Counted from the first letter of the stretch, positions 1 through 64,000 are shown. The stretch: DNA of 64,000 bases from an uncultured Chitinophagaceae bacterium (GCA_964600785.1 CAZRKH010000048.1:7926-71925); one strand, 5' to 3'. Notes: generated by a model from the letters alone, not told the origin. Numbers and translations are program-made.

Positions 1-2
1 TC

Positions 3-170
3 GGCGAGCGGTTTCGCTGGCCCGCGAGCCACACGCTCCTGGTGGGCCTGGGGATCGTGCCCTGGCCGGTCCCCGAGCCCTCCGCGGGATCGCCCGCGCT
101 GCTGCCCTCCACCGCCCGGCGGATGGACGTGGTCGTCGTCGTCGAGCCGCGGCTCTCCGCCGCCCCTTGA
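3..170 (+). CDS. 3' end of an unidentified gene (partial, continues upstream of the window)
   Basis: Open frame from the window edge to TGA at 168-170, with strongly G/C-biased third positions (…GERFRWPASHTLLVGLGIVPWPVPEPSAGSPALL…VVVVVEPRLSAAP*). It is too short for the ORF track. No family recognised. Confidence 0.35.
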   Translation, partial: GERFRWPASHTLLVGLGIVPWPVPEPSAGSPALLPSTARRMDVVVVVEPRLSAAP

Positions 171-242
171 GCCGGTATACTCCGCGGATTCGCAGCAATC
201 GATGCTGCGAGCGAGGAAACCGTACACCGAGGAACCGGGTGC

Positions 243-1556
243 ATGAGCGCGGGATCGCGGCGGGTCGTTGTCACAGGCATCGGATTGATCACGCCGCTGG
301 GCCTCGACCCTGAGTCGCTCTGGGAGGGGCTCGTTTCCGGCACGAGCGGCGTCGGTCCGATCACCCAGTTTCCGACCGACGGGCTGCCGATCACCCACGC
401 CGCCGAAGCCTCCGGGTTCACCGGTGACATCGCCGACTTCGGGCCGCTGACGCCACCGGTCAAAAAGGCGATCCGCAAGGGCCAGAAGGTGATGTGCCGC
501 GAGAGCCAGATGGCCGTCGCCGCCGCCCAGCGTGCGATCAGCGATGCGGGGCTCGTCGAGGCGGGGGTCGATCCCCGCCGCATCGGCTGCGTGTTCGGCT
601 CGGACTACATGCTCACCCTTCCCGACGACTTCACCGCGAGCGTGGCCGCCTGCCGCGGCGACGACGGAGCGTTTGACTACGATCGCTGGGCGAGCGACGG
701 GATGCCGCTGCTGGCACCCTTGTGGCTGCTGAAATACCTGCCCAACATGCCGGCGAGCCACATCGCGATTTACAACGACCTTCAGGGGCCGAGCAACTCG
801 CTGACGCTCCGCGAGGCGAGCGGCCACGTGGCCGTGGGCGAGGCGGCCGTCACGATCCAGAGGGGATCGGCCGACGTGATGCTCGCCGGATCGACCGGCA
901 CGCGGATCCATCCGATGAAGACCGTGCACGCGCTGCTCTGCGAGGAGGTGGCCACCGGCGAGGGCGACCCGACCGGCTTCAGCCGGCCCTTCGACCGCGA
1001 CCGCCACGGCATGGTGCTCGGTGAGGGGGCTGCGGTGTTCGTGCTGGAGGAACTCGAGCATGCCCGCAAGCGATCCGCGACGATCCACGCCGAGGTGATC
1101 GGCCATGCGTCACGAACCGCCGCCGACCGCCGCGGCGGCGATCCCGCACGGGCGATGGGGCTGGCGATGCGGGCCGCGTTGGCGATGGCCTCGCTGCAGG
1201 CCGCTGATCTGGGGCATCTCCATGCCCGTGGTCTGGGCACGACCGTTGGCGATCGAGAGGATGCCGCCGCCGCGTCCGCCGCCTTGGGTGATCGCGCAGG
1301 GAAGGTTCCCGCCGTGGCGGCCAAGGGACATTTCGGCAACCTCGGCGGAGCCTCGGGGCTGGTGGAACTCGCGGCAAGCGTGCTGGCGATGCGGCACGGG
1401 GAACTGTTTGCGGTTCGCAACTTCGAAACGCCCGACCCCGACTGTCCCTTGGCGGTCGCCCGTGGCGGCGAGCCGGCAGGCACCAGCTGTCTCTCGGTTG
1501 CGACGACACCCCAGGGCCAGGCCGCGGCGGTCGCCCTGCGGGCAGTCGATGGCTGA
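243..1556 (+). CDS. FabF/KAS-II-like thiolase-fold condensing-enzyme homolog with the catalytic triad apparently replaced (pseudo-ketosynthase)
   Basis: 437-aa ORF. The N-terminus RRVVVTGIGLITPLG and the overall order of blocks match beta-ketoacyl-ACP synthase II. By-eye alignment puts Glu at the nucleophile Cys (GPSNSLTLREASG vs FabF GPSISIATACTSG) and Arg at the second His (HLHARGLGTT vs YVNAHGTSTP). Confidence 0.75.
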   Translation: MSAGSRRVVVTGIGLITPLGLDPESLWEGLVSGTSGVGPITQFPTDGLPITHAAEASGFTGDIADFGPLTPPVKKAIRKGQKVMCRESQMAVAAAQRAISDAGLVEAGVDPRRIGCVFGSDYMLTLPDDFTASVAACRGDDGAFDYDRWASDGMPLLAPLWLLKYLPNMPASHIAIYNDLQGPSNSLTLREASGHVAVGEAAVTIQRGSADVMLAGSTGTRIHPMKTVHALLCEEVATGEGDPTGFSRPFDRDRHGMVLGEGAAVFVLEELEHARKRSATIHAEVIGHASRTAADRRGGDPARAMGLAMRAALAMASLQAADLGHLHARGLGTTVGDREDAAAASAALGDRAGKVPAVAAKGHFGNLGGASGLVELAASVLAMRHGELFAVRNFETPDPDCPLAVARGGEPAGTSCLSVATTPQGQAAAVALRAVDG

Positions 1557-1817
1557 CGAACCGGCCCGGGGGGGATCGTGGCCTGCGGCGGCGAAATCTT
1601 CCTGCCAGGGCTGCGTGGCTTGACAATCGTCGTCGGCCGGCCGTACCGTGCGTGATTCACGCGTCGAACGAGGATCGGGCAGAGCCGCCGATGGCGGCGG
1701 AGATTCGCGAGCTTGGGGGCTTCCCGAGGGAAGCCGCTCGGCGACCATGTCGTATGTGGCGTCGGCTGAGCCGATACGCCCGTCCCGTGCGATGCCCGAT
1801 TGCTGCACGGGAGCGCC

Positions 1818-3173
1818 ATGAAGCCCGATGAAATCCTGCGTATCGTCGACGCGATCCATCGCGACAAAAACATCGACAAGGAGATCGTCTTCCAGGCGAT
1901 CGAGCAGGCGCTGATCACAGCCCTCGCCCGTCAGTATGGCGAGGAGTCGGTGATCGAGATCGTGATCGACCGCGAAACCGGCGGGGTCAGCGGTCGTCAT
2001 GATGGTATCGAGATCGATACCGAGGAACTGACCGGGCGGATCGGGGCTCAGACCGCCAAGCAGGTCATCATCCAGAAGATTCGCGAGGCGGAACGCGACG
2101 CGATTCACGACGAGTTCGAGGAGCAGGTGGGGTTCATGATCTCCGGCGTCGTGACCCGCCACGAAGGGGCGACGGCCACCGTTTCCCTCGGCGGCACCGA
2201 GGCGATCCTGCCCCGCAGCGAGCAGATCCCCGGCGAGACCTACCACCCCAACGAGCGAATTCGGGCCACGATTTTCGAGGTCCGCAAGGTCGGTAGTCGC
2301 GTCAAGATCATCCTCTCGCGGATCAGGCCGCAACTGGTCCAGCGTCTGTTTGAGCAGGAGATTCCGGAGATCGCCGACGGGGTGATCGAGATCCGGGCGA
2401 TCGCCCGCGAGCCCGGCTACCGCAGCAAGGTGGCGGTGCTCAGCTCCGATGCGAGGGTCGACTGCGTGGGGGCCTGCGTGGGCGTTCGCGGCAACCGTAT
2501 CAAGAATATCGTCGAGGAACTCGGTGGTGAGCGGATCGACATTGTCCGCTGGAGCGACGACCTGCAGGTGCTCGTGCCCAACGCCCTGCAGCCCGCAGAG
2601 GTCGACGAGGTGATTCTCTGCCAGATGCTCGGCCGCGGGATCGTGCTGGTTCGGGAGGACCAGCTCTCCCTCGCGATCGGACGCCGCGGGCAGAACGTGC
2701 GGCTCGCCAGCAAGCTCTGCGGCTGGGACATCGAGATCATGACCCAGGAGGAACTCGACCAGCAGATCGAGCGGGCGACCGCGGGATTCTCTTCAATCGA
2801 GGGCCTCGATGAATCGCTCGCCGAGCGGCTCGTGGGCGAGGGCTTCCTCTCCTACGACGATCTGTCGGTGATCGAGCCGGACGACCTGATGGAGATGGGC
2901 GGGCTCAGCGAGGAGGCCGTGGAGAAGATCGTGGCGGTGGCTGAGGAACGGGCAGCGATCGCCGAGGAGGCGGCCGCCGACCAGCGGCGACGCCAGCGAG
3001 AGCAGGAGCGGCTCGAGGCGGCCGAGGCCGACGCGGCCGGCGGCGAGGCCACGGCGGGGGGAGGGGGGGGGGGCGGAGGGGGAGCCGATGGCCGACGCAG
3101 AGGCAGCCGGGGCCGATGCGGCTGCGGCGGGGGCCGAAGGGGCTTCACCGCAGGTGGAGCCTGCCGACCCTGA
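1818..3173 (+). CDS. nusA: Transcription termination/antitermination factor NusA
   Basis: N-terminus [32 protein letters not shown], plus KH motifs [26 protein letters not shown] and [25 protein letters not shown] at 1818 is preferred over TTG at 1800. The 3' end is uncertain because of the G11 tract at 3063-3073. Confidence 0.9.
3063..3073. repeat. G11 homopolymer inside the nusA 3' end
   Basis: Direct reading: ggggg-g-a-ggggggggggg-c. In the annotated frame it encodes a poly-Gly run. Confidence 0.95.
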
Positions 3174-3491
3174 GAACCCGGGCTGAGGCAATTGACGGAC
3201 AGGTTCGATTTTTCGAGGACGACGATGGTACAATCAACTCACGGAGGCGGACGTCCGCCAAGCACTCCCGGTCAGGTGACGAGATGAGCGACGTGACGAC
3301 GGTGTCACCGTGGTGACATCCCGCCGCAACGCTGAAGCATCGATCGCATGGTCGCCGGTATCCCCGGAACCACGGTGGATTGGCCGTTACCCGGCAGGGG
3401 GTAGCGACTTCCGCGTCGCCGGTTTCGTGCTCGGGCAGTCGGATTCGCGAGGTAAGAGGCCCGTCCGGAGACGTGGCGGGAAAGGTTTCGA

Positions 3492-6092
3492 GTGGCAGTA
3501 CGAATCTATACGCTGGCGAAGGAACTCAAGCTCGACAGCAAAGAGCTCGTGGAGTTGTGTGCCCGTGCAGGCATTCAAGACAAGGGTTCGGCCCTCGCAA
3601 GCCTGAGTGACGACGAGGTCGCGAAGCTCAGGGAATTCATGGCGGCGAAGTCGCGGCCGGCCGAACGGGCGGCACCCGCGGCCCCTGCCCGACCCGCGGC
3701 GGCGGGTGCGCTGCGGAAGGAAGATTACATCGCTCCAACCGGCGTGACCGGCCAGCCCGATGCGGCGGCTCCCAAGCCCAAGCCGGCCGCCGTCGATTCC
3801 GAAAAACCCAAGGCCAAGCCGACTCTCAAGCCAAAGACGACCGGCTCCAAGCCGGCGCCGCGACCGGCCTTCAAGCTGGCGCCGATGGCGGCTTCGAAGC
3901 CCCCCGTGGCCCGCAAGTCGCAGGAGCCGGCACCGCAGAAGCCCGACGTCAAGCTCCCCCTCGACGCGATTCGCAGCGCGAAAGCCGGTGGGGCCAAGCC
4001 GCTCGCCGAGCACATGCGAAAGCAGGAGCAGAGGCAGTCGGGTGGCCGCTCTGGCCAGCCTGCCGGCGGACTCGGCGGGCCGGGCGAGATGCCGGTGCCG
4101 CCGCTGATGGAGCCGGGCGGTCGACTGCGGCGGTCACCGCACAAGGGCTCCAATCGCCCCGCCGACGATCTCCTTGGCGGCCGTGAGGTGCGGCAGCTCG
4201 CCCGTAAGCGGGTCACCGAGCGGCGGCGGATGGGTGACGACGACGAACGGATGCTCCGCCGCCGGCGTCCGTCGCGGCAGCGAAAGAGCGTCTCCACCGC
4301 CGCGCCCCGCAAAACGACCGCCTCGATCCAGGTTCCCTGCACGGTGCGAGCCTTCTCCGAGGCGATCGGTCTCGCCGCGAGCGAGGTGCTGCGAAAGCTG
4401 CTCGGCTTCGGCCTCGATGCGATTCCCAACATGACCACCTCCCTCGATCGTGACACCGTCGAGCTGCTGGCGGCGGAATTGGGCGTCGAGCTGAACATCA
4501 AGACGGTGGAGGATCTCGAGCAGGAACTGCTCTCCGAGTTCGAGGCGGCCGACGAGGATCCCTCGCTGCGGGTGCCGCGGCCGCCGGTGGTCACGTTCCT
4601 GGGCCACGTCGACCACGGCAAGACTTCGCTCCTCGACCGGATCCTCGGCAGCGAGGTCGTGAAGCGGGAGAGCGGCGGGATCACCCAGCACATGCGGGCC
4701 TACACGATCGACCGCAACGGCAACGACATCACCTTCGTCGACACGCCCGGCCACGAGGCATTTACGCAGATGCGGGCCCGCGGGGCGAATGTCACCGACT
4801 GCGCGGTGATCGTGATCGCGGCCGATGACGGGCTGATGCCGCAGACCGAGGAGGCGATCAGCCACGCCCGGGCCGCCGAGGTGCCGCTGGTGGTCTGCAT
4901 CAACAAGATCGACCTGCCCGGGGCCGATGTCGACCGCATCTACCAGCAGCTCGCCTCCAACGACCTGCTGCCCACCGAGTGGGGCGGCGACACCGAGGTG
5001 GTCAAGACCAGCGCCCTCACCGGCGAGGGCATCGATGCCCTGCTCGACACGCTGCTCACGATTGCCGAGCTTCACGACCTGCGAGCCAACCCCGAGCGGG
5101 CGGCGGCGGGGGTCTGTCTCGACGCCTCGGTCCACGAGGGCCGCGGGATCGTGGCCTGCCTGCTGGTGCAGAAGGGAACGCTCCACGTCGGCGACGCGGT
5201 CGTCTGCGGTGAGGCGAGCGGGCATGTCAAGTCGATGACCGATACGCTCCAAGCTCGTCGCAAGATCAAGGGGGCCGGCCCCTCCCACCCCGTCTACGTG
5301 ACCGGCCTCGACGTCGCTCCCGGGCCGGGCGAGCGGTTCCATGTCGTCGACGAGATCGCCAAGGCCCGCGAGGTCGCCGAGAAGCGAACCGGGCTGCGGC
5401 GGCAGACCCACCTTGCAAAGACGCCGGTGCACGTGACCCTGGAGAATCTCCACGACCGGCTGGGGATCGAGAAGACGCCCACGCTCAACCTGATCCTGCG
5501 GGCGGATGTCCGCGGTTCGATCGAGGCGATCCTCAAGGAACTGGAGAAGCTCGAGCATCCCGAGGTGGCGATCCGCGTGCTGCAATCGACGGTGGGAGGC
5601 ATTACCGAGGCCGACGTGGCTCTTGCCGATGCCTCTGATGCGGTGATCATCGGCTTCCATGTCGCTCCCGACGAGCGGGCCCGCTCGCTTGCCGAGGAAC
5701 GCGGCGTGCAGATTCGCCGTTATGACATCATCTACCAGGTCACCGACGACCTGCGGGACGCCCTCGAGGGCATGCTCTCGCCGGAGAAACGGGAAACGGA
5801 ACTCGGCCGGGCGTTGGTGCAGCGGACCTTCTCGATCAGCCGGCTTGGCGTGATCGCCGGCTGCCGCGTGATCGGGGGCGTGATCGCCCGCAACGCCCGG
5901 ATCCGCGTGCTCCGCGACAGCGTGGTGATCGGCGATTATCCGATCGATTCACTCCGCCGCGAGAAGGACGACACCCGCGAGGTGCGGGACGGCCTGGAGT
6001 GCGGAATCAAACTCGCCGGCTTCAACGACGTGAAGGAGGCGGACATCCTCGAGTGCTACCGCATCGAGGAGGTCGCGAGAACGCTTTCGTGA
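3492..6092 (+). CDS. infB: Translation initiation factor IF-2
   Basis: GTG start preceded by GGAAAGG. N-terminus [21 protein letters not shown]. GTPase motifs [20 protein letters not shown] and NKID. Confidence 0.97.
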
Positions 6093-6502
6093 GCACCCGA
6101 AGACTCCTCAAGGCTGCCGAGGCCGTCCGCGAGGTGGTGAGCATGGCGATTCTCACCAGCGTGCGGGATCCCCGCGTGCGGGATGTGACCGTGACGCGGG
6201 TCGAGATGGCCCCCGACATGCGTTCGGCCAAGGTCTACGTCTCGGTGATGGGCAGCCCGGCGAAGGCGGAACTGGCCCTGCGGGGCCTGGCACACTCGGC
6301 CGGCTTCCTGCAGTCGCGGATTGCCGACTCGATCGAGACACGGTATGTCCCGAGACTGCACTTCAGTCTCGATCCGGGCGTCAAGCAGTCGCTCGAAATC
6401 GATCGCGTTCTGCGGGAGGTGCTGCCCGCGGATGCCGATCCCACCGGCAACGACGATGGCGAGGCACCGCTTGCGGCCGAGCGGCCGCCGGGGCCCGCCT
6501 GA
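6089..6502 (+). CDS. rbfA: Ribosome-binding factor A
   Basis: Core AEAVREVVSMAILTSVRDPRVRDVTVTRVEMAPDMRSAKVYVSV is typical of RbfA. The GTG at 6089 overlaps the infB stop (GTGA). The longer track ORF from 5999 lies inside infB. Confidence 0.88.
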   Translation: MSTRRLLKAAEAVREVVSMAILTSVRDPRVRDVTVTRVEMAPDMRSAKVYVSVMGSPAKAELALRGLAHSAGFLQSRIADSIETRYVPRLHFSLDPGVKQSLEIDRVLREVLPADADPTGNDDGEAPLAAERPPGPA

Positions 6503-6526
6503 AAGAAACGTTCCCCAGGAAGACGC

Positions 6527-7699
6527 ATGGCCACTTCAAACCGCACGCAACTGCTCAACAAACTGCAGAAAGTTCTCAAGCAGCATTACAAGCCTGTCTC
6601 GCCCGATACGGCCCGGCCCGTGCTCGAACAGGTGCTCTTTGCCTGTTGCCTCGAAAACGCGGCCTACGACCTCGCCGAGAAGGCCTTCTCGCGGCTCGGT
6701 GAAAACTACTTCGATCTCAACGAGGTGCGGGTCACCACGGTGGCCGAACTCGCCGAAACGCTCTCGCCCCTGCCCGATCCGCCGCGGGCGGCCCTTTCGC
6801 TGCGGCGGGCTCTGCAGAGCATCTTCGAATCGACCTACAGCTTTTCGCTCGAGCATGCCCGCAAGCACTCCATCGCCCATGGCATCAAGACCCTCGAGAG
6901 CCTCAAGGGCATCCCGCCGTTCGTCGTCTCCCACGTGGTCTCGACCGGTCTGGGGGGGCACACGATCCCGCTCGACGACGGGGCCCTCGCCGTCTTGTGG
7001 CTGACCGGGCTGATCACCGACGAGGAGTACGACGCCCGCTCGGTCCCCTGGATCGACCGGGCAATCCCGAAGAAGGCGGGTCGCGAGTTCAGTTCTTTGC
7101 TGCACCAGCTCGGGGCCGACCTGATGCGAAACGTGCACTCCCCCGCGGTCCGCAAGATGATCCTGGCGGTCGATCCCGCGGCCAAGGATCGCCTTCCCAA
7201 GCGGGGCGAGGCTCTGCCGCCGCCGAGCCCAGCCGTGGGCGGCGAGGATCCGCGGCGGACGCCCTCGGAGGAGCATCGTCCGGCCGGTCCCCAGGCCGCC
7301 GCGCGGCCGGTCGGCAAGACACCGATGCCGCCGCCGGGCTCCGGTCCCAAGCGCGACGGCAAGCCGGGGGGCAAGTCGGGGCCCAAGCCGTTCGTCGTCA
7401 AGCCGAACATCGGCAAGCCGCTGACGATCAAACCGGAGCTCGCCCGCCCGGCTCCGGCGGAGCCGGCCAAGCCTGCGGCGAAGCCGAAGTCAAAATCGAC
7501 GCCGGCTGCCGACAAGAAGGCCGCTGCCAAGAAGGCTTCCTCGTCGAAGCGGGCAGCGAAGCCGGCCGCACCCGGCAAGGCTTCCAAGGCCAAGCCGGCC
7601 AAGCGAGCGGCCGACTCCACGAAGTCGAAGGCTCCCGCCGGCAAGCCCCGCCCGCCGCGGAGCTCCACCAAACAGCTCACCAAACGAAAGCCGAAGTAG
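6527..7699 (+). CDS. Endonuclease-III/HhH-GPD-like domain protein with a long Lys/Ala/Pro-rich histone-H1-like C-terminal tail
   Basis: Residues ~30-200 align by eye with the Nth helix-hairpin-helix region (LKGIPPFVVSHVVSTGLGGHTIPLDDGALAVL vs [31 protein letters not shown]). The last ~170 aa are KPAAKPKSKSTPAADKKAAAKKASSSKRAAKPAAPGKASKAKPAKR-type low complexity. Confidence 0.7.
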   Translation: MATSNRTQLLNKLQKVLKQHYKPVSPDTARPVLEQVLFACCLENAAYDLAEKAFSRLGENYFDLNEVRVTTVAELAETLSPLPDPPRAALSLRRALQSIFESTYSFSLEHARKHSIAHGIKTLESLKGIPPFVVSHVVSTGLGGHTIPLDDGALAVLWLTGLITDEEYDARSVPWIDRAIPKKAGREFSSLLHQLGADLMRNVHSPAVRKMILAVDPAAKDRLPKRGEALPPPSPAVGGEDPRRTPSEEHRPAGPQAAARPVGKTPMPPPGSGPKRDGKPGGKSGPKPFVVKPNIGKPLTIKPELARPAPAEPAKPAAKPKSKSTPAADKKAAAKKASSSKRAAKPAAPGKASKAKPAKRAADSTKSKAPAGKPRPPRSSTKQLTKRKPK

Positions 7700-7724
7700 C
7701 AGTCGTTTCGGCGAGGAGCAGGCC

Positions 7725-8483
7725 ATGGCTGGACATTCCCACTGGGCCAACATCGCCCGCAAGAAGGCGGTCGTCGACGCCAAGCGGGGCAAGCTGTGGA
7801 GCAAGCTCGCCAAGGCGATCATCGTGGCCGCCAAGCATGGCGGAGGCGACCCCGACGCCAACCTGCGGCTGCGATACGCGATCGATGCGGCGAAGGCCGT
7901 GAGCATGCCGAAGGAGAACATCACCCGCGCGATCAAGGCGGGCACCGGAGAGCTCAAAGGTGGCAATCTCGAGGAGAGTCTCTACGAGGGCTATGCCGCC
8001 GGGGGCGTGGCCGTGCTCTGTGAGATTCTGACCGACAACCGCAACCGCACCGCCCCGGAGATCCGCAAGATCTTCGAGCTTTGCGACGGCAAACTCGGGG
8101 CGAGTGGCTGCGTGGGCTGGATGTTCGAGCGACGCGGCGTGGTGCGGGTGCCGCGGGATGCCTGCGGTGAGGATCGGCTCGTCGAACTGGCCCTCGAGGC
8201 CGGGGCGGAGGATGTCACAGCGGCCGACGACTGCTGGGAGATTCGCTGTGAGCCGGGGGCCACCAGCGGAGTCGTCGAGGCCGTCAGGGCCGCCGGCCTG
8301 CGGGTCGAATCGAGCGAGATCATTCGCGAGCCGAGCACGACCGTGGATGTCGAGAATCTTGAAGACGCCCGCAAGGTGCTGCAGCTGATGGAGCGTCTCG
8401 ACGAGCACGACGACGTGCAGGCCGTCGCGGCGAATTTCAATATCCCCGACGAGTCGATGGCCGAGATCGAGGGCTCGGGCTGA
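7725..8483 (+). CDS. yebC: YebC/PmpR-family transcriptional regulator
   Basis: MAGHSHWANIARKKAVVDAKRGKLWSKLAKAI…DANLRLRYAIDAAKAVSMPKENITRAIKAG is the canonical YebC N-terminus. Confidence 0.93.
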   Translation: MAGHSHWANIARKKAVVDAKRGKLWSKLAKAIIVAAKHGGGDPDANLRLRYAIDAAKAVSMPKENITRAIKAGTGELKGGNLEESLYEGYAAGGVAVLCEILTDNRNRTAPEIRKIFELCDGKLGASGCVGWMFERRGVVRVPRDACGEDRLVELALEAGAEDVTAADDCWEIRCEPGATSGVVEAVRAAGLRVESSEIIREPSTTVDVENLEDARKVLQLMERLDEHDDVQAVAANFNIPDESMAEIEGSG

Positions 8484-8500
8484 CTGGCCCGCACGGCATC

Positions 8501-8516
8501 AGCCCGCCTGCGGGCT
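8501..8516. terminator. Short GC palindrome between convergent yebC and the cytochrome gene
   Basis: AGCCCGC-CT-GCGGGCT read directly. There is no clear U-tract and it touches the cytochrome stop codon. Confidence 0.25.
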
Positions 8517-10096
8517 CACTCGTCCGTCTCGGAATGGGCGACCGAGGGCCAGTATTCCTCGAAGTCAAACTCGGGGCTGTTGTCGAGGTCGTGGCATTCC
8601 AGGCAGTTGTTGATCGTCCGCTGCCGGCCCTCGGGAGTGTCGATCGTCATCGCCAGTTCGGCCCGCAGACGGTCGCGTTCGACCTCTTTGACCTCGACCT
8701 CGCCGAGCTCCACCGCCACATGGTCGGCCGCCGGCCCGTGGCAGTTCTCACAGCCCTGATGGACCAGCTGGGGCGTTGCCTCGCGGCTCACAAAGCCCCC
8801 GTCGTAGGGCTCGAACTTCTGCGGCGCCCAGCCGACGACGTGGCAGGAGAGGCACTCAGGATCGTGGTCCCGCCGTGGGTCGGCCTGCTCGAGGGTGTCG
8901 AGGGCGGTCGCATGCGGGGTCTGCTCCCAGACCTCGTAGGCGTAGTCGTGGCAGTCGGCGCAGGCCTCGCTGCCGGCAAAACGGCGGCCGGTCGGGTGCC
9001 GGACGGGGGCCAGTTCCAGCCCCTTGGGCCCGAGCGTCTCCAATTGCACCTGGTAGCTCCCCAGCAGGCGGATCATGTCGGCCGATTCACCCCAGCGGGC
9101 ATCCAGCGGCACCCGCTGCACCCGGATTGGCTGCCGCTGGTCGTCGAAAAATCCGACGACCACCGCGTACATCCCCTTGTGGCCAAGCTCGAGCAGCCGC
9201 CGCCTGCCACCCTCCAGGGCCTGGGGTACCATGGGGGGTTCGTCGGCGCCCCCGGCGGTGGCCACCAGGTCGAACCGCGCGAAGCGGTCGGCGAGTGTGC
9301 GGGTGGCGTCGATCGAGGCCCAACACAGCAGCACCTGGTGGTCGCATTTCGCCGCAGCCAGTCGCGGCTCGACCTCCTCGAGGGCCTTGGCGGCCGACTT
9401 CAGTTCGAGGGAATCGTTGCGGATCGACTCGCCCGCCTCGTCGCCGAGTACGCTCGTGACACCGATCCGCAGGCCGCCCACCTCGACCACGCGAAATCGC
9501 GGTGTGATCCCGGCATCGAGCCCGAGCAGGCCGACGTTGGCGCTCACAAACGGTGTCGGCTCGTCGCCCACCGCCGCCACGGCGGCCACGAGTTCCTCGG
9601 CCGGGAGCCGCAGGTCGTCGGGGCCGAAGCCGACCGCACAATAGTCCATCTCGCGGAGCCCGTCGGCGATCGACTGAAACTTCACTTCCGCCTGCCGACC
9701 GAACCGCCGCACCTGATTGCCGAGATCGAATGCCACGCTCGGCCAGCCGACCGTGGCGAGGGCCCGCAGGAAGTTCTGCCGCCGGCTGAGCCCCCCCTTC
9801 TGGTTCTCCTTGCCGGTGCAGCCGCAGGGCTCGATGTAGCCCTCGAGTTCACCGGTGAACACGATCACCGCGCGAGGCTTTTCCCAGCCCTCGAAAACGG
9901 CACCGTTGCGTCGGCGGTAGGTGTCGGCAAGCAGTTCGGCGGTTTCCGGGCCGCGGTCGGGGATGGCCGACTCGTTCGCCATGGCCCGCGGCGGGCCGCC
10001 TGCCGCAATCGCCGTCACGATCGCCGTCAGGAGCATCGAAATCCGGACGGCCGCGGCCTGCGGGCGTGGCGACAGCATCAGGGCGACGGGCGGCAT
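8516..10096 (-). CDS. Secreted tetrahaem cytochrome c fused to a calcineurin/5'-nucleotidase-like domain
   Basis: ATG at 10096 gives a signal-like N-terminus (MPPVALMLSPRPQAAAVRISMLLTAIVTAIAAGGPPRAMA). The C-terminal third has four CxxCH motifs (CADCH, CLSCH, CENCH, CLECH). The N-terminal part carries GELEGYIEPCGC where metallophosphoesterases have metal ligands. Confidence 0.8.
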   Translation of the reverse strand: MPPVALMLSPRPQAAAVRISMLLTAIVTAIAAGGPPRAMANESAIPDRGPETAELLADTYRRRNGAVFEGWEKPRAVIVFTGELEGYIEPCGCTGKENQKGGLSRRQNFLRALATVGWPSVAFDLGNQVRRFGRQAEVKFQSIADGLREMDYCAVGFGPDDLRLPAEELVAAVAAVGDEPTPFVSANVGLLGLDAGITPRFRVVEVGGLRIGVTSVLGDEAGESIRNDSLELKSAAKALEEVEPRLAAAKCDHQVLLCWASIDATRTLADRFARFDLVATAGGADEPPMVPQALEGGRRRLLELGHKGMYAVVVGFFDDQRQPIRVQRVPLDARWGESADMIRLLGSYQVQLETLGPKGLELAPVRHPTGRRFAGSEACADCHDYAYEVWEQTPHATALDTLEQADPRRDHDPECLSCHVVGWAPQKFEPYDGGFVSREATPQLVHQGCENCHGPAADHVAVELGEVEVKEVERDRLRAELAMTIDTPEGRQRTINNCLECHDLDNSPEFDFEEYWPSVAHSETDE

Positions 10097-10131
10097 CGAT
10101 GGCACCTTGGAGTGTCGTGGCGGCTGCCGGC

Positions 10132-11364
10132 TCAGGGGCCGACGGCGATCCGTACGGGGATGGTCATGGTCGGGGCGTCGGGATGCTGTGTCCGCAGGAC
10201 GATCCGTCCGGCCGGCGCGAGCTTGGTCCCTAGATGATTGCACGGCGGGCTCCCCGGGGGAATGGAGATTGTCAGCGGAAGCCGCACGACCGAACCGCTT
10301 CCGACCGCCGCCGGTTCGCCCACCTCGACGACCATGCACGACGGCACGAGTTCCTCGACCTCCACCGAAAATTCATCGGCGGCCGCGCCCCTGGCGGTCA
10401 GGAAAATCCGGCCCCGAAAGCCTCTCGCCGAGGCCACGCTGCCGATCGAGAGAAGTTGGCGGCCGGAGTCCCAGCCGCTGCCGGCGACGGCAATCTCGCC
10501 CCGCACGCTGCCCTCGACGGGAATCTCGACGATGGTGGCCCGCCCGGAAGCGGTTTCTCCCTCGGCTGCGGTGCCCCCGGCAGCCCCCTCGCCCGGCTCA
10601 CCGCAGACATAGCCGACCTCCAGCACGCCACGGAACGGGCCCAGCGGCAGCGGCGGCCGAGTGGTCAGGTTGATGCTCAATCCGCCGGTTGCCCCCGCGT
10701 GGCCTTCGATCTCCCCGGCGGGAAGTTCGGCCGCCTCGAAGCCGAGGAAGCCCGGCTCGGCATCACCGCCGCCCTCCCCCCGCCACCGCAGGCTCTCGAC
10801 GCGTGGCGGCTCGTCGCCGTGGGTGAAGATTCGCACCGGCACCGATTCCTCGCTGGCCACGGCCAGCTTGCTGAACACGACCCGTGGCGGTACGACCTCA
10901 AAGGTGGGAATCACCCGGCCTTCGACCACGAACGCCACCTCGGACCGACGGGGATCACTGGTGAGGATCGTGGCCTGCTGCCGAAACGCCCCTCCCCCGC
11001 CCTTCGCCGTCCACTCGAGCGTCACCGTGGCGGACTCACCGGGCGGAACCTCGCTGCGATCCAGACCGCTGATCGTGCAGGTGCAGGAGGTGGCTCCCTT
11101 CTCGAGCGTCAACGGGCTGCCACCGGTGTTGGTGATGGTGAAGCGATGGCTCTGCGACTGCCCGCTGCCGAGGCCGCCGAAGTCGAAGCGGGTTTCCTTC
11201 ACCTCAGCCCGGGGGGCCGATTCGGGGACATCGCCGACATCGACAAAGCCTCCAACCCGCAGCGGCCGCAGCAGTGATTCGCTGACCGCGATCCCACCGC
11301 CCACCACAATCCCTGCGACTGACGCCACGCAGGCCACCGCGAGGCTGCTCGGAGTCGGTTTCAT
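10132..11364 (-). CDS. DUF1573-like (Ig-like repeat) membrane-anchored protein
   Basis: ATG at 11364 gives MKPTPSSLAVACVASVAGIVVGGGIAV (signal or anchor). RFDFGGLGSGQSQSHRFTITNTGGSPLTLEKGATSCTCT matches the DUF1573 CxC motif. It lies 36 bp upstream of the cytochrome gene on the same strand. Confidence 0.72.
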   Translation of the reverse strand: MKPTPSSLAVACVASVAGIVVGGGIAVSESLLRPLRVGGFVDVGDVPESAPRAEVKETRFDFGGLGSGQSQSHRFTITNTGGSPLTLEKGATSCTCTISGLDRSEVPPGESATVTLEWTAKGGGGAFRQQATILTSDPRRSEVAFVVEGRVIPTFEVVPPRVVFSKLAVASEESVPVRIFTHGDEPPRVESLRWRGEGGGDAEPGFLGFEAAELPAGEIEGHAGATGGLSINLTTRPPLPLGPFRGVLEVGYVCGEPGEGAAGGTAAEGETASGRATIVEIPVEGSVRGEIAVAGSGWDSGRQLLSIGSVASARGFRGRIFLTARGAAADEFSVEVEELVPSCMVVEVGEPAAVGSGSVVRLPLTISIPPGSPPCNHLGTKLAPAGRIVLRTQHPDAPTMTIPVRIAVGP

Positions 11365-11452
11365 CGCTCGTGTCGCCTCCGTCGGCGGTCGTCGGTCCGC
11401 TTCTTTCTTCAATGATAGCCCGGGGAGACCCCCGCGGCCGCGCGATCGCCGC

Positions 11453-12961
11453 TCAGTAGGCCTTGGCGAGCACGCTCCGCCGGGAGGTCGGCCTCCCGGT
11501 GACCACACACTTGCCGGGCTCGTCATCCCCCTCGATTGGCACGCAGCGAACCGTGACCTTCAGGGGGTCGAGGGCCGCGGTCACGGCCGGGTCGTCGGCC
11601 ACGTGGACCAACGCGAAGCCGCCATGCATACCCCGGCCATTGGCGGGGGGCGTGAAGAACGCCTCCACCTCGGCGAGGCTCTCCAGTCGCCGGGTGTGGC
11701 TGTCGCGGAAGCTACCCGCCCTCGCGAGCAGACCTTCCTGGATCGCCTCGAGCTGGTCGGGCACCGCCTCGATGAAAGCATCCAACGCCATCGACTCGCG
11801 GTCCTTGACGCCACGATCGCGCCGGAAGAACGAGACGGCGTGTTCGGCGAGATCCCGCGGGCCGATCTCGACCCGCAACGGCACCCCCTGCTTGATGTGC
11901 TGCCACGATTTCTCACCGCCGCGGAGATCCCTGGCATCGATTCCGGCTCGCACGGGCTCGCCCCGCCAGCGCTGCTCGGCGAGCCGGTCCCGCAGCCGTT
12001 GGCAGGCCTCCATCACCGGCCCGCGGTCGTCGTCGCCCCGCACGATCGGCAGGATCACCACATGCTGCGGGGCGATCCTGGGCGGCAGCAGCAGGCCGTC
12101 GTCATCGGCGTGGGTCATGATCACGGCGCCGATGAGTCGCGTCGAGACTCCCCACGACGTGGTCCAACAGTATTCCTCGCCGCCCGAAGGTGATGCGAAG
12201 CGGATTTCCTGGGCCTTGGCGAAGTTCTGGCCCAGGAAGTGGGAGGTGCCCGCCTGGAGGGCACGCCGATCCTGCATCATCGCCTCGATCGACCAGGTTT
12301 CGACCGCTCCGGGAAACCGCTCGGCCGATGGCTTGACGCCCGTGATCACCGGCAGGGCGAGGTCGTCGCGGGCAAATCGCTCGTAGATCTTCAGGATTCT
12401 GAGCGTTTCCTCGATCGCCTCCTCGCTGGTGGCATGGGCCGTATGGCCTTCCTGCCAGAGAAACTCCGCGGTCCGCAGAAAGACCCTCGGCCGCATCTCC
12501 CAGCGGACCACGTTGGCCCACTGGTTGATCAACACCGGCAGATCCCTCCACGACTGGATCCACTTGGCGTACATCGCCCCGATGATCGTCTCGCTGGTGG
12601 GCCGCACCACCAACGGCTCCTCCAGCTTCCCCGTGGGCACCAGCCCCCCTTCGGGCCCCTGCTCGAGGCGGTGGTGGGTGACCACCGCGCACTCCTTGGC
12701 AAATCCCTCGACATGCTCCGCCTCCTTTTCGAGGAACGAGAGCGGGATGAACAGCGGGAAGTAGGCGTTGACGTGGCCGGTAGCCTTGAATTCCCTGTCG
12801 AGGATTCCCTGCATCCGCTCCCAGATCGCGTAGCCGTGGGGCTTGATCACCATGCAGCCGCGGACCGGCGAGGTCTCGGCGAGATCGGCGGCCCGCACGA
12901 CCTGCTGATACCACTCCGGGTAGTCCTCTTCGCGGGTCGGGGAGATCGCGTGTCGGGCCAT
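11453..12961 (-). CDS. proS: Prolyl-tRNA synthetase (short, insertion-less type)
   Basis: MARHAISPTREEDYPEWYQQVVRAADLAETSPVRGCMVIKPHGYAIWE and class-II aaRS blocks across the full 502-aa length. Confidence 0.95.
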   Translation of the reverse strand: MARHAISPTREEDYPEWYQQVVRAADLAETSPVRGCMVIKPHGYAIWERMQGILDREFKATGHVNAYFPLFIPLSFLEKEAEHVEGFAKECAVVTHHRLEQGPEGGLVPTGKLEEPLVVRPTSETIIGAMYAKWIQSWRDLPVLINQWANVVRWEMRPRVFLRTAEFLWQEGHTAHATSEEAIEETLRILKIYERFARDDLALPVITGVKPSAERFPGAVETWSIEAMMQDRRALQAGTSHFLGQNFAKAQEIRFASPSGGEEYCWTTSWGVSTRLIGAVIMTHADDDGLLLPPRIAPQHVVILPIVRGDDDRGPVMEACQRLRDRLAEQRWRGEPVRAGIDARDLRGGEKSWQHIKQGVPLRVEIGPRDLAEHAVSFFRRDRGVKDRESMALDAFIEAVPDQLEAIQEGLLARAGSFRDSHTRRLESLAEVEAFFTPPANGRGMHGGFALVHVADDPAVTAALDPLKVTVRCVPIEGDDEPGKCVVTGRPTSRRSVLAKAY

Positions 12962-13145
12962 CGAGTTTCTCCGCAGTTCGGCTGATCCCCGAGTGCCGTG
13001 ACGATGCGACCGGGGGCTGCGAGTCTAGCTTTTCGCCGTCCAGGCCATCCATGGCCCCGCAGGCCGGTGCGGCGATGCGAGTTTGTGGTGGGCATCGGCA
13101 AACCTCTACACTGCGACCGTTCCTTTTTCGTTCCCACGGGCTCCC

Positions 13146-14210
13146 ATGTCACGTTCTTCCTCATCCACGCCGCCGGTGCCCGCCGCCCCGGTGCTGCTGC
13201 CCCCGGGTCGCTCCGGCCGCCGCAAGTTCATCACTGAACTGCCGCCGCAAGGGACGATCGACCAGGTCTTCCTGGCGACCCACAAGCAGCTGCGTCCAAA
13301 TCGCAACGGGCAGCTCTATCTCCAGGTCGAACTCGCCGACCGCAGCGGTCTGATCACGGCCCGAATGTGGAACGCCGGCGAGGCGGAGTATGGGGCCTTC
13401 GAGGACGGCGACTATGTCCGTGTCGAGGGCAGCACCCAGCTCTACCAGGGCAACCTGCAGGTGATCGCCACCTCGATCCAGCGGGTCGATCCTCGCGGGA
13501 TCGAGGAATCGGACTACAGGGTGCTCTCCGGTGGTGACATCGACCGGCTCGTGGAGGAGATGCGATCGACCTTCGCGGGGCTCTCGCGGGAGGAGCTGCG
13601 GCTGCTCGCCGATGCGGTCTTCGACGACGAGCGGCTGATGGAGTCTTTTCGACGCAGTCCGGCCGGCGTCAAACATCACCATGCCTACGCCGGCGGGCTG
13701 ATCGACCACGTGGCGAGCCTGCTGCGGCTGGCGGACCGGGTGGCGACGCTCTATCCCGACGTCGACCGGGACTTGCTGCTGGTGGGCGTGCTCTTCCACG
13801 ACATTGGCAAGACGGTCGAGCTGGAGAGCGAAAAGGGTTTTTCCTACACCGATTCCGGCCAGCTGCTCGGGCACGTGCTCCTGGGTCTGGAGATCCTCGA
13901 CGACCGCATCGCCGAGGTCGAGACCAGGCTGGGAAGGCCCCTCGACGCCGAACTGGCGGTGCGGATCAAGCACATGGTCGCCAGTCACCATGGCCATTAC
14001 GAATTTGGCAGCCCGAAGCTGCCGATGACGCTCGAGGCGATCGCCCTGCACCACCTCGATCACTTCGACGCCCAGATGGCATCGACGCTGCAGCTGCTGC
14101 AAAACGAGGCCTCGATGGACAGTGGCTGGACCCAGTACCACGCCAACCACGGCCGCAAGTTTTTCCGCGGTCGGGAGCGGTCGCAGGGCGAGGGGAGCGA
14201 CGGCCGCTAG
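13146..14210 (+). CDS. yhaM: OB-fold + HD-domain 3'-5' exoribonuclease, YhaM-like
   Basis: OB region (NGQLYLQVELADRSGLITARMWNA…YVRVEGSTQLYQGNLQV) is followed by an HD domain (HHAYAGGLIDH…VGVLFHDIGK). ATG at 13146 is chosen. The stop is 2 bp before rnr. Confidence 0.75.
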   Translation: MSRSSSSTPPVPAAPVLLPPGRSGRRKFITELPPQGTIDQVFLATHKQLRPNRNGQLYLQVELADRSGLITARMWNAGEAEYGAFEDGDYVRVEGSTQLYQGNLQVIATSIQRVDPRGIEESDYRVLSGGDIDRLVEEMRSTFAGLSREELRLLADAVFDDERLMESFRRSPAGVKHHHAYAGGLIDHVASLLRLADRVATLYPDVDRDLLLVGVLFHDIGKTVELESEKGFSYTDSGQLLGHVLLGLEILDDRIAEVETRLGRPLDAELAVRIKHMVASHHGHYEFGSPKLPMTLEAIALHHLDHFDAQMASTLQLLQNEASMDSGWTQYHANHGRKFFRGRERSQGEGSDGR

Positions 14211-14212
14211 TC

Positions 14213-16210
14213 ATGCCACGCACGCGGCCCCGTGGGGCCCCTGAGCTCGTCACGGGCGTCTACCAGCGGAAAAGCCGCGGGCACGGTTTCGTGCGACCCT
14301 CCTCGGCCCCCGCCCACTCCCGCGATTCGGATATTTACGTGCCCGCCACCGCCTCGCGGGACGCCGCCGACGGCGATACGGTGCGGGTGCGTGTTTTGAC
14401 CGGCGACCACCGTCGCCCGGGGCCGGCCGGCGAGATCGTGGAGGTCGTCGCCCGGCGGACGACCCGTTTCGTGGGGACCTACTTCGAGGCGGCCGGCGGA
14501 GGATGGGTCACGATCGACGGCACCACCTTCGCCCGCCCGGTGGCTGTGGGCGACCCGGGTGCCAAGGGGGTGCGGCCGCGGGAAAAGGTTGTCCTGGAGA
14601 TGGTGCGGTTCCCCACCGCGATCCGCGACGGCGAGGGGGTCGTGATCGAGGTGCTCGGCGATGCGGGCGAGCCCGGCGTCGACACCCGCTCGGTGATCCA
14701 CGAGTTCGGCCTGCCCGGGTCCTTTCCAGAGGCGGCAATGGAGGAGGCCCGCCGGCAGGCGGCCCGCTTCGGCGAGCAGGTCGGCCGCGAAAGGGTCGAC
14801 CGTACCGGTCTGGTGGTGATCACGATCGACCCCACCGACGCCCGCGACTTCGACGACGCGATCTCGCTGGAGCGGATCGAACGAGACCACTGGCTGCTCG
14901 GCGTGCATATCGCCGACGTGGCGGCCTTCGTCGAGGAGGGTTCCCCGCTCGATCAGGAGGCGCGGGCCCGGGGCACGAGCGTCTATCTGCCCGACCGGGT
15001 GATTCCGATGCTGCCGGAGATCATCTCCAACAACCTCGCCAGCCTGCAGCCCCAGAAGCTCCGCTATGCCCGCAGCTGCTGGATCGAGTTCACGCCTGAC
15101 GGCGGCATGGTCGCCGCGGAGGTGGAGCGGACGGCGATCCGCAGCCGCCGTCGATTCACCTACGACGAGGTTGACTGCTTCCTCGAGGATGCGGAAACGA
15201 CCGCCGTGTCGATGTCCCGCGAGGTGCGGGAGCTGCTCGGACGAATGCGAGACCTGGCCCGTCTGCTGCGGGATCGTCGCCGCCGTCGGGGCTCCCTGGA
15301 ACTGGTGATGCCCGAGGTGAAGATCGATCTCGACCGCGACGGGCGGGTGACCGGGGCCCATGTCGAGCCCGACACCGAGAGCCACCAGATCATCGAGGAG
15401 TTCATGCTCTCGGCCAACGAGGCGGTGGCCGGTCTGCTCGCCGCCGCGGGCATCCCGTTTCTCCGCCGGATTCATCCCCAGCCCGACCTGCGGAAGCTGC
15501 GGCAGCTCACGGAGTTCGTCTCCGAACTCGGCTTCGAGACCGATTCGCTCGAAAGCCGCTTTGAACTGCAACGGCTGCTCGCGATGAGCCGTGGCAGGCC
15601 GGAGGCCCATGCGGTGCACTACGCGGTGCTCCGCAGCCTCGCCCGGGCGGTCTACGCACCCGCCGAGGAGGGCCACTACGCCCTTGCCAGCGACTGCTAC
15701 TGCCACTTCACCTCGCCGATCCGTCGCTACCCCGATCTCACGATTCACCGGCAGCTCGACGCCCTCGGGCGGCGTCGCCGGCCGCCCGCCGACGGCCTCG
15801 CCGAACTCGGCGAGGCCTGTTCCCAGCTCGAACGGCGGGCGGAGGCGGCGGAACGCGAGCTGGTGAAGCTCAAGCTGCTGTTGTTCATGAGCGAGCGGAT
15901 CGGCGAATCGATCGACGCGGTGATCACCGGTGTGGAAGCCTTCGGGCTGTTCGTGCAGGGCATCGAGCTGCCTGCCGAGGGACTGCTGCCCCGGGAGAGC
16001 CTGCCGGACGACGCCTACCGCTACGACCGCCGTCGACACACGCTCGCCGGCCACCGTGCCGGCAACAGCTTCCGGCTCGGTGACCGGCTGCGGGTGGAGG
16101 TGGCGAGCGTCGACCTCGAACGCCGGACGATGGAGTTTCGCCTCGAGGGACGCCACCGCCGTCCGCGGCGGGCCAAGCGGCCGCCCGGCGGTGGCCGCCG
16201 TCGCCGCTGA
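14213..16210 (+). CDS. rnr: Ribonuclease R
   Basis: RNB motif DPTDARDFDDAISLE, a C-terminal S1-like region and an Arg-rich tail. Confidence 0.95.
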   Translation: MPRTRPRGAPELVTGVYQRKSRGHGFVRPSSAPAHSRDSDIYVPATASRDAADGDTVRVRVLTGDHRRPGPAGEIVEVVARRTTRFVGTYFEAAGGGWVTIDGTTFARPVAVGDPGAKGVRPREKVVLEMVRFPTAIRDGEGVVIEVLGDAGEPGVDTRSVIHEFGLPGSFPEAAMEEARRQAARFGEQVGRERVDRTGLVVITIDPTDARDFDDAISLERIERDHWLLGVHIADVAAFVEEGSPLDQEARARGTSVYLPDRVIPMLPEIISNNLASLQPQKLRYARSCWIEFTPDGGMVAAEVERTAIRSRRRFTYDEVDCFLEDAETTAVSMSREVRELLGRMRDLARLLRDRRRRRGSLELVMPEVKIDLDRDGRVTGAHVEPDTESHQIIEEFMLSANEAVAGLLAAAGIPFLRRIHPQPDLRKLRQLTEFVSELGFETDSLESRFELQRLLAMSRGRPEAHAVHYAVLRSLARAVYAPAEEGHYALASDCYCHFTSPIRRYPDLTIHRQLDALGRRRRPPADGLAELGEACSQLERRAEAAERELVKLKLLLFMSERIGESIDAVITGVEAFGLFVQGIELPAEGLLPRESLPDDAYRYDRRRHTLAGHRAGNSFRLGDRLRVEVASVDLERRTMEFRLEGRHRRPRRAKRPPGGGRRRR

Positions 16211-16310
16211 GCGGGTCGCCGCTGGTCGGGAGGCGGTCGATTCCTATACTCACCCTTTTTCCGGCGGCCACCGCTGCCGGGCTACGGCCGAGCCGGCCGG
16301 GGAGACGTGC

Positions 16311-17441
16311 ATGTCCGCCGATGAATCCCGCCTGCGTGAAACGCCGCTTGCCGCCTGGCACCGCGACCATGGCGGACGCATGGTGCCCTTCGGCGGATGG
16401 TCGATGCCCGTGCAATATGGCTCGATCGTGGAGGAACATCGGGCCACCCGCAGCCACTGCGGTCTGTTCGACGTCTCCCACATGGGGCGGCTGACAGTCG
16501 CCGGTGCGGGGGCCCGCGACTGGCTCGAGTCGACCCTCACGCGCAGCGTGGCGGGGCTGTCCGCGGGCCGGGCTCGCTACACCCTTGTGACCGACGAGGG
16601 AGGGCCGCGAGGCCTGCGGGTTCTCGACGACGCCCTGGTCGCCTGCGAGGGAGACACGCTTTTCCAGCTGGTGGTCAATGCCGCCAACCGCGAGCGGGTC
16701 GTCGAATCGCTCGCCGCCCGACTGCCCGCGAATGCCTCGCTCGAAGACCGCACGGGCCAGACGGCGATGATCGCCGTGCAGGGTCCGCAGGCGGTCGGGA
16801 TCGTGGCGGGCCTCTGCGAGCCTCGACAGCGGGAGGCGATCACGGCGATGCCGGTCTATCGAACCGGCCGGGCCGAACTGGCGGGAGTCGACGCGGCGGG
16901 GAGCCGCACCGGCTACACCGGCGAGGACGGCTTCGAACTCGTAGTCGATGCCGACTGTGCGACGCGGGTCTGGGAGGCGTTGGTGTCGGCCGGCGGCCGT
17001 CCCTGCGGCCTCGGGGCCCGCGACACCCTGCGACTCGAGGCCGGCATGCCGCTCTACGGCCACGAACTCGTCGAGTCGAGCGATCCCTTCGCCGTCGGTC
17101 TGGGGTTCGCGGTGAACCTCGAGGGCCGCGAGTTTCCCGGCCGCAAGACGCTTGCGGAATTGTCCGCGACCGGGCCGACACGGCGGCGGGTCGGCCTGAT
17201 ACTCGCCTCGCGGCGGCCGGCCCGCGAGGGCTACCCGGTGGTCGCCTCGGCCGCTGCCCAGGCCGGGGAGATCGGGGTCGTCACCAGCGGCAGCTTCGCC
17301 CCCAGCCTCGAGGCCTCGGTGGCGATGGCGATGCTCGACGTGTCGCGGGCCGATGCCGGCGGCGAAGTGGCCGTCGAGATCCGTGGCAGCCGTGAGCCGG
17401 CCCGGATCGTCCCTCTCCCCTTCTACCGCAGGAAAACCTGA
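16311..17441 (+). CDS. gcvT: Glycine cleavage system T protein (aminomethyltransferase)
   Basis: From ATG 16311: MSADESRLRETPLAAWHRDHGGRMVPFGGWSMPVQYGSIVEEHRATRSHCGLFDVSHMGRL. The upstream part of the track ORF overlaps rnr. Confidence 0.95.
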   Translation: MSADESRLRETPLAAWHRDHGGRMVPFGGWSMPVQYGSIVEEHRATRSHCGLFDVSHMGRLTVAGAGARDWLESTLTRSVAGLSAGRARYTLVTDEGGPRGLRVLDDALVACEGDTLFQLVVNAANRERVVESLAARLPANASLEDRTGQTAMIAVQGPQAVGIVAGLCEPRQREAITAMPVYRTGRAELAGVDAAGSRTGYTGEDGFELVVDADCATRVWEALVSAGGRPCGLGARDTLRLEAGMPLYGHELVESSDPFAVGLGFAVNLEGREFPGRKTLAELSATGPTRRRVGLILASRRPAREGYPVVASAAAQAGEIGVVTSGSFAPSLEASVAMAMLDVSRADAGGEVAVEIRGSREPARIVPLPFYRRKT

Positions 17442-17540
17442 ACGGCTCCGGCGTGATTGCGGTATTCTCCCGGCGACGGTCGGGCTCGACCGCCTGCCAT
17501 GCTGCCACGCTGCCACACGAAGTCGCGGGAGGATTCGCCG

Positions 17541-17927
17541 ATGAAGTTTGCCAAGTCTCATGAGTGGGTTCGCGTCGAGGGAGACCCGGCCCCCGGAGCG
17601 ATCGCCACGATCGGCATTTCCGCCTATGCCGTCGAGGCCCTGACCGATCTGGTGTTCATGCAGCTGCCCCGCGTCGGCGACACCCTCACCGCCGGCGAGT
17701 CCTTCGGTGAGATCGAGAGCGTGAAGGCCGTCAGCGATCTCTACGCGCCGTGCTCCGGCGAGGTGGTGGAGGTTCACGAGGGCCTGCCCAACGATCTCGA
17801 CATCCTCGGCCGGGATCCGTACGGCGAGGGCTGGATCGTGAAGCTGAAACTCGCCGATCCCTCCGAGCTCGACCAGCTGATGGACCAGACCGCCTACGAC
17901 GCGGTCGTTCGGGAGCAGTCGCAGTAG
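17541..17927 (+). CDS. gcvH: Glycine cleavage system H protein
   Basis: MKFAKSHEWVRVEG… with the lipoyl-lysine motif GEIESVKAVSDLY. Confidence 0.95.
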   Translation: MKFAKSHEWVRVEGDPAPGAIATIGISAYAVEALTDLVFMQLPRVGDTLTAGESFGEIESVKAVSDLYAPCSGEVVEVHEGLPNDLDILGRDPYGEGWIVKLKLADPSELDQLMDQTAYDAVVREQSQ

Positions 17928-18670
17928 TGCTCGTGGTCTGGCGGGATCCGCCGGCATCCGGCCCGGTCAACATGGCCGCCGACGAACTGCTCGCCTCCCG
18001 TGGCGAGACCGGGGGAATCGCGATTCGGCTCTACCGCTGGGAGGCTCCGACCTTCTCGCTCGGCGGCTTCCAGCGGGCCGATTCCGCCGCCTGGCTGGCC
18101 GACCACGGGATTCCGCTTGTGCGGCGACCCAGCGGAGGTGGCGGCATCCTCCACGGGGGTGATCTGACCTACGCTGCGGCCGTCTCGCGGGAGCATCCGC
18201 TGGGCCGTTCACCGCAGCGGTTCTACGACATGCTGCACGCCGCGATGGTCAAGGTGCTTTCTCCGCTTGGTCTTGCGGCGGGCCTGCATGGCGGGCCGGC
18301 GGAGGGTGAGCGGCCCGAAGGTCCGCTGTTCTGCTTCGATCGCCGCTCGGTGGGGGACGTGGTCGCCGGTCGCCACAAGCTTCTCGGCAGCGCCCAGCGG
18401 AGGCTGGCCGCCGCGGTGGTGCAGCATGGCAGCCTGCTGCTGCGCCGTGTCGACGTCTCGGCCGAGGTGGCCCGCCATCCTGGGCTCGAGGAACTTCTCG
18501 GCCGGGGCATCCACGCTGACACCCTCGGCCTGCAGTGGGTCCGGCAGGTGGCCGACGATCTCGGGCTGCCGCTGGAGGTCCGCGGCGAGTTGCTCGACCG
18601 GCAGGCTCGCGAGGCGATCGTCGGGCGGATCGCCCATTTCGCCTCGGATCGCTGGCTCCGCAGGCGGTAG
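17927..18670 (+). CDS. Lipoate-protein ligase / octanoyltransferase family protein (BPL_LplA_LipB catalytic domain only)
   Basis: Motifs RLYRWEAPTFSLGGFQ, RRPSGGGGILHGGDLTY and HKLLGSAQRR. The GTG at 17927 overlaps the gcvH TAG. ATG at 17972 is an alternative start. Confidence 0.8.
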   Translation: MLVVWRDPPASGPVNMAADELLASRGETGGIAIRLYRWEAPTFSLGGFQRADSAAWLADHGIPLVRRPSGGGGILHGGDLTYAAAVSREHPLGRSPQRFYDMLHAAMVKVLSPLGLAAGLHGGPAEGERPEGPLFCFDRRSVGDVVAGRHKLLGSAQRRLAAAVVQHGSLLLRRVDVSAEVARHPGLEELLGRGIHADTLGLQWVRQVADDLGLPLEVRGELLDRQAREAIVGRIAHFASDRWLRRR

Positions 18671-18776
18671 CGGGCGGCCTCGGAGTGCGGGCCGCTTTTG
18701 ATACACTCCAAGATGCGGGTGAGGCGACGGCGGTCCACTGCCGAACCGCCGCGGATTTCCAGGGAGTTTCGGGGCC

Positions 18777-19394
18777 ATGCAGCCCAAGTTCATCGTCAAT
18801 TCCGGCAGAAGTGCCGGCCGCGGAATCGCGATCAAGCGGCAGAAACTGCTCATCGGCCGGGCCGAGGAGTGCGACGTACGGCCGCTGAGCGAAGAGGTCA
18901 GCCGTCGCCACTGCGAGATTGTCCACGGGAGCGGCGAGGTCACCGTGGAGGACCTCGGCAGCCGCAACGGCACCTTTGTCAATGGCCGCAAGATCGAGGT
19001 CAAGACGACGCTTGCCGACGGCGACATCCTGCGGATCGGCTCACTGGAATTGAAGTTCGCCGCGGGAACTCCCCAGCATGAAACCGGGTCCGAGCAGGAT
19101 GTCTCACGGTGGCTGATGGCGGACGACAGCGAGCCTGCCGGACTCGACACGACGCATGCCATTCGTAGCGAAGAAGATGCCGCACCGCAGGAGAATCCTG
19201 CCGAGCCTCAATCGGCAGACTCGCACGAGCCTCCACCGGAGGACATCAGCTCGACTCGCAGCACGATCCATGTCGAGGAGATTCGACAATCAAAGGAAAA
19301 GCCCGGCAGTCTGCCAGGGAACACGAAGAAGCAGGCGGAATCGTCGCGGGATGCCGCCGCGGAGGCCCTCAAGAAGTTTTTCGGGAATCGTTGA
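18777..19394 (+). CDS. FHA-domain protein with acidic disordered tail
   Basis: FHA core [25 protein letters not shown]…[15 protein letters not shown]…[13 protein letters not shown]. Confidence 0.85.
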
Positions 19395-19612
19395 TTCCCT
19401 TTGACGGGCCTGTCGCTGCCGCAGCAGGCCAACGCCCGTTGCGGACTGGATCGGTTGCAGCGGCTGGTGGGCCTGCCCGGCCGCCGCAGGGCTTCGCCGA
19501 TCCGCTTCATCCGGAAAAACCGTCAGCTTTCCCGGGCCGGCAAACTCTGCCCAGGTTTCCTGACGATACGTCCCGTGCCAGGCCGGCGAACTTCCAGGAA
19601 AACGAGGATCCC

Positions 19613-19909
19613 ATGTCGATCAACACCGTCACGACGCAGAACAAGGCGGCCCGCGAAGCGAGCCTCGCGGATCGCACCACCCGTGGAGATCGCGGACCCG
19701 CCGGGGTCGCCCCACCCCGCCGCGCGACGGCTCGGCGACGCCGGCAGATCGACCCCACGACATGCGAGCGGGACTATTCCGCCGACGAGATCGAGTTCAT
19801 GCGTGCTCTCGAAGACTACAAGCGTCGCAACGGCAGGATGTTCCCCACCTGCAGCGAAGTGCTCGAGGTCGTGCGATCCCTCGGCTATACCCGCGGCGGA
19901 AGCATCTGA
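19613..19909 (+). CDS. Small basic hypothetical protein (98 aa)
   Basis: ATG at 19613. Arg-rich middle ([12 protein letters not shown]) and a helical-looking C-terminus ([39 protein letters not shown]). High GC3. No family recognised. Confidence 0.5.
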
Positions 19910-20100
19910 TCCCAGCTGCCCGCCAGCCCCACGCGGCTTCCCCAGTTTCCCGCCGCGTCCGCGGTTTTCGCGGTTTCTCCTGCCTGCAGGCCGGCCCATC
20001 CTGCGGTGGCGGAATCCGGGCGTGCTTTGCTACCGTCCGCCCGCGAATCTCCCGGCTCGCCCCCACCGGGGGTTCGCGAGGTCGACGGAACGAAACAACG

Positions 20101-20823
20101 ATGAGACCGACCGGACCGATGCAGCGGCAGGACTCGATGGCATGGCTCGCCGGGCTGTTTGCGGCTGCGGTGGTGGTCCTTGTTGCCGGCTGCGGCCGTT
20201 TCCACGGCAACGACAATGCCCAAGGTGTGCAGCTCTACCAGCAGGGCAACTATCAGGGCGCGGCGAACCATTTCCAGCGTGCCCTGGCCGAGCAGCCGGG
20301 CAGCCCCGACGCTTTCTACAACCTCGGGGCGACCTACCACCAGCAGTCGAAGCTCTTCGGACGACCCTCCGACATGCAGCTTGCAGAGCAGTACTATCAT
20401 CTCTGTCTCGCCAGGGCACCGGACCATGCCGCCTGCCACCGGGCTCTGGCCGTGCTTTTGGTCGAGGAGGGCCGCGGTGAGGAGGCCGTCGCCAGCCTCG
20501 AGGCCTGGGCGGCCAGCCGGCCGGGCGACGCCGGGCCCCGGGTCGAACTCGCCCGGCTCTGCTATGAGCACGGCAGCACGCTCGACGCCGAGAACCATCT
20601 GATCGACGCGGTCGGCGTCGACCCCAACAACACCCGCGCCTTGGTCGCGCTCGGCCAAATTCGAGAGGCCAACGGCCAGGCATCGCAGGCCCTGGCAAAC
20701 TACTCGCGGGCGCTCGCGATCGACGGCAATCAGCCGGTGGTTGCCGCCAAGGTCGCGGCCCTCTCCGCGCCGGTCGGGCAGGCCCGCATGGCGGCAGTCC
20801 CGCAGCAATCGGCCGCGCGGTAG
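20101..20823 (+). CDS. TPR-repeat lipoprotein
   Basis: ATG at 20101. Lipobox VVLVAGC. TPR-like repeats (QGNYQGAANHFQRALAEQPGSPDAFYNLGATY; ALVALGQIREANGQASQALANYSRALAIDGN). Confidence 0.8.
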   Translation: MRPTGPMQRQDSMAWLAGLFAAAVVVLVAGCGRFHGNDNAQGVQLYQQGNYQGAANHFQRALAEQPGSPDAFYNLGATYHQQSKLFGRPSDMQLAEQYYHLCLARAPDHAACHRALAVLLVEEGRGEEAVASLEAWAASRPGDAGPRVELARLCYEHGSTLDAENHLIDAVGVDPNNTRALVALGQIREANGQASQALANYSRALAIDGNQPVVAAKVAALSAPVGQARMAAVPQQSAAR

Positions 20824-20956
20824 CCTCGGTGGTGCGTCGCCGTGGCGGCCTGGCAGGCGATCCACAGCCCGGGGGCGTTGACCGGACTGGTCGAGCAGCC
20901 CTATTCTGCGGTCACCGCGGGCGATCGCGGGGCACGGACCAGGTCAGGACGGAGAG

Positions 20957-22114
20957 GTGATGGCGACGGACCACGCGGGCACCGCCGAGGCCGAGAGGCG
21001 GTTCAATTTCTCGCCCGGCCCCGCCGTGCTTCCCCTGGAGGTGCTGCAGCGAATCCAGCGGGAACTCGTCTGCCTGCCGGGCGTCGGCAGTTCGGTGCTC
21101 GAGATCAGCCACCGCAGCGCCGCCTTCGATGCGATCCTCGATTCGACCCGCCGCGAACTCGCGGGCCTGCTGGGGCTGCCCGAGACCCACGAGATCCTGT
21201 TTCTTCAAGGCGGCGCGAATCTCCAGTTTTCGATGGTCCCGATGAACCTTCTCCGCGGCCAAGGCTCTCCGGCGGGCTACCTGCTGACCGGCACCTGGGG
21301 TGCGATGGCCGCCGCCGAGGCTGCCCGCGAAGGGGAGGTCCGCGTGCTGTGGGATGGTCGCGATACCGGCTACGACCGGCTCCCCGAGGAGGGCATCGAG
21401 CCGCCAGGGGATCTGGCCTACCTGCACTTCACCAGCAACGAGACGATTCAGGGGGTGCAGTGGAAGCAGCTGCCGCAGTGCGACTCACCGCTGGTCTGCG
21501 ACTGCTCGAGCGACTTCCTCTCGCGGCCGATCGATGTCGCGCGGCACGGGCTGATCTACGCCTGTGCCCAGAAAAATGCCGGGATCGCCGGCGTGACGGT
21601 GATCATCGTTCGCCGGGACCTGCTCCACCGCAGCGGCGACACGCTGCCGAAGATGCTCAGCTACCAGGTGCACGCCGAGAAAGGCTCGCGGGCCAACACG
21701 CCGCCGGTATTCGCGATCTACGTGCTCGGACTGCTGTGTGAATGGATCCGCGAATCATTCGGTGGGCTCGAATCGCTCGCCACCCACAACGCCGCCAAGG
21801 CGGGGCTGCTCTACGACGAGATCGACGCCTCGGGCGGCTTTTATCTCGGCCACGCCCGCACAACGTGCCGCTCCGAGATGAACGTCACCTTCAGGCTCGC
21901 CGATGAGGGCCGCGAGCGGGAGTTTCTCGAGGCCGCCGCGGCGCGGGGGCTCGTCGAACTCAAGGGCCATCGCTCGGTGGGAGGTATCCGGGCGAGCGTC
22001 TACAACGCGATGCCGCTCGAGGGCGTCGAGCGGCTGAGGGATTTCATGGCGGAGTTCCGGGGTTCCGCCAAGGCCGCCTCGACCGCCGCAGGATCGTCCG
22101 GGGAGACATGCTGA
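20957..22114 (+). CDS. serC: Phosphoserine aminotransferase
   Basis: RFNFSPGPAVLPLEVLQ N-terminus and a full-length class-V aminotransferase layout. Start is GTG 20957 or ATG 20960. Confidence 0.93.
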   Translation: MMATDHAGTAEAERRFNFSPGPAVLPLEVLQRIQRELVCLPGVGSSVLEISHRSAAFDAILDSTRRELAGLLGLPETHEILFLQGGANLQFSMVPMNLLRGQGSPAGYLLTGTWGAMAAAEAAREGEVRVLWDGRDTGYDRLPEEGIEPPGDLAYLHFTSNETIQGVQWKQLPQCDSPLVCDCSSDFLSRPIDVARHGLIYACAQKNAGIAGVTVIIVRRDLLHRSGDTLPKMLSYQVHAEKGSRANTPPVFAIYVLGLLCEWIRESFGGLESLATHNAAKAGLLYDEIDASGGFYLGHARTTCRSEMNVTFRLADEGREREFLEAAAARGLVELKGHRSVGGIRASVYNAMPLEGVERLRDFMAEFRGSAKAASTAAGSSGETC

Positions 22115-22115
22115 C

Positions 22116-23786
22116 ATGCCGTCAATCGTGGTGCTTGATTCGCTCAGCAAGGACGGGCTGGCCCTGCTCGACAAGGCGGCCGAACGCGGTATCGGCTACG
22201 AGCTGGCGACCGGCCTGGCCGGTGACGATCTCCGCGAGGTGTTGCTGCGTCACGACGGGGCGATCTGTCGCAGCGGCGTTAAGATCACCGCCGACGTGCT
22301 GGCAGGGAATCACCGGCTCAAGGCGATCGTGCGGGCCGGGGTGGGCACTGACAATATCGACAAGGAGGCTGCGACGAGGCTGGGGATCGTGGTCATGAAC
22401 ACCCCGGCTGGCAACACGGTGAGCACCGCCGAGCACACCCTCGCCCTCGTGCTGGCGTTGTCGAGGAATGTCGCTGTGGCCGACGCGAGCCTGCGCGATC
22501 ACCGCTGGGACCGCGGCAAGTTCATGGGCGTGCAGCTGGCCGGGAAGACGCTCGGCATCGTGGGGCTTGGCCGAGTCGGTCAGGCGGTCGCCCGCCGGGC
22601 CCGGGCCTTCGACATGCGTGTCCTTGGCTACGACCCCTTCCTGTCGCCGGAGCGGGCGGCCGAGCTGGGAGTCGAACTGGTCGACGCGGTGCCGGCGATG
22701 TTCCCGGAGATCGACTACCTCACCGTACACACGCCGCTGACCGAGGAAACGCGGCACCTGGTCAACCGCGAGTCGCTCGAGGCCCTCAAGCCGGGTGTGA
22801 GGCTGATCAACTGCGCCCGCGGTGGAATCTACGACGAGCAGGCGTTGCTCGAGGGTCTCGAGCGAGGGATCATCGCCGGGGTGGCCCTCGATGTGTTCGA
22901 AAAGGAGCCCTGTACCGAGTCGCCGCTGTTCGGCAAGCCGGGCGTGCTCGTCACGCCGCACCTCGGGGCGAGTACCGAGGAGGCCCAGTCGCAGGTGGCG
23001 ATCGAGGGTGTCGGCCTGCTGCTCGACTTCCTCTCCACCGGCACGATCCGGCATTCGGTGAACACCGGCTCGATCGACGCTGCGGCCCTGGAGGGCGTTC
23101 GTGGCTTCCTCGACCTGGCCTGGAGGCTCGGCCTGCTCGTCTCGCAGCTCGACGAGTCGCCGCCGCGGAGCTGCTCGATCGCCTTTCGCGGGGAGATCGC
23201 CTCGCGAAACACCAAACTGGTGACGGCGGCCTTCGCCGCCGGGCTGTTGGAGTCGGCAATCGAGAACGTGAACGTGGTCAACGCCGAGGTGCTCTTGCGG
23301 GAGCGGGGGATCGAACTGGTCGAGCAGAAGCGAACCGACCCGGGTGCCTTCAGCTCGGTGGTGGCGGTCGACCTGGTAGCCGCCGAGCGGGTCCACCGGG
23401 CTGCCGGCACGCTCTTCGGGCATTCGATGCCCAGGCTGGTGCAGCTCGAGGGCCACAGGCTGGAGGCCTACCTCGATGGCATCTTGTTGGTCTTCACCCA
23501 CCAGGATCTGCCCGGCATCATCGGCCGGGTCGGCACGGCCTTCGGCGAACTGGGGGTCAATATCGCGCAGATGACCGTGGGCCGGTCGGCGCCCGGCGGT
23601 GACGCGATCGGCGTGCTGAACCTCGACCAGGAGCCGGACGCGGCGGCGGTCGCGGCGGTCACGAGCCTGACCGGAATTCGCTCGGCAAAAATCGTGCGGC
23701 TGCCCCCCGCCGGGCAACTGCCCTATTGGCTGGCCACCGCCGGCGCGGCCACCCGGGCCGGAGAGTCGGCCGCCGCCCGCGGCTGA
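22116..23786 (+). CDS. serA: D-3-phosphoglycerate dehydrogenase (long form with C-terminal regulatory domains)
   Basis: NAD-binding GIVGLGRVGQAVA and catalytic-region blocks. It starts 1 bp after the serC stop. Confidence 0.95.
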   Translation: MPSIVVLDSLSKDGLALLDKAAERGIGYELATGLAGDDLREVLLRHDGAICRSGVKITADVLAGNHRLKAIVRAGVGTDNIDKEAATRLGIVVMNTPAGNTVSTAEHTLALVLALSRNVAVADASLRDHRWDRGKFMGVQLAGKTLGIVGLGRVGQAVARRARAFDMRVLGYDPFLSPERAAELGVELVDAVPAMFPEIDYLTVHTPLTEETRHLVNRESLEALKPGVRLINCARGGIYDEQALLEGLERGIIAGVALDVFEKEPCTESPLFGKPGVLVTPHLGASTEEAQSQVAIEGVGLLLDFLSTGTIRHSVNTGSIDAAALEGVRGFLDLAWRLGLLVSQLDESPPRSCSIAFRGEIASRNTKLVTAAFAAGLLESAIENVNVVNAEVLLRERGIELVEQKRTDPGAFSSVVAVDLVAAERVHRAAGTLFGHSMPRLVQLEGHRLEAYLDGILLVFTHQDLPGIIGRVGTAFGELGVNIAQMTVGRSAPGGDAIGVLNLDQEPDAAAVAAVTSLTGIRSAKIVRLPPAGQLPYWLATAGAATRAGESAAARG

Positions 23787-23875
23787 TACCAACCCGCCCA
23801 TCAGCGGGGCGGCGGGGAATAATCGGCGGATCCGCAAGGGAATAGGCTTTCACTCGACGGGCCCGTTCGGCCAGG

Positions 23876-24460
23876 ATGCGAAGCGTGCCTGACAAGAGCC
23901 CCCTCGGTGAAGGCGACTCCCGCCAGGCTGTGGCTCGGTTCGAGGACTGGGCTGACAGGCACCTGGAGTCGCTCTACAGACTGGCCTACCGCCTGCTGGG
24001 CAACGGCCACGATGCGGAGGATGTTGTGCAGGAGACCTTTCGTTCAGCATGGGCCAGTCGGCAGTTCTTTGACGGCCGGCGGAGCGAACGGGCGTGGCTG
24101 ACCACGATCCTGCGGCGGCGTGTCGCCGATCACTATCGCAAGCGGAGCCGCGGCGAGGCCCCGCTGGGTGAGGCGGTGCATGCGATCACGGCCGCACCGC
24201 AGGCCGATCCCTTTGCCGATGAACTCTCCACAGCCGTGCAGCAGGCGGTCGACCGGCTCCCGCAGGAACTTCGCGAGACGCTGCTGCTGGTCGTGGTCGG
24301 CGAACTGACCCACCAGGAGGCGGCCGACATGCTCGGCGTGCCCCTGGGCACGGTGCTCTCGAGGGTCAGCCGCGGTCGTTCACGGCTGCGGCAATTCCTG
24401 ACCTCGAGTGATGCCGCCGGTCGCAATGTCGATACCCCGCTACCCCGCGGCGGGCGGTAA
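23876..24460 (+). CDS. ECF-type RNA polymerase sigma factor
   Basis: Region 2 (LYRLAYRLLGNGHDAEDVVQETF) and region 4 (LPQELRETLLLVVVGELTHQEAADMLGVPLGTVLSRVSRGRSRL). Confidence 0.9.
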   Translation: MRSVPDKSPLGEGDSRQAVARFEDWADRHLESLYRLAYRLLGNGHDAEDVVQETFRSAWASRQFFDGRRSERAWLTTILRRRVADHYRKRSRGEAPLGEAVHAITAAPQADPFADELSTAVQQAVDRLPQELRETLLLVVVGELTHQEAADMLGVPLGTVLSRVSRGRSRLRQFLTSSDAAGRNVDTPLPRGGR

Positions 24461-24488
24461 CCCCCGAGTCAAACCGCGAGCAAAACCG

Positions 24489-26681
24489 ATGGATCACCAC
24501 GAGAGCTTCAAGCCAGGCGAGCCGGGTGCCGGAAGGTCCGCCGGGCAAAGCCGCCAGCGGACCCGCGAAGGTGGCCCTGAAGACCCTCAGCTGCGGCGGC
24601 TGCTGAAAGTGGAACTGCCCCCGGCGCTGCGGCAGGCGATCACGATTGATCGGCTCTTCGACGATGACGGGGTCGATCGACTGTTGCGGGCGGTCGAGGT
24701 GCCGGCGAATCTCGCCGAGCGGGTCGTCCGCCGTGCCGCCCGGCGGAGCCGCGTGGTCGATCTGGAGGCCGCCGCCTCGAGGGTCGGTCTGCCGAACGGG
24801 CGGAATGCGGTGGCTTCGGCCGGCAGCCCGCGGGCCCTCCGCTGGGCCCGTGAGGTGCTCGCCGACTTTCTCGCTGCGGCCGCCGCGATCGCCGTGATGG
24901 TGGCAGTGGCCGTGGGTTCCTACACCCTGGCCAGGCGGGTCACGGCCGTCGCTCCCGGCCCGGATGCGGTGGTGGCGGTTCCCTCCGCGGTGGCGGCTGC
25001 CGACGGTGACCGGCGGTCGCCCCAATCGCCTGCGCCGGTGGTGGTGGGCCGGAGCGGTCGGGCTGCTGCTCTCCCCGCCGAACCTGTCGCTCCTTCGGCC
25101 GACGCGACGGCTACGTCGCGGCAGCCTTGGCCGGCAGTGACGGAGTTGCCAGATCGGCCGAAAGAGCCCGCAGCGGCTTCCACGCCGATTCTCGCCGCTC
25201 CGAATCGGGATCGATCGGTCGGTCCCGGCGAGATGATGATCGTGCCGGGACCCGCCGAAGTGCCGCGGGTGCCGCGGAGCGGCCGGGGGATCGATCTGGC
25301 ATTCGAGATCACACACGGGGAAGCCTCCCCCGCAAGTCCGGCGGTCGCGGAGGAACTCGCGGTGGACCGGCCTCCCCTGAGCCTGCAGACCGACTCCTTC
25401 GATGCGGCCCTTGCCGCGGCAAGATCCTCAGATCGGTCGGGCCGGGACCTGCTGCGGACCGAGCACCTGCTCGCGGCGATGACACCGGGTCCTTACGCAA
25501 GCGGCCCTCAGGCAAAGCTGCCCGGCGGGGCCACGCTGCACCTGGAGCCGATCGTGACTGAATCGCTGAGGGGTCCGGGCCGCTCGCTCTTGGTGGAACT
25601 CTCGGTAACGGCTGCGGGCCCGCCCCCGCCCGGCGCTGCCAAGGAGTTGATCGTGGTGCTCGATCATTCATCGGCGCCGGGAAATTCGCAGCTCTGGTCG
25701 TCGCTTTTGCGGGGGTTGCGGCTGCTCGCCGGACGGCTGGCAGCGGATGACCGCGTGACACTCATGACCTTTGCCGAGCGGCCGACGACGGTGGTTTCGC
25801 GGGCGTCCGCGGAGCAGTTGGCAGCCGCGATTCACGGCCTCGGGAAACTCGCCCATGGGGGGCTTGCCGACATCGACCGCTGTTTCGAGGCGATCGGCCG
25901 CACGCGGCAGGCGGTGCTCGCCGAATCCGGACGCCGTCCGAGGGTCGTGGTCGTAGCCCACGACGACACGCTGCGGGCGGCATCGGGTGCGGCCGAGGCT
26001 GTCTTCGCCGATTGGCAGGCGGGGCGGGGCTCCGGCGGTGCCGAGCGTGAATGGGAGCGTGAATGGGAATTTGTCTGGATCGATCCCACCGCCGCGGTCG
26101 ACGATGCCTCGGGAAGGGTCGGGATCGATTCGCTGGCGGTTCGTCGTCGGCTGCTCGCCGCGACCACCAGCGGGCGGCCGCTCGTGCGGGACTGCCGTCT
26201 GGAAGTCCACTTCGATCCGGCCACCGTCTCTGCCTACCGGATCGTCGGCTTCCGCATCGACTCAATCGCCCTGCCCGGAGCGTTCGTCCCGCCGGTGGAC
26301 CTCTGTGCCGGCGAGACGGTGCGGGCGGTCTATGAGGTCGTCGCGCGGGGTGAGGATTCCCTCGGGACCGCCGTGCTGCGTTGGCGGGCGTCGGGCTCGG
26401 GCAGTTCCATGAAGAGCCTGCGGGCTGAGATCCCCGCCGCGGCGGCCGGGGCGGTGCCCCGGTGGCATCTGCGGGAGTTGCTGCTCGCCGTGGGCACTGG
26501 CGAACTTGCCGGACGCTCCAAGCTCGCCGGCAGCCTGCCGGATCTCGCCGCGAGCGTCGCCGAGATGGCCGGGCAGTGGGTGGCCGAAGCTGGCCTGACC
26601 GAGGCGGGCGAGGAGTTGTACGAGGTGTTCCTGTCGATCGCCGGGGGCGGACGTGGACAACAGCGGTTCGACCGGCGGTGA
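24489..26681 (+). CDS. Single-pass membrane anti-sigma-like protein with extracytoplasmic vWA (YfbK-like) domain
   Basis: ATG at 24489, 28 bp after the sigma stop. One TM segment (FLAAAAAIAVMVAVAVGSY). vWA-like block ELIVVLDHSSAPG…DRVTLMTFAERPTTV…GGLADI with an incomplete DxSxS, followed by a DUF3520-like C-terminal region. Confidence 0.7.
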   Translation: MDHHESFKPGEPGAGRSAGQSRQRTREGGPEDPQLRRLLKVELPPALRQAITIDRLFDDDGVDRLLRAVEVPANLAERVVRRAARRSRVVDLEAAASRVGLPNGRNAVASAGSPRALRWAREVLADFLAAAAAIAVMVAVAVGSYTLARRVTAVAPGPDAVVAVPSAVAAADGDRRSPQSPAPVVVGRSGRAAALPAEPVAPSADATATSRQPWPAVTELPDRPKEPAAASTPILAAPNRDRSVGPGEMMIVPGPAEVPRVPRSGRGIDLAFEITHGEASPASPAVAEELAVDRPPLSLQTDSFDAALAAARSSDRSGRDLLRTEHLLAAMTPGPYASGPQAKLPGGATLHLEPIVTESLRGPGRSLLVELSVTAAGPPPPGAAKELIVVLDHSSAPGNSQLWSSLLRGLRLLAGRLAADDRVTLMTFAERPTTVVSRASAEQLAAAIHGLGKLAHGGLADIDRCFEAIGRTRQAVLAESGRRPRVVVVAHDDTLRAASGAAEAVFADWQAGRGSGGAEREWEREWEFVWIDPTAAVDDASGRVGIDSLAVRRRLLAATTSGRPLVRDCRLEVHFDPATVSAYRIVGFRIDSIALPGAFVPPVDLCAGETVRAVYEVVARGEDSLGTAVLRWRASGSGSSMKSLRAEIPAAAAGAVPRWHLRELLLAVGTGELAGRSKLAGSLPDLAASVAEMAGQWVAEAGLTEAGEELYEVFLSIAGGGRGQQRFDRR

Positions 26682-26707
26682 TCCTGCCGCCCCGCGAGGG
26701 GTCTCGT

Positions 26708-26736
26708 TTGACGAGTTTTCTTCGGAAAAACACAAT
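26708..26736 (+). promoter_or_regulatory. Sigma-70-like promoter candidate (TTGACG-N17-CACAAT) in an AT-rich island
   Basis: Direct reading: ttgacg agttttcttcggaaaaa cacaat, about 90 bp upstream of the 26825 start. Promoter consensus in this lineage is uncertain. Confidence 0.3.
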
Positions 26737-26751
26737 AGAATTCAGGGACGT

Positions 26752-26781
26752 CGCGGCGGGCTCCATGGCGGCGGGCTCCAT
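26752..26781 (+). repeat. Perfect 15-bp tandem duplication (GCGGCGGGCTCCATG x2)
   Basis: Read directly. It is in-frame with the long ORF and creates two extra ATGs (26765, 26780) upstream of the signal-peptide start. Confidence 0.9.
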
Positions 26782-26824
26782 GTTCGATGCCAGAAGCCGA
26801 CACCCCGGGCCGGACACTCTCACG

Positions 26825-29800
26825 ATGCACCAGGAATTCCACCCCGTCTTGTGCCTGCTGCGGCGGCTGGCAGCCGCCGTGGTGCTCCTGCTTTTTTTGA
26901 CTGTCGCCGGTGGCCACCGGGTGGCGGCTGCCGAGGATGACGCCCCGTCGGTCCGAGAGATCACCGCCCGTCGGCTGCTCGACCGGCTCGAGGAAAAAGA
27001 GTACGCGGACATGATGCTCGCGGTTCTCGACCGCCTCTCGCAGGAGCAGCGAATCTCCGCCGGCCTCAAGCAGGAGATTCCCTTCCGCCGGGCCGTGGCG
27101 TTGGTGCTCGAGAGCCGCACCGAGGCCAACACCGACAAGCGGGCGGCCCAACTTGCCGACGCACGCCAAGCGATCGACGCCTTCCTGGCGAGCAAGCCCT
27201 CCCTCGAGAGCACGGTGGATGCCAACATCCAGCGGGGCAACCTGCTCGTCGAGCAGGGCCGGCTCCTCGTCCGCCAGGCTGACCGGCCCGGCGCCGACAG
27301 CGAGGCGATTCTCGCCAAGGCGGCGCCGTTGCTTGGTGACGCGGTGAAGAGCTTCGTCGCGGCAGAGAATGCCCTCTACACACCCGGTGACGGGGAGCCC
27401 GGCGGTCTGCTCACGAAGCTGCGGAAACAAATCGGCGACCTTCAGGAGGAGGAGAAGACGCTCAAAGAAAACAAAAAGCCACCCGCCGGGATGTCATCCC
27501 TGGAGCGTGGCAAGTTGATTCGCCGGCTCAAAGATGAGATTCCCCGGCTCGTCGAGGAGCAGGATCGCTTCCGCAGCAAACTGTTGCAGGTGCGGCTGCT
27601 GGTGGGCACGGCCGGCTTCGAACTGTCGAGGTCGCTCGAGCCCGGCTCGAAGGCCTGGCGGGAGGCGATCGAGGCCTCTTCAAGTGCCTTTGAGACGATG
27701 TATGAAAAATACCGAACGCTGCTCGCCGGCCAATTCGCCCGTTACTACCAGGGCCGCAACTCGGTGAGCCTGGCCTTCGACCCGCCGTTCGATCCCGACG
27801 ACAAGAAGGCGGCCGAGCAGCGGGAGAAGGATATCGACGCCGCCCTGAACGTGCTTGGCGACCTGCGGCTGCTCGAGGGTGGCGGGCCGATCGCCGACCT
27901 GAGGGCCAAGGCCTTCAACCTCTCGCTGCAGTGCTGGCTGGAGACGCTTCCCGAGGCTGAATACGCCTCCTTCGAGGGTGTCAATCTCGACACCTTGAAG
28001 CTGGCCCTCCCGGAGCTTCCCGATGCCAAGCTCGATGCCGACTGGCTGGGCTTCAAATATCGTCTCGCGGTGATGATCAAGCGGATGGACGAAGCCGCCA
28101 AGGAGGCCAAGGGGTCCGACCGCAATCCGCTGCTCAACTCGGCCGCCAACAGCATCCGGCGGCTGGCGATGCAGGTGGCCAAGGCCAATCGGGAGTTTGC
28201 CGACGAGGCTCGGGATCTGCTCGGAGATCTCCCCGAGGCGGCCGTGGATGAGACCTTCGCGACCCTCATGGACGAGGCGGGCGTCGCGATCACCACGATG
28301 CAGCAGAAGAAGCAGGAGGCGGCCAGCCTCTCCGCCGCGGGCAAGGCGGAGGAGTCGAAGGCCGCCGCCGAAGAGGCGATCAAGTCTCGCGACGGGGCGA
28401 TCGCGGCGATTCGCAAGGCGGTGCCGCTGGCCACCGAGGATGAGGCTGCCGCGGTCAACCGGGCCCGCTACCTGCTCACGTTTTTGATGTACGACAGCGG
28501 CCGTCTCGAGGAGGCGGCGACGGTCGGTGAGTTCCTCGCCCGCTGGTATCCCAACGCCGCCGGCAGCGAGCAGGCGGCGAAGATCGCGATGGCCTCCTGG
28601 CAGAAGCTCGCCAAAAACGATTCGCCCTGGGCCGCCGACGCGATGCGACGCTGCGGGAGGATGGCCGAACGGATTCTCGAGACCTGGCCCGATGGCAGTT
28701 CGGTGGCCGACGCGGCCAACGTGGCGATCGCCGCGGCGGCCGATGCGGAGGATGCCGAGAGGATCGTGGCGATCTTCAAGCGGATGCCCGCCGATTCCCC
28801 GCTGCGTGGACAGGTTGCCCTGCGGGCCGGGCTCTCGCTGTGGAAGCTCGTGACCCAGAAGCGGCGGCTCGAGGGGGAGGGCCGGCCCTCCGACGAGACC
28901 CTCGCCGCCTGGACCGCGGCTGCGGCGGCGGCCTTCGACGAAGGGCTCGCGGCCAGCAAGGGGGGCAACAAGCTCGCCGTGGCCGCGGCGGTGAGTCGCT
29001 GCCAGATCGGCATGGAGGCCGGCGACACCCAGACGGTGGCGGCGGTGCTCGAAAACCCGGCCTACGGGCCCTGGACGGTCGTCACCGCGGAGGGCGGTTC
29101 CTTCTCCAAGGGGCCGGTGGCCGAGGAGATTCTGCGGCTGGCCCTGCGGTTTTTCATCCAGTCCGAGGAGATTCCCAAGGCTGAGGAGGCGATGGCCCGG
29201 CTGGAGGCGGTGGCCGGTGATGCCACCAATCTGACCACGATGTACCTCGCCATGGGCCGGGACCTTCAGGAGCAGCTCGAGGGCATCGTCGGTGCAGGCG
29301 ACGGGGAGGTCAGCGAGCAGGCCAGGGCCAGGGCCCAGAAGATTCTCAGCGGTTTCGAGGCCTTCCTCGATCGCGTGGCGGCCCAGGACGCGAAGGTGTC
29401 CTCTCGGATGTGGGTGGCGACCACCTACCTCACGCTCGGATCCGGCTCGGACGCCGAGGGTTCCGGCGGCATCGCCGCGGTCGTGCCCAAGACGAAGGCC
29501 GACGAATATCTCGGCAAGGCGGCGGCCGTCTATGAAAAACTGCTCGAGAACCCCGGAGACGAGATGGCGAAGTTCGAGCCCTCGATCCGCTTCAAGCTTG
29601 CCGACGTCTACCGCCAGCTCGGCCGTTACGACGAGGCGATGGGCCACCTCGACTGGATTCTCGGAGATTCCAAGCGGGTCAACTGGCGGGATGCCCAGAT
29701 CGAGGCGGCCCGGTTGCTCCAGGATGCCGGCATCGCTTCGGAGAACCCGGGCGAGGCCGAGGAGAAGCTCTCGCTGGCGATCAGTGGCCGCAGGGGCGGC

Positions 29801-30148
29801 CCCGCGGAACTCTGGGGCTGGGGCGGGATCGCCAACAAGCTCTCACGCGTGGCGTTTCGGGGCGATGGCGACGATCCGAAGTCGCGGCAGTTGCGTGACC
29901 AGTTCTTCGATGCCCGGCTGAACCTGGCAAAGTGTCGTCGGGCATTGGCGGAGAAATCCGCCGGCAGCCGGGACGCGATGCTCGACAAAGCAGAACGTGA
30001 CATCGCCATCACCCTGCGGTTCTATCCCGACCTCGGCGGTGAGGTCTTTCGTGAACGCTTTGACAAACTGCTCAAGGAAATCCAGAGGGCCCGCGGCGAC
30101 GAAACCGCCGAGGGGCTGGCTGGTCTCGAGAAAAACCAGGAAAGCTGA
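26825..30148 (+). CDS. Large secreted all-helical / TPR-like repeat protein (1107 aa)
   Basis: ATG at 26825 gives signal-like MHQEFHPVLCLLRRLAAAVVLLLFLTVAGGHRVAAAE. The rest is Ala/Leu/Glu/Lys-rich helical repeat sequence with TPR-like segments (FKLADVYRQLGRYDEAMGHLDWIL). Alternative starts are 26765 and 26780. Confidence 0.75.
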   Translation: MHQEFHPVLCLLRRLAAAVVLLLFLTVAGGHRVAAAEDDAPSVREITARRLLDRLEEKEYADMMLAVLDRLSQEQRISAGLKQEIPFRRAVALVLESRTEANTDKRAAQLADARQAIDAFLASKPSLESTVDANIQRGNLLVEQGRLLVRQADRPGADSEAILAKAAPLLGDAVKSFVAAENALYTPGDGEPGGLLTKLRKQIGDLQEEEKTLKENKKPPAGMSSLERGKLIRRLKDEIPRLVEEQDRFRSKLLQVRLLVGTAGFELSRSLEPGSKAWREAIEASSSAFETMYEKYRTLLAGQFARYYQGRNSVSLAFDPPFDPDDKKAAEQREKDIDAALNVLGDLRLLEGGGPIADLRAKAFNLSLQCWLETLPEAEYASFEGVNLDTLKLALPELPDAKLDADWLGFKYRLAVMIKRMDEAAKEAKGSDRNPLLNSAANSIRRLAMQVAKANREFADEARDLLGDLPEAAVDETFATLMDEAGVAITTMQQKKQEAASLSAAGKAEESKAAAEEAIKSRDGAIAAIRKAVPLATEDEAAAVNRARYLLTFLMYDSGRLEEAATVGEFLARWYPNAAGSEQAAKIAMASWQKLAKNDSPWAADAMRRCGRMAERILETWPDGSSVADAANVAIAAAADAEDAERIVAIFKRMPADSPLRGQVALRAGLSLWKLVTQKRRLEGEGRPSDETLAAWTAAAAAAFDEGLAASKGGNKLAVAAAVSRCQIGMEAGDTQTVAAVLENPAYGPWTVVTAEGGSFSKGPVAEEILRLALRFFIQSEEIPKAEEAMARLEAVAGDATNLTTMYLAMGRDLQEQLEGIVGAGDGEVSEQARARAQKILSGFEAFLDRVAAQDAKVSSRMWVATTYLTLGSGSDAEGSGGIAAVVPKTKADEYLGKAAAVYEKLLENPGDEMAKFEPSIRFKLADVYRQLGRYDEAMGHLDWILGDSKRVNWRDAQIEAARLLQDAGIASENPGEAEEKLSLAISGRRGGPAELWGWGGIANKLSRVAFRGDGDDPKSRQLRDQFFDARLNLAKCRRALAEKSAGSRDAMLDKAERDIAITLRFYPDLGGEVFRERFDKLLKEIQRARGDETAEGLAGLEKNQES

Positions 30149-30152
30149 CGCC

Positions 30153-31277
30153 ATGCCCACGACATCCCTGCCGACGAAGATTTCCCGGGCCGGTCAAGCC
30201 CCGCAGCTGCGGTGGATCGCCTTTGCCGTGCTCGCCCTGCTTGCCGGATCGCCCTCGGCCCGCGCGGTCGACGTGGTCCGTGTGATCGGGGGAACGCGGC
30301 TCTCGGGGACGGTGATCAGCGGCTCACCCAATTCGATCGATCTCGAGCAACGCGGCGGTGACATCGCGTCGATCCCCGTGGAGCAGATCGAGGCGGTGCA
30401 GTTCGACGGCGAGCCCCGCGAGATGACCGATGCCCGCAATCTGCTGGCTCGGGGCCGTCCGGTCGATGCCGCGGCGGAACTGGAGAAGATCGAGCCCGAC
30501 GCTTTCGACGGGGCGCCGCCGCTGGTGCTCGAGGAGCGGGATTACCTTGTCGCGGCGTCGAAGGCGATCTCCGCCCTCCAGGGGACCGGCGAGATCAAGG
30601 AGGCCGGCGGCCTCGCCGCGGGCTTTCTCAAGAAGTATCCGCGGAGTTTTCATACCTACCGGATGGAGGAGATTACGGGTGATTTGCTTGCCGCGATCGG
30701 CAACACGAAGGCGGCCGCGGCCTACTACGGCAAGCTCGCCGAGGGCCCGGCGGCGATGAAGGTGCGGGCGGCGTCGGCCGAGGGGCGGATGCTCCTGGCT
30801 GCCGGTGATTTCAACGGTGCCGCAGCCGCCTTCGGCAAGGCCCGTGGCGTGCCCTCCCCGCCGGCTGCCGGCGGGGACGAGGCGGCTCAGAACGCGGCCG
30901 AGGTGGTCGATGCCCAGAAGCGGATGGCGTCGGTCGGGCTCGCCCGAGCCCAGGTCGGCCTCGGCAAGCAGGACGAGGCCGTGGCCACGATCAACCAGGT
31001 GATCGACGCGGCGAGCCCGGAGGATCACGATCTCCTCGGCCCCGCCTACAACGCCCTGGGGGAAGCCGAGGCGGCGCGGGGGAAAATCCCCGACGCCCTG
31101 ATCGCGTACCTCACCGTCGATCTCGTCTACAACTCGAATCCACAGGCCCATGCGGAGGCTCTGGCAAATCTCGCCGAACTCTGGGAGAAATCGAAGCAGC
31201 CCGAGCGTTCCCGGCAGGCCCGGGCTATGCTCAAGTCGAGCTATCCGACGAGCCGTTGGGCCAAGCAGGCGGGCTGA
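30153..31277 (+). CDS. Secreted protein: short beta-rich N-module + TPR-like helical repeats (374 aa)
   Basis: ATG at 30153, 4 bp after the previous stop. Signal LRWIAFAVLALLAGSPSARA. TPR-like segments (LLGPAYNALGEAEAARGKIPDALIAYLTVDLVY). Confidence 0.75.
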   Translation: MPTTSLPTKISRAGQAPQLRWIAFAVLALLAGSPSARAVDVVRVIGGTRLSGTVISGSPNSIDLEQRGGDIASIPVEQIEAVQFDGEPREMTDARNLLARGRPVDAAAELEKIEPDAFDGAPPLVLEERDYLVAASKAISALQGTGEIKEAGGLAAGFLKKYPRSFHTYRMEEITGDLLAAIGNTKAAAAYYGKLAEGPAAMKVRAASAEGRMLLAAGDFNGAAAAFGKARGVPSPPAAGGDEAAQNAAEVVDAQKRMASVGLARAQVGLGKQDEAVATINQVIDAASPEDHDLLGPAYNALGEAEAARGKIPDALIAYLTVDLVYNSNPQAHAEALANLAELWEKSKQPERSRQARAMLKSSYPTSRWAKQAG

Positions 31278-31336
31278 CACAAGACAGGAATTCACAGGCC
31301 GGAGCGACTCCGGCGGACCACGAGGAGCAGATAAGC

Positions 31337-32203
31337 ATGCGGCACGACGACAACGAGGGTGCGACGATGAAGCGAGCCAAAACGGGACGGTGTGGCCGGC
31401 GGGTGGTGGCCTGGTGGCTGGCGGCGATCCTCGCCGTGTCGGCATTGGCCCCGCCGGAGATGGTCGCCTGGCTGCCGGTCGGCCCGGCGTCTGCCGTTGC
31501 CCAGGATGGCGGCTTCGCTGACCCGGGCCCGCCGCCTTCCATGGACGATGGGGGCGGTGACTCGGAGGGCGGCGGTGAGAACCTCCTGATGTTCTTCGCC
31601 CGTTCGCTGGGCATGGTCTTCGCGACGGTGTTTCTGCTCCTTTCTTTCGCCCTGGTGTCGCTGGTGGTGATGTGCTTCTTGCAGCTTCGCCGTTCGGCTC
31701 TGATGCCGCCTGACCTTTCGGAGCAGTTTGAGGAGCACCTCGCCAACAAGCAGTACCAGGAAGCCTATGAACTCGCCAAGAACGACGATTCCTATCTCGG
31801 CCACGTGCTCTCCGCCGGCATTATCAAACTCCAGGGCGGCTTCAGTCAGGCCCTCGAAGCGATGCAGGAGGCCGAGGCCGATGAGGGCATGCGGCTGGAG
31901 CACAAGATCAGCTACGTCGCCCTGATTGGAGCCCTTTCGCCGATGTTCGGGCTGCTCGGCACGGTGAACGGCATGGTCTCCAGCTTCATGGTCATCGCCC
32001 AGTCGACGACGGCTCCCAAGCCGACCGAACTGGCCGCCGGTATCTCGACGGCTCTGGTGACCACGCTCGTGGGGCTGTGGCTGGCGATCCCGGCCGTGGC
32101 CGCCTTTGCGATGTTCAAAAACTGGCTGCAGCGGCTCAATTCCGACGTCGACGCCGAGGCGATGCGGCTGATGGGCCGCTTCCAGGGGGGCGGCAAGAAG
32201 TAG
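31337..32203 (+). CDS. exbB: MotA/TolQ/ExbB-family proton channel
   Basis: C-terminal half LIGALSPMFGLLGTVNGMVSSF…AGISTALVTTLVGLWLAIPAVAAFAMFKN is canonical ExbB/TolQ. GAGGAG lies upstream of ATG 31337. ATG 31367 is an alternative start. Confidence 0.9.
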   Translation: MRHDDNEGATMKRAKTGRCGRRVVAWWLAAILAVSALAPPEMVAWLPVGPASAVAQDGGFADPGPPPSMDDGGGDSEGGGENLLMFFARSLGMVFATVFLLLSFALVSLVVMCFLQLRRSALMPPDLSEQFEEHLANKQYQEAYELAKNDDSYLGHVLSAGIIKLQGGFSQALEAMQEAEADEGMRLEHKISYVALIGALSPMFGLLGTVNGMVSSFMVIAQSTTAPKPTELAAGISTALVTTLVGLWLAIPAVAAFAMFKNWLQRLNSDVDAEAMRLMGRFQGGGKK

Positions 32204-32221
32204 CGGGAAACGGAGCAAGCG

Positions 32222-32665
32222 ATGGCGAAGCGGAAGAGCGAAGGCCCGTCGATGGTCGACATCGACATGACGCCGATGATCGACATGACCTTCCAGTTGA
32301 TCGCGTTTTTCATGTTTGTGGTCAACTTCTCGGAAGCGGAGCAGGACGATCGCATCCAGCTGCCCTCGAGCCAGCTCGCCAAGCCGGCCGAGGCGCCGTT
32401 TGACACTCCGATCACCCTTCAGCTCACCGACCAGGGATCGGTCGTCTACTCAGGGGAGCTGTTTGAGATGGGCTCCCTTGGCAGCATGCTCGAGCGGGAA
32501 AAGTCGGCGATCCTCGATGCCGGCAAGGAGCCGGTGGCGGCCACGGTGATCGTGCGGGCCGACGGCCGGAGCAAGACCGGGCAGGTGCAGGAGATCATCC
32601 GAGTCTGCCAGGAGAAGGGTTTTGAGAAATTCGCCCTGCGGGCCAAGTACGACGAGGGTGGGTAG
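32222..32665 (+). CDS. exbD: ExbD/TolR-family protein 1
   Basis: DMTPMIDMTFQLIAFFMFV with the conserved TM Asp; typical ~147-aa size. Confidence 0.9.
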   Translation: MAKRKSEGPSMVDIDMTPMIDMTFQLIAFFMFVVNFSEAEQDDRIQLPSSQLAKPAEAPFDTPITLQLTDQGSVVYSGELFEMGSLGSMLEREKSAILDAGKEPVAATVIVRADGRSKTGQVQEIIRVCQEKGFEKFALRAKYDEGG

Positions 32666-32669
32666 ACCG

Positions 32670-33173
32670 ATGGAAGGAACAGACGACACACCACGGGAGC
32701 GGAAGAAGTCGGAACTGGCCGACAAGATCGACATCAACATGACCCCGATGATCGACATCGTCTTCCAGCTTCTCGCCTTCTTCATCATGTCGCTGAAGAT
32801 CGTCCAGCCGGAGGGCGACTTCGACGTCCGCATGCCCCTGGGTGCTGCGGCGGCCGCGGCCCCGGACGACGACCAGATTCCCCCGATTCGAATCCGGCTG
32901 ATGTCGGGCGGTGACGGGCTCGCCGGCATTTCGATGAATGGCAGCCCGGTGGGTGATTTCGACGAATTACGGGAGAAGGTCATCGGTCTGGTGGGAACCA
33001 ACTCCGGCCCCAATTCCCTGGCCGACAAGACCGAGGTTGAACTCGACTGCGACTATTCCCTGCCCTACCGCTATGTCGTCAACGCGATCTCGGCGGTCTC
33101 CGGCAAGGTGCAGGATGGGCAGGTGATCGAACTGATCAAGAAGATCAAGTTCGCCCCGCCAAAGAAGCGCTAG
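32670..33173 (+). CDS. exbD: ExbD/TolR-family protein 2
   Basis: ATG at 32670, 4 bp after exbD-1. INMTPMIDIVFQLLAFFIM with the conserved Asp. Confidence 0.9.
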   Translation: MEGTDDTPRERKKSELADKIDINMTPMIDIVFQLLAFFIMSLKIVQPEGDFDVRMPLGAAAAAAPDDDQIPPIRIRLMSGGDGLAGISMNGSPVGDFDELREKVIGLVGTNSGPNSLADKTEVELDCDYSLPYRYVVNAISAVSGKVQDGQVIELIKKIKFAPPKKR

Positions 33174-33198
33174 CGGCCCAAGTAGTCCGGTGCGGCTC

Positions 33199-33361
33199 GC
33201 ACCGGCACAGCCGGTTGCAACGCAACCGGCCTACTGAGCCCGCACCGGCACAGCCGGTTGCAGCGCAACCGGCCTACTGAGCCCGCGCCGGCACAGCCGG
33301 TTGCAGCGCAACCGGCCTACTGAGCCCGCACCGGCACAGCCGGTTGCAGCGCAACCGGCCT
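33199..33361. repeat. 43-bp tandem repeat, ~3.8 copies, each carrying a perfect 8-bp-stem hairpin
   Basis: Unit GCACCGGCACAGCCGGTTGCAGCGCAACCGGCCTACTGAGCCC starts at 33199, 33242, 33285 and 33328. The internal palindrome is CCGGTTGC-N3-GCAACCGG. A separate hairpin CCGGTGCG-GCT-CGCACCGG sits at 33187-33205. The array lies in the convergent exbD/xer spacer. Confidence 0.95.
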
Positions 33362-33408
33362 GCGACCGGCTCGGTGCATTTTCCTTATCACCGCAATCGA
33401 GTGCCGGC

Positions 33409-34398
33409 TCACCGTCGCGGGTGGAACTTGGCGTGGACGCTCCGGAGCCGGCCGGCATCGACGTGGGTGTACCGCTGCGTGGTGGCGATGCTGGCGTGGC
33501 CGAGCATTTCCTGCACATGCCGCAGGTCGACGCCGTTGCTCACGAGATGTGTGGCAAAACTGTGCCGCAGCATGTGCGGGTGCAGGTCGCCAGGCAGCCC
33601 GGCGGCCACCGCATGAAGCCGCACGATCTCCCAGATCCGCTTGCGGTCGAGACGGTTGCCGCGGCTCGAGAGCACCATCCAGTCGCCGAGCCTGCGGCTG
33701 CGGGCCGCGTACTTCTGCCTCGCCCCCCCGCTCCACTGCCTCAGCGTGTCGATCGCTCGCTCGCCCAACGGCACCACCCGCTCCTTGTCGCCTTTCCCGC
33801 GGCAGGTGCAGAAGCCCTCGTCGAGGTGGGTCTCGGTGAGGCGGAGCCCCGAGACCTCGCTCGCCCGGCATCCGGTCGCGTAGAGCAGCTCGAGGGTCGC
33901 GGCATCGCGAAGCCCCTCGAGCGAGCGGCGGTTCGGGGCCGCAAGCAGCCGGTCGACCTGCCCGGCGGTCAGGCTGCCAGGCACCCGGAAGTCGGGCCGG
34001 CCACCGCCGACAAGGTCGGCCGGGCTCTCGGTGATCCATTCCTCGAGCTGGAGGAACCGGTAGAAGGTTCGCAGGCTCGCCGCATGCCGGGCAATGCTCG
34101 ACCGGGAGAGCGAGCGGCGATGGAGCCAGCCGAGGTAGTCGCCCAGGTCACGGGCGGAGAGTCGCGTGGGATCGCGGCCGTCGAGCCAGGCGGTGAAGTC
34201 AGCCAGATCGCGACGGTAGGCCTCGAGCGTGTTGCCCGAAAGCCCGCGCTCGTGACGCACATGGTCGAGAAAACCTGCGGCAAGTTCGGCGATGCCGCAT
34301 CCCGCCGACTCGCGACGGGCCGCGGCCGGGTCGAGCACGATCCGCCGCGGCCCCCGCGGCCGCGGCGATGAAACCGGTTTTCCTGATGGCGGCGGCAT
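33409..34398 (-). CDS. Tyrosine recombinase, XerC/XerD family
   Basis: N-terminal SAM-like domain (FLDHVRHERGLSGNTLEAYRRDLADF). Catalytic C-terminus HMLRHSFATHLVSNGVDLRHVQEMLGHASIATTQRYTHV. ATG at 34398 chosen. Confidence 0.9.
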   Translation of the reverse strand: MPPPSGKPVSSPRPRGPRRIVLDPAAARRESAGCGIAELAAGFLDHVRHERGLSGNTLEAYRRDLADFTAWLDGRDPTRLSARDLGDYLGWLHRRSLSRSSIARHAASLRTFYRFLQLEEWITESPADLVGGGRPDFRVPGSLTAGQVDRLLAAPNRRSLEGLRDAATLELLYATGCRASEVSGLRLTETHLDEGFCTCRGKGDKERVVPLGERAIDTLRQWSGGARQKYAARSRRLGDWMVLSSRGNRLDRKRIWEIVRLHAVAAGLPGDLHPHMLRHSFATHLVSNGVDLRHVQEMLGHASIATTQRYTHVDAGRLRSVHAKFHPRR

Positions 34399-34507
34399 GA
34401 TCGGAAGCTCCCTATCGGGAATCGGCCGATCGCGACCGCTGGCCGTGGTCGAATCCCCCGGGCCGAAACAATCCGCACGCCCGGCCCCCAAGGGGCCACG
34501 GGCCCGT

Positions 34508-37500
34508 TCAGGCCTTGGAGGGGTCGTAGCCGAGATTCGGTGCGAGCCACTGCTCGATCTCGGGCACGCTCATCCCCTTGCGGGCGGCGTAGGCCTCGAC
34601 CTGGTCTCGCGTGATTCGGTCGACCGCGAAGTAGCGGCTCTCAGGGTGGGCGAGGTAGATCCCGCTGACGCTCGCCGCGGGCATCATCGCACAGCTCTCG
34701 GTGAGGCTCATGCCCGCGTGCCGTTGGGCCTCGAGCCAGGCAAAGAGGTTCCGTTTCTCGGTGTGATCGGGGCAGGCTGGATAGCCGGGGGCCGGGCGGA
34801 TGCCGCGATACCGTTCCTCGATCAGTTCCTCCGCCGAGAGACTCTCCTCGCGGCCATAGCCCCACTCTCGTCGCACCCGCTCGTGGAGCCACTCGGCAAA
34901 GGCCTCAGCCAGGCGGTCGGCCAGGGCCTTGGCCATGATCGAGGAGTAGTCGTCGTGGGCGGCATCGTATTCCCGGCAGATCTCCTCGCAGCCGTGGCCG
35001 GTGGTCACGGCAAAGCCGCCAATGTAGTCGGCGCGACCGCTGGCGACCGGGGCCACGAAGTCGGACAGGGCACAAAAGGCGTCCTGCCCACGCCGCTCCC
35101 ACTGCTGGCGGAGCGTGTGGATCCGTCCCACCTCCTGCTTTCGCGTGTCGTCGGTGTAGAGAATGATGTCGTCGCCGCAGGCATTGGCCGGAAAGAATCC
35201 ATAGACGCCGCGGGCGGTGAGCAGCCGCTTCTCCACGATCTCGTCGAGCATCCGCCGCGCGTCGTCATAGAGCTTCCGGGCTTCCTCGCCGACAAACGCA
35301 TCCTGGAAGATCGCGGGAAACTTCCCCTTCAGCTCCCAGGCCATGAAGAAGGGTGACCAGTCGATGTAGGGCACGAGATCCGCGAGAGGCACCTCGCCAA
35401 GCGGGGCGAGGCCCAGGAAGTCGGGCTTGTCGATCGGCGTCGTTTCCCAGTCGATCGCCCACTTCTTCTCGCAGGCGGTCGCATACGGCACGAGGTTCAC
35501 CTGCTGCCGTTGCTCAAACGAGGCCACCGCCTTGGCCTGTTCCTCGCGGTTACGGCGGACGAAGTCCTCGCGGCTTGCGGGATTGATCAGCTTGTCGACC
35601 ACGCCCGCCGCCCGCGAGGCGTCGAGCACGTGCACCACGTCACCGGAGTATTTGGGCGCGATCTTGACCGCGGTGTGCCTGGCCGAAGTCGTGGCCCCAC
35701 CGATCAGGATCGGGATTTGCAGTTTTTCATGCTCGAACTCCTCCGCCACGTGGACCATCTCTCCAAGGCTCGGTGTGATCAGCCCGCTGAGGCCGACCAC
35801 GTCGACCTTCTCCTCTTTGGCCTTCTCCACGATCTGGGCCGAGGGGATCATCACGCCCATGTCGATCACCTCGAAGCCGTTGCAGCCGAGCACGACGCCC
35901 ACGATGTTCTTGCCGATGTCGTGCACGTCACCCTTGACCGTGGCCATCAGCACCCGGCCGCGGGAGGACTGCTCCTCGCCGGAGGCCTTCCGCTCCTCCT
36001 CCATGTAGGGCAGCAGGTAGGCCACCGCCCGCTTCATCACCCGGGCGCTCTTGACGACCTGCGGCAGGAACATCTTCCCCTCGCCGAAGAGGTCGCCCAC
36101 GGTCTGCATGCCCCGCATCAGCGGCCCTTCGATGATCTCCAGACTCGTGGCGTATTCGCCGCGGGCCTCCTCGACATCGGTCTCGATGTGGTCGACGATG
36201 CCCCTGATCAGGGAGTGGCAGAGCCGCTCCTCAACGGTGCCGCTCCGCCAGGCGTCCGCCTTGGCCGTGTCGCCGCCATCGGTCTGCTTGACCTGTTCGG
36301 CGAACTCGATCAGCCGCTCGGTCGCGTCCTCCCGGCGATTGAAGAGCACATCCTCGATCCGCTCTTTGAGTTCCGGCTCGATCTCTTCATAGACCGCGAG
36401 TTGGCCGGCATTCACGATGCCCATCTCCATCCCGGCCTTGATCGCGTGGTAGAGGAAGACCGCGTGCATCGCCTCCCGCACGACGTCGTTGCCGCGGAAA
36501 GAGAAGGAGATGTTGCTCACCCCGCCGGAGACCTTGACCAGCGGCATCGCCTCCTTGATCTGCCTCACTGCCTCGATGAAGTTCACCGCATAGTCGGCAT
36601 GCTCCTCCATCCCGGTGGCGACGGTCAGGATGTTGGGGTCGAAGATGATGTCCTGCGGAGGGAAGCCCGCCTGCTCGGTGAGCAGGCGATAGGCACGCTT
36701 GCAGATCGCCAGTTTGTGATCGACCTCCGTGGCCTGGCCGGTCTCGTCGAAGGCCATCACCACCACGGCCGCCCCGTAGCGGCGGGCCACGCGGGCCTGG
36801 CGGAGAAACTCCTCCTCCCCCTCCTTGAGGCTGATCGAATTGACCACTCCCTTGCCCTGCAGGCACTTCAGCCCCGCCTCGAGCACCTCGAAGTTGGAGC
36901 TGTCGATCATGATCGGGACGCGGGCCACCTCCGGCTCACTGGCGAGCAGGATCAGGAACTTCGTCATCACCGCCGGCCCGTCGAGCATCCCCTCATCGAC
37001 GTTGATATCGATCAGGTTCGCGCCCCCCTCGACCTGCTGCCGGGCGATCCCGACCGCCTCCTCGTAGAGCTCCTCGCGGATCAGCCGGGCAAAGGCCCGC
37101 GAGCCGGTGACATTGGTCCGCTCGCCGATGATCGTGAAACTGCTCTCGGGCCGGATCTCGTAGAGTTCGAGCCCCGAGAAACGCGTGGCCGGCTCACGCG
37201 TCGGGGGCTTCCGCGGCGGATACTTGGCGACCGCCTCGCCGATCGCCCGCAGGTGGTCGGGGGTCGTGCCGCAGCAGCCACCGACCATGTTGAGCCAGCC
37301 CTCGGCGGCAAACTCCTCGAGCACCTTCGCCATCATCTCAGGCGTCTCGTCGAAGCCGCCCAGGGCGTTGGGCAGCCCCGCATTCGGGTAGCAGCTGGTG
37401 TAGACCGGCGCGATACGGGCCAGCTCGGCCATGTAGGGCCGCAGCTTTTCCGGGCCGAGGGCGCAGTTGAGCCCGATTGAGAGCAGGTTGAAATGCTCGA

Positions 37501-38215
37501 GGCTCGTCCAGCAGGCCTCAACCGTCTGCGCCGAAAGGGTGCGGCCGCCTTCGAAGACGGTGAAGGAGGCCATCACCGGCAGCCGCAGGTTACGCTCGGT
37601 GAACACCTCCTCGATCGCGAAGAGGCAGCTCTTGAGGACGAGGGTGTCGAAGGCCGTCTCGGCAAGCAGGATGTCGACGCCGCCGTCGATGAGGGCCTCG
37701 ATCTGCTCGCGGTAGGCGGCCACCATCTCATCGAAGGTCACGTCACGGTGGCCGGGGTCGGCCACGTTGCCGGCGATCGAAAGCTGCTTGTTGGTCGGAC
37801 CGATCGAGCCGGCCACGAAGCGGGGCTTGTCCGGGGTCGAGTAGGCGTCAGCCGCCTCGCGGGCGAGCTTGGCGGCGGTCAGGTTGAGTTCCCGAACCAG
37901 GCCCTCGAGGCCGAAGTCCGCCATCGCCACCGAGGTGCCGCCGAAGGTGTTGGTCTCGATGATGTCGCTGCCCGCGGCGAGATAGGCCTCGTGGATGCCG
38001 CGGATCGCCTCGCCCTGCGAGAGGGTCAGGATGTCGATGTTGTTCTTGAGGTCCCGGTCATGGTCACGGAACCGCTCGCCGCGGAAGCCGGCCTCGTCGA
38101 AGCCGAGGGAATGGACCATCGTGCCCATGGCCCCGTCGAGGATCAAAATCCGCTCTTCGAGCAGACTGCGGAGGGTGGCTTCGTTGGATCCGGTGGGGGG
38201 GGTGGGGTGCGTCAT
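34508..38215 (-). CDS. metH: Cobalamin-dependent methionine synthase
   Basis: Full four-module layout. B12-binding motif [14 protein letters not shown] at 38215 (MTHPTPP…[15 protein letters not shown]). Confidence 0.97.
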
Positions 38216-38574
38216 CCGTTCCTGAAATCGAGCGGGTGGAGGCTCGCCGCCCGGCCGGTGATCCGGGGGGCGACGGCAAAAAGCCAGGGGTTTTGGAGGG
38301 GAAAAAACGGGTTTTCCATTCTCTGTGAACACCATGATAGACGCTTGCAATCGCGAGGCCTACTGCATTGCCGCCGGGGCCCGTACTTCCGAGCAGCGGA
38401 TCCAGGCAATCTGGTGAAGCCACTGCAAAGCCGCCTCGGGGGCCGGCGAAAGCCATTGTGCGGGGGAGAGAGGGCGGCTGGCTCCTCAAGTCGGCGGTAT
38501 GTTCGCGACGAACCATTCTGGCAGGGTGAGGCCATGTGAGGTCTTTTGCCCCGCAGTGCCCCGCTGGCAGATCG

Positions 38575-38859
38575 ATGAAAACGCTCGCCCGCTTTCCCCG
38601 CTCGACCTTCGAGCCGCCACCGCGGATCGATTCGACACCGTCGCCCGTGGCCCCGGCAGTTCTCCGAAAGCCGGAGGCCGGCCGCCGTCGCCCGCGGGCG
38701 GGCTGGCGGTCGATCACGGTCCTCGCAATCCTGGCTGCCGCGGTCTGGGTGACCAACTGGTGGATTGACCCCGCCGGCCACGAGATCGCTCGACAACTCG
38801 ATGAGCAGGCAAGCGAGCGGATCGCGAGCACTCCCGACACTGCCGGCTCCACGCGGTGA
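38575..38859 (+). CDS. Small single-pass membrane protein (94 aa)
   Basis: ATG at 38575. Basic stretch then a TM segment (RRRPRAGWRSITVLAILAAAVWVTNWWI). The stop overlaps the next gene's GTG (GTGA). Confidence 0.5.
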   Translation: MKTLARFPRSTFEPPPRIDSTPSPVAPAVLRKPEAGRRRPRAGWRSITVLAILAAAVWVTNWWIDPAGHEIARQLDEQASERIASTPDTAGSTR

Positions 38860-39437
38860 ACGGGGGCATGATGCGAATCTCCGCAGAGCGTCACGACCTG
38901 CTCGACACCGCGTTTCTCGTGGAGGCCCGTCGGCACGACTCCCGCCGCCGGGAGCCGATGCCTCGAGTGGACTCCCAGCCCGAGCCTCCCGCCGGGGTGG
39001 CCGTCGAGGTTGCCTGGCGGCAGCTGGGCTCGGCCGTCGAGGCCGCCCTGGCTCGGGGCCATCGCGTGATCGCCCTGGCATCGGCTCGCGCCGAGGCCCG
39101 CAGCGGACCACTGGTGGAGGGCCTCGCCGCCGGGCTCGGACAAGCCGGCCGGCGGGTGGCCACGGCCGATACCGCCCGCTGGAGCCACGGTGGCGAAGAC
39201 GCGGCCGGTTGCGATGCCGAACTCCTGCTCGTCGATGCGACCGGCTGGCTCGGCCCCGGCCGCCTCCGCCGCGACAGGCTCGCCTCGCGATGCCGCGGCT
39301 GCGATGCGGTGATCGTGGTGCGGCCGGAGGAGCGGCCCTTTGCGACGGGCCTGGAGAAGCTCCTCGAGGCGGTCGGGGTGGAATGCCTCGGCGAGGTGGT
39401 CACCGGCTGCGACGAACTCCTTCCAGCTCCCGAGTGA
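38856..39437 (+). CDS. MinD/ParA/BY-kinase-like (SIMIBI) fold protein with ablated Walker A
   Basis: By-eye collinearity with BY-kinase/ParA ATPases: HRVIALASARAEARSGPLVEGLAAGLGQAGRRVATAD (where GxxGxGKS/T is expected), AELLLVDATGW (Walker-B-like), CDAVIVVRPEE. Start is ambiguous (GTG 38856, ATG 38868 or 38871). Confidence 0.45.
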   Translation: MNGGMMRISAERHDLLDTAFLVEARRHDSRRREPMPRVDSQPEPPAGVAVEVAWRQLGSAVEAALARGHRVIALASARAEARSGPLVEGLAAGLGQAGRRVATADTARWSHGGEDAAGCDAELLLVDATGWLGPGRLRRDRLASRCRGCDAVIVVRPEERPFATGLEKLLEAVGVECLGEVVTGCDELLPAPE

Positions 39438-39447
39438 GGACGACCCG

Positions 39448-40086
39448 ATGCCCGGATCGACCAGCCCCACTCTGCTCCCCCCGGCGGAGGCTGCCTTGGC
39501 CAGGCTCCTGCACGCGATCGACGTCGGTGGGCTGGCGGTGCTCTGCGGACCGCCCGGAACCGGCAAGACCTTCGTGCTCGACGAGCTGGCCGGTCGGGCC
39601 GCCGCCGCGGGCCACACGGTGCTCCGGGCCGCGGCCGCGGTGACCGAGGCGGTCGGGGAGGCGGTCCTGCTGGTCGATGCGGCCGATGCGGCCCGCGATC
39701 CAAGCGAGCTGCGGCAGCTGGCGGCGGGATCAGGTCGCGATCGCCACGCGGCCTCGCACCGCTGCGTGATCCTCGCCGGCGCCGGCCGGCTGCTCACGCT
39801 CGTCGCCCGTGACGCCCAGCTGCGGGAGGCGGTGCGGCTTCGCGGAGTGCTGCGGCCCTGGCGATTCGAGGAGACCCACCGCTACGCCCAGACGCGGCCC
39901 ACGGTGGCCGAAGCTCTTGACGTGGAGGCGATGCGGACGCTCCACGAACTTGCCGCCGGCGTGCCACGGATGGTGGTGCGGCTGCTCGAGACGGCCGCCG
40001 TCGTACTGCGTGGTCACCCCGGCCGCCGACTCATGGCCGCTGATATCGAGTCGTTCCACCGTCGGCTGTTCATTGACGCGGCGTGA
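39448..40086 (+). CDS. AAA+ ATPase, ExeA/GspA-like
   Basis: Walker A LAVLCGPPGTGKTF, Walker B AVLLVDAAD, and an ExeA-type C-terminal helix LAAGVPRMVVRLLETA. ATG at 39448, 10 bp after the previous stop. Confidence 0.68.
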   Translation: MPGSTSPTLLPPAEAALARLLHAIDVGGLAVLCGPPGTGKTFVLDELAGRAAAAGHTVLRAAAAVTEAVGEAVLLVDAADAARDPSELRQLAAGSGRDRHAASHRCVILAGAGRLLTLVARDAQLREAVRLRGVLRPWRFEETHRYAQTRPTVAEALDVEAMRTLHELAAGVPRMVVRLLETAAVVLRGHPGRRLMAADIESFHRRLFIDAA

Positions 40087-41284
40087 CCGCAGCGGCGGCC
40101 TCCACCATCATCGCCACCACGTCGGGGCGGCCAGATTCGCGGCTGCGGCCCGGGGCGAAGGGAGCGGGATCGAGCGCCGGCGCGCGTTTGGTCATGAGGT
40201 CGGCGATCAACTCGGCAGTCCCCGTCGACTGGTGCAGGCCCGCGCGGAAGTGGCCCGCGGCAAGATAGCCGTTGGCGTATCGGGGTGAGAGGCCCAGATA
40301 GGGCAGCCCGTCGGGTGAGCCGGGCCTGAGGCCCGACCAGCTGGCCTCCAGCTCCGCGTGGGCCAGGGCTGGCACCAGTCCGCGGGCCATCGCCAGCAGC
40401 CGCTCGATGACCTCGGGCGTGGTGCGAGGATCGTAGCCGATGTCCTCGATCGTCGAACCTGCCAGGATGCGGCCGTCAGGCCGGGGCACGAGGTAGTCGA
40501 GGCCGAGGTTGATCACCCTCCACAGCAGCGGTTCGGTCGGTCGCACCAGCGCGATCTGCCCCCGCACCGGCCGCGTCTCGATCGTCACCCCGAAGCCCTC
40601 GGCAAGCTTTTGCGACCAGGCGCCCGCCGCGAGCACCCATCGCTCGGCGGCAAACACGCCCCGCGGGGTGCGCACCGCAGCGATCGAGTCTCCGCGGGTC
40701 TCGATCGCCTCGACACCCGCAGCCTCCACAATGCTCACGCCCCGCCGCCGGCAGCTTGCCGCGAGCGCCTCGAGCTGCCTCGGCGGGCGGATCTGGGTTT
40801 CCTCCGGCAAGAGCATGCCGCCGGCGATCCGGCCACTGCTGACGGCCTCGGCGAGTGCCGGCTCGAGGTCGGCGACCTCCCTGGGGGCGAGCAGCTCCGC
40901 AGTCGCCCCCAGGCATCGCCAGGCTTCAGCCTTCGATCGCAGCGATTCGACCGCCGGGGCATCAGCTGCCAGGTGCAGCCCGCCGCAGGCCCGCAGGCCG
41001 TTGTCGATGCCGGTCTCCTCGAGCAGTTCGGCTGCCCATTGCCGGTGCAGCCGGTCGCTACGGGCGGTGAGGGCGTCGCCGGGGGGCGAGTCGCACTCCG
41101 GGGCCGGCGGGAGGATGCCCGCGGCGGCCCAGGAGCAGCTCGAGCGGGCCGGCGCGTCGGTGAGCACGCGAACCTGCAGCCCGCGGCCGGCGAGTTCGCG
41201 GGCGATCGAGAGGCCGATCACCCCGCCCCCGATCACGCAGCAATCGACGGCGGACTTTTCATGACGCGACAGGCTCTTCGACAT
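40070..41284 (-). CDS. FAD-dependent glycine/D-amino-acid oxidase family protein (ThiO-like)
   Basis: ATG at 41284. Dinucleotide fold [27 protein letters not shown]; DAO-family length. The 3' end overlaps the convergent AAA+ gene by 17 bp. Confidence 0.78.
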
Positions 41285-41294
41285 CGGCTGCGGA

Positions 41295-42335
41295 TCAGGC
41301 GTTGGTGACCACGGAGGGGTCGTCGGCAATGTTGACCCACACGTGCACGTGCGGGGCGCCGCGGAAGTGCCAGACAAACGACGGACCCTCCAGCCGCCAG
41401 TTGTCCCACACGCCGTCGTTGCCGATATCACCCCCCTTGTAAAAGGTGAGCCGGCAGGCCTCGAGACCCCCCTGCCTGGCCAGGCAGGCCTTGGCCTCCG
41501 AGCGATCACTCCGCCGAAACGGCTCGAGCAGCAGCCCGAGCACCTTGACCAGCTCCTGTTGCTGGTCGTCGGAGAGTTCCGAGACCGCAATCCCGGTGGG
41601 CACCGAGGCGACCGCGGGGCCCCTGAAGGCGATCGCGTTCTCCGCCGGCGGCCGGCCGGCGAGGGCCTGCTTCCGCTGCCGGCCGTCGAGCATCTCGAAA
41701 ACGCCGTTGGCGGCCATCGCCTGTGGCCAGAAGACATTGCCGGGATGGTCCTTCTCCTCGTTGAATCCACCGGCGTCGTGGCCGTAGAAGATCGGCCCTC
41801 CGAAGGCGACGTGCTCGGCGGAATCTCCGTCGCACCGCAGCGTCATGTGTCGCCCGGTGAGGAGGAACTGGTAGGGTCCATCGCCGGGGGTGCCGAGGAT
41901 GGCGATCGACTGCTGGTGGCCAAAGCCACCGGTATCGTCCTCGAGTTGCCTGTCGAACCGATCGTGCCAGGCGGGATTGGTGAGCCGTTCGAAGACGGCC
42001 CTGGTCAGCTTCCGCTGGTCTGCGGTGAAGAAGTCGCTCGAGAGGTCGGTGTCGGTGCACTGCCAGTTGTTGGCGACCCGCGTGCGGAGCAGGCCGAATT
42101 TCGGATGGCGGTAGTCCCAGGGCAGGCAGATCCGCGACCGCTGCTGCGGGCTCAGGGAGTCGTGAAGCTGCCTGACGAGATCCTCGGCGACGCCGTCGGT
42201 GGCCGGCTCCGTGGCCGAAGCGACGCCGGTGGCAAGGCCCGCGGCGAGGGAACCACCAACAGCCGACCGCTCGAGGAATCGCCGCCGGGAGATTGTCGGC
42301 TCGAGGGTGTCAAGGGGCATGGGTCTGTGGGACAT
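41295..42335 (-). CDS. Tat-signal secreted protein, DUF3500-like
   Basis: Twin-arginine motif [13 protein letters not shown]. The C-terminus [24 protein letters not shown] resembles DUF3500. Start is ATG 42335 or 42320. Confidence 0.65.
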
Positions 42336-42438
42336 GATCCGCTGGAACTCCGACGGTCGAGAACTGGGCACTCCGCGGCGAAACGTGATGGGCACGGCTG
42401 GTCGGCCGGTCCCGCGGACCCGCCAGCCCCAATCATAC

Positions 42439-42516
42439 CCGGATTTCCAAGCGGACCGGATTTCAGGGCGGACCGGATTTCAGGCCGCCCCGGATTTCAA
42501 GACCGCGCCAGATTTC
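42439..42516. repeat. Five direct repeats of CC(G/A)GATTTC at 17-bp spacing (one 18)
   Basis: Copies start at 42439, 42456, 42473, 42490 and 42508, read directly. They lie in the divergent DUF3500-like / trpB intergenic region. Confidence 0.95.
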
Positions 42517-42659
42517 ATCGATGGTGGCCGGGGGCCGACGGGCTACAATCAAAGGCGAGAACGCCCGCCCTGACCCGGAAAATCGGGCCGTCCGCCCAAC
42601 GCGATCGGGCGATCGCGGGCGGGCGTCCACCACGCAGTCCTCGAGTACGAGCCGCCGCG

Positions 42660-43895
42660 ATGTCGATTGCAGAGCCGACCACCAGATTCTCACAAGGCCC
42701 CGATGCCCTCGGGCGTTTTGGGTCCTTCGGCGGTCGATACGTCCCCGAAACGCTTTCCGCGGCCCTCGATGAACTGGAGCAGGCCTACGCCGAGGCGCGG
42801 GTCGACACCGCGTTCCGCGAAGAACTCGACGGACTCTTGGCGAGTTTCGTGGGTCGACAGACGCCGCTGATGCATGCCCGACGGCTGACCGCCCATGCCG
42901 GCGGGGCGGAGATCGTCTTCAAGCGGGAGGATCTCAGCCACACCGGTGCCCACAAGATCAACAACACCCTCGGTCAGGCCCTGCTCGCGAAGCGGATGGG
43001 CAAGCGACGGATCATCGCCGAGACCGGCGCGGGACAGCACGGGGTGGCCACGGCCACCGCCTGCGCGTTGTTCGGGCTGGAGTGCGTGGTCTACATGGGG
43101 GCCGAGGACGTTCGGCGGCAGAGCCCCAACGTGCGGAACATGCGGCTGATGGGGGCCGAGGTGCGGCCGGTGGAGAGCGGCTCCCGGACACTCCGCGACG
43201 CGATCAACGAGGCGATGCGGGACTGGATGGGCTCGGTTGCCACGAGCCACTACATCATCGGCTCGGTGGTCGGGCCGCATCCCTTCCCGAGGATCGTGCG
43301 GGACTTTCAAAGCGTGATCGGCCGAGAGACCGTGGCCCAGTCACGCGAACTGCTCGGCCGCCTGCCCGAGGTGGTGGTGGCCTGCGTCGGTGGCGGCAGC
43401 AACGCAGCGGGCATGTTCCATCCTTTCGTCGACCATGCCGGCGTGCGGCTGGTGGGCGTCGAGGCGGGCGGCCGCTCGGCCGACCCGGGGAGCCATGCGG
43501 CCAGCCTCAGCCACGGCAGCCCCGGCGTGCTGCATGGCAGCCTCAGCTACGTGCTTCAGGACGGCGACGGCCAGACCTCCGACGTGCATTCGGTGTCGGC
43601 GGGCCTCGACTATCCAGGGGTCGGCCCCGAGCATGCCTACTGGCGTGATGCCGGCCGCGTCGAGTACACGAGCGTGACGGATGCCGAGGCTCTGGACGCC
43701 TTCGATCTCGTGGCCCGCAAGGAGGGCATCCTGCCTGCCCTGGAAACCTCCCATGCACTCGCCTGGACGGTGCGGGCGGCCGCCTCGATGCCGCGGGATG
43801 CCGCGGTGGTGGTCTGTCTTTCCGGCCGGGGCGACAAGGATGCCGCTGAAATCGCGAGGCTGCGGGGCATGTCCGAGGGGGCTGGCGATGGCTGA
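42660..43895 (+). CDS. trpB: Tryptophan synthase beta chain
   Basis: ATG at 42660. [15 protein letters not shown] and the PLP-lysine motif [11 protein letters not shown]. The 5' part of the 850-aa track ORF is antisense to the DUF3500-like gene. Confidence 0.97.
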
Positions 43896-44739
43896 GGCGG
43901 CGGCCGGCTGCGGGGCGACGGCGATCGTCGAGGCGATCCGCGGGCGGCGAGAGGCGGGTCTCGCGGCGGTCGCTCCCTTCCTCACCGTCGGTGACCCGGA
44001 CTGCCGATTCACCGTGGAGTGCCTGGCAGGAATCGACTCAGCCGGCGCCGCAGTCTGTGAACTCGGCGTGCCCTACAGCGATCCGATCGCCGACGGCCCG
44101 GTGATTCAGGCCTCCTACACCCGGGCCCTCTCAGCCGGCGGCACACTCGCGGACACCTTCGACGTGGCCCGTCAAACGGCTGCCAGCCTCACCATGCCGC
44201 TGGTGGCGATGACCAGTTATTCGATCATCTTTCGTCGCGGGATCGACAGCTTCACCGCCGAGGCGAGAACGGCCGGGCTGGCCGGTCTGGTGGTGCCCGA
44301 TCTCCCGCTGGAGGAGAGTGCAACGCTCGCGGCTGCCTGCCGCGAGCATGGGCTGGCCCTCGTTCGCCTCGTCACGCCCACGACCCCGCCGGAGCGGGCG
44401 GCCCGGATCGCCGCCGAGAGCACCGGGTTTCTCTATTGCGTGTCGGTGGCGGGCGTCACCGGCGAGCGGGCCATGCTTCCCGAAGAGCTCATCGAACGGG
44501 TGGCCTGGCTGCGGCAGCGGTGTGAGGTGCCGATCATGGTCGGCTTCGGGATTCGTGATGCAACGCAGGTGCGGGCGGTCTGCGAGGTCGCCGACGGGGC
44601 GATCGTGGGTTCGGCCGTCGTGCGTCAGCTCGCACGCTGCGTCGGGGGCGGCGAGGGCGGCCGCGAGGAGGTGCTCGCGGCGATCCGCGAGCAGGTGGCG
44701 GGGCTCGTCAATGCGACCCGCAGCCCGGGTTCGCCGTGA
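43888..44739 (+). CDS. trpA: Tryptophan synthase alpha chain
   Basis: ATG at 43888 overlaps the trpB end. Motifs [29 protein letters not shown]. Confidence 0.95.
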
Positions 44740-44832
44740 GGCACGAGCCGCGGGCAGCCGAACCGATGCGTCGTCTGCTATAATACGCGTGATTGAGCGG
44801 GTTCTACCTCGAGACAGGGAGGTCACCCATTC

Positions 44833-45363
44833 ATGGATCCCGTACGGCATCCGGACGACATCACGCGGTTCTTCCAGGGGCTCACCGAGCATGCCTTCCA
44901 GGCCACGCTCGGTGTCGTTGATCCTCCCCTTGTCGACTACGTGTCGGTGTTGCTCGTCCGCTATGTGAGGAGCGACTCGATCGCCTCCTGGCCGGGCTGC
45001 GGCCGCAAGCCCCGCCCCGCGATCCCGGCGGTCGAGCAGCTTTGGCGGGCTGAGGCCTCGGCGACCGATTCACCGGCCGACCCGCCACTCCAACGCGAGG
45101 GCTACCGGGAATTGGGCGACGCGGCCCTGTTTTGGACCGGTCTCTACCCGGAGGCCGTGCGTCGACCCCGCGGCGGCCTGGCGGAAGAACTGACGCCCTC
45201 GGTGGCCGACTACCGTGCGGTCGGCCGCAGAGCCTACTGGCTTGCCAGCCGTCTTCCGGCGGCCGACCCCGACGACGAGGGCAGGCTGCTGGCCCGCCTC
45301 AGCCGGGAGTTCGATCTGTGCGTGGCGGGCCTGGCGGAGGTCAGAAAAAGCTGGGCCGACTAA
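44833..45363 (+). CDS. Hypothetical protein (176 aa)
   Basis: ATG-initiated ORF with high GC3 and non-repetitive composition. No family recognised. Confidence 0.55.
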   Translation: MDPVRHPDDITRFFQGLTEHAFQATLGVVDPPLVDYVSVLLVRYVRSDSIASWPGCGRKPRPAIPAVEQLWRAEASATDSPADPPLQREGYRELGDAALFWTGLYPEAVRRPRGGLAEELTPSVADYRAVGRRAYWLASRLPAADPDDEGRLLARLSREFDLCVAGLAEVRKSWAD

Positions 45364-45392
45364 CTGCTCGTGCAAAAAGCACTCCGACGCGG

Positions 45393-45530
45393 CTGATCTG
45401 TGTGGCCGTCAAGTCCCACGAAAGCTATCGGGGCATGCAGGGGCCGCGGTGTGACGGGGTGCTGCGGATCGTGACCAACCGCCTCGACCTGTCGGCGAAA
45501 CTGATCGCCGAGATGTATCGGCTCCGCTGG
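45393..45530 (+). mobile_element. Degraded IS4/IS5-superfamily (DDE_Tnp_1) transposase fragment
   Basis: LICVAVKSHESYRGMQGPRCDGVLRIVTNRLDLSAKLIAEMYRLRW matches the conserved …TN…xAxxIAxLYRxRW block near the C-terminus of IS4-type transposases. The expected continuation (QIE…FF) is absent and there is no start codon or upstream catalytic region. Confidence 0.5.
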
Positions 45531-45748
45531 CTGTTGCCAGCGGAGCCATGGATGGCGGAGCGCAGGCAGCTTCGAACGAGCGAAGGCCTGGAGGGCCGCA
45601 GCGAGTGCCCGGCGACAGGGCATGGGCACCCCGACCCCCACTGGACGCTTGTGTCCCCTTCTGAAAAACAACTCTCCAACACCGGCCACCTGGGGCGGCA
45701 CGTATCGTGCCGAACAGAATTGCCACGGAGGGCTTTTTCCACAGTCTG

Positions 45749-46438
45749 CTACCGCCGACGATGCCAGTCGGCGAGGAGCGATCGGCTCCATTCCGGCCAG
45801 TCGGCCGCCCCTTGTGCCGAGGTGTCGAGGAGTCCTCCGGCTTCGAGCAGGATCGCCCGGCCGAAGCAGTTTTCGATGCCGCCGCCGTCAGCCGTGGCGA
45901 GCACCACGCCGCCGGCGAGAGTGAAGTCGGCGATCGCCCTCGAGACATCCTGGCGGCCGGGAGCGTCGAGCAGAGCGAAGGGATTGTCGAGCAGGAGAAT
46001 CTCCGGATCGTGGAGCATCGCCGAGGCGATCAGCAACTGCTTCCGCCGGCCGTCGGGGAGCCGATCGATCCGCTCGTCGCGTCGGTGACCGCAGCCGGCA
46101 AAGTCCAGACCCCGCCTGATCGCCTCCCGCAGCGGCTGGCCGGCGAGCCCCCGGGGCCGGGCCACGAGTTCGAGAAATTCGTCGCAGCGGATCACCGGCC
46201 AGGCGGCCGGTAAGGCCCCGGCGTAGCCGACGCGGGGTGGCTCCTGACCGGTCGAGCCGAGCACGACTCGGCCCGCCGCCGGCGGAAGGTTGCCGGCGAT
46301 CACTTCCAAAAGCAGGCTCTTTCCGCTCCCCGAGAGTCCCAGCAGGGCCACCGCCTCGCCGGCGTTGATCGTCAGCGAGGCGGCTTCCAGCAGCGGACCG
46401 TCGCGGTTGCGTACGCCGAGCCCCTCGAGCTTGATCAT
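45749..46438 (-). CDS. ABC-type ATP-binding protein with degenerate catalytic motifs, no permease partner
   Basis: Walker A GLSGSGKS is intact. Signature LPDGR (vs LSGGQ), Walker B ILLLDNP (Asn for the catalytic Glu), no H-loop His (VLATADGG). The start overlaps the trpE stop (ATGA). Confidence 0.78.
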   Translation of the reverse strand: MIKLEGLGVRNRDGPLLEAASLTINAGEAVALLGLSGSGKSLLLEVIAGNLPPAAGRVVLGSTGQEPPRVGYAGALPAAWPVIRCDEFLELVARPRGLAGQPLREAIRRGLDFAGCGHRRDERIDRLPDGRRKQLLIASAMLHDPEILLLDNPFALLDAPGRQDVSRAIADFTLAGGVVLATADGGGIENCFGRAILLEAGGLLDTSAQGAADWPEWSRSLLADWHRRR

Positions 46439-47967
46439 TGGTGCTCGGCCGCTGCGGGGCCGGCCGCGAGTCGCTTGCGGGTCAGTTCCAATGCCACCAG
46501 CAGCCCCCGGGCCTTGTTGAGGGTTTCCTCGTATTCCGCCTGCGGGTCGCTCTCAGCGACGATTCCCGCCCCAGCCTGCACGAAGGCCCGCCCCTCGTGG
46601 AGCACGAACGTTCGCAGGGTGATGCAGGTGTCCATCGAGCCGCCGAAGTCGATGTAGCCCACCGCACCGGCATAGGGGCCGCGACGGGTTGGTTCGAGTT
46701 CGTCGATGATCTCCATGGCGCGGATCTTGGGGGCTCCCGAGACGGTTCCCGCCGGCAGGCAGGCCCGCAGGGCGTCGAGCGCGGTGCGGCCGGCGGCCAG
46801 CCGTCCCGTGACATTGCTGGTGATGTGCATGACGTGACTGTACCGCTCGATCGTCATCACGTCGGAAAGCGTCACCGTGCCGATCTCCGCCACGCGTCCG
46901 ACGTCGTTGCGGCCGAGGTCGATGAGCATCACATGCTCGGCCCGCTCCTTGGGATCGGCCAGCAGCGAGGCGGCAAGTTGTTCGTCCTCCACGGCCGAAT
47001 TGCCGCGGCGGCGGGTGCCGGCGAGCGGCCGCACCGTGACCTCGCCGTCGGCCACGCGAACCATGATCTCCGGAGAGCTGCCGACGAGCGTCGTCGAGGG
47101 CGTCCGCAGGTGAAACATGAACGGGCTGGGGTTGACCACCCGCAGCGTGCGATAAAGCTCGAGTGAGGGAGCGGTGAAGTTCGCCTCGAGACGCTGGCTG
47201 AGTACGACCTGGAAGACATCGCCGCTGCGGATGTAGTCGATCGCCCGCTGCACCGCGGCGATGAACGCCTCCCGCGTGAGGTTTGACTCGGCCTCGGCCG
47301 GTGCCAGGGCGGTGTCGATATCGGCCGGCAGCGGCCCGCCGGGTCGCCCCAGGGTCTCGACCGTCTCGTCGATCCGGCGACAGGCCTCGGCGTAGCCAAG
47401 GTCGACCGCCGCCGCGTCGTCTCCCTCGAGGCGGGCGAGGACCACGACATCGAGCGTCTTGTTGACATTGTCGAAGATCAGCATCCGGTCGTAGAAGGCG
47501 AACGAGAGATCGGGCAGATGGCGGTCGTCGGGAGGTGGGGTGGGCAGTCGCTCCACGTAGCGGACCGCGTCGTAGCCAAAGTAGCCCACCACGCCGCTGG
47601 AGAAGGGAGGCAGTCCCGGCAGTCGGGCCGGGGCGAAGGGGGCCATCCTGCGGCGCAGCTCCTCGAGCGGATCGTCACAGATCTGCCGCTCGTCGAAGGG
47701 TCGGCCGTCGGGATCTTGGCCGAAGATTCGAACCTCGTTCCCCCGAGCCTCGAGGTTCATGAAGGGCTCGGCGGCCAGGAAACTCCAGCGGCCGACCCGT
47801 TCGCCCCCGACCACGCTCTCAAAGAGGCAGCTGCTCTCGCCGGCGTCGAGCCTGGCGTAGGCGGAAAGCGGCGTGAGGCTGTCGGAAAGCAGCCGGCGGT
47901 AGACCGGAATCAGCCGATGACGCTTCGCGAGCGAGGCAAACTCGAGGCGATCCGGGAGGTGTGGCAT
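46435..47967 (-). CDS. trpE: Anthranilate synthase component I
   Basis: ATG at 47967. LIPVYRRLLSDSLTPLSAY N-terminal block and GTVSGAPKIRAMEIIDELE chorismate-binding block. Confidence 0.95.
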   Translation of the reverse strand: MPHLPDRLEFASLAKRHRLIPVYRRLLSDSLTPLSAYARLDAGESSCLFESVVGGERVGRWSFLAAEPFMNLEARGNEVRIFGQDPDGRPFDERQICDDPLEELRRRMAPFAPARLPGLPPFSSGVVGYFGYDAVRYVERLPTPPPDDRHLPDLSFAFYDRMLIFDNVNKTLDVVVLARLEGDDAAAVDLGYAEACRRIDETVETLGRPGGPLPADIDTALAPAEAESNLTREAFIAAVQRAIDYIRSGDVFQVVLSQRLEANFTAPSLELYRTLRVVNPSPFMFHLRTPSTTLVGSSPEIMVRVADGEVTVRPLAGTRRRGNSAVEDEQLAASLLADPKERAEHVMLIDLGRNDVGRVAEIGTVTLSDVMTIERYSHVMHITSNVTGRLAAGRTALDALRACLPAGTVSGAPKIRAMEIIDELEPTRRGPYAGAVGYIDFGGSMDTCITLRTFVLHEGRAFVQAGAGIVAESDPQAEYEETLNKARGLLVALELTRKRLAAGPAAAEHQ

Positions 47968-48190
47968 GGATTCCGCACGGGATTCGGTGGAATCCACGAA
48001 GCCTAGTCGCCGCCACGGTGGGCAACAACGCGGTGCCCTCGGAAGCGGGTCGCGGGCGGGAAACCGGGCCGCGGCCGAGCCGGTAGAGAGCGGCACGCCG
48101 GCCGCAGGCGGTATGATGCAGATGGCTTTGCAGGCCGGGCCTCGGCGGAGAGAATGCGACTCGCGGGTTTCAGGCAGGAGGTGCTCCACG

Positions 48191-48760
48191 ATGAAATGCC
48201 AGCAGTGCGACAAAGTGGCCGTTTTTCACATCACCGAACTCGAGGAGGGCGGTGTCCGCGAACTGCACCTCTGCGAAGACCATGCACGCGGCTACCTGAC
48301 CCAAGCCGAGCCGGTCGCCGGAGAGCCGAAGTCATCGACCGGGGGGGCGATCTCGGGCCCCCTCTCGGTGAGCCACACCGCCGACGAACTCGCCGCCCTC
48401 GACCAGAAACAGTGCAGCATGTGCGGGATCACCTTTTTCGAATTCCGCAACCAGGGGCGGCTTGGCTGCCCGCACGACTACGCCCAGTTCGAGAAGGAGC
48501 TGGAACCGCTGATCTCCAACATCCACGGGGCGACCGAGCATGTCGGCCGCAGGCCTCGCCGGTATCCCGAGGGCACCGAGTCGCTGACGCGGGCGATCGG
48601 GATGCGGCGCGAGATGCAGCAGGCGGTGGAGTGCGAAGACTACGAGCACGCCGGCAGACTGCGGGACACCCTCAGGAAAATTGACGAGACGGTCCGCGGG
48701 TCGGCCGATCCGCCCGCTGATGCCGCCGGTTCGCAGGGAGGGTCTGGCGGTGGCGAATGA
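48191..48760 (+). CDS. mcsA: McsA-like protein (two Cys4 zinc fingers + UVR motif)
   Basis: MKCQQCDKVAVFHITE…LHLCEDH and CSMCGITFFEFRNQGRLGCPHDY, with UVR-like MRREMQQAVECEDYEHAGRLRDTL. Lies immediately upstream of mcsB. Confidence 0.78.
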   Translation: MKCQQCDKVAVFHITELEEGGVRELHLCEDHARGYLTQAEPVAGEPKSSTGGAISGPLSVSHTADELAALDQKQCSMCGITFFEFRNQGRLGCPHDYAQFEKELEPLISNIHGATEHVGRRPRRYPEGTESLTRAIGMRREMQQAVECEDYEHAGRLRDTLRKIDETVRGSADPPADAAGSQGGSGGGE

Positions 48761-49883
48761 ACCCCACGATGCAACCTCGGGTCCACCTTCCCAGGAGGGC
48801 TCCCAGGTGAAACTCGACACCCTCAGCCGGGCGATCGGCGAATGGCTGCGTGGCACCGGCCCGGAATCGGACATCGTGATGAGCAGCCGCGTGCGGCTGG
48901 CACGCAACGTGGCCCACTACCCATTCGTGAGCCGGGCGAGTGAAACGGAGCGTGGCGAGATCGAGCAGTTCCTCCGCGAGCAGGTGGCGGTGTCTCCCGC
49001 CGGCGGCGGGCTGGAGTACATCGATGTCGGGCACCTCGAAGAGGTCGATCGGCAGTTCCTCGTGGAGCGGCAGCTGATCAGCCGTGAGCATGCCGAGGCC
49101 GAAGGGGCCCGCGGTGTCGCGATCGACGGTCGTGAGCAGGTCAGCCTGATGATCAACGAGGAAGACCATCTCCGCATCCAGTGCATGCACAGCGGTCTCG
49201 ATCTTGCCGGTGCCTTCGAGCAGATTCGGCGGGTCGACGAGCGGATCGAGGAGGTCGTGCCCTACGCCTTCCATCCACGCTGGGGCTACCTCACCGCCTG
49301 TCCCACCAACGTGGGCACGGGTATTCGCGTGAGCGTGATGCTCCACCTGCCGGCGCTGGTCATCACCCGGCAGATCGACAAGGTCTTTCGCAGCCTGCAC
49401 AAGATCCACCTGGCGGTGCGAGGCCTCTACGGGGAGGGGTCGCAGGCGACCGGGGATTTCTACCAGATCTCCAACCAGACCACGCTCGGCAAGACCGAGG
49501 AGGATCTGATCTCGCAGGTGGGCGACGTGGTGCCCGTGCTCATCGAGTATGAGCGAAAGGCCAGGGACTACCTGATCAAGGAGACGGAACTCAACATCCA
49601 CGACCAGGTCAGCCGGGCCATCGGCATCCTCCGCACGGCCCAGACGATCAGCGCCGAGGAGACGATGCAGCACCTCTCGCGGGTGCGGATGGGCGTCTTC
49701 TTGGGCCTGCTCGGGGACGTCAAGATCTCCGATATCAACGCTTTGTTGGTGCGGACCCAGCCGGCCCATCTGCAGAAACTGCGGGGTATCGAACTCGATT
49801 CCAACGATCGCAACATCGAGCGGGCCCGTTATCTGCGACAGTATTTTGAGAATGCGGAAACCGGCGGCACGAGCGTCAATTGA
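48750..49883 (+). CDS. mcsB: Protein arginine kinase McsB (ATP:guanido phosphotransferase)
   Basis: SSRVRLARNVAHYPF and the phosphagen-kinase signature TACPTNVGTGIRVSVMLHLPAL. The GTG at 48750 overlaps the mcsA end. The start is uncertain (ATG 48681 and 48720 lie inside mcsA). Confidence 0.88.
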   Translation: MANEPHDATSGPPSQEGSQVKLDTLSRAIGEWLRGTGPESDIVMSSRVRLARNVAHYPFVSRASETERGEIEQFLREQVAVSPAGGGLEYIDVGHLEEVDRQFLVERQLISREHAEAEGARGVAIDGREQVSLMINEEDHLRIQCMHSGLDLAGAFEQIRRVDERIEEVVPYAFHPRWGYLTACPTNVGTGIRVSVMLHLPALVITRQIDKVFRSLHKIHLAVRGLYGEGSQATGDFYQISNQTTLGKTEEDLISQVGDVVPVLIEYERKARDYLIKETELNIHDQVSRAIGILRTAQTISAEETMQHLSRVRMGVFLGLLGDVKISDINALLVRTQPAHLQKLRGIELDSNDRNIERARYLRQYFENAETGGTSVN

Positions 49884-50409
49884 CGTTCCCCTGCCCCGCC
49901 CCGCCAGCTCGAAACTTCTCCCTCAGCGCCGCGATCACAGGGCCGGGCACGAACTGCTCGAGCGACGCGTCGTCGGCGAGCGGGGTGATCTGCTTCAGCA
50001 GCGATGACGAGACGTGGGAGAACTGGGCGTCGGTCATCAAAAACACCGTTTCGATTTCGGGATCGAGTTTGCGATTGGCCAACGACATCGTGAACTCCGC
50101 CTCGATGTCGGTCAGCGAACGCATGCCCCGCAGGAGCACCCGGGCGCCGTGCCGGCGAACGAAGGAGACCGCCAGGCCGTCAAACCGTTCGACCCGCACG
50201 TTGGCCAGGTCGGCCACCGAATCCCGCACCAGCCGCACCCGTTCGTCTGGCGAGAAGAGCGGGTCTTTGTCGGGGTTGATGCCGACGCCCACCACGACCG
50301 TGCGGAAGATTCGCGCGGCCCGCTGGATCACGTCAAGATGACCCAGCGTGACGGGATCGAAGGAGCCGGTGTAGACCGCGGCGGAATCTGCGGGATGTGT
50401 CTGCTGCAT
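49876..50409 (-). CDS. coaD: Phosphopantetheine adenylyltransferase
   Basis: AVYTGSFDPVTLGHLDVIQRA. The 3' end overlaps convergent mcsB by 8 bp. Confidence 0.95.
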   Translation of the reverse strand: MQQTHPADSAAVYTGSFDPVTLGHLDVIQRAARIFRTVVVGVGINPDKDPLFSPDERVRLVRDSVADLANVRVERFDGLAVSFVRRHGARVLLRGMRSLTDIEAEFTMSLANRKLDPEIETVFLMTDAQFSHVSSSLLKQITPLADDASLEQFVPGPVIAALREKFRAGGAGQGNVN

Positions 50410-50566
50410 CGGTTCTCCGCCCGGGAAGGCGATCGGGCGACGGGGATTGCGTGGTCGACGGGTGGCCGTGGACGCTTCAGGATCCGAAGGTATTGTAGGG
50501 AACTTCAGGGAGGTCCGGCCGGGCGGCCGGGCGGTGAATCATGCACAACGCGGGAGGCCTCGCTCA

Positions 50567-50749
50567 GTGTCGAAGCCGCTGTCCCTGACGGGCATGGTGA
50601 TCGCCGGGCTCGTCGGGGTCGTCTTTCTCGCCGATCTTGCCGTGGGATTTCCTTTTGCCCGTGCGAGCCTGGTGATCGATATCTGCCTGTTGATCGCCTC
50701 GCTGATCCTCGGCTACCTCGCCTGGACCATCATGCCGGTCAGGCGGTAG
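50567..50749 (+). CDS. Small two-TM membrane protein (60 aa)
   Basis: GTG at 50567 is preceded by GGGAGG at 50552-50557. Translation VSKPLSLTGMVIAGLVGVVFLADLAVGFPFARASLVIDICLLIASLILGYLAW. Confidence 0.4.
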   Translation: MSKPLSLTGMVIAGLVGVVFLADLAVGFPFARASLVIDICLLIASLILGYLAWTIMPVRR

Positions 50750-50932
50750 CAGACTGTGCAACAAGTCCGCCGCCGCCGGATGCGACCGGCGACCCCTGGA
50801 ACCTCGGCTTGTCGGGGAGTCGCTCACGTGGGCCTCGCGTGGGCCTCGCGTGAACTTTGTTCGCCCGCGTCCCCGCGGGGCAGGTGGCCATGGAGTGCTT
50901 TTTCAACGGGCAGTCGCGTGTCGCGCGTCCCG

Positions 50933-51637
50933 CTACGCCGCCCGCAGGATGTTTCCCCGCCCGGCAGTCGAGTCTCGGCCCTCGATCCGCGCGGGCAGTT
51001 CGCCCAGTCGGATGGTTCGGCAGCGGCCACGCCCCTCGTCCCGCGACACCCGGCGGAGTGCATGCTCGAGTTTTCGCAGGGCCACCGCGGCTGATTCCCG
51101 GGACGTTGAGCCGGTTTCGATGAATCGCAGGCTCGCGGCGGGCATCTCGCCGCTCCACGGCAAGCGAAGCCGCCGCCGCGGCGGCTCGAGCGAGGTCTCC
51201 CAAAGGCCCCACAGCAGGCTCCGGCAGGCCCAGCCCTGCGGGGGTGGTCGGCGACTCCTGCGTGGCTCGGGGTCGAACTGCCTCACGGCCGCGACACTGA
51301 TCCCCTCGGCGAGCAGCAGATCACGGTGGTCGAGCAGATGCGGGTCGTCCACGAAGGCCGCCGTCACCCCCGGGAGGCCGCGAATCGCCAGTCGCATCGC
51401 CGCACGGGAGGCTTGGCGGCGACATCCGCCGCGGCCGGCTTCGAGCCGCACCGCGAGGTCGCCCGCCGCGGTCGATGAGAGCCAGGCATCGGCATCCGAC
51501 GCGGAAACGATCCAGGTCACCCGCTGGCCTTCCCGCTCCGCGGCCTGTCGCCATGCCGCGGCCTCGCTCGGCCCGATTCCCCGAGGCGGATGGCAGCAGA
51601 TGACGAGGGTTGCGGGCTGTCGCTCGTTGTGTGCCAT
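50933..51637 (-). CDS. Hypothetical protein (234 aa)
   Basis: ATG at 51637 (MAHNERQPATLVICCHPPRG…). The portion of the 443-aa track ORF upstream of this ATG overlaps cobA/hemD. No family recognised. Confidence 0.45.
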   Translation of the reverse strand: MAHNERQPATLVICCHPPRGIGPSEAAAWRQAAEREGQRVTWIVSASDADAWLSSTAAGDLAVRLEAGRGGCRRQASRAAMRLAIRGLPGVTAAFVDDPHLLDHRDLLLAEGISVAAVRQFDPEPRRSRRPPPQGWACRSLLWGLWETSLEPPRRRLRLPWSGEMPAASLRFIETGSTSRESAAVALRKLEHALRRVSRDEGRGRCRTIRLGELPARIEGRDSTAGRGNILRAA

Positions 51638-51785
51638 GCGGACCTCGGCAGACCATCGGAATCGTGACGGGCCGAAAATGCCGTGGCATCCCCGACCGCA
51701 GGGGAATCGGTCAGGAGAGCGGCCGGCTTCAGTCGCTCCCGCGGCCGCCCGCACGGTCCGCAGAGGCGGAGCGAAGCTTCGCGGG

Positions 51786-53411
51786 TCAGCCCGATTGTGC
51801 GGCCCGGCGACCCCCCTGCTCGTGACCGTGGCGAGACTCCCAGTTGGCGATCGCCTCCACGAGACTGGCCATCGTCGGCTCCGCCGAAACCACCGTCGCG
51901 GTGAGCCCCTCGGCCGCGAGACGCTCGGCGGAGGCGGGGCTGTTGCAGGCCACTCGCCAGCCCGGTAGGAGGTCTCGGAAGAGCCGCACCGCAGCGGCGG
52001 TGATCGCCGGGCTCGTGAAGACGATCCAGTCGATGCCGGCCTTGGCGAGCTGCTCGTGTTCTCCTGGCTCGAGGGCCTCGACATCGCGGGTGGCGTAGGC
52101 GGCCACGCGGTCCACCTGGTGACCACGCCCGGCAAGCTGCCGCTGGAGCGTCTCGCGGCCACGGTCGGCCTGCAGAAGCAGGAACCGTCCTCCCGGCGGG
52201 ACGGAGGCAAAGGCCTCGAGCAGGCCCTCCGACGACTGGACCTGTGGCAGCAGGTCGCAGGCAAGCCCCCGCTGAGCCAGCTCCGCGGCGGTCCGTTCGC
52301 CGACCGCGGCGAGCCTCGCCGTGCCGAGCAGACGGGCGTCGCCCCACTGACCGAGCTGATCGGTAAACGCGGCCACCGCGTTGACGCTCGAGAACACGAT
52401 CCAGTCGAAGGAGGCAGCCTGCCGCACCGCCTCCTCGAGCAGGTCGGGTTGTGGCGGAGGTTCGATGGTCGTCACCGGCCTGTGCAGGCACTCGGCGCCC
52501 TCGGCTGCCAGGGCCGCGGCGAAAAGGCCGGCCTGGCCGGCCGGCCGGGTGACAAGCACCCTTCGTCCGGCAAGTCGTCCTGGTGAGGCGGGCTCGCGGC
52601 CGGCTACCGATGCGACGCGGCCCACGATGATCACCGCCGGCGACGGCCAGCCCCGGAGCTGGGAATCATCCCGCAGGCCCGCCAGCGTGGTCGCTCGCAT
52701 TTTCTCATCGGGCCAGCCGCAGCGGCTTACGGCCACCACGGGAGTCGCCGGGTCGGCTCCGGCGGCCAGCAGGGATTTCGTCCAGGCATCGATCCGCTCC
52801 AGCCCCATGTAGACCACGAGCGTTCCGGGGAGCCGGGCGAGGCTGGGGAAATCACAGCCGCCCTCGGCGTCGGCCCGGTGGCCGGTGGTGAGGGTCAAAC
52901 TCGAGGCGTCGCTGCGGCTGGTGAGTGGCACACCCGCGGCGGCGGCGGCGGCCACCGCCGCTGTCACGCCGGGCACGATCTCGATGGGGATGCCCGCCTC
53001 CCGCAGCGGCTGCAGTTCTTCGGCAAGCCTGGCGAACACTGTCGGGTCGCCCCCTTTGAGCCGCACGACCCGCTGACCACCGCCGGCGAGTTTTGCGAGC
53101 AACCGCCCTGTCGCCTCCCCCGGGTCGATTCCCGCAGCAGGCTGCCGGTCGGCCCCGGCGGCCGGATCAATGCCATGGCTCCCTTCGCCGCTGCCACGGA
53201 CCACCGGAATCCGCTCGGCGAGCGTCGAGGCGGCGTCGAGCACCGCGGGGGGCACCAGGCTGTCGTGCACGATCACGTCGGCCTCCTGCAGACACCGCAG
53301 GGCCCGCAGCGTGAGCAGTTGGGGATCACCCGGCCCGGCCCCCACGAACCGCACCACGCCCCGGGCTGAGGACACATTACCGCGGGGGCCGTCTGGTGGG
53401 GCTGGAGTCAT
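51786..53411 (-). CDS. cobA: Uroporphyrinogen-III C-methyltransferase / uroporphyrinogen-III synthase fusion
   Basis: N-terminal SUMT motifs VRFVGAGPGDPQLLTLRA and LKGGDPTVFARLAEE. C-terminal HemD-like half (RRVLVTRPAGQAGLFAAAL…). Confidence 0.9.
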   Translation of the reverse strand: MTPAPPDGPRGNVSSARGVVRFVGAGPGDPQLLTLRALRCLQEADVIVHDSLVPPAVLDAASTLAERIPVVRGSGEGSHGIDPAAGADRQPAAGIDPGEATGRLLAKLAGGGQRVVRLKGGDPTVFARLAEELQPLREAGIPIEIVPGVTAAVAAAAAAGVPLTSRSDASSLTLTTGHRADAEGGCDFPSLARLPGTLVVYMGLERIDAWTKSLLAAGADPATPVVAVSRCGWPDEKMRATTLAGLRDDSQLRGWPSPAVIIVGRVASVAGREPASPGRLAGRRVLVTRPAGQAGLFAAALAAEGAECLHRPVTTIEPPPQPDLLEEAVRQAASFDWIVFSSVNAVAAFTDQLGQWGDARLLGTARLAAVGERTAAELAQRGLACDLLPQVQSSEGLLEAFASVPPGGRFLLLQADRGRETLQRQLAGRGHQVDRVAAYATRDVEALEPGEHEQLAKAGIDWIVFTSPAITAAAVRLFRDLLPGWRVACNSPASAERLAAEGLTATVVSAEPTMASLVEAIANWESRHGHEQGGRRAAQSG

Positions 53412-53543
53412 CGGGGAAATTCGAAACCGTCCTTGAAAAGCAGTCTGAATTGAGGGCGGCGAGCCTGCCGACTACAGTACCCAGGTGACGGGCTTTGAAA
53501 AGATGGTACCGCGTGCGAAGGATGACCGGTCCGACTGGGCACC

Positions 53544-54914
53544 ATGGCGAACGAACCGACGGAGGAATCCCACGCCGCGGCCGATCCCCTATCCTCGGCA
53601 GAGAGGTCGAGGCTGACCCAGTGCTTCCAGCGGGGCCAGCAGAACGCCGACGCGAACGTCGACTACGCGGTCGAGATGTTCGCCACCTGCGTGCGGGGAG
53701 ACCCCGCCAGCGCCGTCTATCTGCAGCACTTGCTCGGCGCTTTGAAGATGAAGTTCGTCGGCAAGCGGCCGGGCGGGCTCTCGGCGGTCTGGGCGATCCA
53801 GCCCAAGGCCAAAATGCGAAAGGCCGCCTCCGCCGCCCAGTGGCTCGATGTCCTCGCCACGGGTCTCGAGATCCTCAAGAAGAACCCCTTCGACCACGGC
53901 TGCCTGCTGGCGATGGCCGAGGCCTGCGGGAACATGCTCTATCTCGAGTCTCAGCGAACCTACCTCAAAGCGGCGCTCGACGCGGCCCCCAACGATGTGG
54001 AGGTCAACCGCCAGTGCGCCCGCTTCCTCGCCGACCGCGGGGAGTTCGACCAGGCGATCGCCTGCTGGGTGCGGGTCTCGACCAATCGCTCGGTGGCCGA
54101 GGAGGCTCAGAAGGAAATCGCCCGGCTGCAGGTCGAGAAGACGATCGTCGCCGGCAGGGGCAAACGCGGCGGTGACGAGAGCGGTGGGAAGGTCACGCCC
54201 GCCGACCGGCTGGCCGGCCTTCAGGCCCGGCATGGCGAGGATCCGGCGAACATCGACGTGGCGTTGGAGTTGGCCGACCTGCTCGAGCGGGAGGCCACGG
54301 CGGAACAGGCGGAGAAGGTGCTCACCGACACGCTCGCTGCGAGCGGCAACGATCTGAAGGTTCGTGAGCATCTCGAGGACCGCCAGATGCGATGGGCCCG
54401 GCAGCGGGTGCTCGTGGCCGAGAAGCGGTATGCCGAGCAGAAGAGCGAGCCGCACCAGCACTCGCTCGAACGGCTCCGCCGGGAACTGCTCAAACTCGAG
54501 ATCGACGTCTATGCCGCCCGGGCGGCACGCTACCCGGAGAACATCACCTGGAAATACGAACTCGCCCTGCGGCTCAAGCAGGCCGGCAAGTTCGCCGAAG
54601 CGATCCAGCACTTCCAGGAGGTGCTTCAGGATCCCCGGCGGCAGGGCCTTGTGGCATTGGAACTCGGGGAATGCTTCCAGAAAATCAAGCAATACCCCCT
54701 GGCGATGCAGAACTACACGCTCGCGGTCAACAGCCTCTCCGACCGCGAGATTGACCATCGCAAGCGGGCCCTCTACCGGGCGGGGGTGCTCGCCACGGGC
54801 CTCAACGACCACGACGCGGCCCGCAAACACCTCTCGACCCTCGCCGGGCTCGATTTCGGCTACCGAGACGTGGCCACCCGGCTGGACAAGCTCTCGGGGA
54901 TGGGTGATAACTGA
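53544..54914 (+). CDS. TPR-repeat protein (456 aa)
   Basis: Multiple TPR-like repeats (YELALRLKQAGKFAEAIQHFQEVLQDP; ALELGECFQKIKQYPLAMQNYTLAV). Confidence 0.8.
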   Translation: MANEPTEESHAAADPLSSAERSRLTQCFQRGQQNADANVDYAVEMFATCVRGDPASAVYLQHLLGALKMKFVGKRPGGLSAVWAIQPKAKMRKAASAAQWLDVLATGLEILKKNPFDHGCLLAMAEACGNMLYLESQRTYLKAALDAAPNDVEVNRQCARFLADRGEFDQAIACWVRVSTNRSVAEEAQKEIARLQVEKTIVAGRGKRGGDESGGKVTPADRLAGLQARHGEDPANIDVALELADLLEREATAEQAEKVLTDTLAASGNDLKVREHLEDRQMRWARQRVLVAEKRYAEQKSEPHQHSLERLRRELLKLEIDVYAARAARYPENITWKYELALRLKQAGKFAEAIQHFQEVLQDPRRQGLVALELGECFQKIKQYPLAMQNYTLAVNSLSDREIDHRKRALYRAGVLATGLNDHDAARKHLSTLAGLDFGYRDVATRLDKLSGMGDN

Positions 54915-54922
54915 GGCGAGCG

Positions 54923-54942
54923 GGGATCGGCCAGCCGATCCC
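54923..54942 (+). terminator. Hairpin after the TPR gene (GGGATCGG-CCAG-CCGATCCC)
   Basis: Perfect 8-bp stem 9 bp after the stop, followed by GTGCTTGTG. It has only a weak U-tract. Confidence 0.35.
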
Positions 54943-54998
54943 GTGCTTGTGCCCCGAGAGCGATAGCGAGGTGCCGGGAGATTCCGGCAAGCGACACG

Positions 54999-55277
54999 AT
55001 GCCCAACACCGCCAGCGCCAAAAAACGGCTTCGCCAGAATGTCCACCGCCGCGAGCGGAACCGGATTGCCAAGTCGAGGATCAAGACGGAAGCTCGCAAA
55101 CTGTTCGAAGCGATCGACTCTGGCGATCTTGCGGCCGCCCGCGACGCCTTCCGCGGCGTGGCCAAGCGTGCCGATCGGGCCGCGGCCCACGGGGTGATCC
55201 ACGCCAACCGCGCCGCCCGCATCAAGTCGCGGCTTTCGGCAAGGGTGCGGAAGCTCGCCCTGCCGCAGGATGCCTGA
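54999..55277 (+). CDS. rpsT: 30S ribosomal protein S20
   Basis: MPNTASAKKRLRQNVHRRERNRIAKSRIKT. Confidence 0.95.
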   Translation: MPNTASAKKRLRQNVHRRERNRIAKSRIKTEARKLFEAIDSGDLAAARDAFRGVAKRADRAAAHGVIHANRAARIKSRLSARVRKLALPQDA

Positions 55278-55311
55278 GAGGAATTCGCGAGGGCTTCCGA
55301 ACCCTCGCGGG

Positions 55312-56223
55312 TCAGGTCTCCCAGACGACGTCGGCTGCATCAAAGACGGGTCCCTCGACGCAGGTGCGGCGATAGTCCCAGCCTCCCTGGCCGTCGCGGA
55401 TCGGTGCGACGCAGGTGAAGCAGATGCCCACCCCGCAGGCCATCGGTGTCTCGAGCGAGACATCACAGCCAATGTGATGTCCGGCTGCCCAGCGGCTGAC
55501 CGCGGCCATCATCGCCTCGGGGCCGCAGCAGGCGATGCGGGTTGTGTCCGCACCGCCGGAGAGCTGAGGGCCGAGCATGTCGTCGAGCAGGTCGACCACC
55601 GTGCCGGTGGTTCCGTGGGAGCCGTCGATCGTGGCGGTGCGGACATCGATCCCCGCACCGCGAAATTCCTCGATTCCCGCAAAGAGCCCGGCGTGCCGGG
55701 CACCCCAGGCCATGCTCACACGCTTCGCCCGTGGGGCCGCCCGCGGAACAAGGCCGTAGGACGCCCCGCCAAGCCGCTCGCGGCCGAGCATCAAAAGGGC
55801 GGTCTGGCCAATGCCACCGGCCACGAGCACCAGGTGGTCGACCGGCGGTGGATCGTAGCCGTTGCCCAGGGGCCCCCAGGCCAGCAGCTCGCAGCCCGCG
55901 GCGACGCCGGCAAGAGCCCGGGTGAAGCGGCCCTGGACGAGGTAGAGAAGGTCGAGTGTCTCCGCTTTTGGTCCGCCACATGGCCTCCCGTCGGGCCCGT
56001 GGGTGTCGAAGACCGCCAGAGGCCGGGCCAGTAACGGGTCGTCGCGGCCCGGCAGGCGAAGCATCACGAACTGCCCTGGCAGCGACGCCGCCGCCAGTGC
56101 CGGACAGGCGAGCCTGATTCTCCATGTCCGCTCGGCCACCTGCTCGTGGGCTGTCACCAGCGGACGGTGGACGGCCCGAGCGGCCATTGACGGCGGGGAT
56201 TCGTGCTGCTGGGTCTCGTGCAT
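55312..56223 (-). CDS. pyrK: Dihydroorotate dehydrogenase electron-transfer subunit (PyrK-like FAD/NAD/2Fe-2S protein)
   Basis: C-terminal Cys cluster ETPMACGVGICFTCV…RTCVEGPVF. No pyrD is adjacent. Confidence 0.82.
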   Translation of the reverse strand: MHETQQHESPPSMAARAVHRPLVTAHEQVAERTWRIRLACPALAAASLPGQFVMLRLPGRDDPLLARPLAVFDTHGPDGRPCGGPKAETLDLLYLVQGRFTRALAGVAAGCELLAWGPLGNGYDPPPVDHLVLVAGGIGQTALLMLGRERLGGASYGLVPRAAPRAKRVSMAWGARHAGLFAGIEEFRGAGIDVRTATIDGSHGTTGTVVDLLDDMLGPQLSGGADTTRIACCGPEAMMAAVSRWAAGHHIGCDVSLETPMACGVGICFTCVAPIRDGQGGWDYRRTCVEGPVFDAADVVWET

Positions 56224-56256
56224 CTTCGGTGGCCTTCGGTGGAGGGCCTTGCGGTG

Positions 56257-57279
56257 TCAGCCGGCCGGCCTCGGCTTCCGCCAGGAACTCGCCCGGCCCG
56301 GTCGCCGCCGTCTCGGCGGGGCTCCGCCAGCCGGCCTTTTCCTGCCGGGGGTGCCGCGACTGCGAGGTCGTTCCTGCTGCCGGCGATCGGTCGCCGGCCC
56401 GCCGGCCTGCTCGAGTGATCGAATCTCCCCCCAGCTCAGCGGTCGTGACTCTCCCGGGAGCAAAGTCCCCAGCGAGAGCGGCCCGATTGCGATCCGCTTG
56501 AGCTGCTGGACCTTGTGGCCGCAGGCGGCGAGCATCCGACGGATCTCGCGGTTTTTTCCCTCGTCGAGCACCAGCTCGACCACCGCGCTGTGCTTGTGCC
56601 GTGACCGGACCGCGACCCGCCGGGCCTGGGCCCTGCCCTCGGCGAGGCGGATGCCCCGCCGCAGCTGGTCGAGCGTCTCCTCGGAGGGCAGGCCGGCGAC
56701 CTGCACGAGATAGGTTTTCTCCACGCCATAGCGTGGGTGGGCGAGCCGGTTGGCCAGTTCGCCATCGTTGGTCAGCAGGATCAGGCCCTCACTGGAACGA
56801 TCCAGCCGGCCCACCGCGAAGAGCCGTTCTCGGCTGGGCACCAGGTCGATCACCCGCGGCCTGCCTGAGGGATCGTAGTTGGTGGTCACGACACCGACCG
56901 GCTTGTTGAGCATGATCACCACCCGCCGCGGCGAGGGCAGCCGCTCGCCGTCAACGCGGATTTCCTGCCGCGACGGATCGACTTTGGTGCCAAGTTCGGT
57001 GACGGTTTCACGGTCCACCTCGACACGCCCTTGTTCGATCAGGGTCTCGCATTGACGACGGCTTCCAATCCCCGCCGCAGCAAGCGCCTTGTGCAGTCGT
57101 TGAAGCTCCGGCTCATCGGTAAGCCTGTCGGGGGAATCGGGTCGCTCGGGCCGGGCGGCCGTCGGCTCTGCACCCCTCCGCACAATTCGCGATGGGCGGC
57201 GACGGGCAGGTCCTGCGGAACCGCCCGGAGGACGCCGAGAGGGCCTGGGGGATCGCGAAGGTCGCTCTCTGGCGGGCAC
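56257..57279 (-). CDS. rluB: 23S rRNA pseudouridine synthase, RsuA/RluB family
   Basis: S4 domain (LHKALAAAGIGSRRQCETLIEQGRVEVD), catalytic GRLDRSSEGLILLTNDGEL, and Arg-rich termini. Confidence 0.9.
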   Translation of the reverse strand: MPARERPSRSPRPSRRPPGGSAGPARRRPSRIVRRGAEPTAARPERPDSPDRLTDEPELQRLHKALAAAGIGSRRQCETLIEQGRVEVDRETVTELGTKVDPSRQEIRVDGERLPSPRRVVIMLNKPVGVVTTNYDPSGRPRVIDLVPSRERLFAVGRLDRSSEGLILLTNDGELANRLAHPRYGVEKTYLVQVAGLPSEETLDQLRRGIRLAEGRAQARRVAVRSRHKHSAVVELVLDEGKNREIRRMLAACGHKVQQLKRIAIGPLSLGTLLPGESRPLSWGEIRSLEQAGGPATDRRQQERPRSRGTPGRKRPAGGAPPRRRRPGRASSWRKPRPAG

Positions 57280-57366
57280 GGGCAGGACTGCCTGCGGGGT
57301 GGTGATGGAAGCGAAGCCGATACCAGGATCATACCGGTCGGCCGCAGGCCGGGAAGCGAGCGGTGC

Positions 57367-57648
57367 TCAACGGCCGTTGGACCACCATCGCGAGCGTTCC
57401 ACCTCGGTGATCGGCTCGGCATAGTCCCGCGGTCGGGTGCCGTCCATCAGCGGCAGGCGAAACTGGTAGGGACCGATGTCGTTCTGCAGAAAAGGGTCGA
57501 ATCGAACCGCCCTTCGTCGCTGCGTTGCCTCGGGGCCGGGCCGCAACCAGTCTGGGCGGCCCAGCGCCGCGCAGCCCCCGCCGGCCAGGAGGCCGCAGGC
57601 CGCGAGGAGGGCCGCAGCCTGGATTCTCAGCATCGGTTGACGGAGCAT
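57367..57648 (-). CDS. Small lipoprotein (about 93 aa)
   Basis: ATG at 57648 or 57633. Lipobox LLAACGLLAGGGC. No family recognised. Confidence 0.5.
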   Translation of the reverse strand: MLRQPMLRIQAAALLAACGLLAGGGCAALGRPDWLRPGPEATQRRRAVRFDPFLQNDIGPYQFRLPLMDGTRPRDYAEPITEVERSRWWSNGR

Positions 57649-57788
57649 GCGAAGACTGCTGTCGGGGGAGCGGGCCGGGCGGAGTGTAGGGAAGCCCCGG
57701 CCGATTCCCAATCCGGTTTTCCCGCCTGGAATCGCGGTCCCGAGGGTCGCGACAGCCGCATCGCGTGGCGGGCCTGTCGCCGAGACTG

Positions 57789-58763
57789 CTACGGGAGGCT
57801 GATTTCCAGGAGCACCGAACCCGGCCGGGTGGAGATCACCTGCTTCCCGAGGCATGCCGGCAGCAGCACGCAGCGACCGACTCCCAGCGGTGGCATCGAC
57901 CAGGCGGGGAGAGTCGCGTCGCCGGCGAGCACCGCCAGGAAGTGCGGGACATCGTCACCGCCGACCTCGAAGCGGCCGGCCGGCCCCGCGGTGAGCCTTG
58001 CGAGCGTGAAGTAGTCGCAGGAGACAAGCAGTGATCGCTCCCCGTCCCCTTCGGCGAGTGCCGCCGGCCGTGGCTCGACCGGCTCGACCGGAGTGAAGCG
58101 GGTCACTGCCTCGAGTCCCGCCTCGACATGCAGTTCCCGTGGCTTTCCGTCGGGGCCGACGCGGTTCCAGTCGAAGAGACGGTAGGTCACGTCGCTGGCC
58201 TGCTGGATTTCCGCAACCAACAGGCCCGCCCCGATCGCGTGCAGTGTTCCCGCGGGAATGAACACGCAATCCCCGGGACGTGGCTCAAAGGCATGCAGGC
58301 AATTCGCGAGCGTGCCGGTCTCGATGCCCCGACGGAGGGCCGCCGTGTCGACGCCCTGCCGGAGCCCGGCATAGATCCTGCTGCCGGGCTCGGCATCGAC
58401 GACATACCAGGCCTCGGTCTTGCCGCGATCCGGGGGGCTGAGCCTCGCTGCCCGGCTGTCGTCGGGATGCACCTGCACCGAGAGGTCGGCCGCGGCGTCG
58501 AGAAACTTGAACAGCAGCGGGAAGGACGGGCAGCCTGCGTGTCGGCCGAGCAGTTCCTCGCCGCGGGTCCGCACGAGGTCGCCGAGGCTGGTGCCCTCGA
58601 GTTCGCCCCATGCCACCAGGCTCTGGTCGCGGCCGTGATCGACAAGTTCCCACGACTCGGCAAAAAGCCCTTCTCCGGGCAGTTCCCGGCCAAGGGCGGT
58701 CGCGAAGCGGCGGCCTCCCCAGAGGTAGTTGCGGTAGATCGGTCGGAAGATCAGGGGGTGCAT
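57789..58763 (-). CDS. manA: Mannose-6-phosphate isomerase, class I
   Basis: MHPLIFRPIYRNYLWGG, SVQVHPDD, KTEAWYVV, AGTLHAIGAG. Confidence 0.85.
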   Translation of the reverse strand: MHPLIFRPIYRNYLWGGRRFATALGRELPGEGLFAESWELVDHGRDQSLVAWGELEGTSLGDLVRTRGEELLGRHAGCPSFPLLFKFLDAAADLSVQVHPDDSRAARLSPPDRGKTEAWYVVDAEPGSRIYAGLRQGVDTAALRRGIETGTLANCLHAFEPRPGDCVFIPAGTLHAIGAGLLVAEIQQASDVTYRLFDWNRVGPDGKPRELHVEAGLEAVTRFTPVEPVEPRPAALAEGDGERSLLVSCDYFTLARLTAGPAGRFEVGGDDVPHFLAVLAGDATLPAWSMPPLGVGRCVLLPACLGKQVISTRPGSVLLEISLP

Positions 58764-58931
58764 TCAGCCGGCGAGTCCTTCGAGGATACGGCCGATCCAA
58801 AAGCAGCAGACCGCTGCCACGAGCATCACGAGCATCTGTCCGAGGCTGATCTGGTGGGCGAGTTCGAGCATGATCGCAAGGAACGGTACCACGAGGCCGA
58901 ACAGTTGCAGCAGTCGGGCCAGCGGTCTCAT
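58764..58931 (-). CDS. 55-aa two-helix membrane peptide (below the ORF-track cutoff)
   Basis: Hand translation: MRPLARLLQLFGLVVPFLAIMLELAHQISLGQMLVMLVAAVCCFWIGRILEGLAG*. Its ATG overlaps the STAS gene stop (ATGA) and its TGA abuts the manA ATG. Confidence 0.45.
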   Translation of the reverse strand: MRPLARLLQLFGLVVPFLAIMLELAHQISLGQMLVMLVAAVCCFWIGRILEGLAG

Positions 58932-59347
58932 CGTGCCAACGGCCGTCCAGGCATGCCCGTCCGCGGTCCGGCCGCCTCGAGCCGACCGGCGAAGTGTGGC
59001 ATGTCCGCCAGCCCTGATCGCGTGCGGAGTCTGGCGAGGTTCGCCTCGGAGAGCCCGCAGATTCGCAGCGTGCCACCGCCGTTTCCGAGCCGGCGATCAA
59101 GCTCGGCGATCGCGTCGACAAGCGTGTCATCGAGGGTGCCGATGTCGTCAAGTTCGAGCACGACCCGCTGCACGAGGTTTTCCCGCAGCGTGGCAAGCAC
59201 GGCGTCGCTGACTTCAGTTCCGTCGGAATTGGCCCCGGCGGCGATTCCGTCGGCAGGCCGTTCCAGCCGAACGAAGAGCCACTCCGGTCCTCTGTCGATG
59301 CCGTAAACCCAGCCCTCCCGGGCGGGTGTCGTGTCCTGCCGCTGCAT
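58928..59347 (-). CDS. STAS-domain (anti-sigma-antagonist-like) protein
   Basis: ATG at 59347. VVLELDDIGTLDDTLVDAIAELDRRLGNGGGTLRICGLSEANLARL resembles the SpoIIAA/STAS core. Confidence 0.6.
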   Translation of the reverse strand: MQRQDTTPAREGWVYGIDRGPEWLFVRLERPADGIAAGANSDGTEVSDAVLATLRENLVQRVVLELDDIGTLDDTLVDAIAELDRRLGNGGGTLRICGLSEANLARLRTRSGLADMPHFAGRLEAAGPRTGMPGRPLAR

Positions 59348-59581
59348 GCTCTCCTCCGTGACTGCGGATGGCGGCCACGCGTTTCCTTCCGCGGGCCGTG
59401 AGGGGGTGCGGGCACGGTCAGCCCGCAGGCGACCCCCGAGACAAGATCGTACGGGCCGCCGGCTGGCGGGCAAGGTTGGTTTTTCGGGGCTTGCCTGGCG
59501 GCGAGCCATGGTGATACTGCACGCACGAGCGACGCCCGATATTTCCCGGAAAAACCCCCGAAACAGAAAGACGGATCACAG

Positions 59582-60103
59582 ATGCCGCAGCACAACGCAG
59601 TCACGTTCAAAGGCAACCCGCTGACCCTCCTTGGCGAGCCGGTGAAGGTCGGGGAGTCGGCGCCCGATTTCGACCTCCTCTGCTACGCAGACGGCGGCAT
59701 GCACCACATCCGCAAGGCCGATCTTGCCGGCAAGCCGACGATCGTCAGCGTGGTGCCCTCGCTCGACACGCCGGTCTGTCAGTTGCAGACCAAGACCTTC
59801 AACGAGCGACTCGCCGCCCTCGGCGACCGCGTGAACGCCCTCACGGTGAGCCTCGATCTCCCCTTCGCAATGAACCGCTTCTGCGGGGCCGAGCAGATCG
59901 AGCGGATGAAGGTCGGCAGCGACTACATGGATCGAAGCTTCGGCACGAACTGGGGCGTGCTCATCGACGAGCTGAAGATTCTCGCCCGGGCGGTGTTCGT
60001 GCTCGACTCCAAGGGCACCCTCGTGTACGCCGAGGTCGTGCCGGAGGTCGCCGAGGAGCCCGACTACGCCGCGGCCCTCGCCGCCCTCGAGCAGGCTGCC
60101 TGA
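59582..60103 (+). CDS. tpx: Thiol peroxidase (atypical 2-Cys peroxiredoxin)
   Basis: VTFKGNPLTLLGEPVKVGESAPDF and the peroxidatic Cys in SLDTPVCQLQTKTFN. Confidence 0.95.
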   Translation: MPQHNAVTFKGNPLTLLGEPVKVGESAPDFDLLCYADGGMHHIRKADLAGKPTIVSVVPSLDTPVCQLQTKTFNERLAALGDRVNALTVSLDLPFAMNRFCGAEQIERMKVGSDYMDRSFGTNWGVLIDELKILARAVFVLDSKGTLVYAEVVPEVAEEPDYAAALAALEQAA

Positions 60104-60114
60104 GCGAATGCCGT

Positions 60115-62760
60115 TCAGCCTTGCGGCTGCTCGAGAGCCCGTTCGATCCAGGCCTTGCCGGCGGCAAGGGCCTCGTCGAGTTTTTCGGCGAGCTTGCCGC
60201 CGGCCTGAGCGAGGTCGCGGCGGCCGCCCCCCCTTCCGCCGACGATCGTGGCCGGCTCGCGGATCCACTCGTTGGCAGCGAGGCCGCGAGCCTCGAGTTC
60301 GCGGCTGAGCCCGGCCACCAGCGTGACCTTGCCGTCCTCGCTGCCGCCGAGCAGCACCGCTATCGGGGCTGCCTTCCTCCGCAGCTGGTCGAGGCATTGC
60401 CGCATCGCGGCGGCATCACCGCTCCCCGTGGAGGCCACCACCACCCGCGCATCGCCCACGCGGGAAGCGTTCGCCAGCAGGGCCTCGGCCGAGACGGCCG
60501 CCTCGGCCGGGCTGGCCCGACCCTTGCGGAGTTCCTTGAGTTCCTTGACGACCGCCGCGATGCGCGAAGGCACCTCGGCGGCGGGCACCCGCAGAGCTGC
60601 CGCCGCCTCGGCGAGCTGTTCTTCCGCGGCCCGGAAGCGATCGACCGCGGCAAGGCCGGTGACCGCCGTGATCCGCCGCACGCCGGCCGACACGCTCTCT
60701 TCCCCGGTGATCCGCACCACGCCGATTTCCCCGGTGTTGGCAACGTGAGTGCCGCCGCAAAGCTCCCGGCTGACCCGCTGCACCTCGTCGCCCATCGTGA
60801 CCATCCGCACCACGTCGGGATATTTCTCGCCGAAGAGCATCATCGCCCCGGCATGCCGGGCCTCGGCGAGCGGCAGGCGGGCGGCGGTCACCGGCACTGC
60901 GGCAAGAACCTGGCTGTTGACCCGCCGCTCGATGTCGCCGAGCAGTTCGGGCTCGATTCGGCTGGTGTTGGTGAAGTCAAACCGCAGCCAGTCGGCATCG
61001 ACCTTCGAGCCCTGTTGGACCGCGTGCGGACCGAGGAAATGCTGCAACGAGGCATGCAGCAGATGGGTCGCGGAGTGGGCCCGCCGCACGGCGAGGCGGC
61101 GGGCCGGATCGACGGCCGCATGCACGACGCCGCCGAGGCGGAGCAGACCCTTCCGCAGATGGCCGACATGCAGCATGAAGTCACCCTCTCGGCGGGTATT
61201 AGACACCTCGAAGAGCAGCGATTCGTCGGTCGACGCCGAACTGAGCCTGCCGGTATCGCCAACCTGTCCGCCCGCTTCGCCGTAGAAGGGCGTGCGATCG
61301 AGCACGACAACCACGGGGTCGTCGTGGTCGATCTCGTCGAGCGATTCGCAGAGCCGGTCGTGGGCGATGATTCCCACGACCCGGCCCTCCGCCTCGATGC
61401 TTTCGTAGCCGAGGAATTCCGAGCCGTGCATCGCCTTTTTCAAGGCGTCGAGCGGGCCCGAGGCGAAAAGCTCCATCCTGCTGCCCGCCCCGGAACGCTG
61501 GCCGTGGGCCTCCATGTGCTCGCGAAATCCCTCCCAGTCGAAAGCGCAGTTCCGCTCGGCCGCGAGGGTCTCGAGCAGCTCCGGGGGAAAGCCGTAGGTG
61601 GTGTAGAGCTCGGCGGCGTCCTGCCCCGAGACCAGGGCGGTGCCGGAGGCCTCGATGGCCTTGAAAAGCCCCTCGATGCGAGCCAGGCCGCCTTCGATCG
61701 TGTCGAGAAACGCTTCCTCCTCCCGCCGGATCACCGCGGCGACCCGCTCGCTGGTCTCGGTCAGCTCCGGGTAGGGCCTCCGCATCAGTCCGGCCACCAC
61801 CGTCGGCAGCGAATGGAGGAAAGGCTCCCGCAGGCCCATCTGATGGCCGTCGAGCACGGCCCGTCGCAGCAGCCGCTTGACGACGTATTTCTCCTCGTTG
61901 TTGCCGGGCATCACATTCTCGTGGATCGCGAAGCTGCAGGCCCGGGCATGGTCGGCAATCCGCCGCATCCGGCGGCCGTCGTCGCTGTCGGGCTCGTAGC
62001 GGCGGCCGCAGATTTCCGCCACCGCCTCCACCAGCGGCCGGAGAATGTCGATGTGGAAGTTGCTCTCGACGCCCTGCAACACCGCGGCAGTCCGCTCGAG
62101 GCCCATCCCGGTGTCGATGTTGCGGCTGGGAAGGGGCCGCAGATTGTCCGGAGGGCCGCCGACCCGGTTGAACTGCGTGAACACGAGGTTCCAGATCTCG
62201 ACCTCGCTCCCGTCGGGCATGGTGTAGAAAATTTCGCTGCAGGGGCCGCAGACGCCATCGGGGCCCTGGCTGGGGGCGGAGGCGGGCCAGAAGTTGTCTT
62301 CCTCGCCGAGTCGCGTGATCCGAGAGCCGGGCAGCCCGATTTCATTCGACCAGATGGTGTAGGCCTCGGTGTCGTCCTCGTAGACCGAGACAGTCAGCCG
62401 CTGGGGGTCGATCGCCAGCCAGTCGCGGCTGGTGAGAAACTCCCAGGCCCACTGAATCGTATCCCGTTTGAAATAATCACCGAAGCTGAAGTTGCCGAGC
62501 ATCTCGAAGAAGGTGTGATGCCTCGCGGTTCGTCCGACGTTCTCGATGTCGCCGGTGCGGAGGCATTTCTGGCAGGTCGTGGCCCGGGTGAACTCCAGCT
62601 TGCACTTGCCGAGGAAGTGATCCTTGAACTGGTTCATCCCTGCCGGTGTGAAAAGCACCGAGGGATCCCATCGCGGGACGAGCACGTCGCTCGGGCGGCG
62701 GACACAGCCTTTTGACTCAAAAAAGGCGAGGTAGGCTTCGCGGAGGTCGTCAGCTTTCAT
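60115..62760 (-). CDS. alaS: Alanyl-tRNA synthetase
   Basis: ATG at 62760 (MKADDLREAYLAFFESKGC). Full-length AlaRS including the editing-domain HxxxH region and C-terminal DHHA1-like part. Confidence 0.97.
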   Translation of the reverse strand: MKADDLREAYLAFFESKGCVRRPSDVLVPRWDPSVLFTPAGMNQFKDHFLGKCKLEFTRATTCQKCLRTGDIENVGRTARHHTFFEMLGNFSFGDYFKRDTIQWAWEFLTSRDWLAIDPQRLTVSVYEDDTEAYTIWSNEIGLPGSRITRLGEEDNFWPASAPSQGPDGVCGPCSEIFYTMPDGSEVEIWNLVFTQFNRVGGPPDNLRPLPSRNIDTGMGLERTAAVLQGVESNFHIDILRPLVEAVAEICGRRYEPDSDDGRRMRRIADHARACSFAIHENVMPGNNEEKYVVKRLLRRAVLDGHQMGLREPFLHSLPTVVAGLMRRPYPELTETSERVAAVIRREEEAFLDTIEGGLARIEGLFKAIEASGTALVSGQDAAELYTTYGFPPELLETLAAERNCAFDWEGFREHMEAHGQRSGAGSRMELFASGPLDALKKAMHGSEFLGYESIEAEGRVVGIIAHDRLCESLDEIDHDDPVVVVLDRTPFYGEAGGQVGDTGRLSSASTDESLLFEVSNTRREGDFMLHVGHLRKGLLRLGGVVHAAVDPARRLAVRRAHSATHLLHASLQHFLGPHAVQQGSKVDADWLRFDFTNTSRIEPELLGDIERRVNSQVLAAVPVTAARLPLAEARHAGAMMLFGEKYPDVVRMVTMGDEVQRVSRELCGGTHVANTGEIGVVRITGEESVSAGVRRITAVTGLAAVDRFRAAEEQLAEAAAALRVPAAEVPSRIAAVVKELKELRKGRASPAEAAVSAEALLANASRVGDARVVVASTGSGDAAAMRQCLDQLRRKAAPIAVLLGGSEDGKVTLVAGLSRELEARGLAANEWIREPATIVGGRGGGRRDLAQAGGKLAEKLDEALAAGKAWIERALEQPQG

Positions 62761-62901
62761 GGGGCTCGGCGGGTTCTCGGGCGTGGTCGGAGGCGGCAAT
62801 CGACAACTGCCGACCACTATACCGCGGCCGCATCGCCCTGCCTTGGTGCCGTCGCGCTCCCGGCGGCGGCGGGGCCGCCACCGGGAGCGACGGGGGAACG
62901 C

Positions 62902-63984
<1,083 letters not shown>

Positions 63985-64000
63985 CGGTTCTTTTGCTCCA

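Follow-up and report, generated by a model that had tools for sequence, protein, structure and literature searches.

The window (the whole 64-kb stretch of DNA that was analysed) carries a five-gene operon that is devoid of any TonB or TolA gene and that, because it associates an ExbB/ExbD-type motor with two secreted helical-repeat proteins, probably powers some uncharacterised cell-envelope process. The best reading of the sequence is that these five genes, encoding a big solenoid protein, a TPR protein, ExbB, ExbD and a second ExbD, are the functional unit and that a housekeeping ExbB5-ExbD1/ExbD2 motor works with a periplasmic TPR scaffold. The interpretation as a whole, i.e. an operon with its own sigma-70-type promoter whose 5:2 motor and periplasmic TPR scaffold would fulfil a core envelope function comparable to that of Tol-Pal, is considered here to be rather probable.

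Organization of the locus

The coordinates confirm the layout given in an earlier note on this DNA, i.e. seven genes on the same strand separated by spacers of 28, 143, 4, 59, 18 and 4 bp. According to the annotation of the window ORFs, the flanks of the operon carry serC, serA, xer and metH. The features are as follows.

23816..23843, + strand: ECF-type promoter-like motif GGAATAAT-N14-GGGAAT, 5' of the sigma gene
23876..24460, + strand: ECF sigma factor of the accessory unit, 194 aa (Pfam/NCBIfam)
24489..26681, + strand: putative single-pass anti-sigma factor, vWA/YfbK_C protein, 730 aa (Pfam matches VWA_2, YfbK_C)
26708..26736, + strand: core promoter, sigma-70-type, TTGACG-N17-CACAAT (pattern conserved upstream of the big gene)
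26825..30148, + strand: core gene 1, "big" protein, 1107 aa, secreted all-alpha TPR-like solenoid
30153..31277, + strand: core gene 2, TPR protein, 374 aa, secreted, SH3-like beta module of five strands, then a TPR solenoid
31337..32203, + strand: core gene 3, predicted pentamer subunit of the ExbB/TolQ family; signal peptide, then an N-extension that is acidic and periplasmic
32222..32665, + strand: core gene 4, ExbD/TolR-family subunit 1, 147 aa, transmembrane Asp
32670..33173, + strand: core gene 5, ExbD/TolR-family subunit 2, 167 aa, transmembrane Asp
about 33195..33361, unstranded: four tandem 43-nt units with a GCCGGTTGC-AGC-GCAACCGGC hairpin, located where the ExbD2 and xer genes converge

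Conservation and distribution of the five-gene core

A homologue search found the big protein encoded in 107 species-level genomes. The earlier note had treated the locus as a seven-gene unit and had asked whether this order is conserved across related genomes; only the five-gene core proved constant, being complete and in order in all the related genome loci that have enough flank (51/51), and it is this core that is the unit, the sigma and vWA pair being missing from 30 of 64 loci. The five genes were also found in unrelated neighbourhoods at 22–29% identity (loci L003, L005, L087, L088, L090 and L091); the L003 contig ends after ExbB and the five other distant loci show the whole core. L001, at 37% identity, keeps both the core and the window's own flanks, and the distant locus L089 possesses the big and TPR genes with no ExbB or ExbD gene adjoining. 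Synteny between the repeat-protein genes and exbBD, whose lack elsewhere would have spoken against the earlier proposal, is strict in the 51 loci, and the co-occurrence of the core genes is far beyond chance. As for the claim that the two repeat proteins are the partners of the stator, they are indeed its obligate genomic partners in the 51 loci and in the five distant ones, this evidence bearing on gene association and not on a physical or force-transmitting role.

The big-protein family comprises 3,226 cluster representatives at E≤1e-3, of which 1,347 remain at E≤1e-30. All the source names checked are planctomycetal or unassigned, and the labels are those of hypothetical or TPR proteins of Planctomycetota. 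Judging from these sequences, the five-gene operon is spread across Planctomycetota; it is near-universal in the window clade, where it lies among housekeeping genes.

The ExbB-ExbD-ExbD motor

The ExbB protein matches Pfam MotA_ExbB (3.3e-25); its best NCBIfam match is TolQ (78.7 bits), followed by ExbB (62.2 bits), both scores lying far under the equivalog cut-offs. Among solved sequences, that of E. coli ExbB is the closest (5sv0, E 2.5e-12), its residues 119-220 aligning with the window protein; the Thr ring is retained and E176, the Glu of transmembrane helix 3 in E. coli, is replaced by Thr. Both ExbD proteins match Pfam ExbD (8.2e-20 for subunit 1 and 1.7e-15 for subunit 2). The transmembrane Asp previously noticed in each ExbD helix (MIDMTF, MIDIVF) was seen again and is kept in seven distant orthologues of each protein. 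The surrounding motif D(M/L)TPMIDxxFQLI is kept in the seven orthologues of ExbD1; those of ExbD2 display MTPMID(I/V)VFQLL and, at the C-terminus, a conserved tail (I/L)xx(K/R)I(K/R)(F/L), which is KIKFAPP in the window protein. From family membership, ExbB would be exported N-out after cleavage of its signal peptide and form a pentameric proton channel, and one ExbD1 and one ExbD2, each with a protonatable transmembrane Asp, would form the inner heterodimer of a 5:2 motor (ExbB5-ExbD1/ExbD2) driven by the proton-motive force.

No TonB_C, TolA, Plug or TonB_dep_Rec domain was found in the repeat proteins or in any other window ORF scanned, in agreement with the earlier note. Similarly, none of the eight annotated loci (L001, L003, L005, L087, L088, L089, L090 and L091) contains a gene for TonB, TolA or a TonB-dependent receptor, and genes for TolB, Pal or a peptidoglycan-binding partner are lacking near the operon. 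The DNA inspected for TonB and TolA comprises the 64-kb window and ±10 kb around the related loci. Since tonB is often unlinked to exbBD and co-occurs infrequently with exbB-exbD (PMC12204202), a single locus does not suffice to claim independence from TonB.

The two secreted repeat proteins

Both repeat proteins (1107 and 374 aa) display hydrophobic signal peptides with A-x-A sites and yield helical-repeat models, which bears out their initial description. Cleavable signal peptides are found family-wide, and both proteins are predicted to be cleaved, soluble and periplasmic. The 1107-aa protein matched no Pfam or NCBIfam family; its AlphaFold2 model (pLDDT 84) is helical throughout (46 helices), and Foldseek retrieved only long TPR scaffolds. 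The model of the 374-aa protein (pLDDT 91.6) shows a five-strand beta module (residues 40-83) followed by a TPR solenoid, with generic TPR matches in Foldseek. This protein harbours an invariant LTVDLV motif, inside a YLTVDLVYN consensus, and is weakly similar to the TPR region of CpoB/YbgF (TIGR02795, 8.3e-06, 26 bits versus a cut-off of 90; PDB profile match 6g5s, 1.5e-06). The PDB matches of both proteins are TPR or solenoid scaffolds only. The absence of a TonB or TolA domain from either of them, at first judged by eye, held in Pfam, in the PDB profile search and in Foldseek searches with the confident AlphaFold models. Furthermore, neither carries a membrane anchor or a recognisable motor-binding element. 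Strict synteny and the analogy with GltD/GltE, CpoB and PflA/PflB suggest that the two soluble proteins may form a periplasmic scaffold receiving or positioning the motor output. As neither is anchored, coupling would have to proceed via the periplasmic domains of the two ExbD proteins, via the acidic tail at the ExbB N-terminus, or via a membrane transducer whose gene lies elsewhere.

The sigma/vWA accessory unit and the promoters

The ECF sigma factor was identified by Pfam (Sigma70_r2, 8.7e-19; Sigma70_r4_2, 4.9e-13) and NCBIfam (TIGR02937 sigma70-ECF, 2.3e-25). The vWA protein comprises a conserved cytoplasmic N-domain of ~60 aa, with an N-terminal motif kept in distant loci, a transmembrane helix (~141-165), a Pro/Ala-rich linker (16% Pro) and a predicted periplasmic YfbK-like vWF_A/VWA/YfbK_C module. 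Its matches to VWA_2 (5e-05, 24.3 bits) and YfbK_C (1.9e-04, 22.1 bits) are both slightly under the Pfam cut-offs, and its orthologues from L003 and L091 match these domains more strongly; no known anti-sigma domain was detected in it. YfbK_C is the present name of what we take to be DUF3520 (PF12034). In architecture, the pair resembles the ECF289 group, whose anti-sigma factor is, in the part of Casas-Pastor et al. 2021 (PMC7826278) that concerns it, a membrane protein with vWA and DUF3520 encoded after the ECF sigma factor; the linkage to an ExbBDD/TPR operon seen here is, however, not described for ECF289 in that part.

The pair is present in 34/64 loci, presence and absence being interleaved on the tree, and it adjoins the core not only in the window clade but also in L003 and L091, the three lineages being divergent. 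Because it recurs beside the core in the distant L003 and L091, it is likely to be functionally linked to the core somehow. The ECF sigma factor and its vWA/YfbK_C anti-sigma-like partner probably constitute a separate, autoregulated and dispensable sensory unit that has been repeatedly lost.

In 1.39 Mb of related loci, the motif GGAATARY-N12-16-GNGAAY is matched 14 times, always <300 bp upstream of a sigma gene and also in the distant L003; the window contains only one match. The pattern TTGACN-N16-18-NANAAT precedes the big gene in 59/62 clade loci, whether the sigma gene is present or not, and has a single match in the 64-kb window, both strands considered; a hairpin followed by a T-run (26703-26722) overlaps this core promoter. 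The five-gene operon would be transcribed from this sigma-70-type, constitutive-type promoter of its own. Direct cell-surface-signalling control of the machine, as put forward earlier, is thus unsupported, because the ECF-type motif is confined to the DNA upstream of the sigma gene and the core promoter is the same with or without sigma.

Probable role and alternative explanations

The near-universality of the operon in the clade, its housekeeping neighbours and its constitutive-type promoter make a core envelope function most likely, more so than a niche-specific uptake system. At the weakest step of the proposed mechanism, the motor and its scaffold would coordinate or stabilise the outer membrane, the wall and the inner membrane, in a manner comparable to Tol-Pal.

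The ExbB-ExbD-ExbD proteins could be an ordinary Ton/Tol energiser driving a canonical TonB or TolA encoded elsewhere, the TPR proteins being accessory periplasmic factors, like the products of the TPR genes that come after exbBD-tonB operons in other phyla. This would fit the infrequent co-occurrence of tonB with exbB-exbD (PMC12204202), the extent of the DNA inspected (the window and ±10 kb of related loci) and the presence in P. limnophila of at least four ExbB-ExbD-ExbD triads (PMC10632474 supplement), which implies that different triads may have different partners. However, it is rendered unlikely by the synteny with two large secreted proteins in 51/51 loci, kept across very divergent lineages, by the lack of TonB_C, TolA, Plug and TonB_dep_Rec domains in any annotated locus, by ExbB scores far under the ExbB and TolQ equivalog cut-offs and by the Thr that replaces the Glu of transmembrane helix 3. 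The vWA protein is an improbable candidate for the missing force transducer, in which case the pull of the motor would also free the ECF sigma factor (a motor-gated anti-sigma factor); its kinship with the vWA transducers proposed for PVC bacteria is just as doubtful. It does resemble TonB in topology (N-terminus inside, a single transmembrane helix, 16%-Pro linker, globular YfbK-like vWA head), it carries YfbK-like domains, as do the membrane-tethered vWA proteins encoded beside TPR-tolQ-tolR-tolR that are proposed as transducers in the PVC section of PMC12204202, and its gene and that of sigma adjoin the core in the window clade, L003 and L091. Yet it is absent from 30/64 loci and from L001, L005, L087, L088 and L090, all of which bear the core; a conserved His or SHLS motif is lacking in its transmembrane helix, the Asp close to this helix is not kept in L003 or L091, its promoter is separate from that of the core, and its architecture fits a known ECF/anti-sigma group, ECF289 (PMC7826278).

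A system truly related to the Agl-Glt (or Nfs) core of Myxococcus, with big as GltD, TPR as GltE and ExbB/ExbD/ExbD as AglR/Q/S, acting in gliding or envelope trafficking, would share its five-component parts list (PMC3169522, PMC11761067): a periplasmic TPR-rich signal-peptide protein of ~1,100-1,200 aa, a TPR protein of medium size, a TolQ-like subunit and a pair of TolR-like ones, GltD itself being described as a periplasmic pillar with a central TPR region between helical domains. Such kinship is nevertheless very improbable: the published core also includes GltG (a TonB-like, AglR-binding transducer) and GltC (PMC3169522), neither of which occurs in any locus, Planctomycetes are unmentioned in the taxonomic survey of that paper, Foldseek matches are generic, the likeness lying in composition alone, and many carriers are lake and freshwater MAGs, where gliding would be unexpected. 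Finally, most loci come from one clade sharing the serC, serA, xer and metH flanks, as would be expected if adjacency were inherited synteny without functional meaning and the TPR and motor genes were unrelated neighbours; this is hardly credible, since the five genes stay joined in L003, L005, L087, L088, L090 and L091, where the flanks have wholly changed, and share tight spacers (4–59 bp) and one conserved promoter. The distant loci already contradict it.

Relationships with known systems

The closest published relative, likened by description, is the PVC "TPR-tolQ-tolR-tolR-vWA" cluster of the same superphylum, which has two heterologous tolR-like genes and an unknown function according to section 8 and Fig. 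4a of Williams-Jones et al. (Mol Biol Evol 2025, PMC12204202). In both, a nearby gene encodes a YfbK-like vWA protein that is tethered to the membrane and has a disordered linker rich in Pro. However, the ~1,100-aa secreted solenoid protein, invariant here, is unmentioned in that section for PVC clusters. Furthermore, the vWA gene is upstream and paired with an ECF sigma gene here, whereas it is downstream in the PVC clusters described there; it is dispensable here, being missing in about half of the loci, and its product has a cytoplasmic anti-sigma-like N-domain and no SHLS/His motif.

The operon shares with Tol-Pal (TolQ-TolR-TolA-TolB-Pal-CpoB) a predicted 5:2 TolQ/TolR-type motor, TolQ being the best NCBIfam match of ExbB, a secreted TPR protein weakly similar to CpoB TPR, a housekeeping genomic context and a constitutive-type promoter. 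It differs by the lack of TolA, TolB and Pal, by two distinct TolR-like subunits instead of a homodimer, and by the signal peptide and periplasmic extension of its ExbB, all of whose scores are far below equivalog cut-offs. The basis for a Tol-like role lies in the housekeeping context and in a weak, generic similarity to CpoB TPR. The MotA_ExbB and ExbD domains, transmembrane Asp and Thr ring are those of the ExbB-ExbD-TonB energiser; nevertheless, the locus lacks TonB and TonB-dependent receptor, Thr replaces E. coli E176, the ExbD pair would be a heterodimer and the motor is obligately linked to two secreted TPR proteins.

Compared by composition alone, the Agl-Glt system (AglR/Q/S and GltD/E/G/C; Luciano et al. 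2011, PMC3169522) likewise combines one TolQ-like and two TolR-like subunits with two periplasmic TPR proteins, one of them very large and the other of medium size, and its core complex is also found, as a single cluster with unknown function, in non-gliding bacteria (PMC3169522). The operon, however, lacks GltC and GltG (a TonB-like, motor-binding transmembrane protein), and A-x-A signal-peptidase-I sites are found here, whereas GltD and GltE are predicted to be lipoproteins with Cys1 as their first residue (PMC11761067). PflA and PflB of the Campylobacter flagellar stator are also TPR-rich periplasmic proteins positioning a 5:2 stator, and PDB 9hmf_K is among the Foldseek matches of both repeat proteins, but with low TM-scores (0.12-0.49), at the level of any TPR protein, and there is no flagellar context here.

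The 3' hairpin array

The unusual terminal hairpin array reported at the end of the locus is real: each of its four 43-nt tandem units has a 9-bp stem. The hairpin motif has 8 matches in the window (4 sites × both strands), all inside the array, for 0 expected. This array is probably a bidirectional terminator or a REP-like array.

Organization and conservation of the module

The seven co-directional genes at 23876-33173 encode an ECF sigma factor, a 730-aa vWA protein, a protein of 1107 aa (the big protein, encoded by big), a 374-aa TPR protein, an ExbB and two ExbDs (ExbD1 and ExbD2). The ORF boundaries and the spacers of 28, 143, 4, 59, 18 and 4 bp that the earlier note had read by eye proved to be exact. 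The Pfam and NCBIfam matches comprise an ECF sigma factor, VWA_2 and YfbK_C in the 730-aa protein, one MotA_ExbB and two ExbD, with faint TPR matches alone in the 1107- and 374-aa proteins. As also read by eye, a signal peptide is present at the N-terminus of each of the two repeat proteins, a transmembrane Asp is present in both ExbDs and four tandem 43-nt hairpin units close the block. The main features are as follows.

23816-23843, ECF-type motif GGAATAAT-N14-GGGAAT, upstream of the sigma gene
23876-33173 (+), block of seven genes (sigma, vWA, big, TPR, ExbB, ExbD1, ExbD2)
26708-26736, core promoter TTGACG-N17-CACAAT, inside the 143-bp spacer upstream of big
31337-32203 (+), ExbB gene
33195-33361, hairpin array between the convergent ExbD2 and xer genes: four 43-nt units, each with a perfect 9-bp stem, GCCGGTTGC-AGC-GCAACCGGC

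The hairpin motif is confined to the array, with no other match in the window (G+C content of about 68%), and the array is likely a bidirectional terminator or a REP-like element. The other ORFs of the window are housekeeping genes, including nusA, infB, proS, gcvH, serC, serA, xer, metH, trpE and alaS.

A word-indexed search retrieved 24 close relatives of the 1107-aa protein. A scan for related loci, carried out on one genome per species with an alignment of 11 closer sequences, found the big protein encoded in 107 genomes; 80 of these loci were retained, all of them from Planctomycetota MAGs. Eleven local proteins were then compared by tblastn with 86 loci, the counts given here resting on L007-L086. 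The gene order of the clade is serC - serA - [sigma - vWA] - big - TPR - ExbB - ExbD - ExbD - xer(-) - metH(-). The comparison of gene order across related genomes, which the earlier note had suggested, found the four genes following big in this order in every locus with at least 3.3 kb downstream of big (51/51), so that the linkage of the core genes is directly supported. The sigma and vWA pair is present in 34 loci, and serA lies directly upstream of big in 30.

As most clade loci share their flanks, they could on their own mean nothing more than inherited synteny, and it is the distant relatives (identities of the big protein taken from its broad alignment, A4) that decide. L091 (27% identity) carries the sigma and vWA genes followed by all five core genes, and L003 (23% identity) carries sigma, vWA, one extra gene, big, TPR and ExbB, at which point the contig stops. 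Four other loci (L005, L087, L088 and L090; 22-28% identity) carry the five genes without sigma in entirely different neighbourhoods, and L001 (37% identity) carries the five genes without sigma while keeping the serA and xer/metH flanks of the window. Since the core is kept in wholly different neighbourhoods, the conserved functional unit consists of five genes, big-TPR-ExbB-ExbD-ExbD. The seven-gene unit proposed in the earlier note is therefore not borne out, the sigma and vWA genes being dispensable. The five-gene module is real, strongly conserved and essentially uncharacterised.

The size of the big-protein family was revealed by an exhaustive profile search of representatives (50%-identity clusters), which gave 3,226 representatives at E<=1e-3 and 1,347 at E<=1e-30, and not by the word-indexed search with the A4 profile, whose single new match was weak and partial (P0248, 6% of the query covered). 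Most of the best 150 among the 3,226 representatives are full-length proteins of about 1,000-1,360 aa, the remainder being shorter fragments. In 20 sampled clusters, the names do not go beyond "hypothetical protein" or "TPR repeat protein" (MAG-derived) and the sources are Planctomycetota, Pirellulales, Planctomycetaceae or unassigned bacteria.

Two distant loci show additional arrangements. In L003, the extra gene (8354-9535) encodes a 393-aa protein without any Pfam match; it lies between vWA and big and was found in that distant locus only. In L089 (8001-15558), big and TPR are present with no motor adjacent to them, and one protein similar to prenyltransferases/squalene-hopene cyclases and one NPCBM-domain protein replace ExbB and ExbD; this is the sole case seen of the big/TPR pair apart from the motor.

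Transcription units and the accessory sigma/vWA pair

The core promoter is not restricted to loci carrying the sigma gene. Indeed, the equivalent site carries a TTGACN-N16-18-NANAAT motif in 30 of 31 sigma-bearing loci and in 29 of 31 devoid of sigma, and the 64-kb window has no second match to this motif on either strand. As the motif is kept with and without sigma, the core has its own constitutive-type promoter, separate from the sigma operon and irrespective of the ECF sigma factor. In the window, a hairpin followed by a T-run directly after the vWA stop codon overlaps the -35 box of this promoter. The ECF-type motif belongs to the sigma operon alone: in its generalised form, it has 14 matches in 1.39 Mb of loci, all less than 300 bp upstream of sigma, L003 included. 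Transcription of the core by the ECF sigma factor from a dedicated promoter was therefore rejected, and the control of the machine by this factor, as put forward in the earlier note, is not supported. In one subclade (L024-L036 and L048), the region upstream of sigma carries a variant motif, GTTYCNGG...GCGAATG, instead of GGAATAAT...GGGAAT; a shared CGAAT element may be the -10 box of the ECF promoter.

A neighbour-joining tree built on the big protein shows sigma-bearing loci interleaved with loci that lack the gene. L019, for example, carries sigma and its sister L018 does not, and the window carries it while none of its sisters L054, L012 and L039 does. Since the pair is interleaved on the tree and is also found in the distant loci L003 and L091, an old association followed by repeated loss is the simplest reading. 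In L081, the 741-bp spacer between serA and big (9287-10027) includes neither sigma nor vWA, yet it starts with GTTCTGG...GCGAATC, the same element that precedes sigma in sister loci; this spacer looks like a deletion scar, which would be consistent with repeated loss of the pair.

The vWA protein, a putative anti-sigma factor, is composed of a cytoplasmic N-terminal domain of about 60 aa, conserved and common to the window, L003 and L091, one transmembrane helix devoid of any conserved His, a variable linker rich in Pro and Ala (with 16% Pro in the window) and a YfbK-like vWF_A/VWA/YfbK_C head. Neither an anti-sigma domain in the N-terminal domain nor any domain in the linker was detected by Pfam, even at E<=10. 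YfbK_C is, as we take it, the present name of DUF3520. In the literature, an ECF sigma factor associated with an anti-sigma factor carrying vWA plus DUF3520 is the hallmark of group ECF289 (PMC7826278). Here too, the ECF sigma gene adjoins a gene encoding a membrane protein with vWA and DUF3520/YfbK_C, this comparison being one of architecture and not of sigma phylogeny.

The ExbB and ExbD motor subunits

ExbB matches MotA_ExbB (PF01618, 3.3e-25), and ExbD1 and ExbD2 match PF02472 (8.2e-20 and 1.7e-15, respectively). ExbB aligns with residues 119-220 of E. coli ExbB, with GTVNG and TT versus GTVWG and AT at the positions of the Thr ring, and this polar ring of the last two transmembrane helices is conserved in 8 orthologues. 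ExbD1 and ExbD2 are distinct conserved paralogues, each with an Asp where its single transmembrane helix begins, and conservation of the corresponding motifs, MIDMTF and MIDIVF, extends to all distant orthologues. These proteins therefore belong to the ExbB/TolQ/MotA - ExbD/TolR motor family and possess its catalytic residues.

They are nevertheless far below every ExbB, TolQ, ExbD and TolR equivalog cut-off, i.e. the NCBIfam score required for assignment to a named protein: ExbB scores 62.2 bits versus 206.2 for TIGR02797 (exbB) and 78.7 versus 221 for TolQ, and ExbD scores 30.1 versus 152.95 for TIGR02803 and 40.7 versus 127.3 for TolR. Furthermore, residue E176, located in transmembrane helix 3 (GIAEAL), is functionally important in E. 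coli ExbB; the motif is GISTAL here, with a Thr at the E176 position. Eight distant orthologues keep this Thr, so that the proton path or a partner contact may have changed in a way specific to the family. All ExbB orthologues also carry a signal peptide ending in AQD or AQE, followed by an acidic extension. ExbD2 has no sequence match in the PDB, and the kinship of ExbD1 to designer PPR proteins indicated by phmmer was rejected, these scores being sums of sub-threshold repeats.

The two secreted repeat proteins

The model of the 374-aa protein is confident (pLDDT 91.6) and shows, after the signal peptide, a five-strand SH3-like beta module (40-83) and a TPR solenoid ending in an invariant LTVDLV. 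Foldseek and a PDB profile search retrieved generic TPR proteins only, CpoB being the sole envelope-specific match (1.5e-06), and the score for the YbgF/CpoB equivalog is 26.4 bits versus a cut-off of 90.1. The beta module has a faint match to designed SH3 proteins and no Pfam match at E<=10.

The model of the 1107-aa protein (pLDDT 84) comprises 46 helices, and its structural matches are long TPR scaffolds (Ski3, IFT-A, Ctr9 and the PflB-like 9hmf_K) with low TM-scores. In the big family, a cleavable A-x-A signal peptide directly abuts the conserved mature N-terminus FLxGLRxRxYxD; the protein therefore lacks a membrane anchor, a lipobox and an SHLS helix. Membrane anchoring of the big protein, or a TonB-like SHLS helix in it, was therefore rejected, all family members having cleavable signal peptides. 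The export signals of both partners are thus directly supported. The view of the earlier note that these secreted proteins are partners of a stator without an adjacent TonB gene is plausible and backed by synteny.

Relationships with known motor-driven systems

Neither the seven proteins, in agreement with the earlier note, nor some 30 further ORFs covering the window gave a match to a TonB_C, TolA, Plug or TonB-dependent-receptor domain. The annotated related loci are also devoid of TonB_C and, like the window, of any match to PF07715 or PF00593; a TonB or receptor gene adjacent to orthologous loci, which the earlier note had named as evidence against its reading, was found in none of them. 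Concerning Tol-Pal, neither TolA, TolB nor Pal is encoded in the window or in related loci. The defining partners and the equivalog scores both place the module outside the Ton and Tol-Pal systems.

The resemblance to the Agl-Glt core of Myxococcus, drawn in the earlier note, is real as a parts list (PMC3169522, PMC11761067): here likewise, one TolQ-like subunit is associated with two distinct TolR-like subunits, a likeness of composition only. However, Agl-Glt includes the TonB-like transducer GltG and also GltC (PMC3169522), and the module has neither. Indeed, neither a transmembrane Pro-rich TonB_C protein nor a third TPR gene was found in the conserved five-gene core of the window and related loci. 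Foldseek and HMM searches of the PDB, which holds no GltD or GltE, gave generic TPR matches for the big and TPR proteins.

The closest published description of the module is a "TPR - tolQ-like - two tolR-like - vWA" cluster reported in the PVC group (Williams-Jones et al. 2025, PMC12204202). Like this cluster, the module carries a TPR gene directly upstream of a tolQ-like and two heterologous tolR-like genes, with a YfbK-like tethered vWA neighbour. Unlike the cluster as described there, it includes a second secreted solenoid, giant and invariant, and its vWA gene, which lies upstream and is paired with an ECF sigma gene, encodes a transmembrane helix without the SHLS/His motor-binding motif and is dispensable (absent in 30/64 loci).

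Motor-based phage defence of the Zorya type was rejected: the PADLOC match to ZorA is weak (E 8e-05, 19 bits) and corresponds to the shared MotA/ExbB channel region, and PADLOC gave no match for the other six proteins, which rules out a known defence system.

Some data are available for motor genes of cultivated planctomycetes, which are not necessarily orthologues of those of the module. In R. baltica, exbB and exbD respond to a salt shift (PMC2754498). The supplement of PMC10632474 lists at least four ExbB-ExbD-ExbD triads in the genetically tractable Planctopirus limnophila (Plim_1696-98, 3131-33, 3760-62 and 3805-07) and, in a paralogue table, gives one of five ExbB and one of three ExbD as essential.

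Possible mechanism and significance

The module would be a 5:2 motor system whose set of partners is unusual, the main uncertainty being a possible TonB-like anchor encoded elsewhere in the genome. To our knowledge, in all characterised systems the 5:2 motors of the ExbBD/TolQR type act on the outer layers by way of a transducer anchored in the membrane, such as TonB, TolA or GltG. Most surveyed Planctomycetota are without detectable TonB or TonB-dependent receptors, yet they keep several ExbB-ExbD-ExbD sets.

ExbB5 and ExbD1/ExbD2 would form a 5:2 motor driven by the proton-motive force, and the two soluble solenoids would assemble into a scaffold in the periplasm, where the output of the motor is taken up or positioned. 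This coupling could involve the periplasmic domains of the ExbDs, the N-tail of ExbB or an unlinked transducer. The least secure proposal is that the machine might serve the envelope in a core, Tol-like function rather than act as a conditional uptake system; the housekeeping context, the constitutive-type promoter and the retention across the clade point in this direction. A bolder version, which we hold to be rather improbable, is that the solenoids themselves transmit force, as a periplasm-spanning TPR pillar engaged by ExbD1/ExbD2 or by the ExbB N-tail, with no tether of the TonB/TolA type. If this were true, the pillar would be a new class of output for 5:2 proton motors and could energise envelope biology specific to planctomycetes, for instance the upkeep of the enlarged periplasm or the import of macromolecules, and the ECF/vWA unit would be an optional sensor of the state of the machine.

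With the present results, one planctomycete ExbB-ExbD-ExbD set gains an invariant pair of partners, the two secreted TPR solenoids. Its promoter is now defined, its distribution spans the phylum and an ECF/vWA unit is its optional sensor, and the annotation "biopolymer transport protein" gives way to a testable five-gene machine. If the solenoids replace TonB/TolA, inner-membrane energy would cross the periplasm by a new route, and the module would offer a way into the unusual envelope of planctomycetes. Even with a hidden TonB-like anchor, planctomycetes would have in this module their first counterpart of the periplasmic scaffolds of the Glt/Tol type.

Additional observations

Three other ORFs of the window deserve mention. 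The product of ORF 6503-7699 (+) has no Pfam match and its C-terminal third is a Lys/Pro/Ala-rich, histone-H1-like tail; as it has no transmembrane helix, it was ruled out as a TonB candidate. A multihaem cytochrome c554/c7-like protein (8516-10372, -) and an ATP:guanido phosphotransferase (McsB/arginine-kinase-like; 48588-49883, +) are encoded amid the housekeeping genes.

Many of the MAGs that carry the module (L017, L018, L023, L025, L026 and others) bear the name "Candidatus Kuenenia stuttgartiensis" or "Planctomicrobium piriforme". Yet their serA is 80-84% identical to that of loci assigned to Pirellulales, with which they are fully syntenic, and the public taxonomic labels of such MAGs look unreliable.
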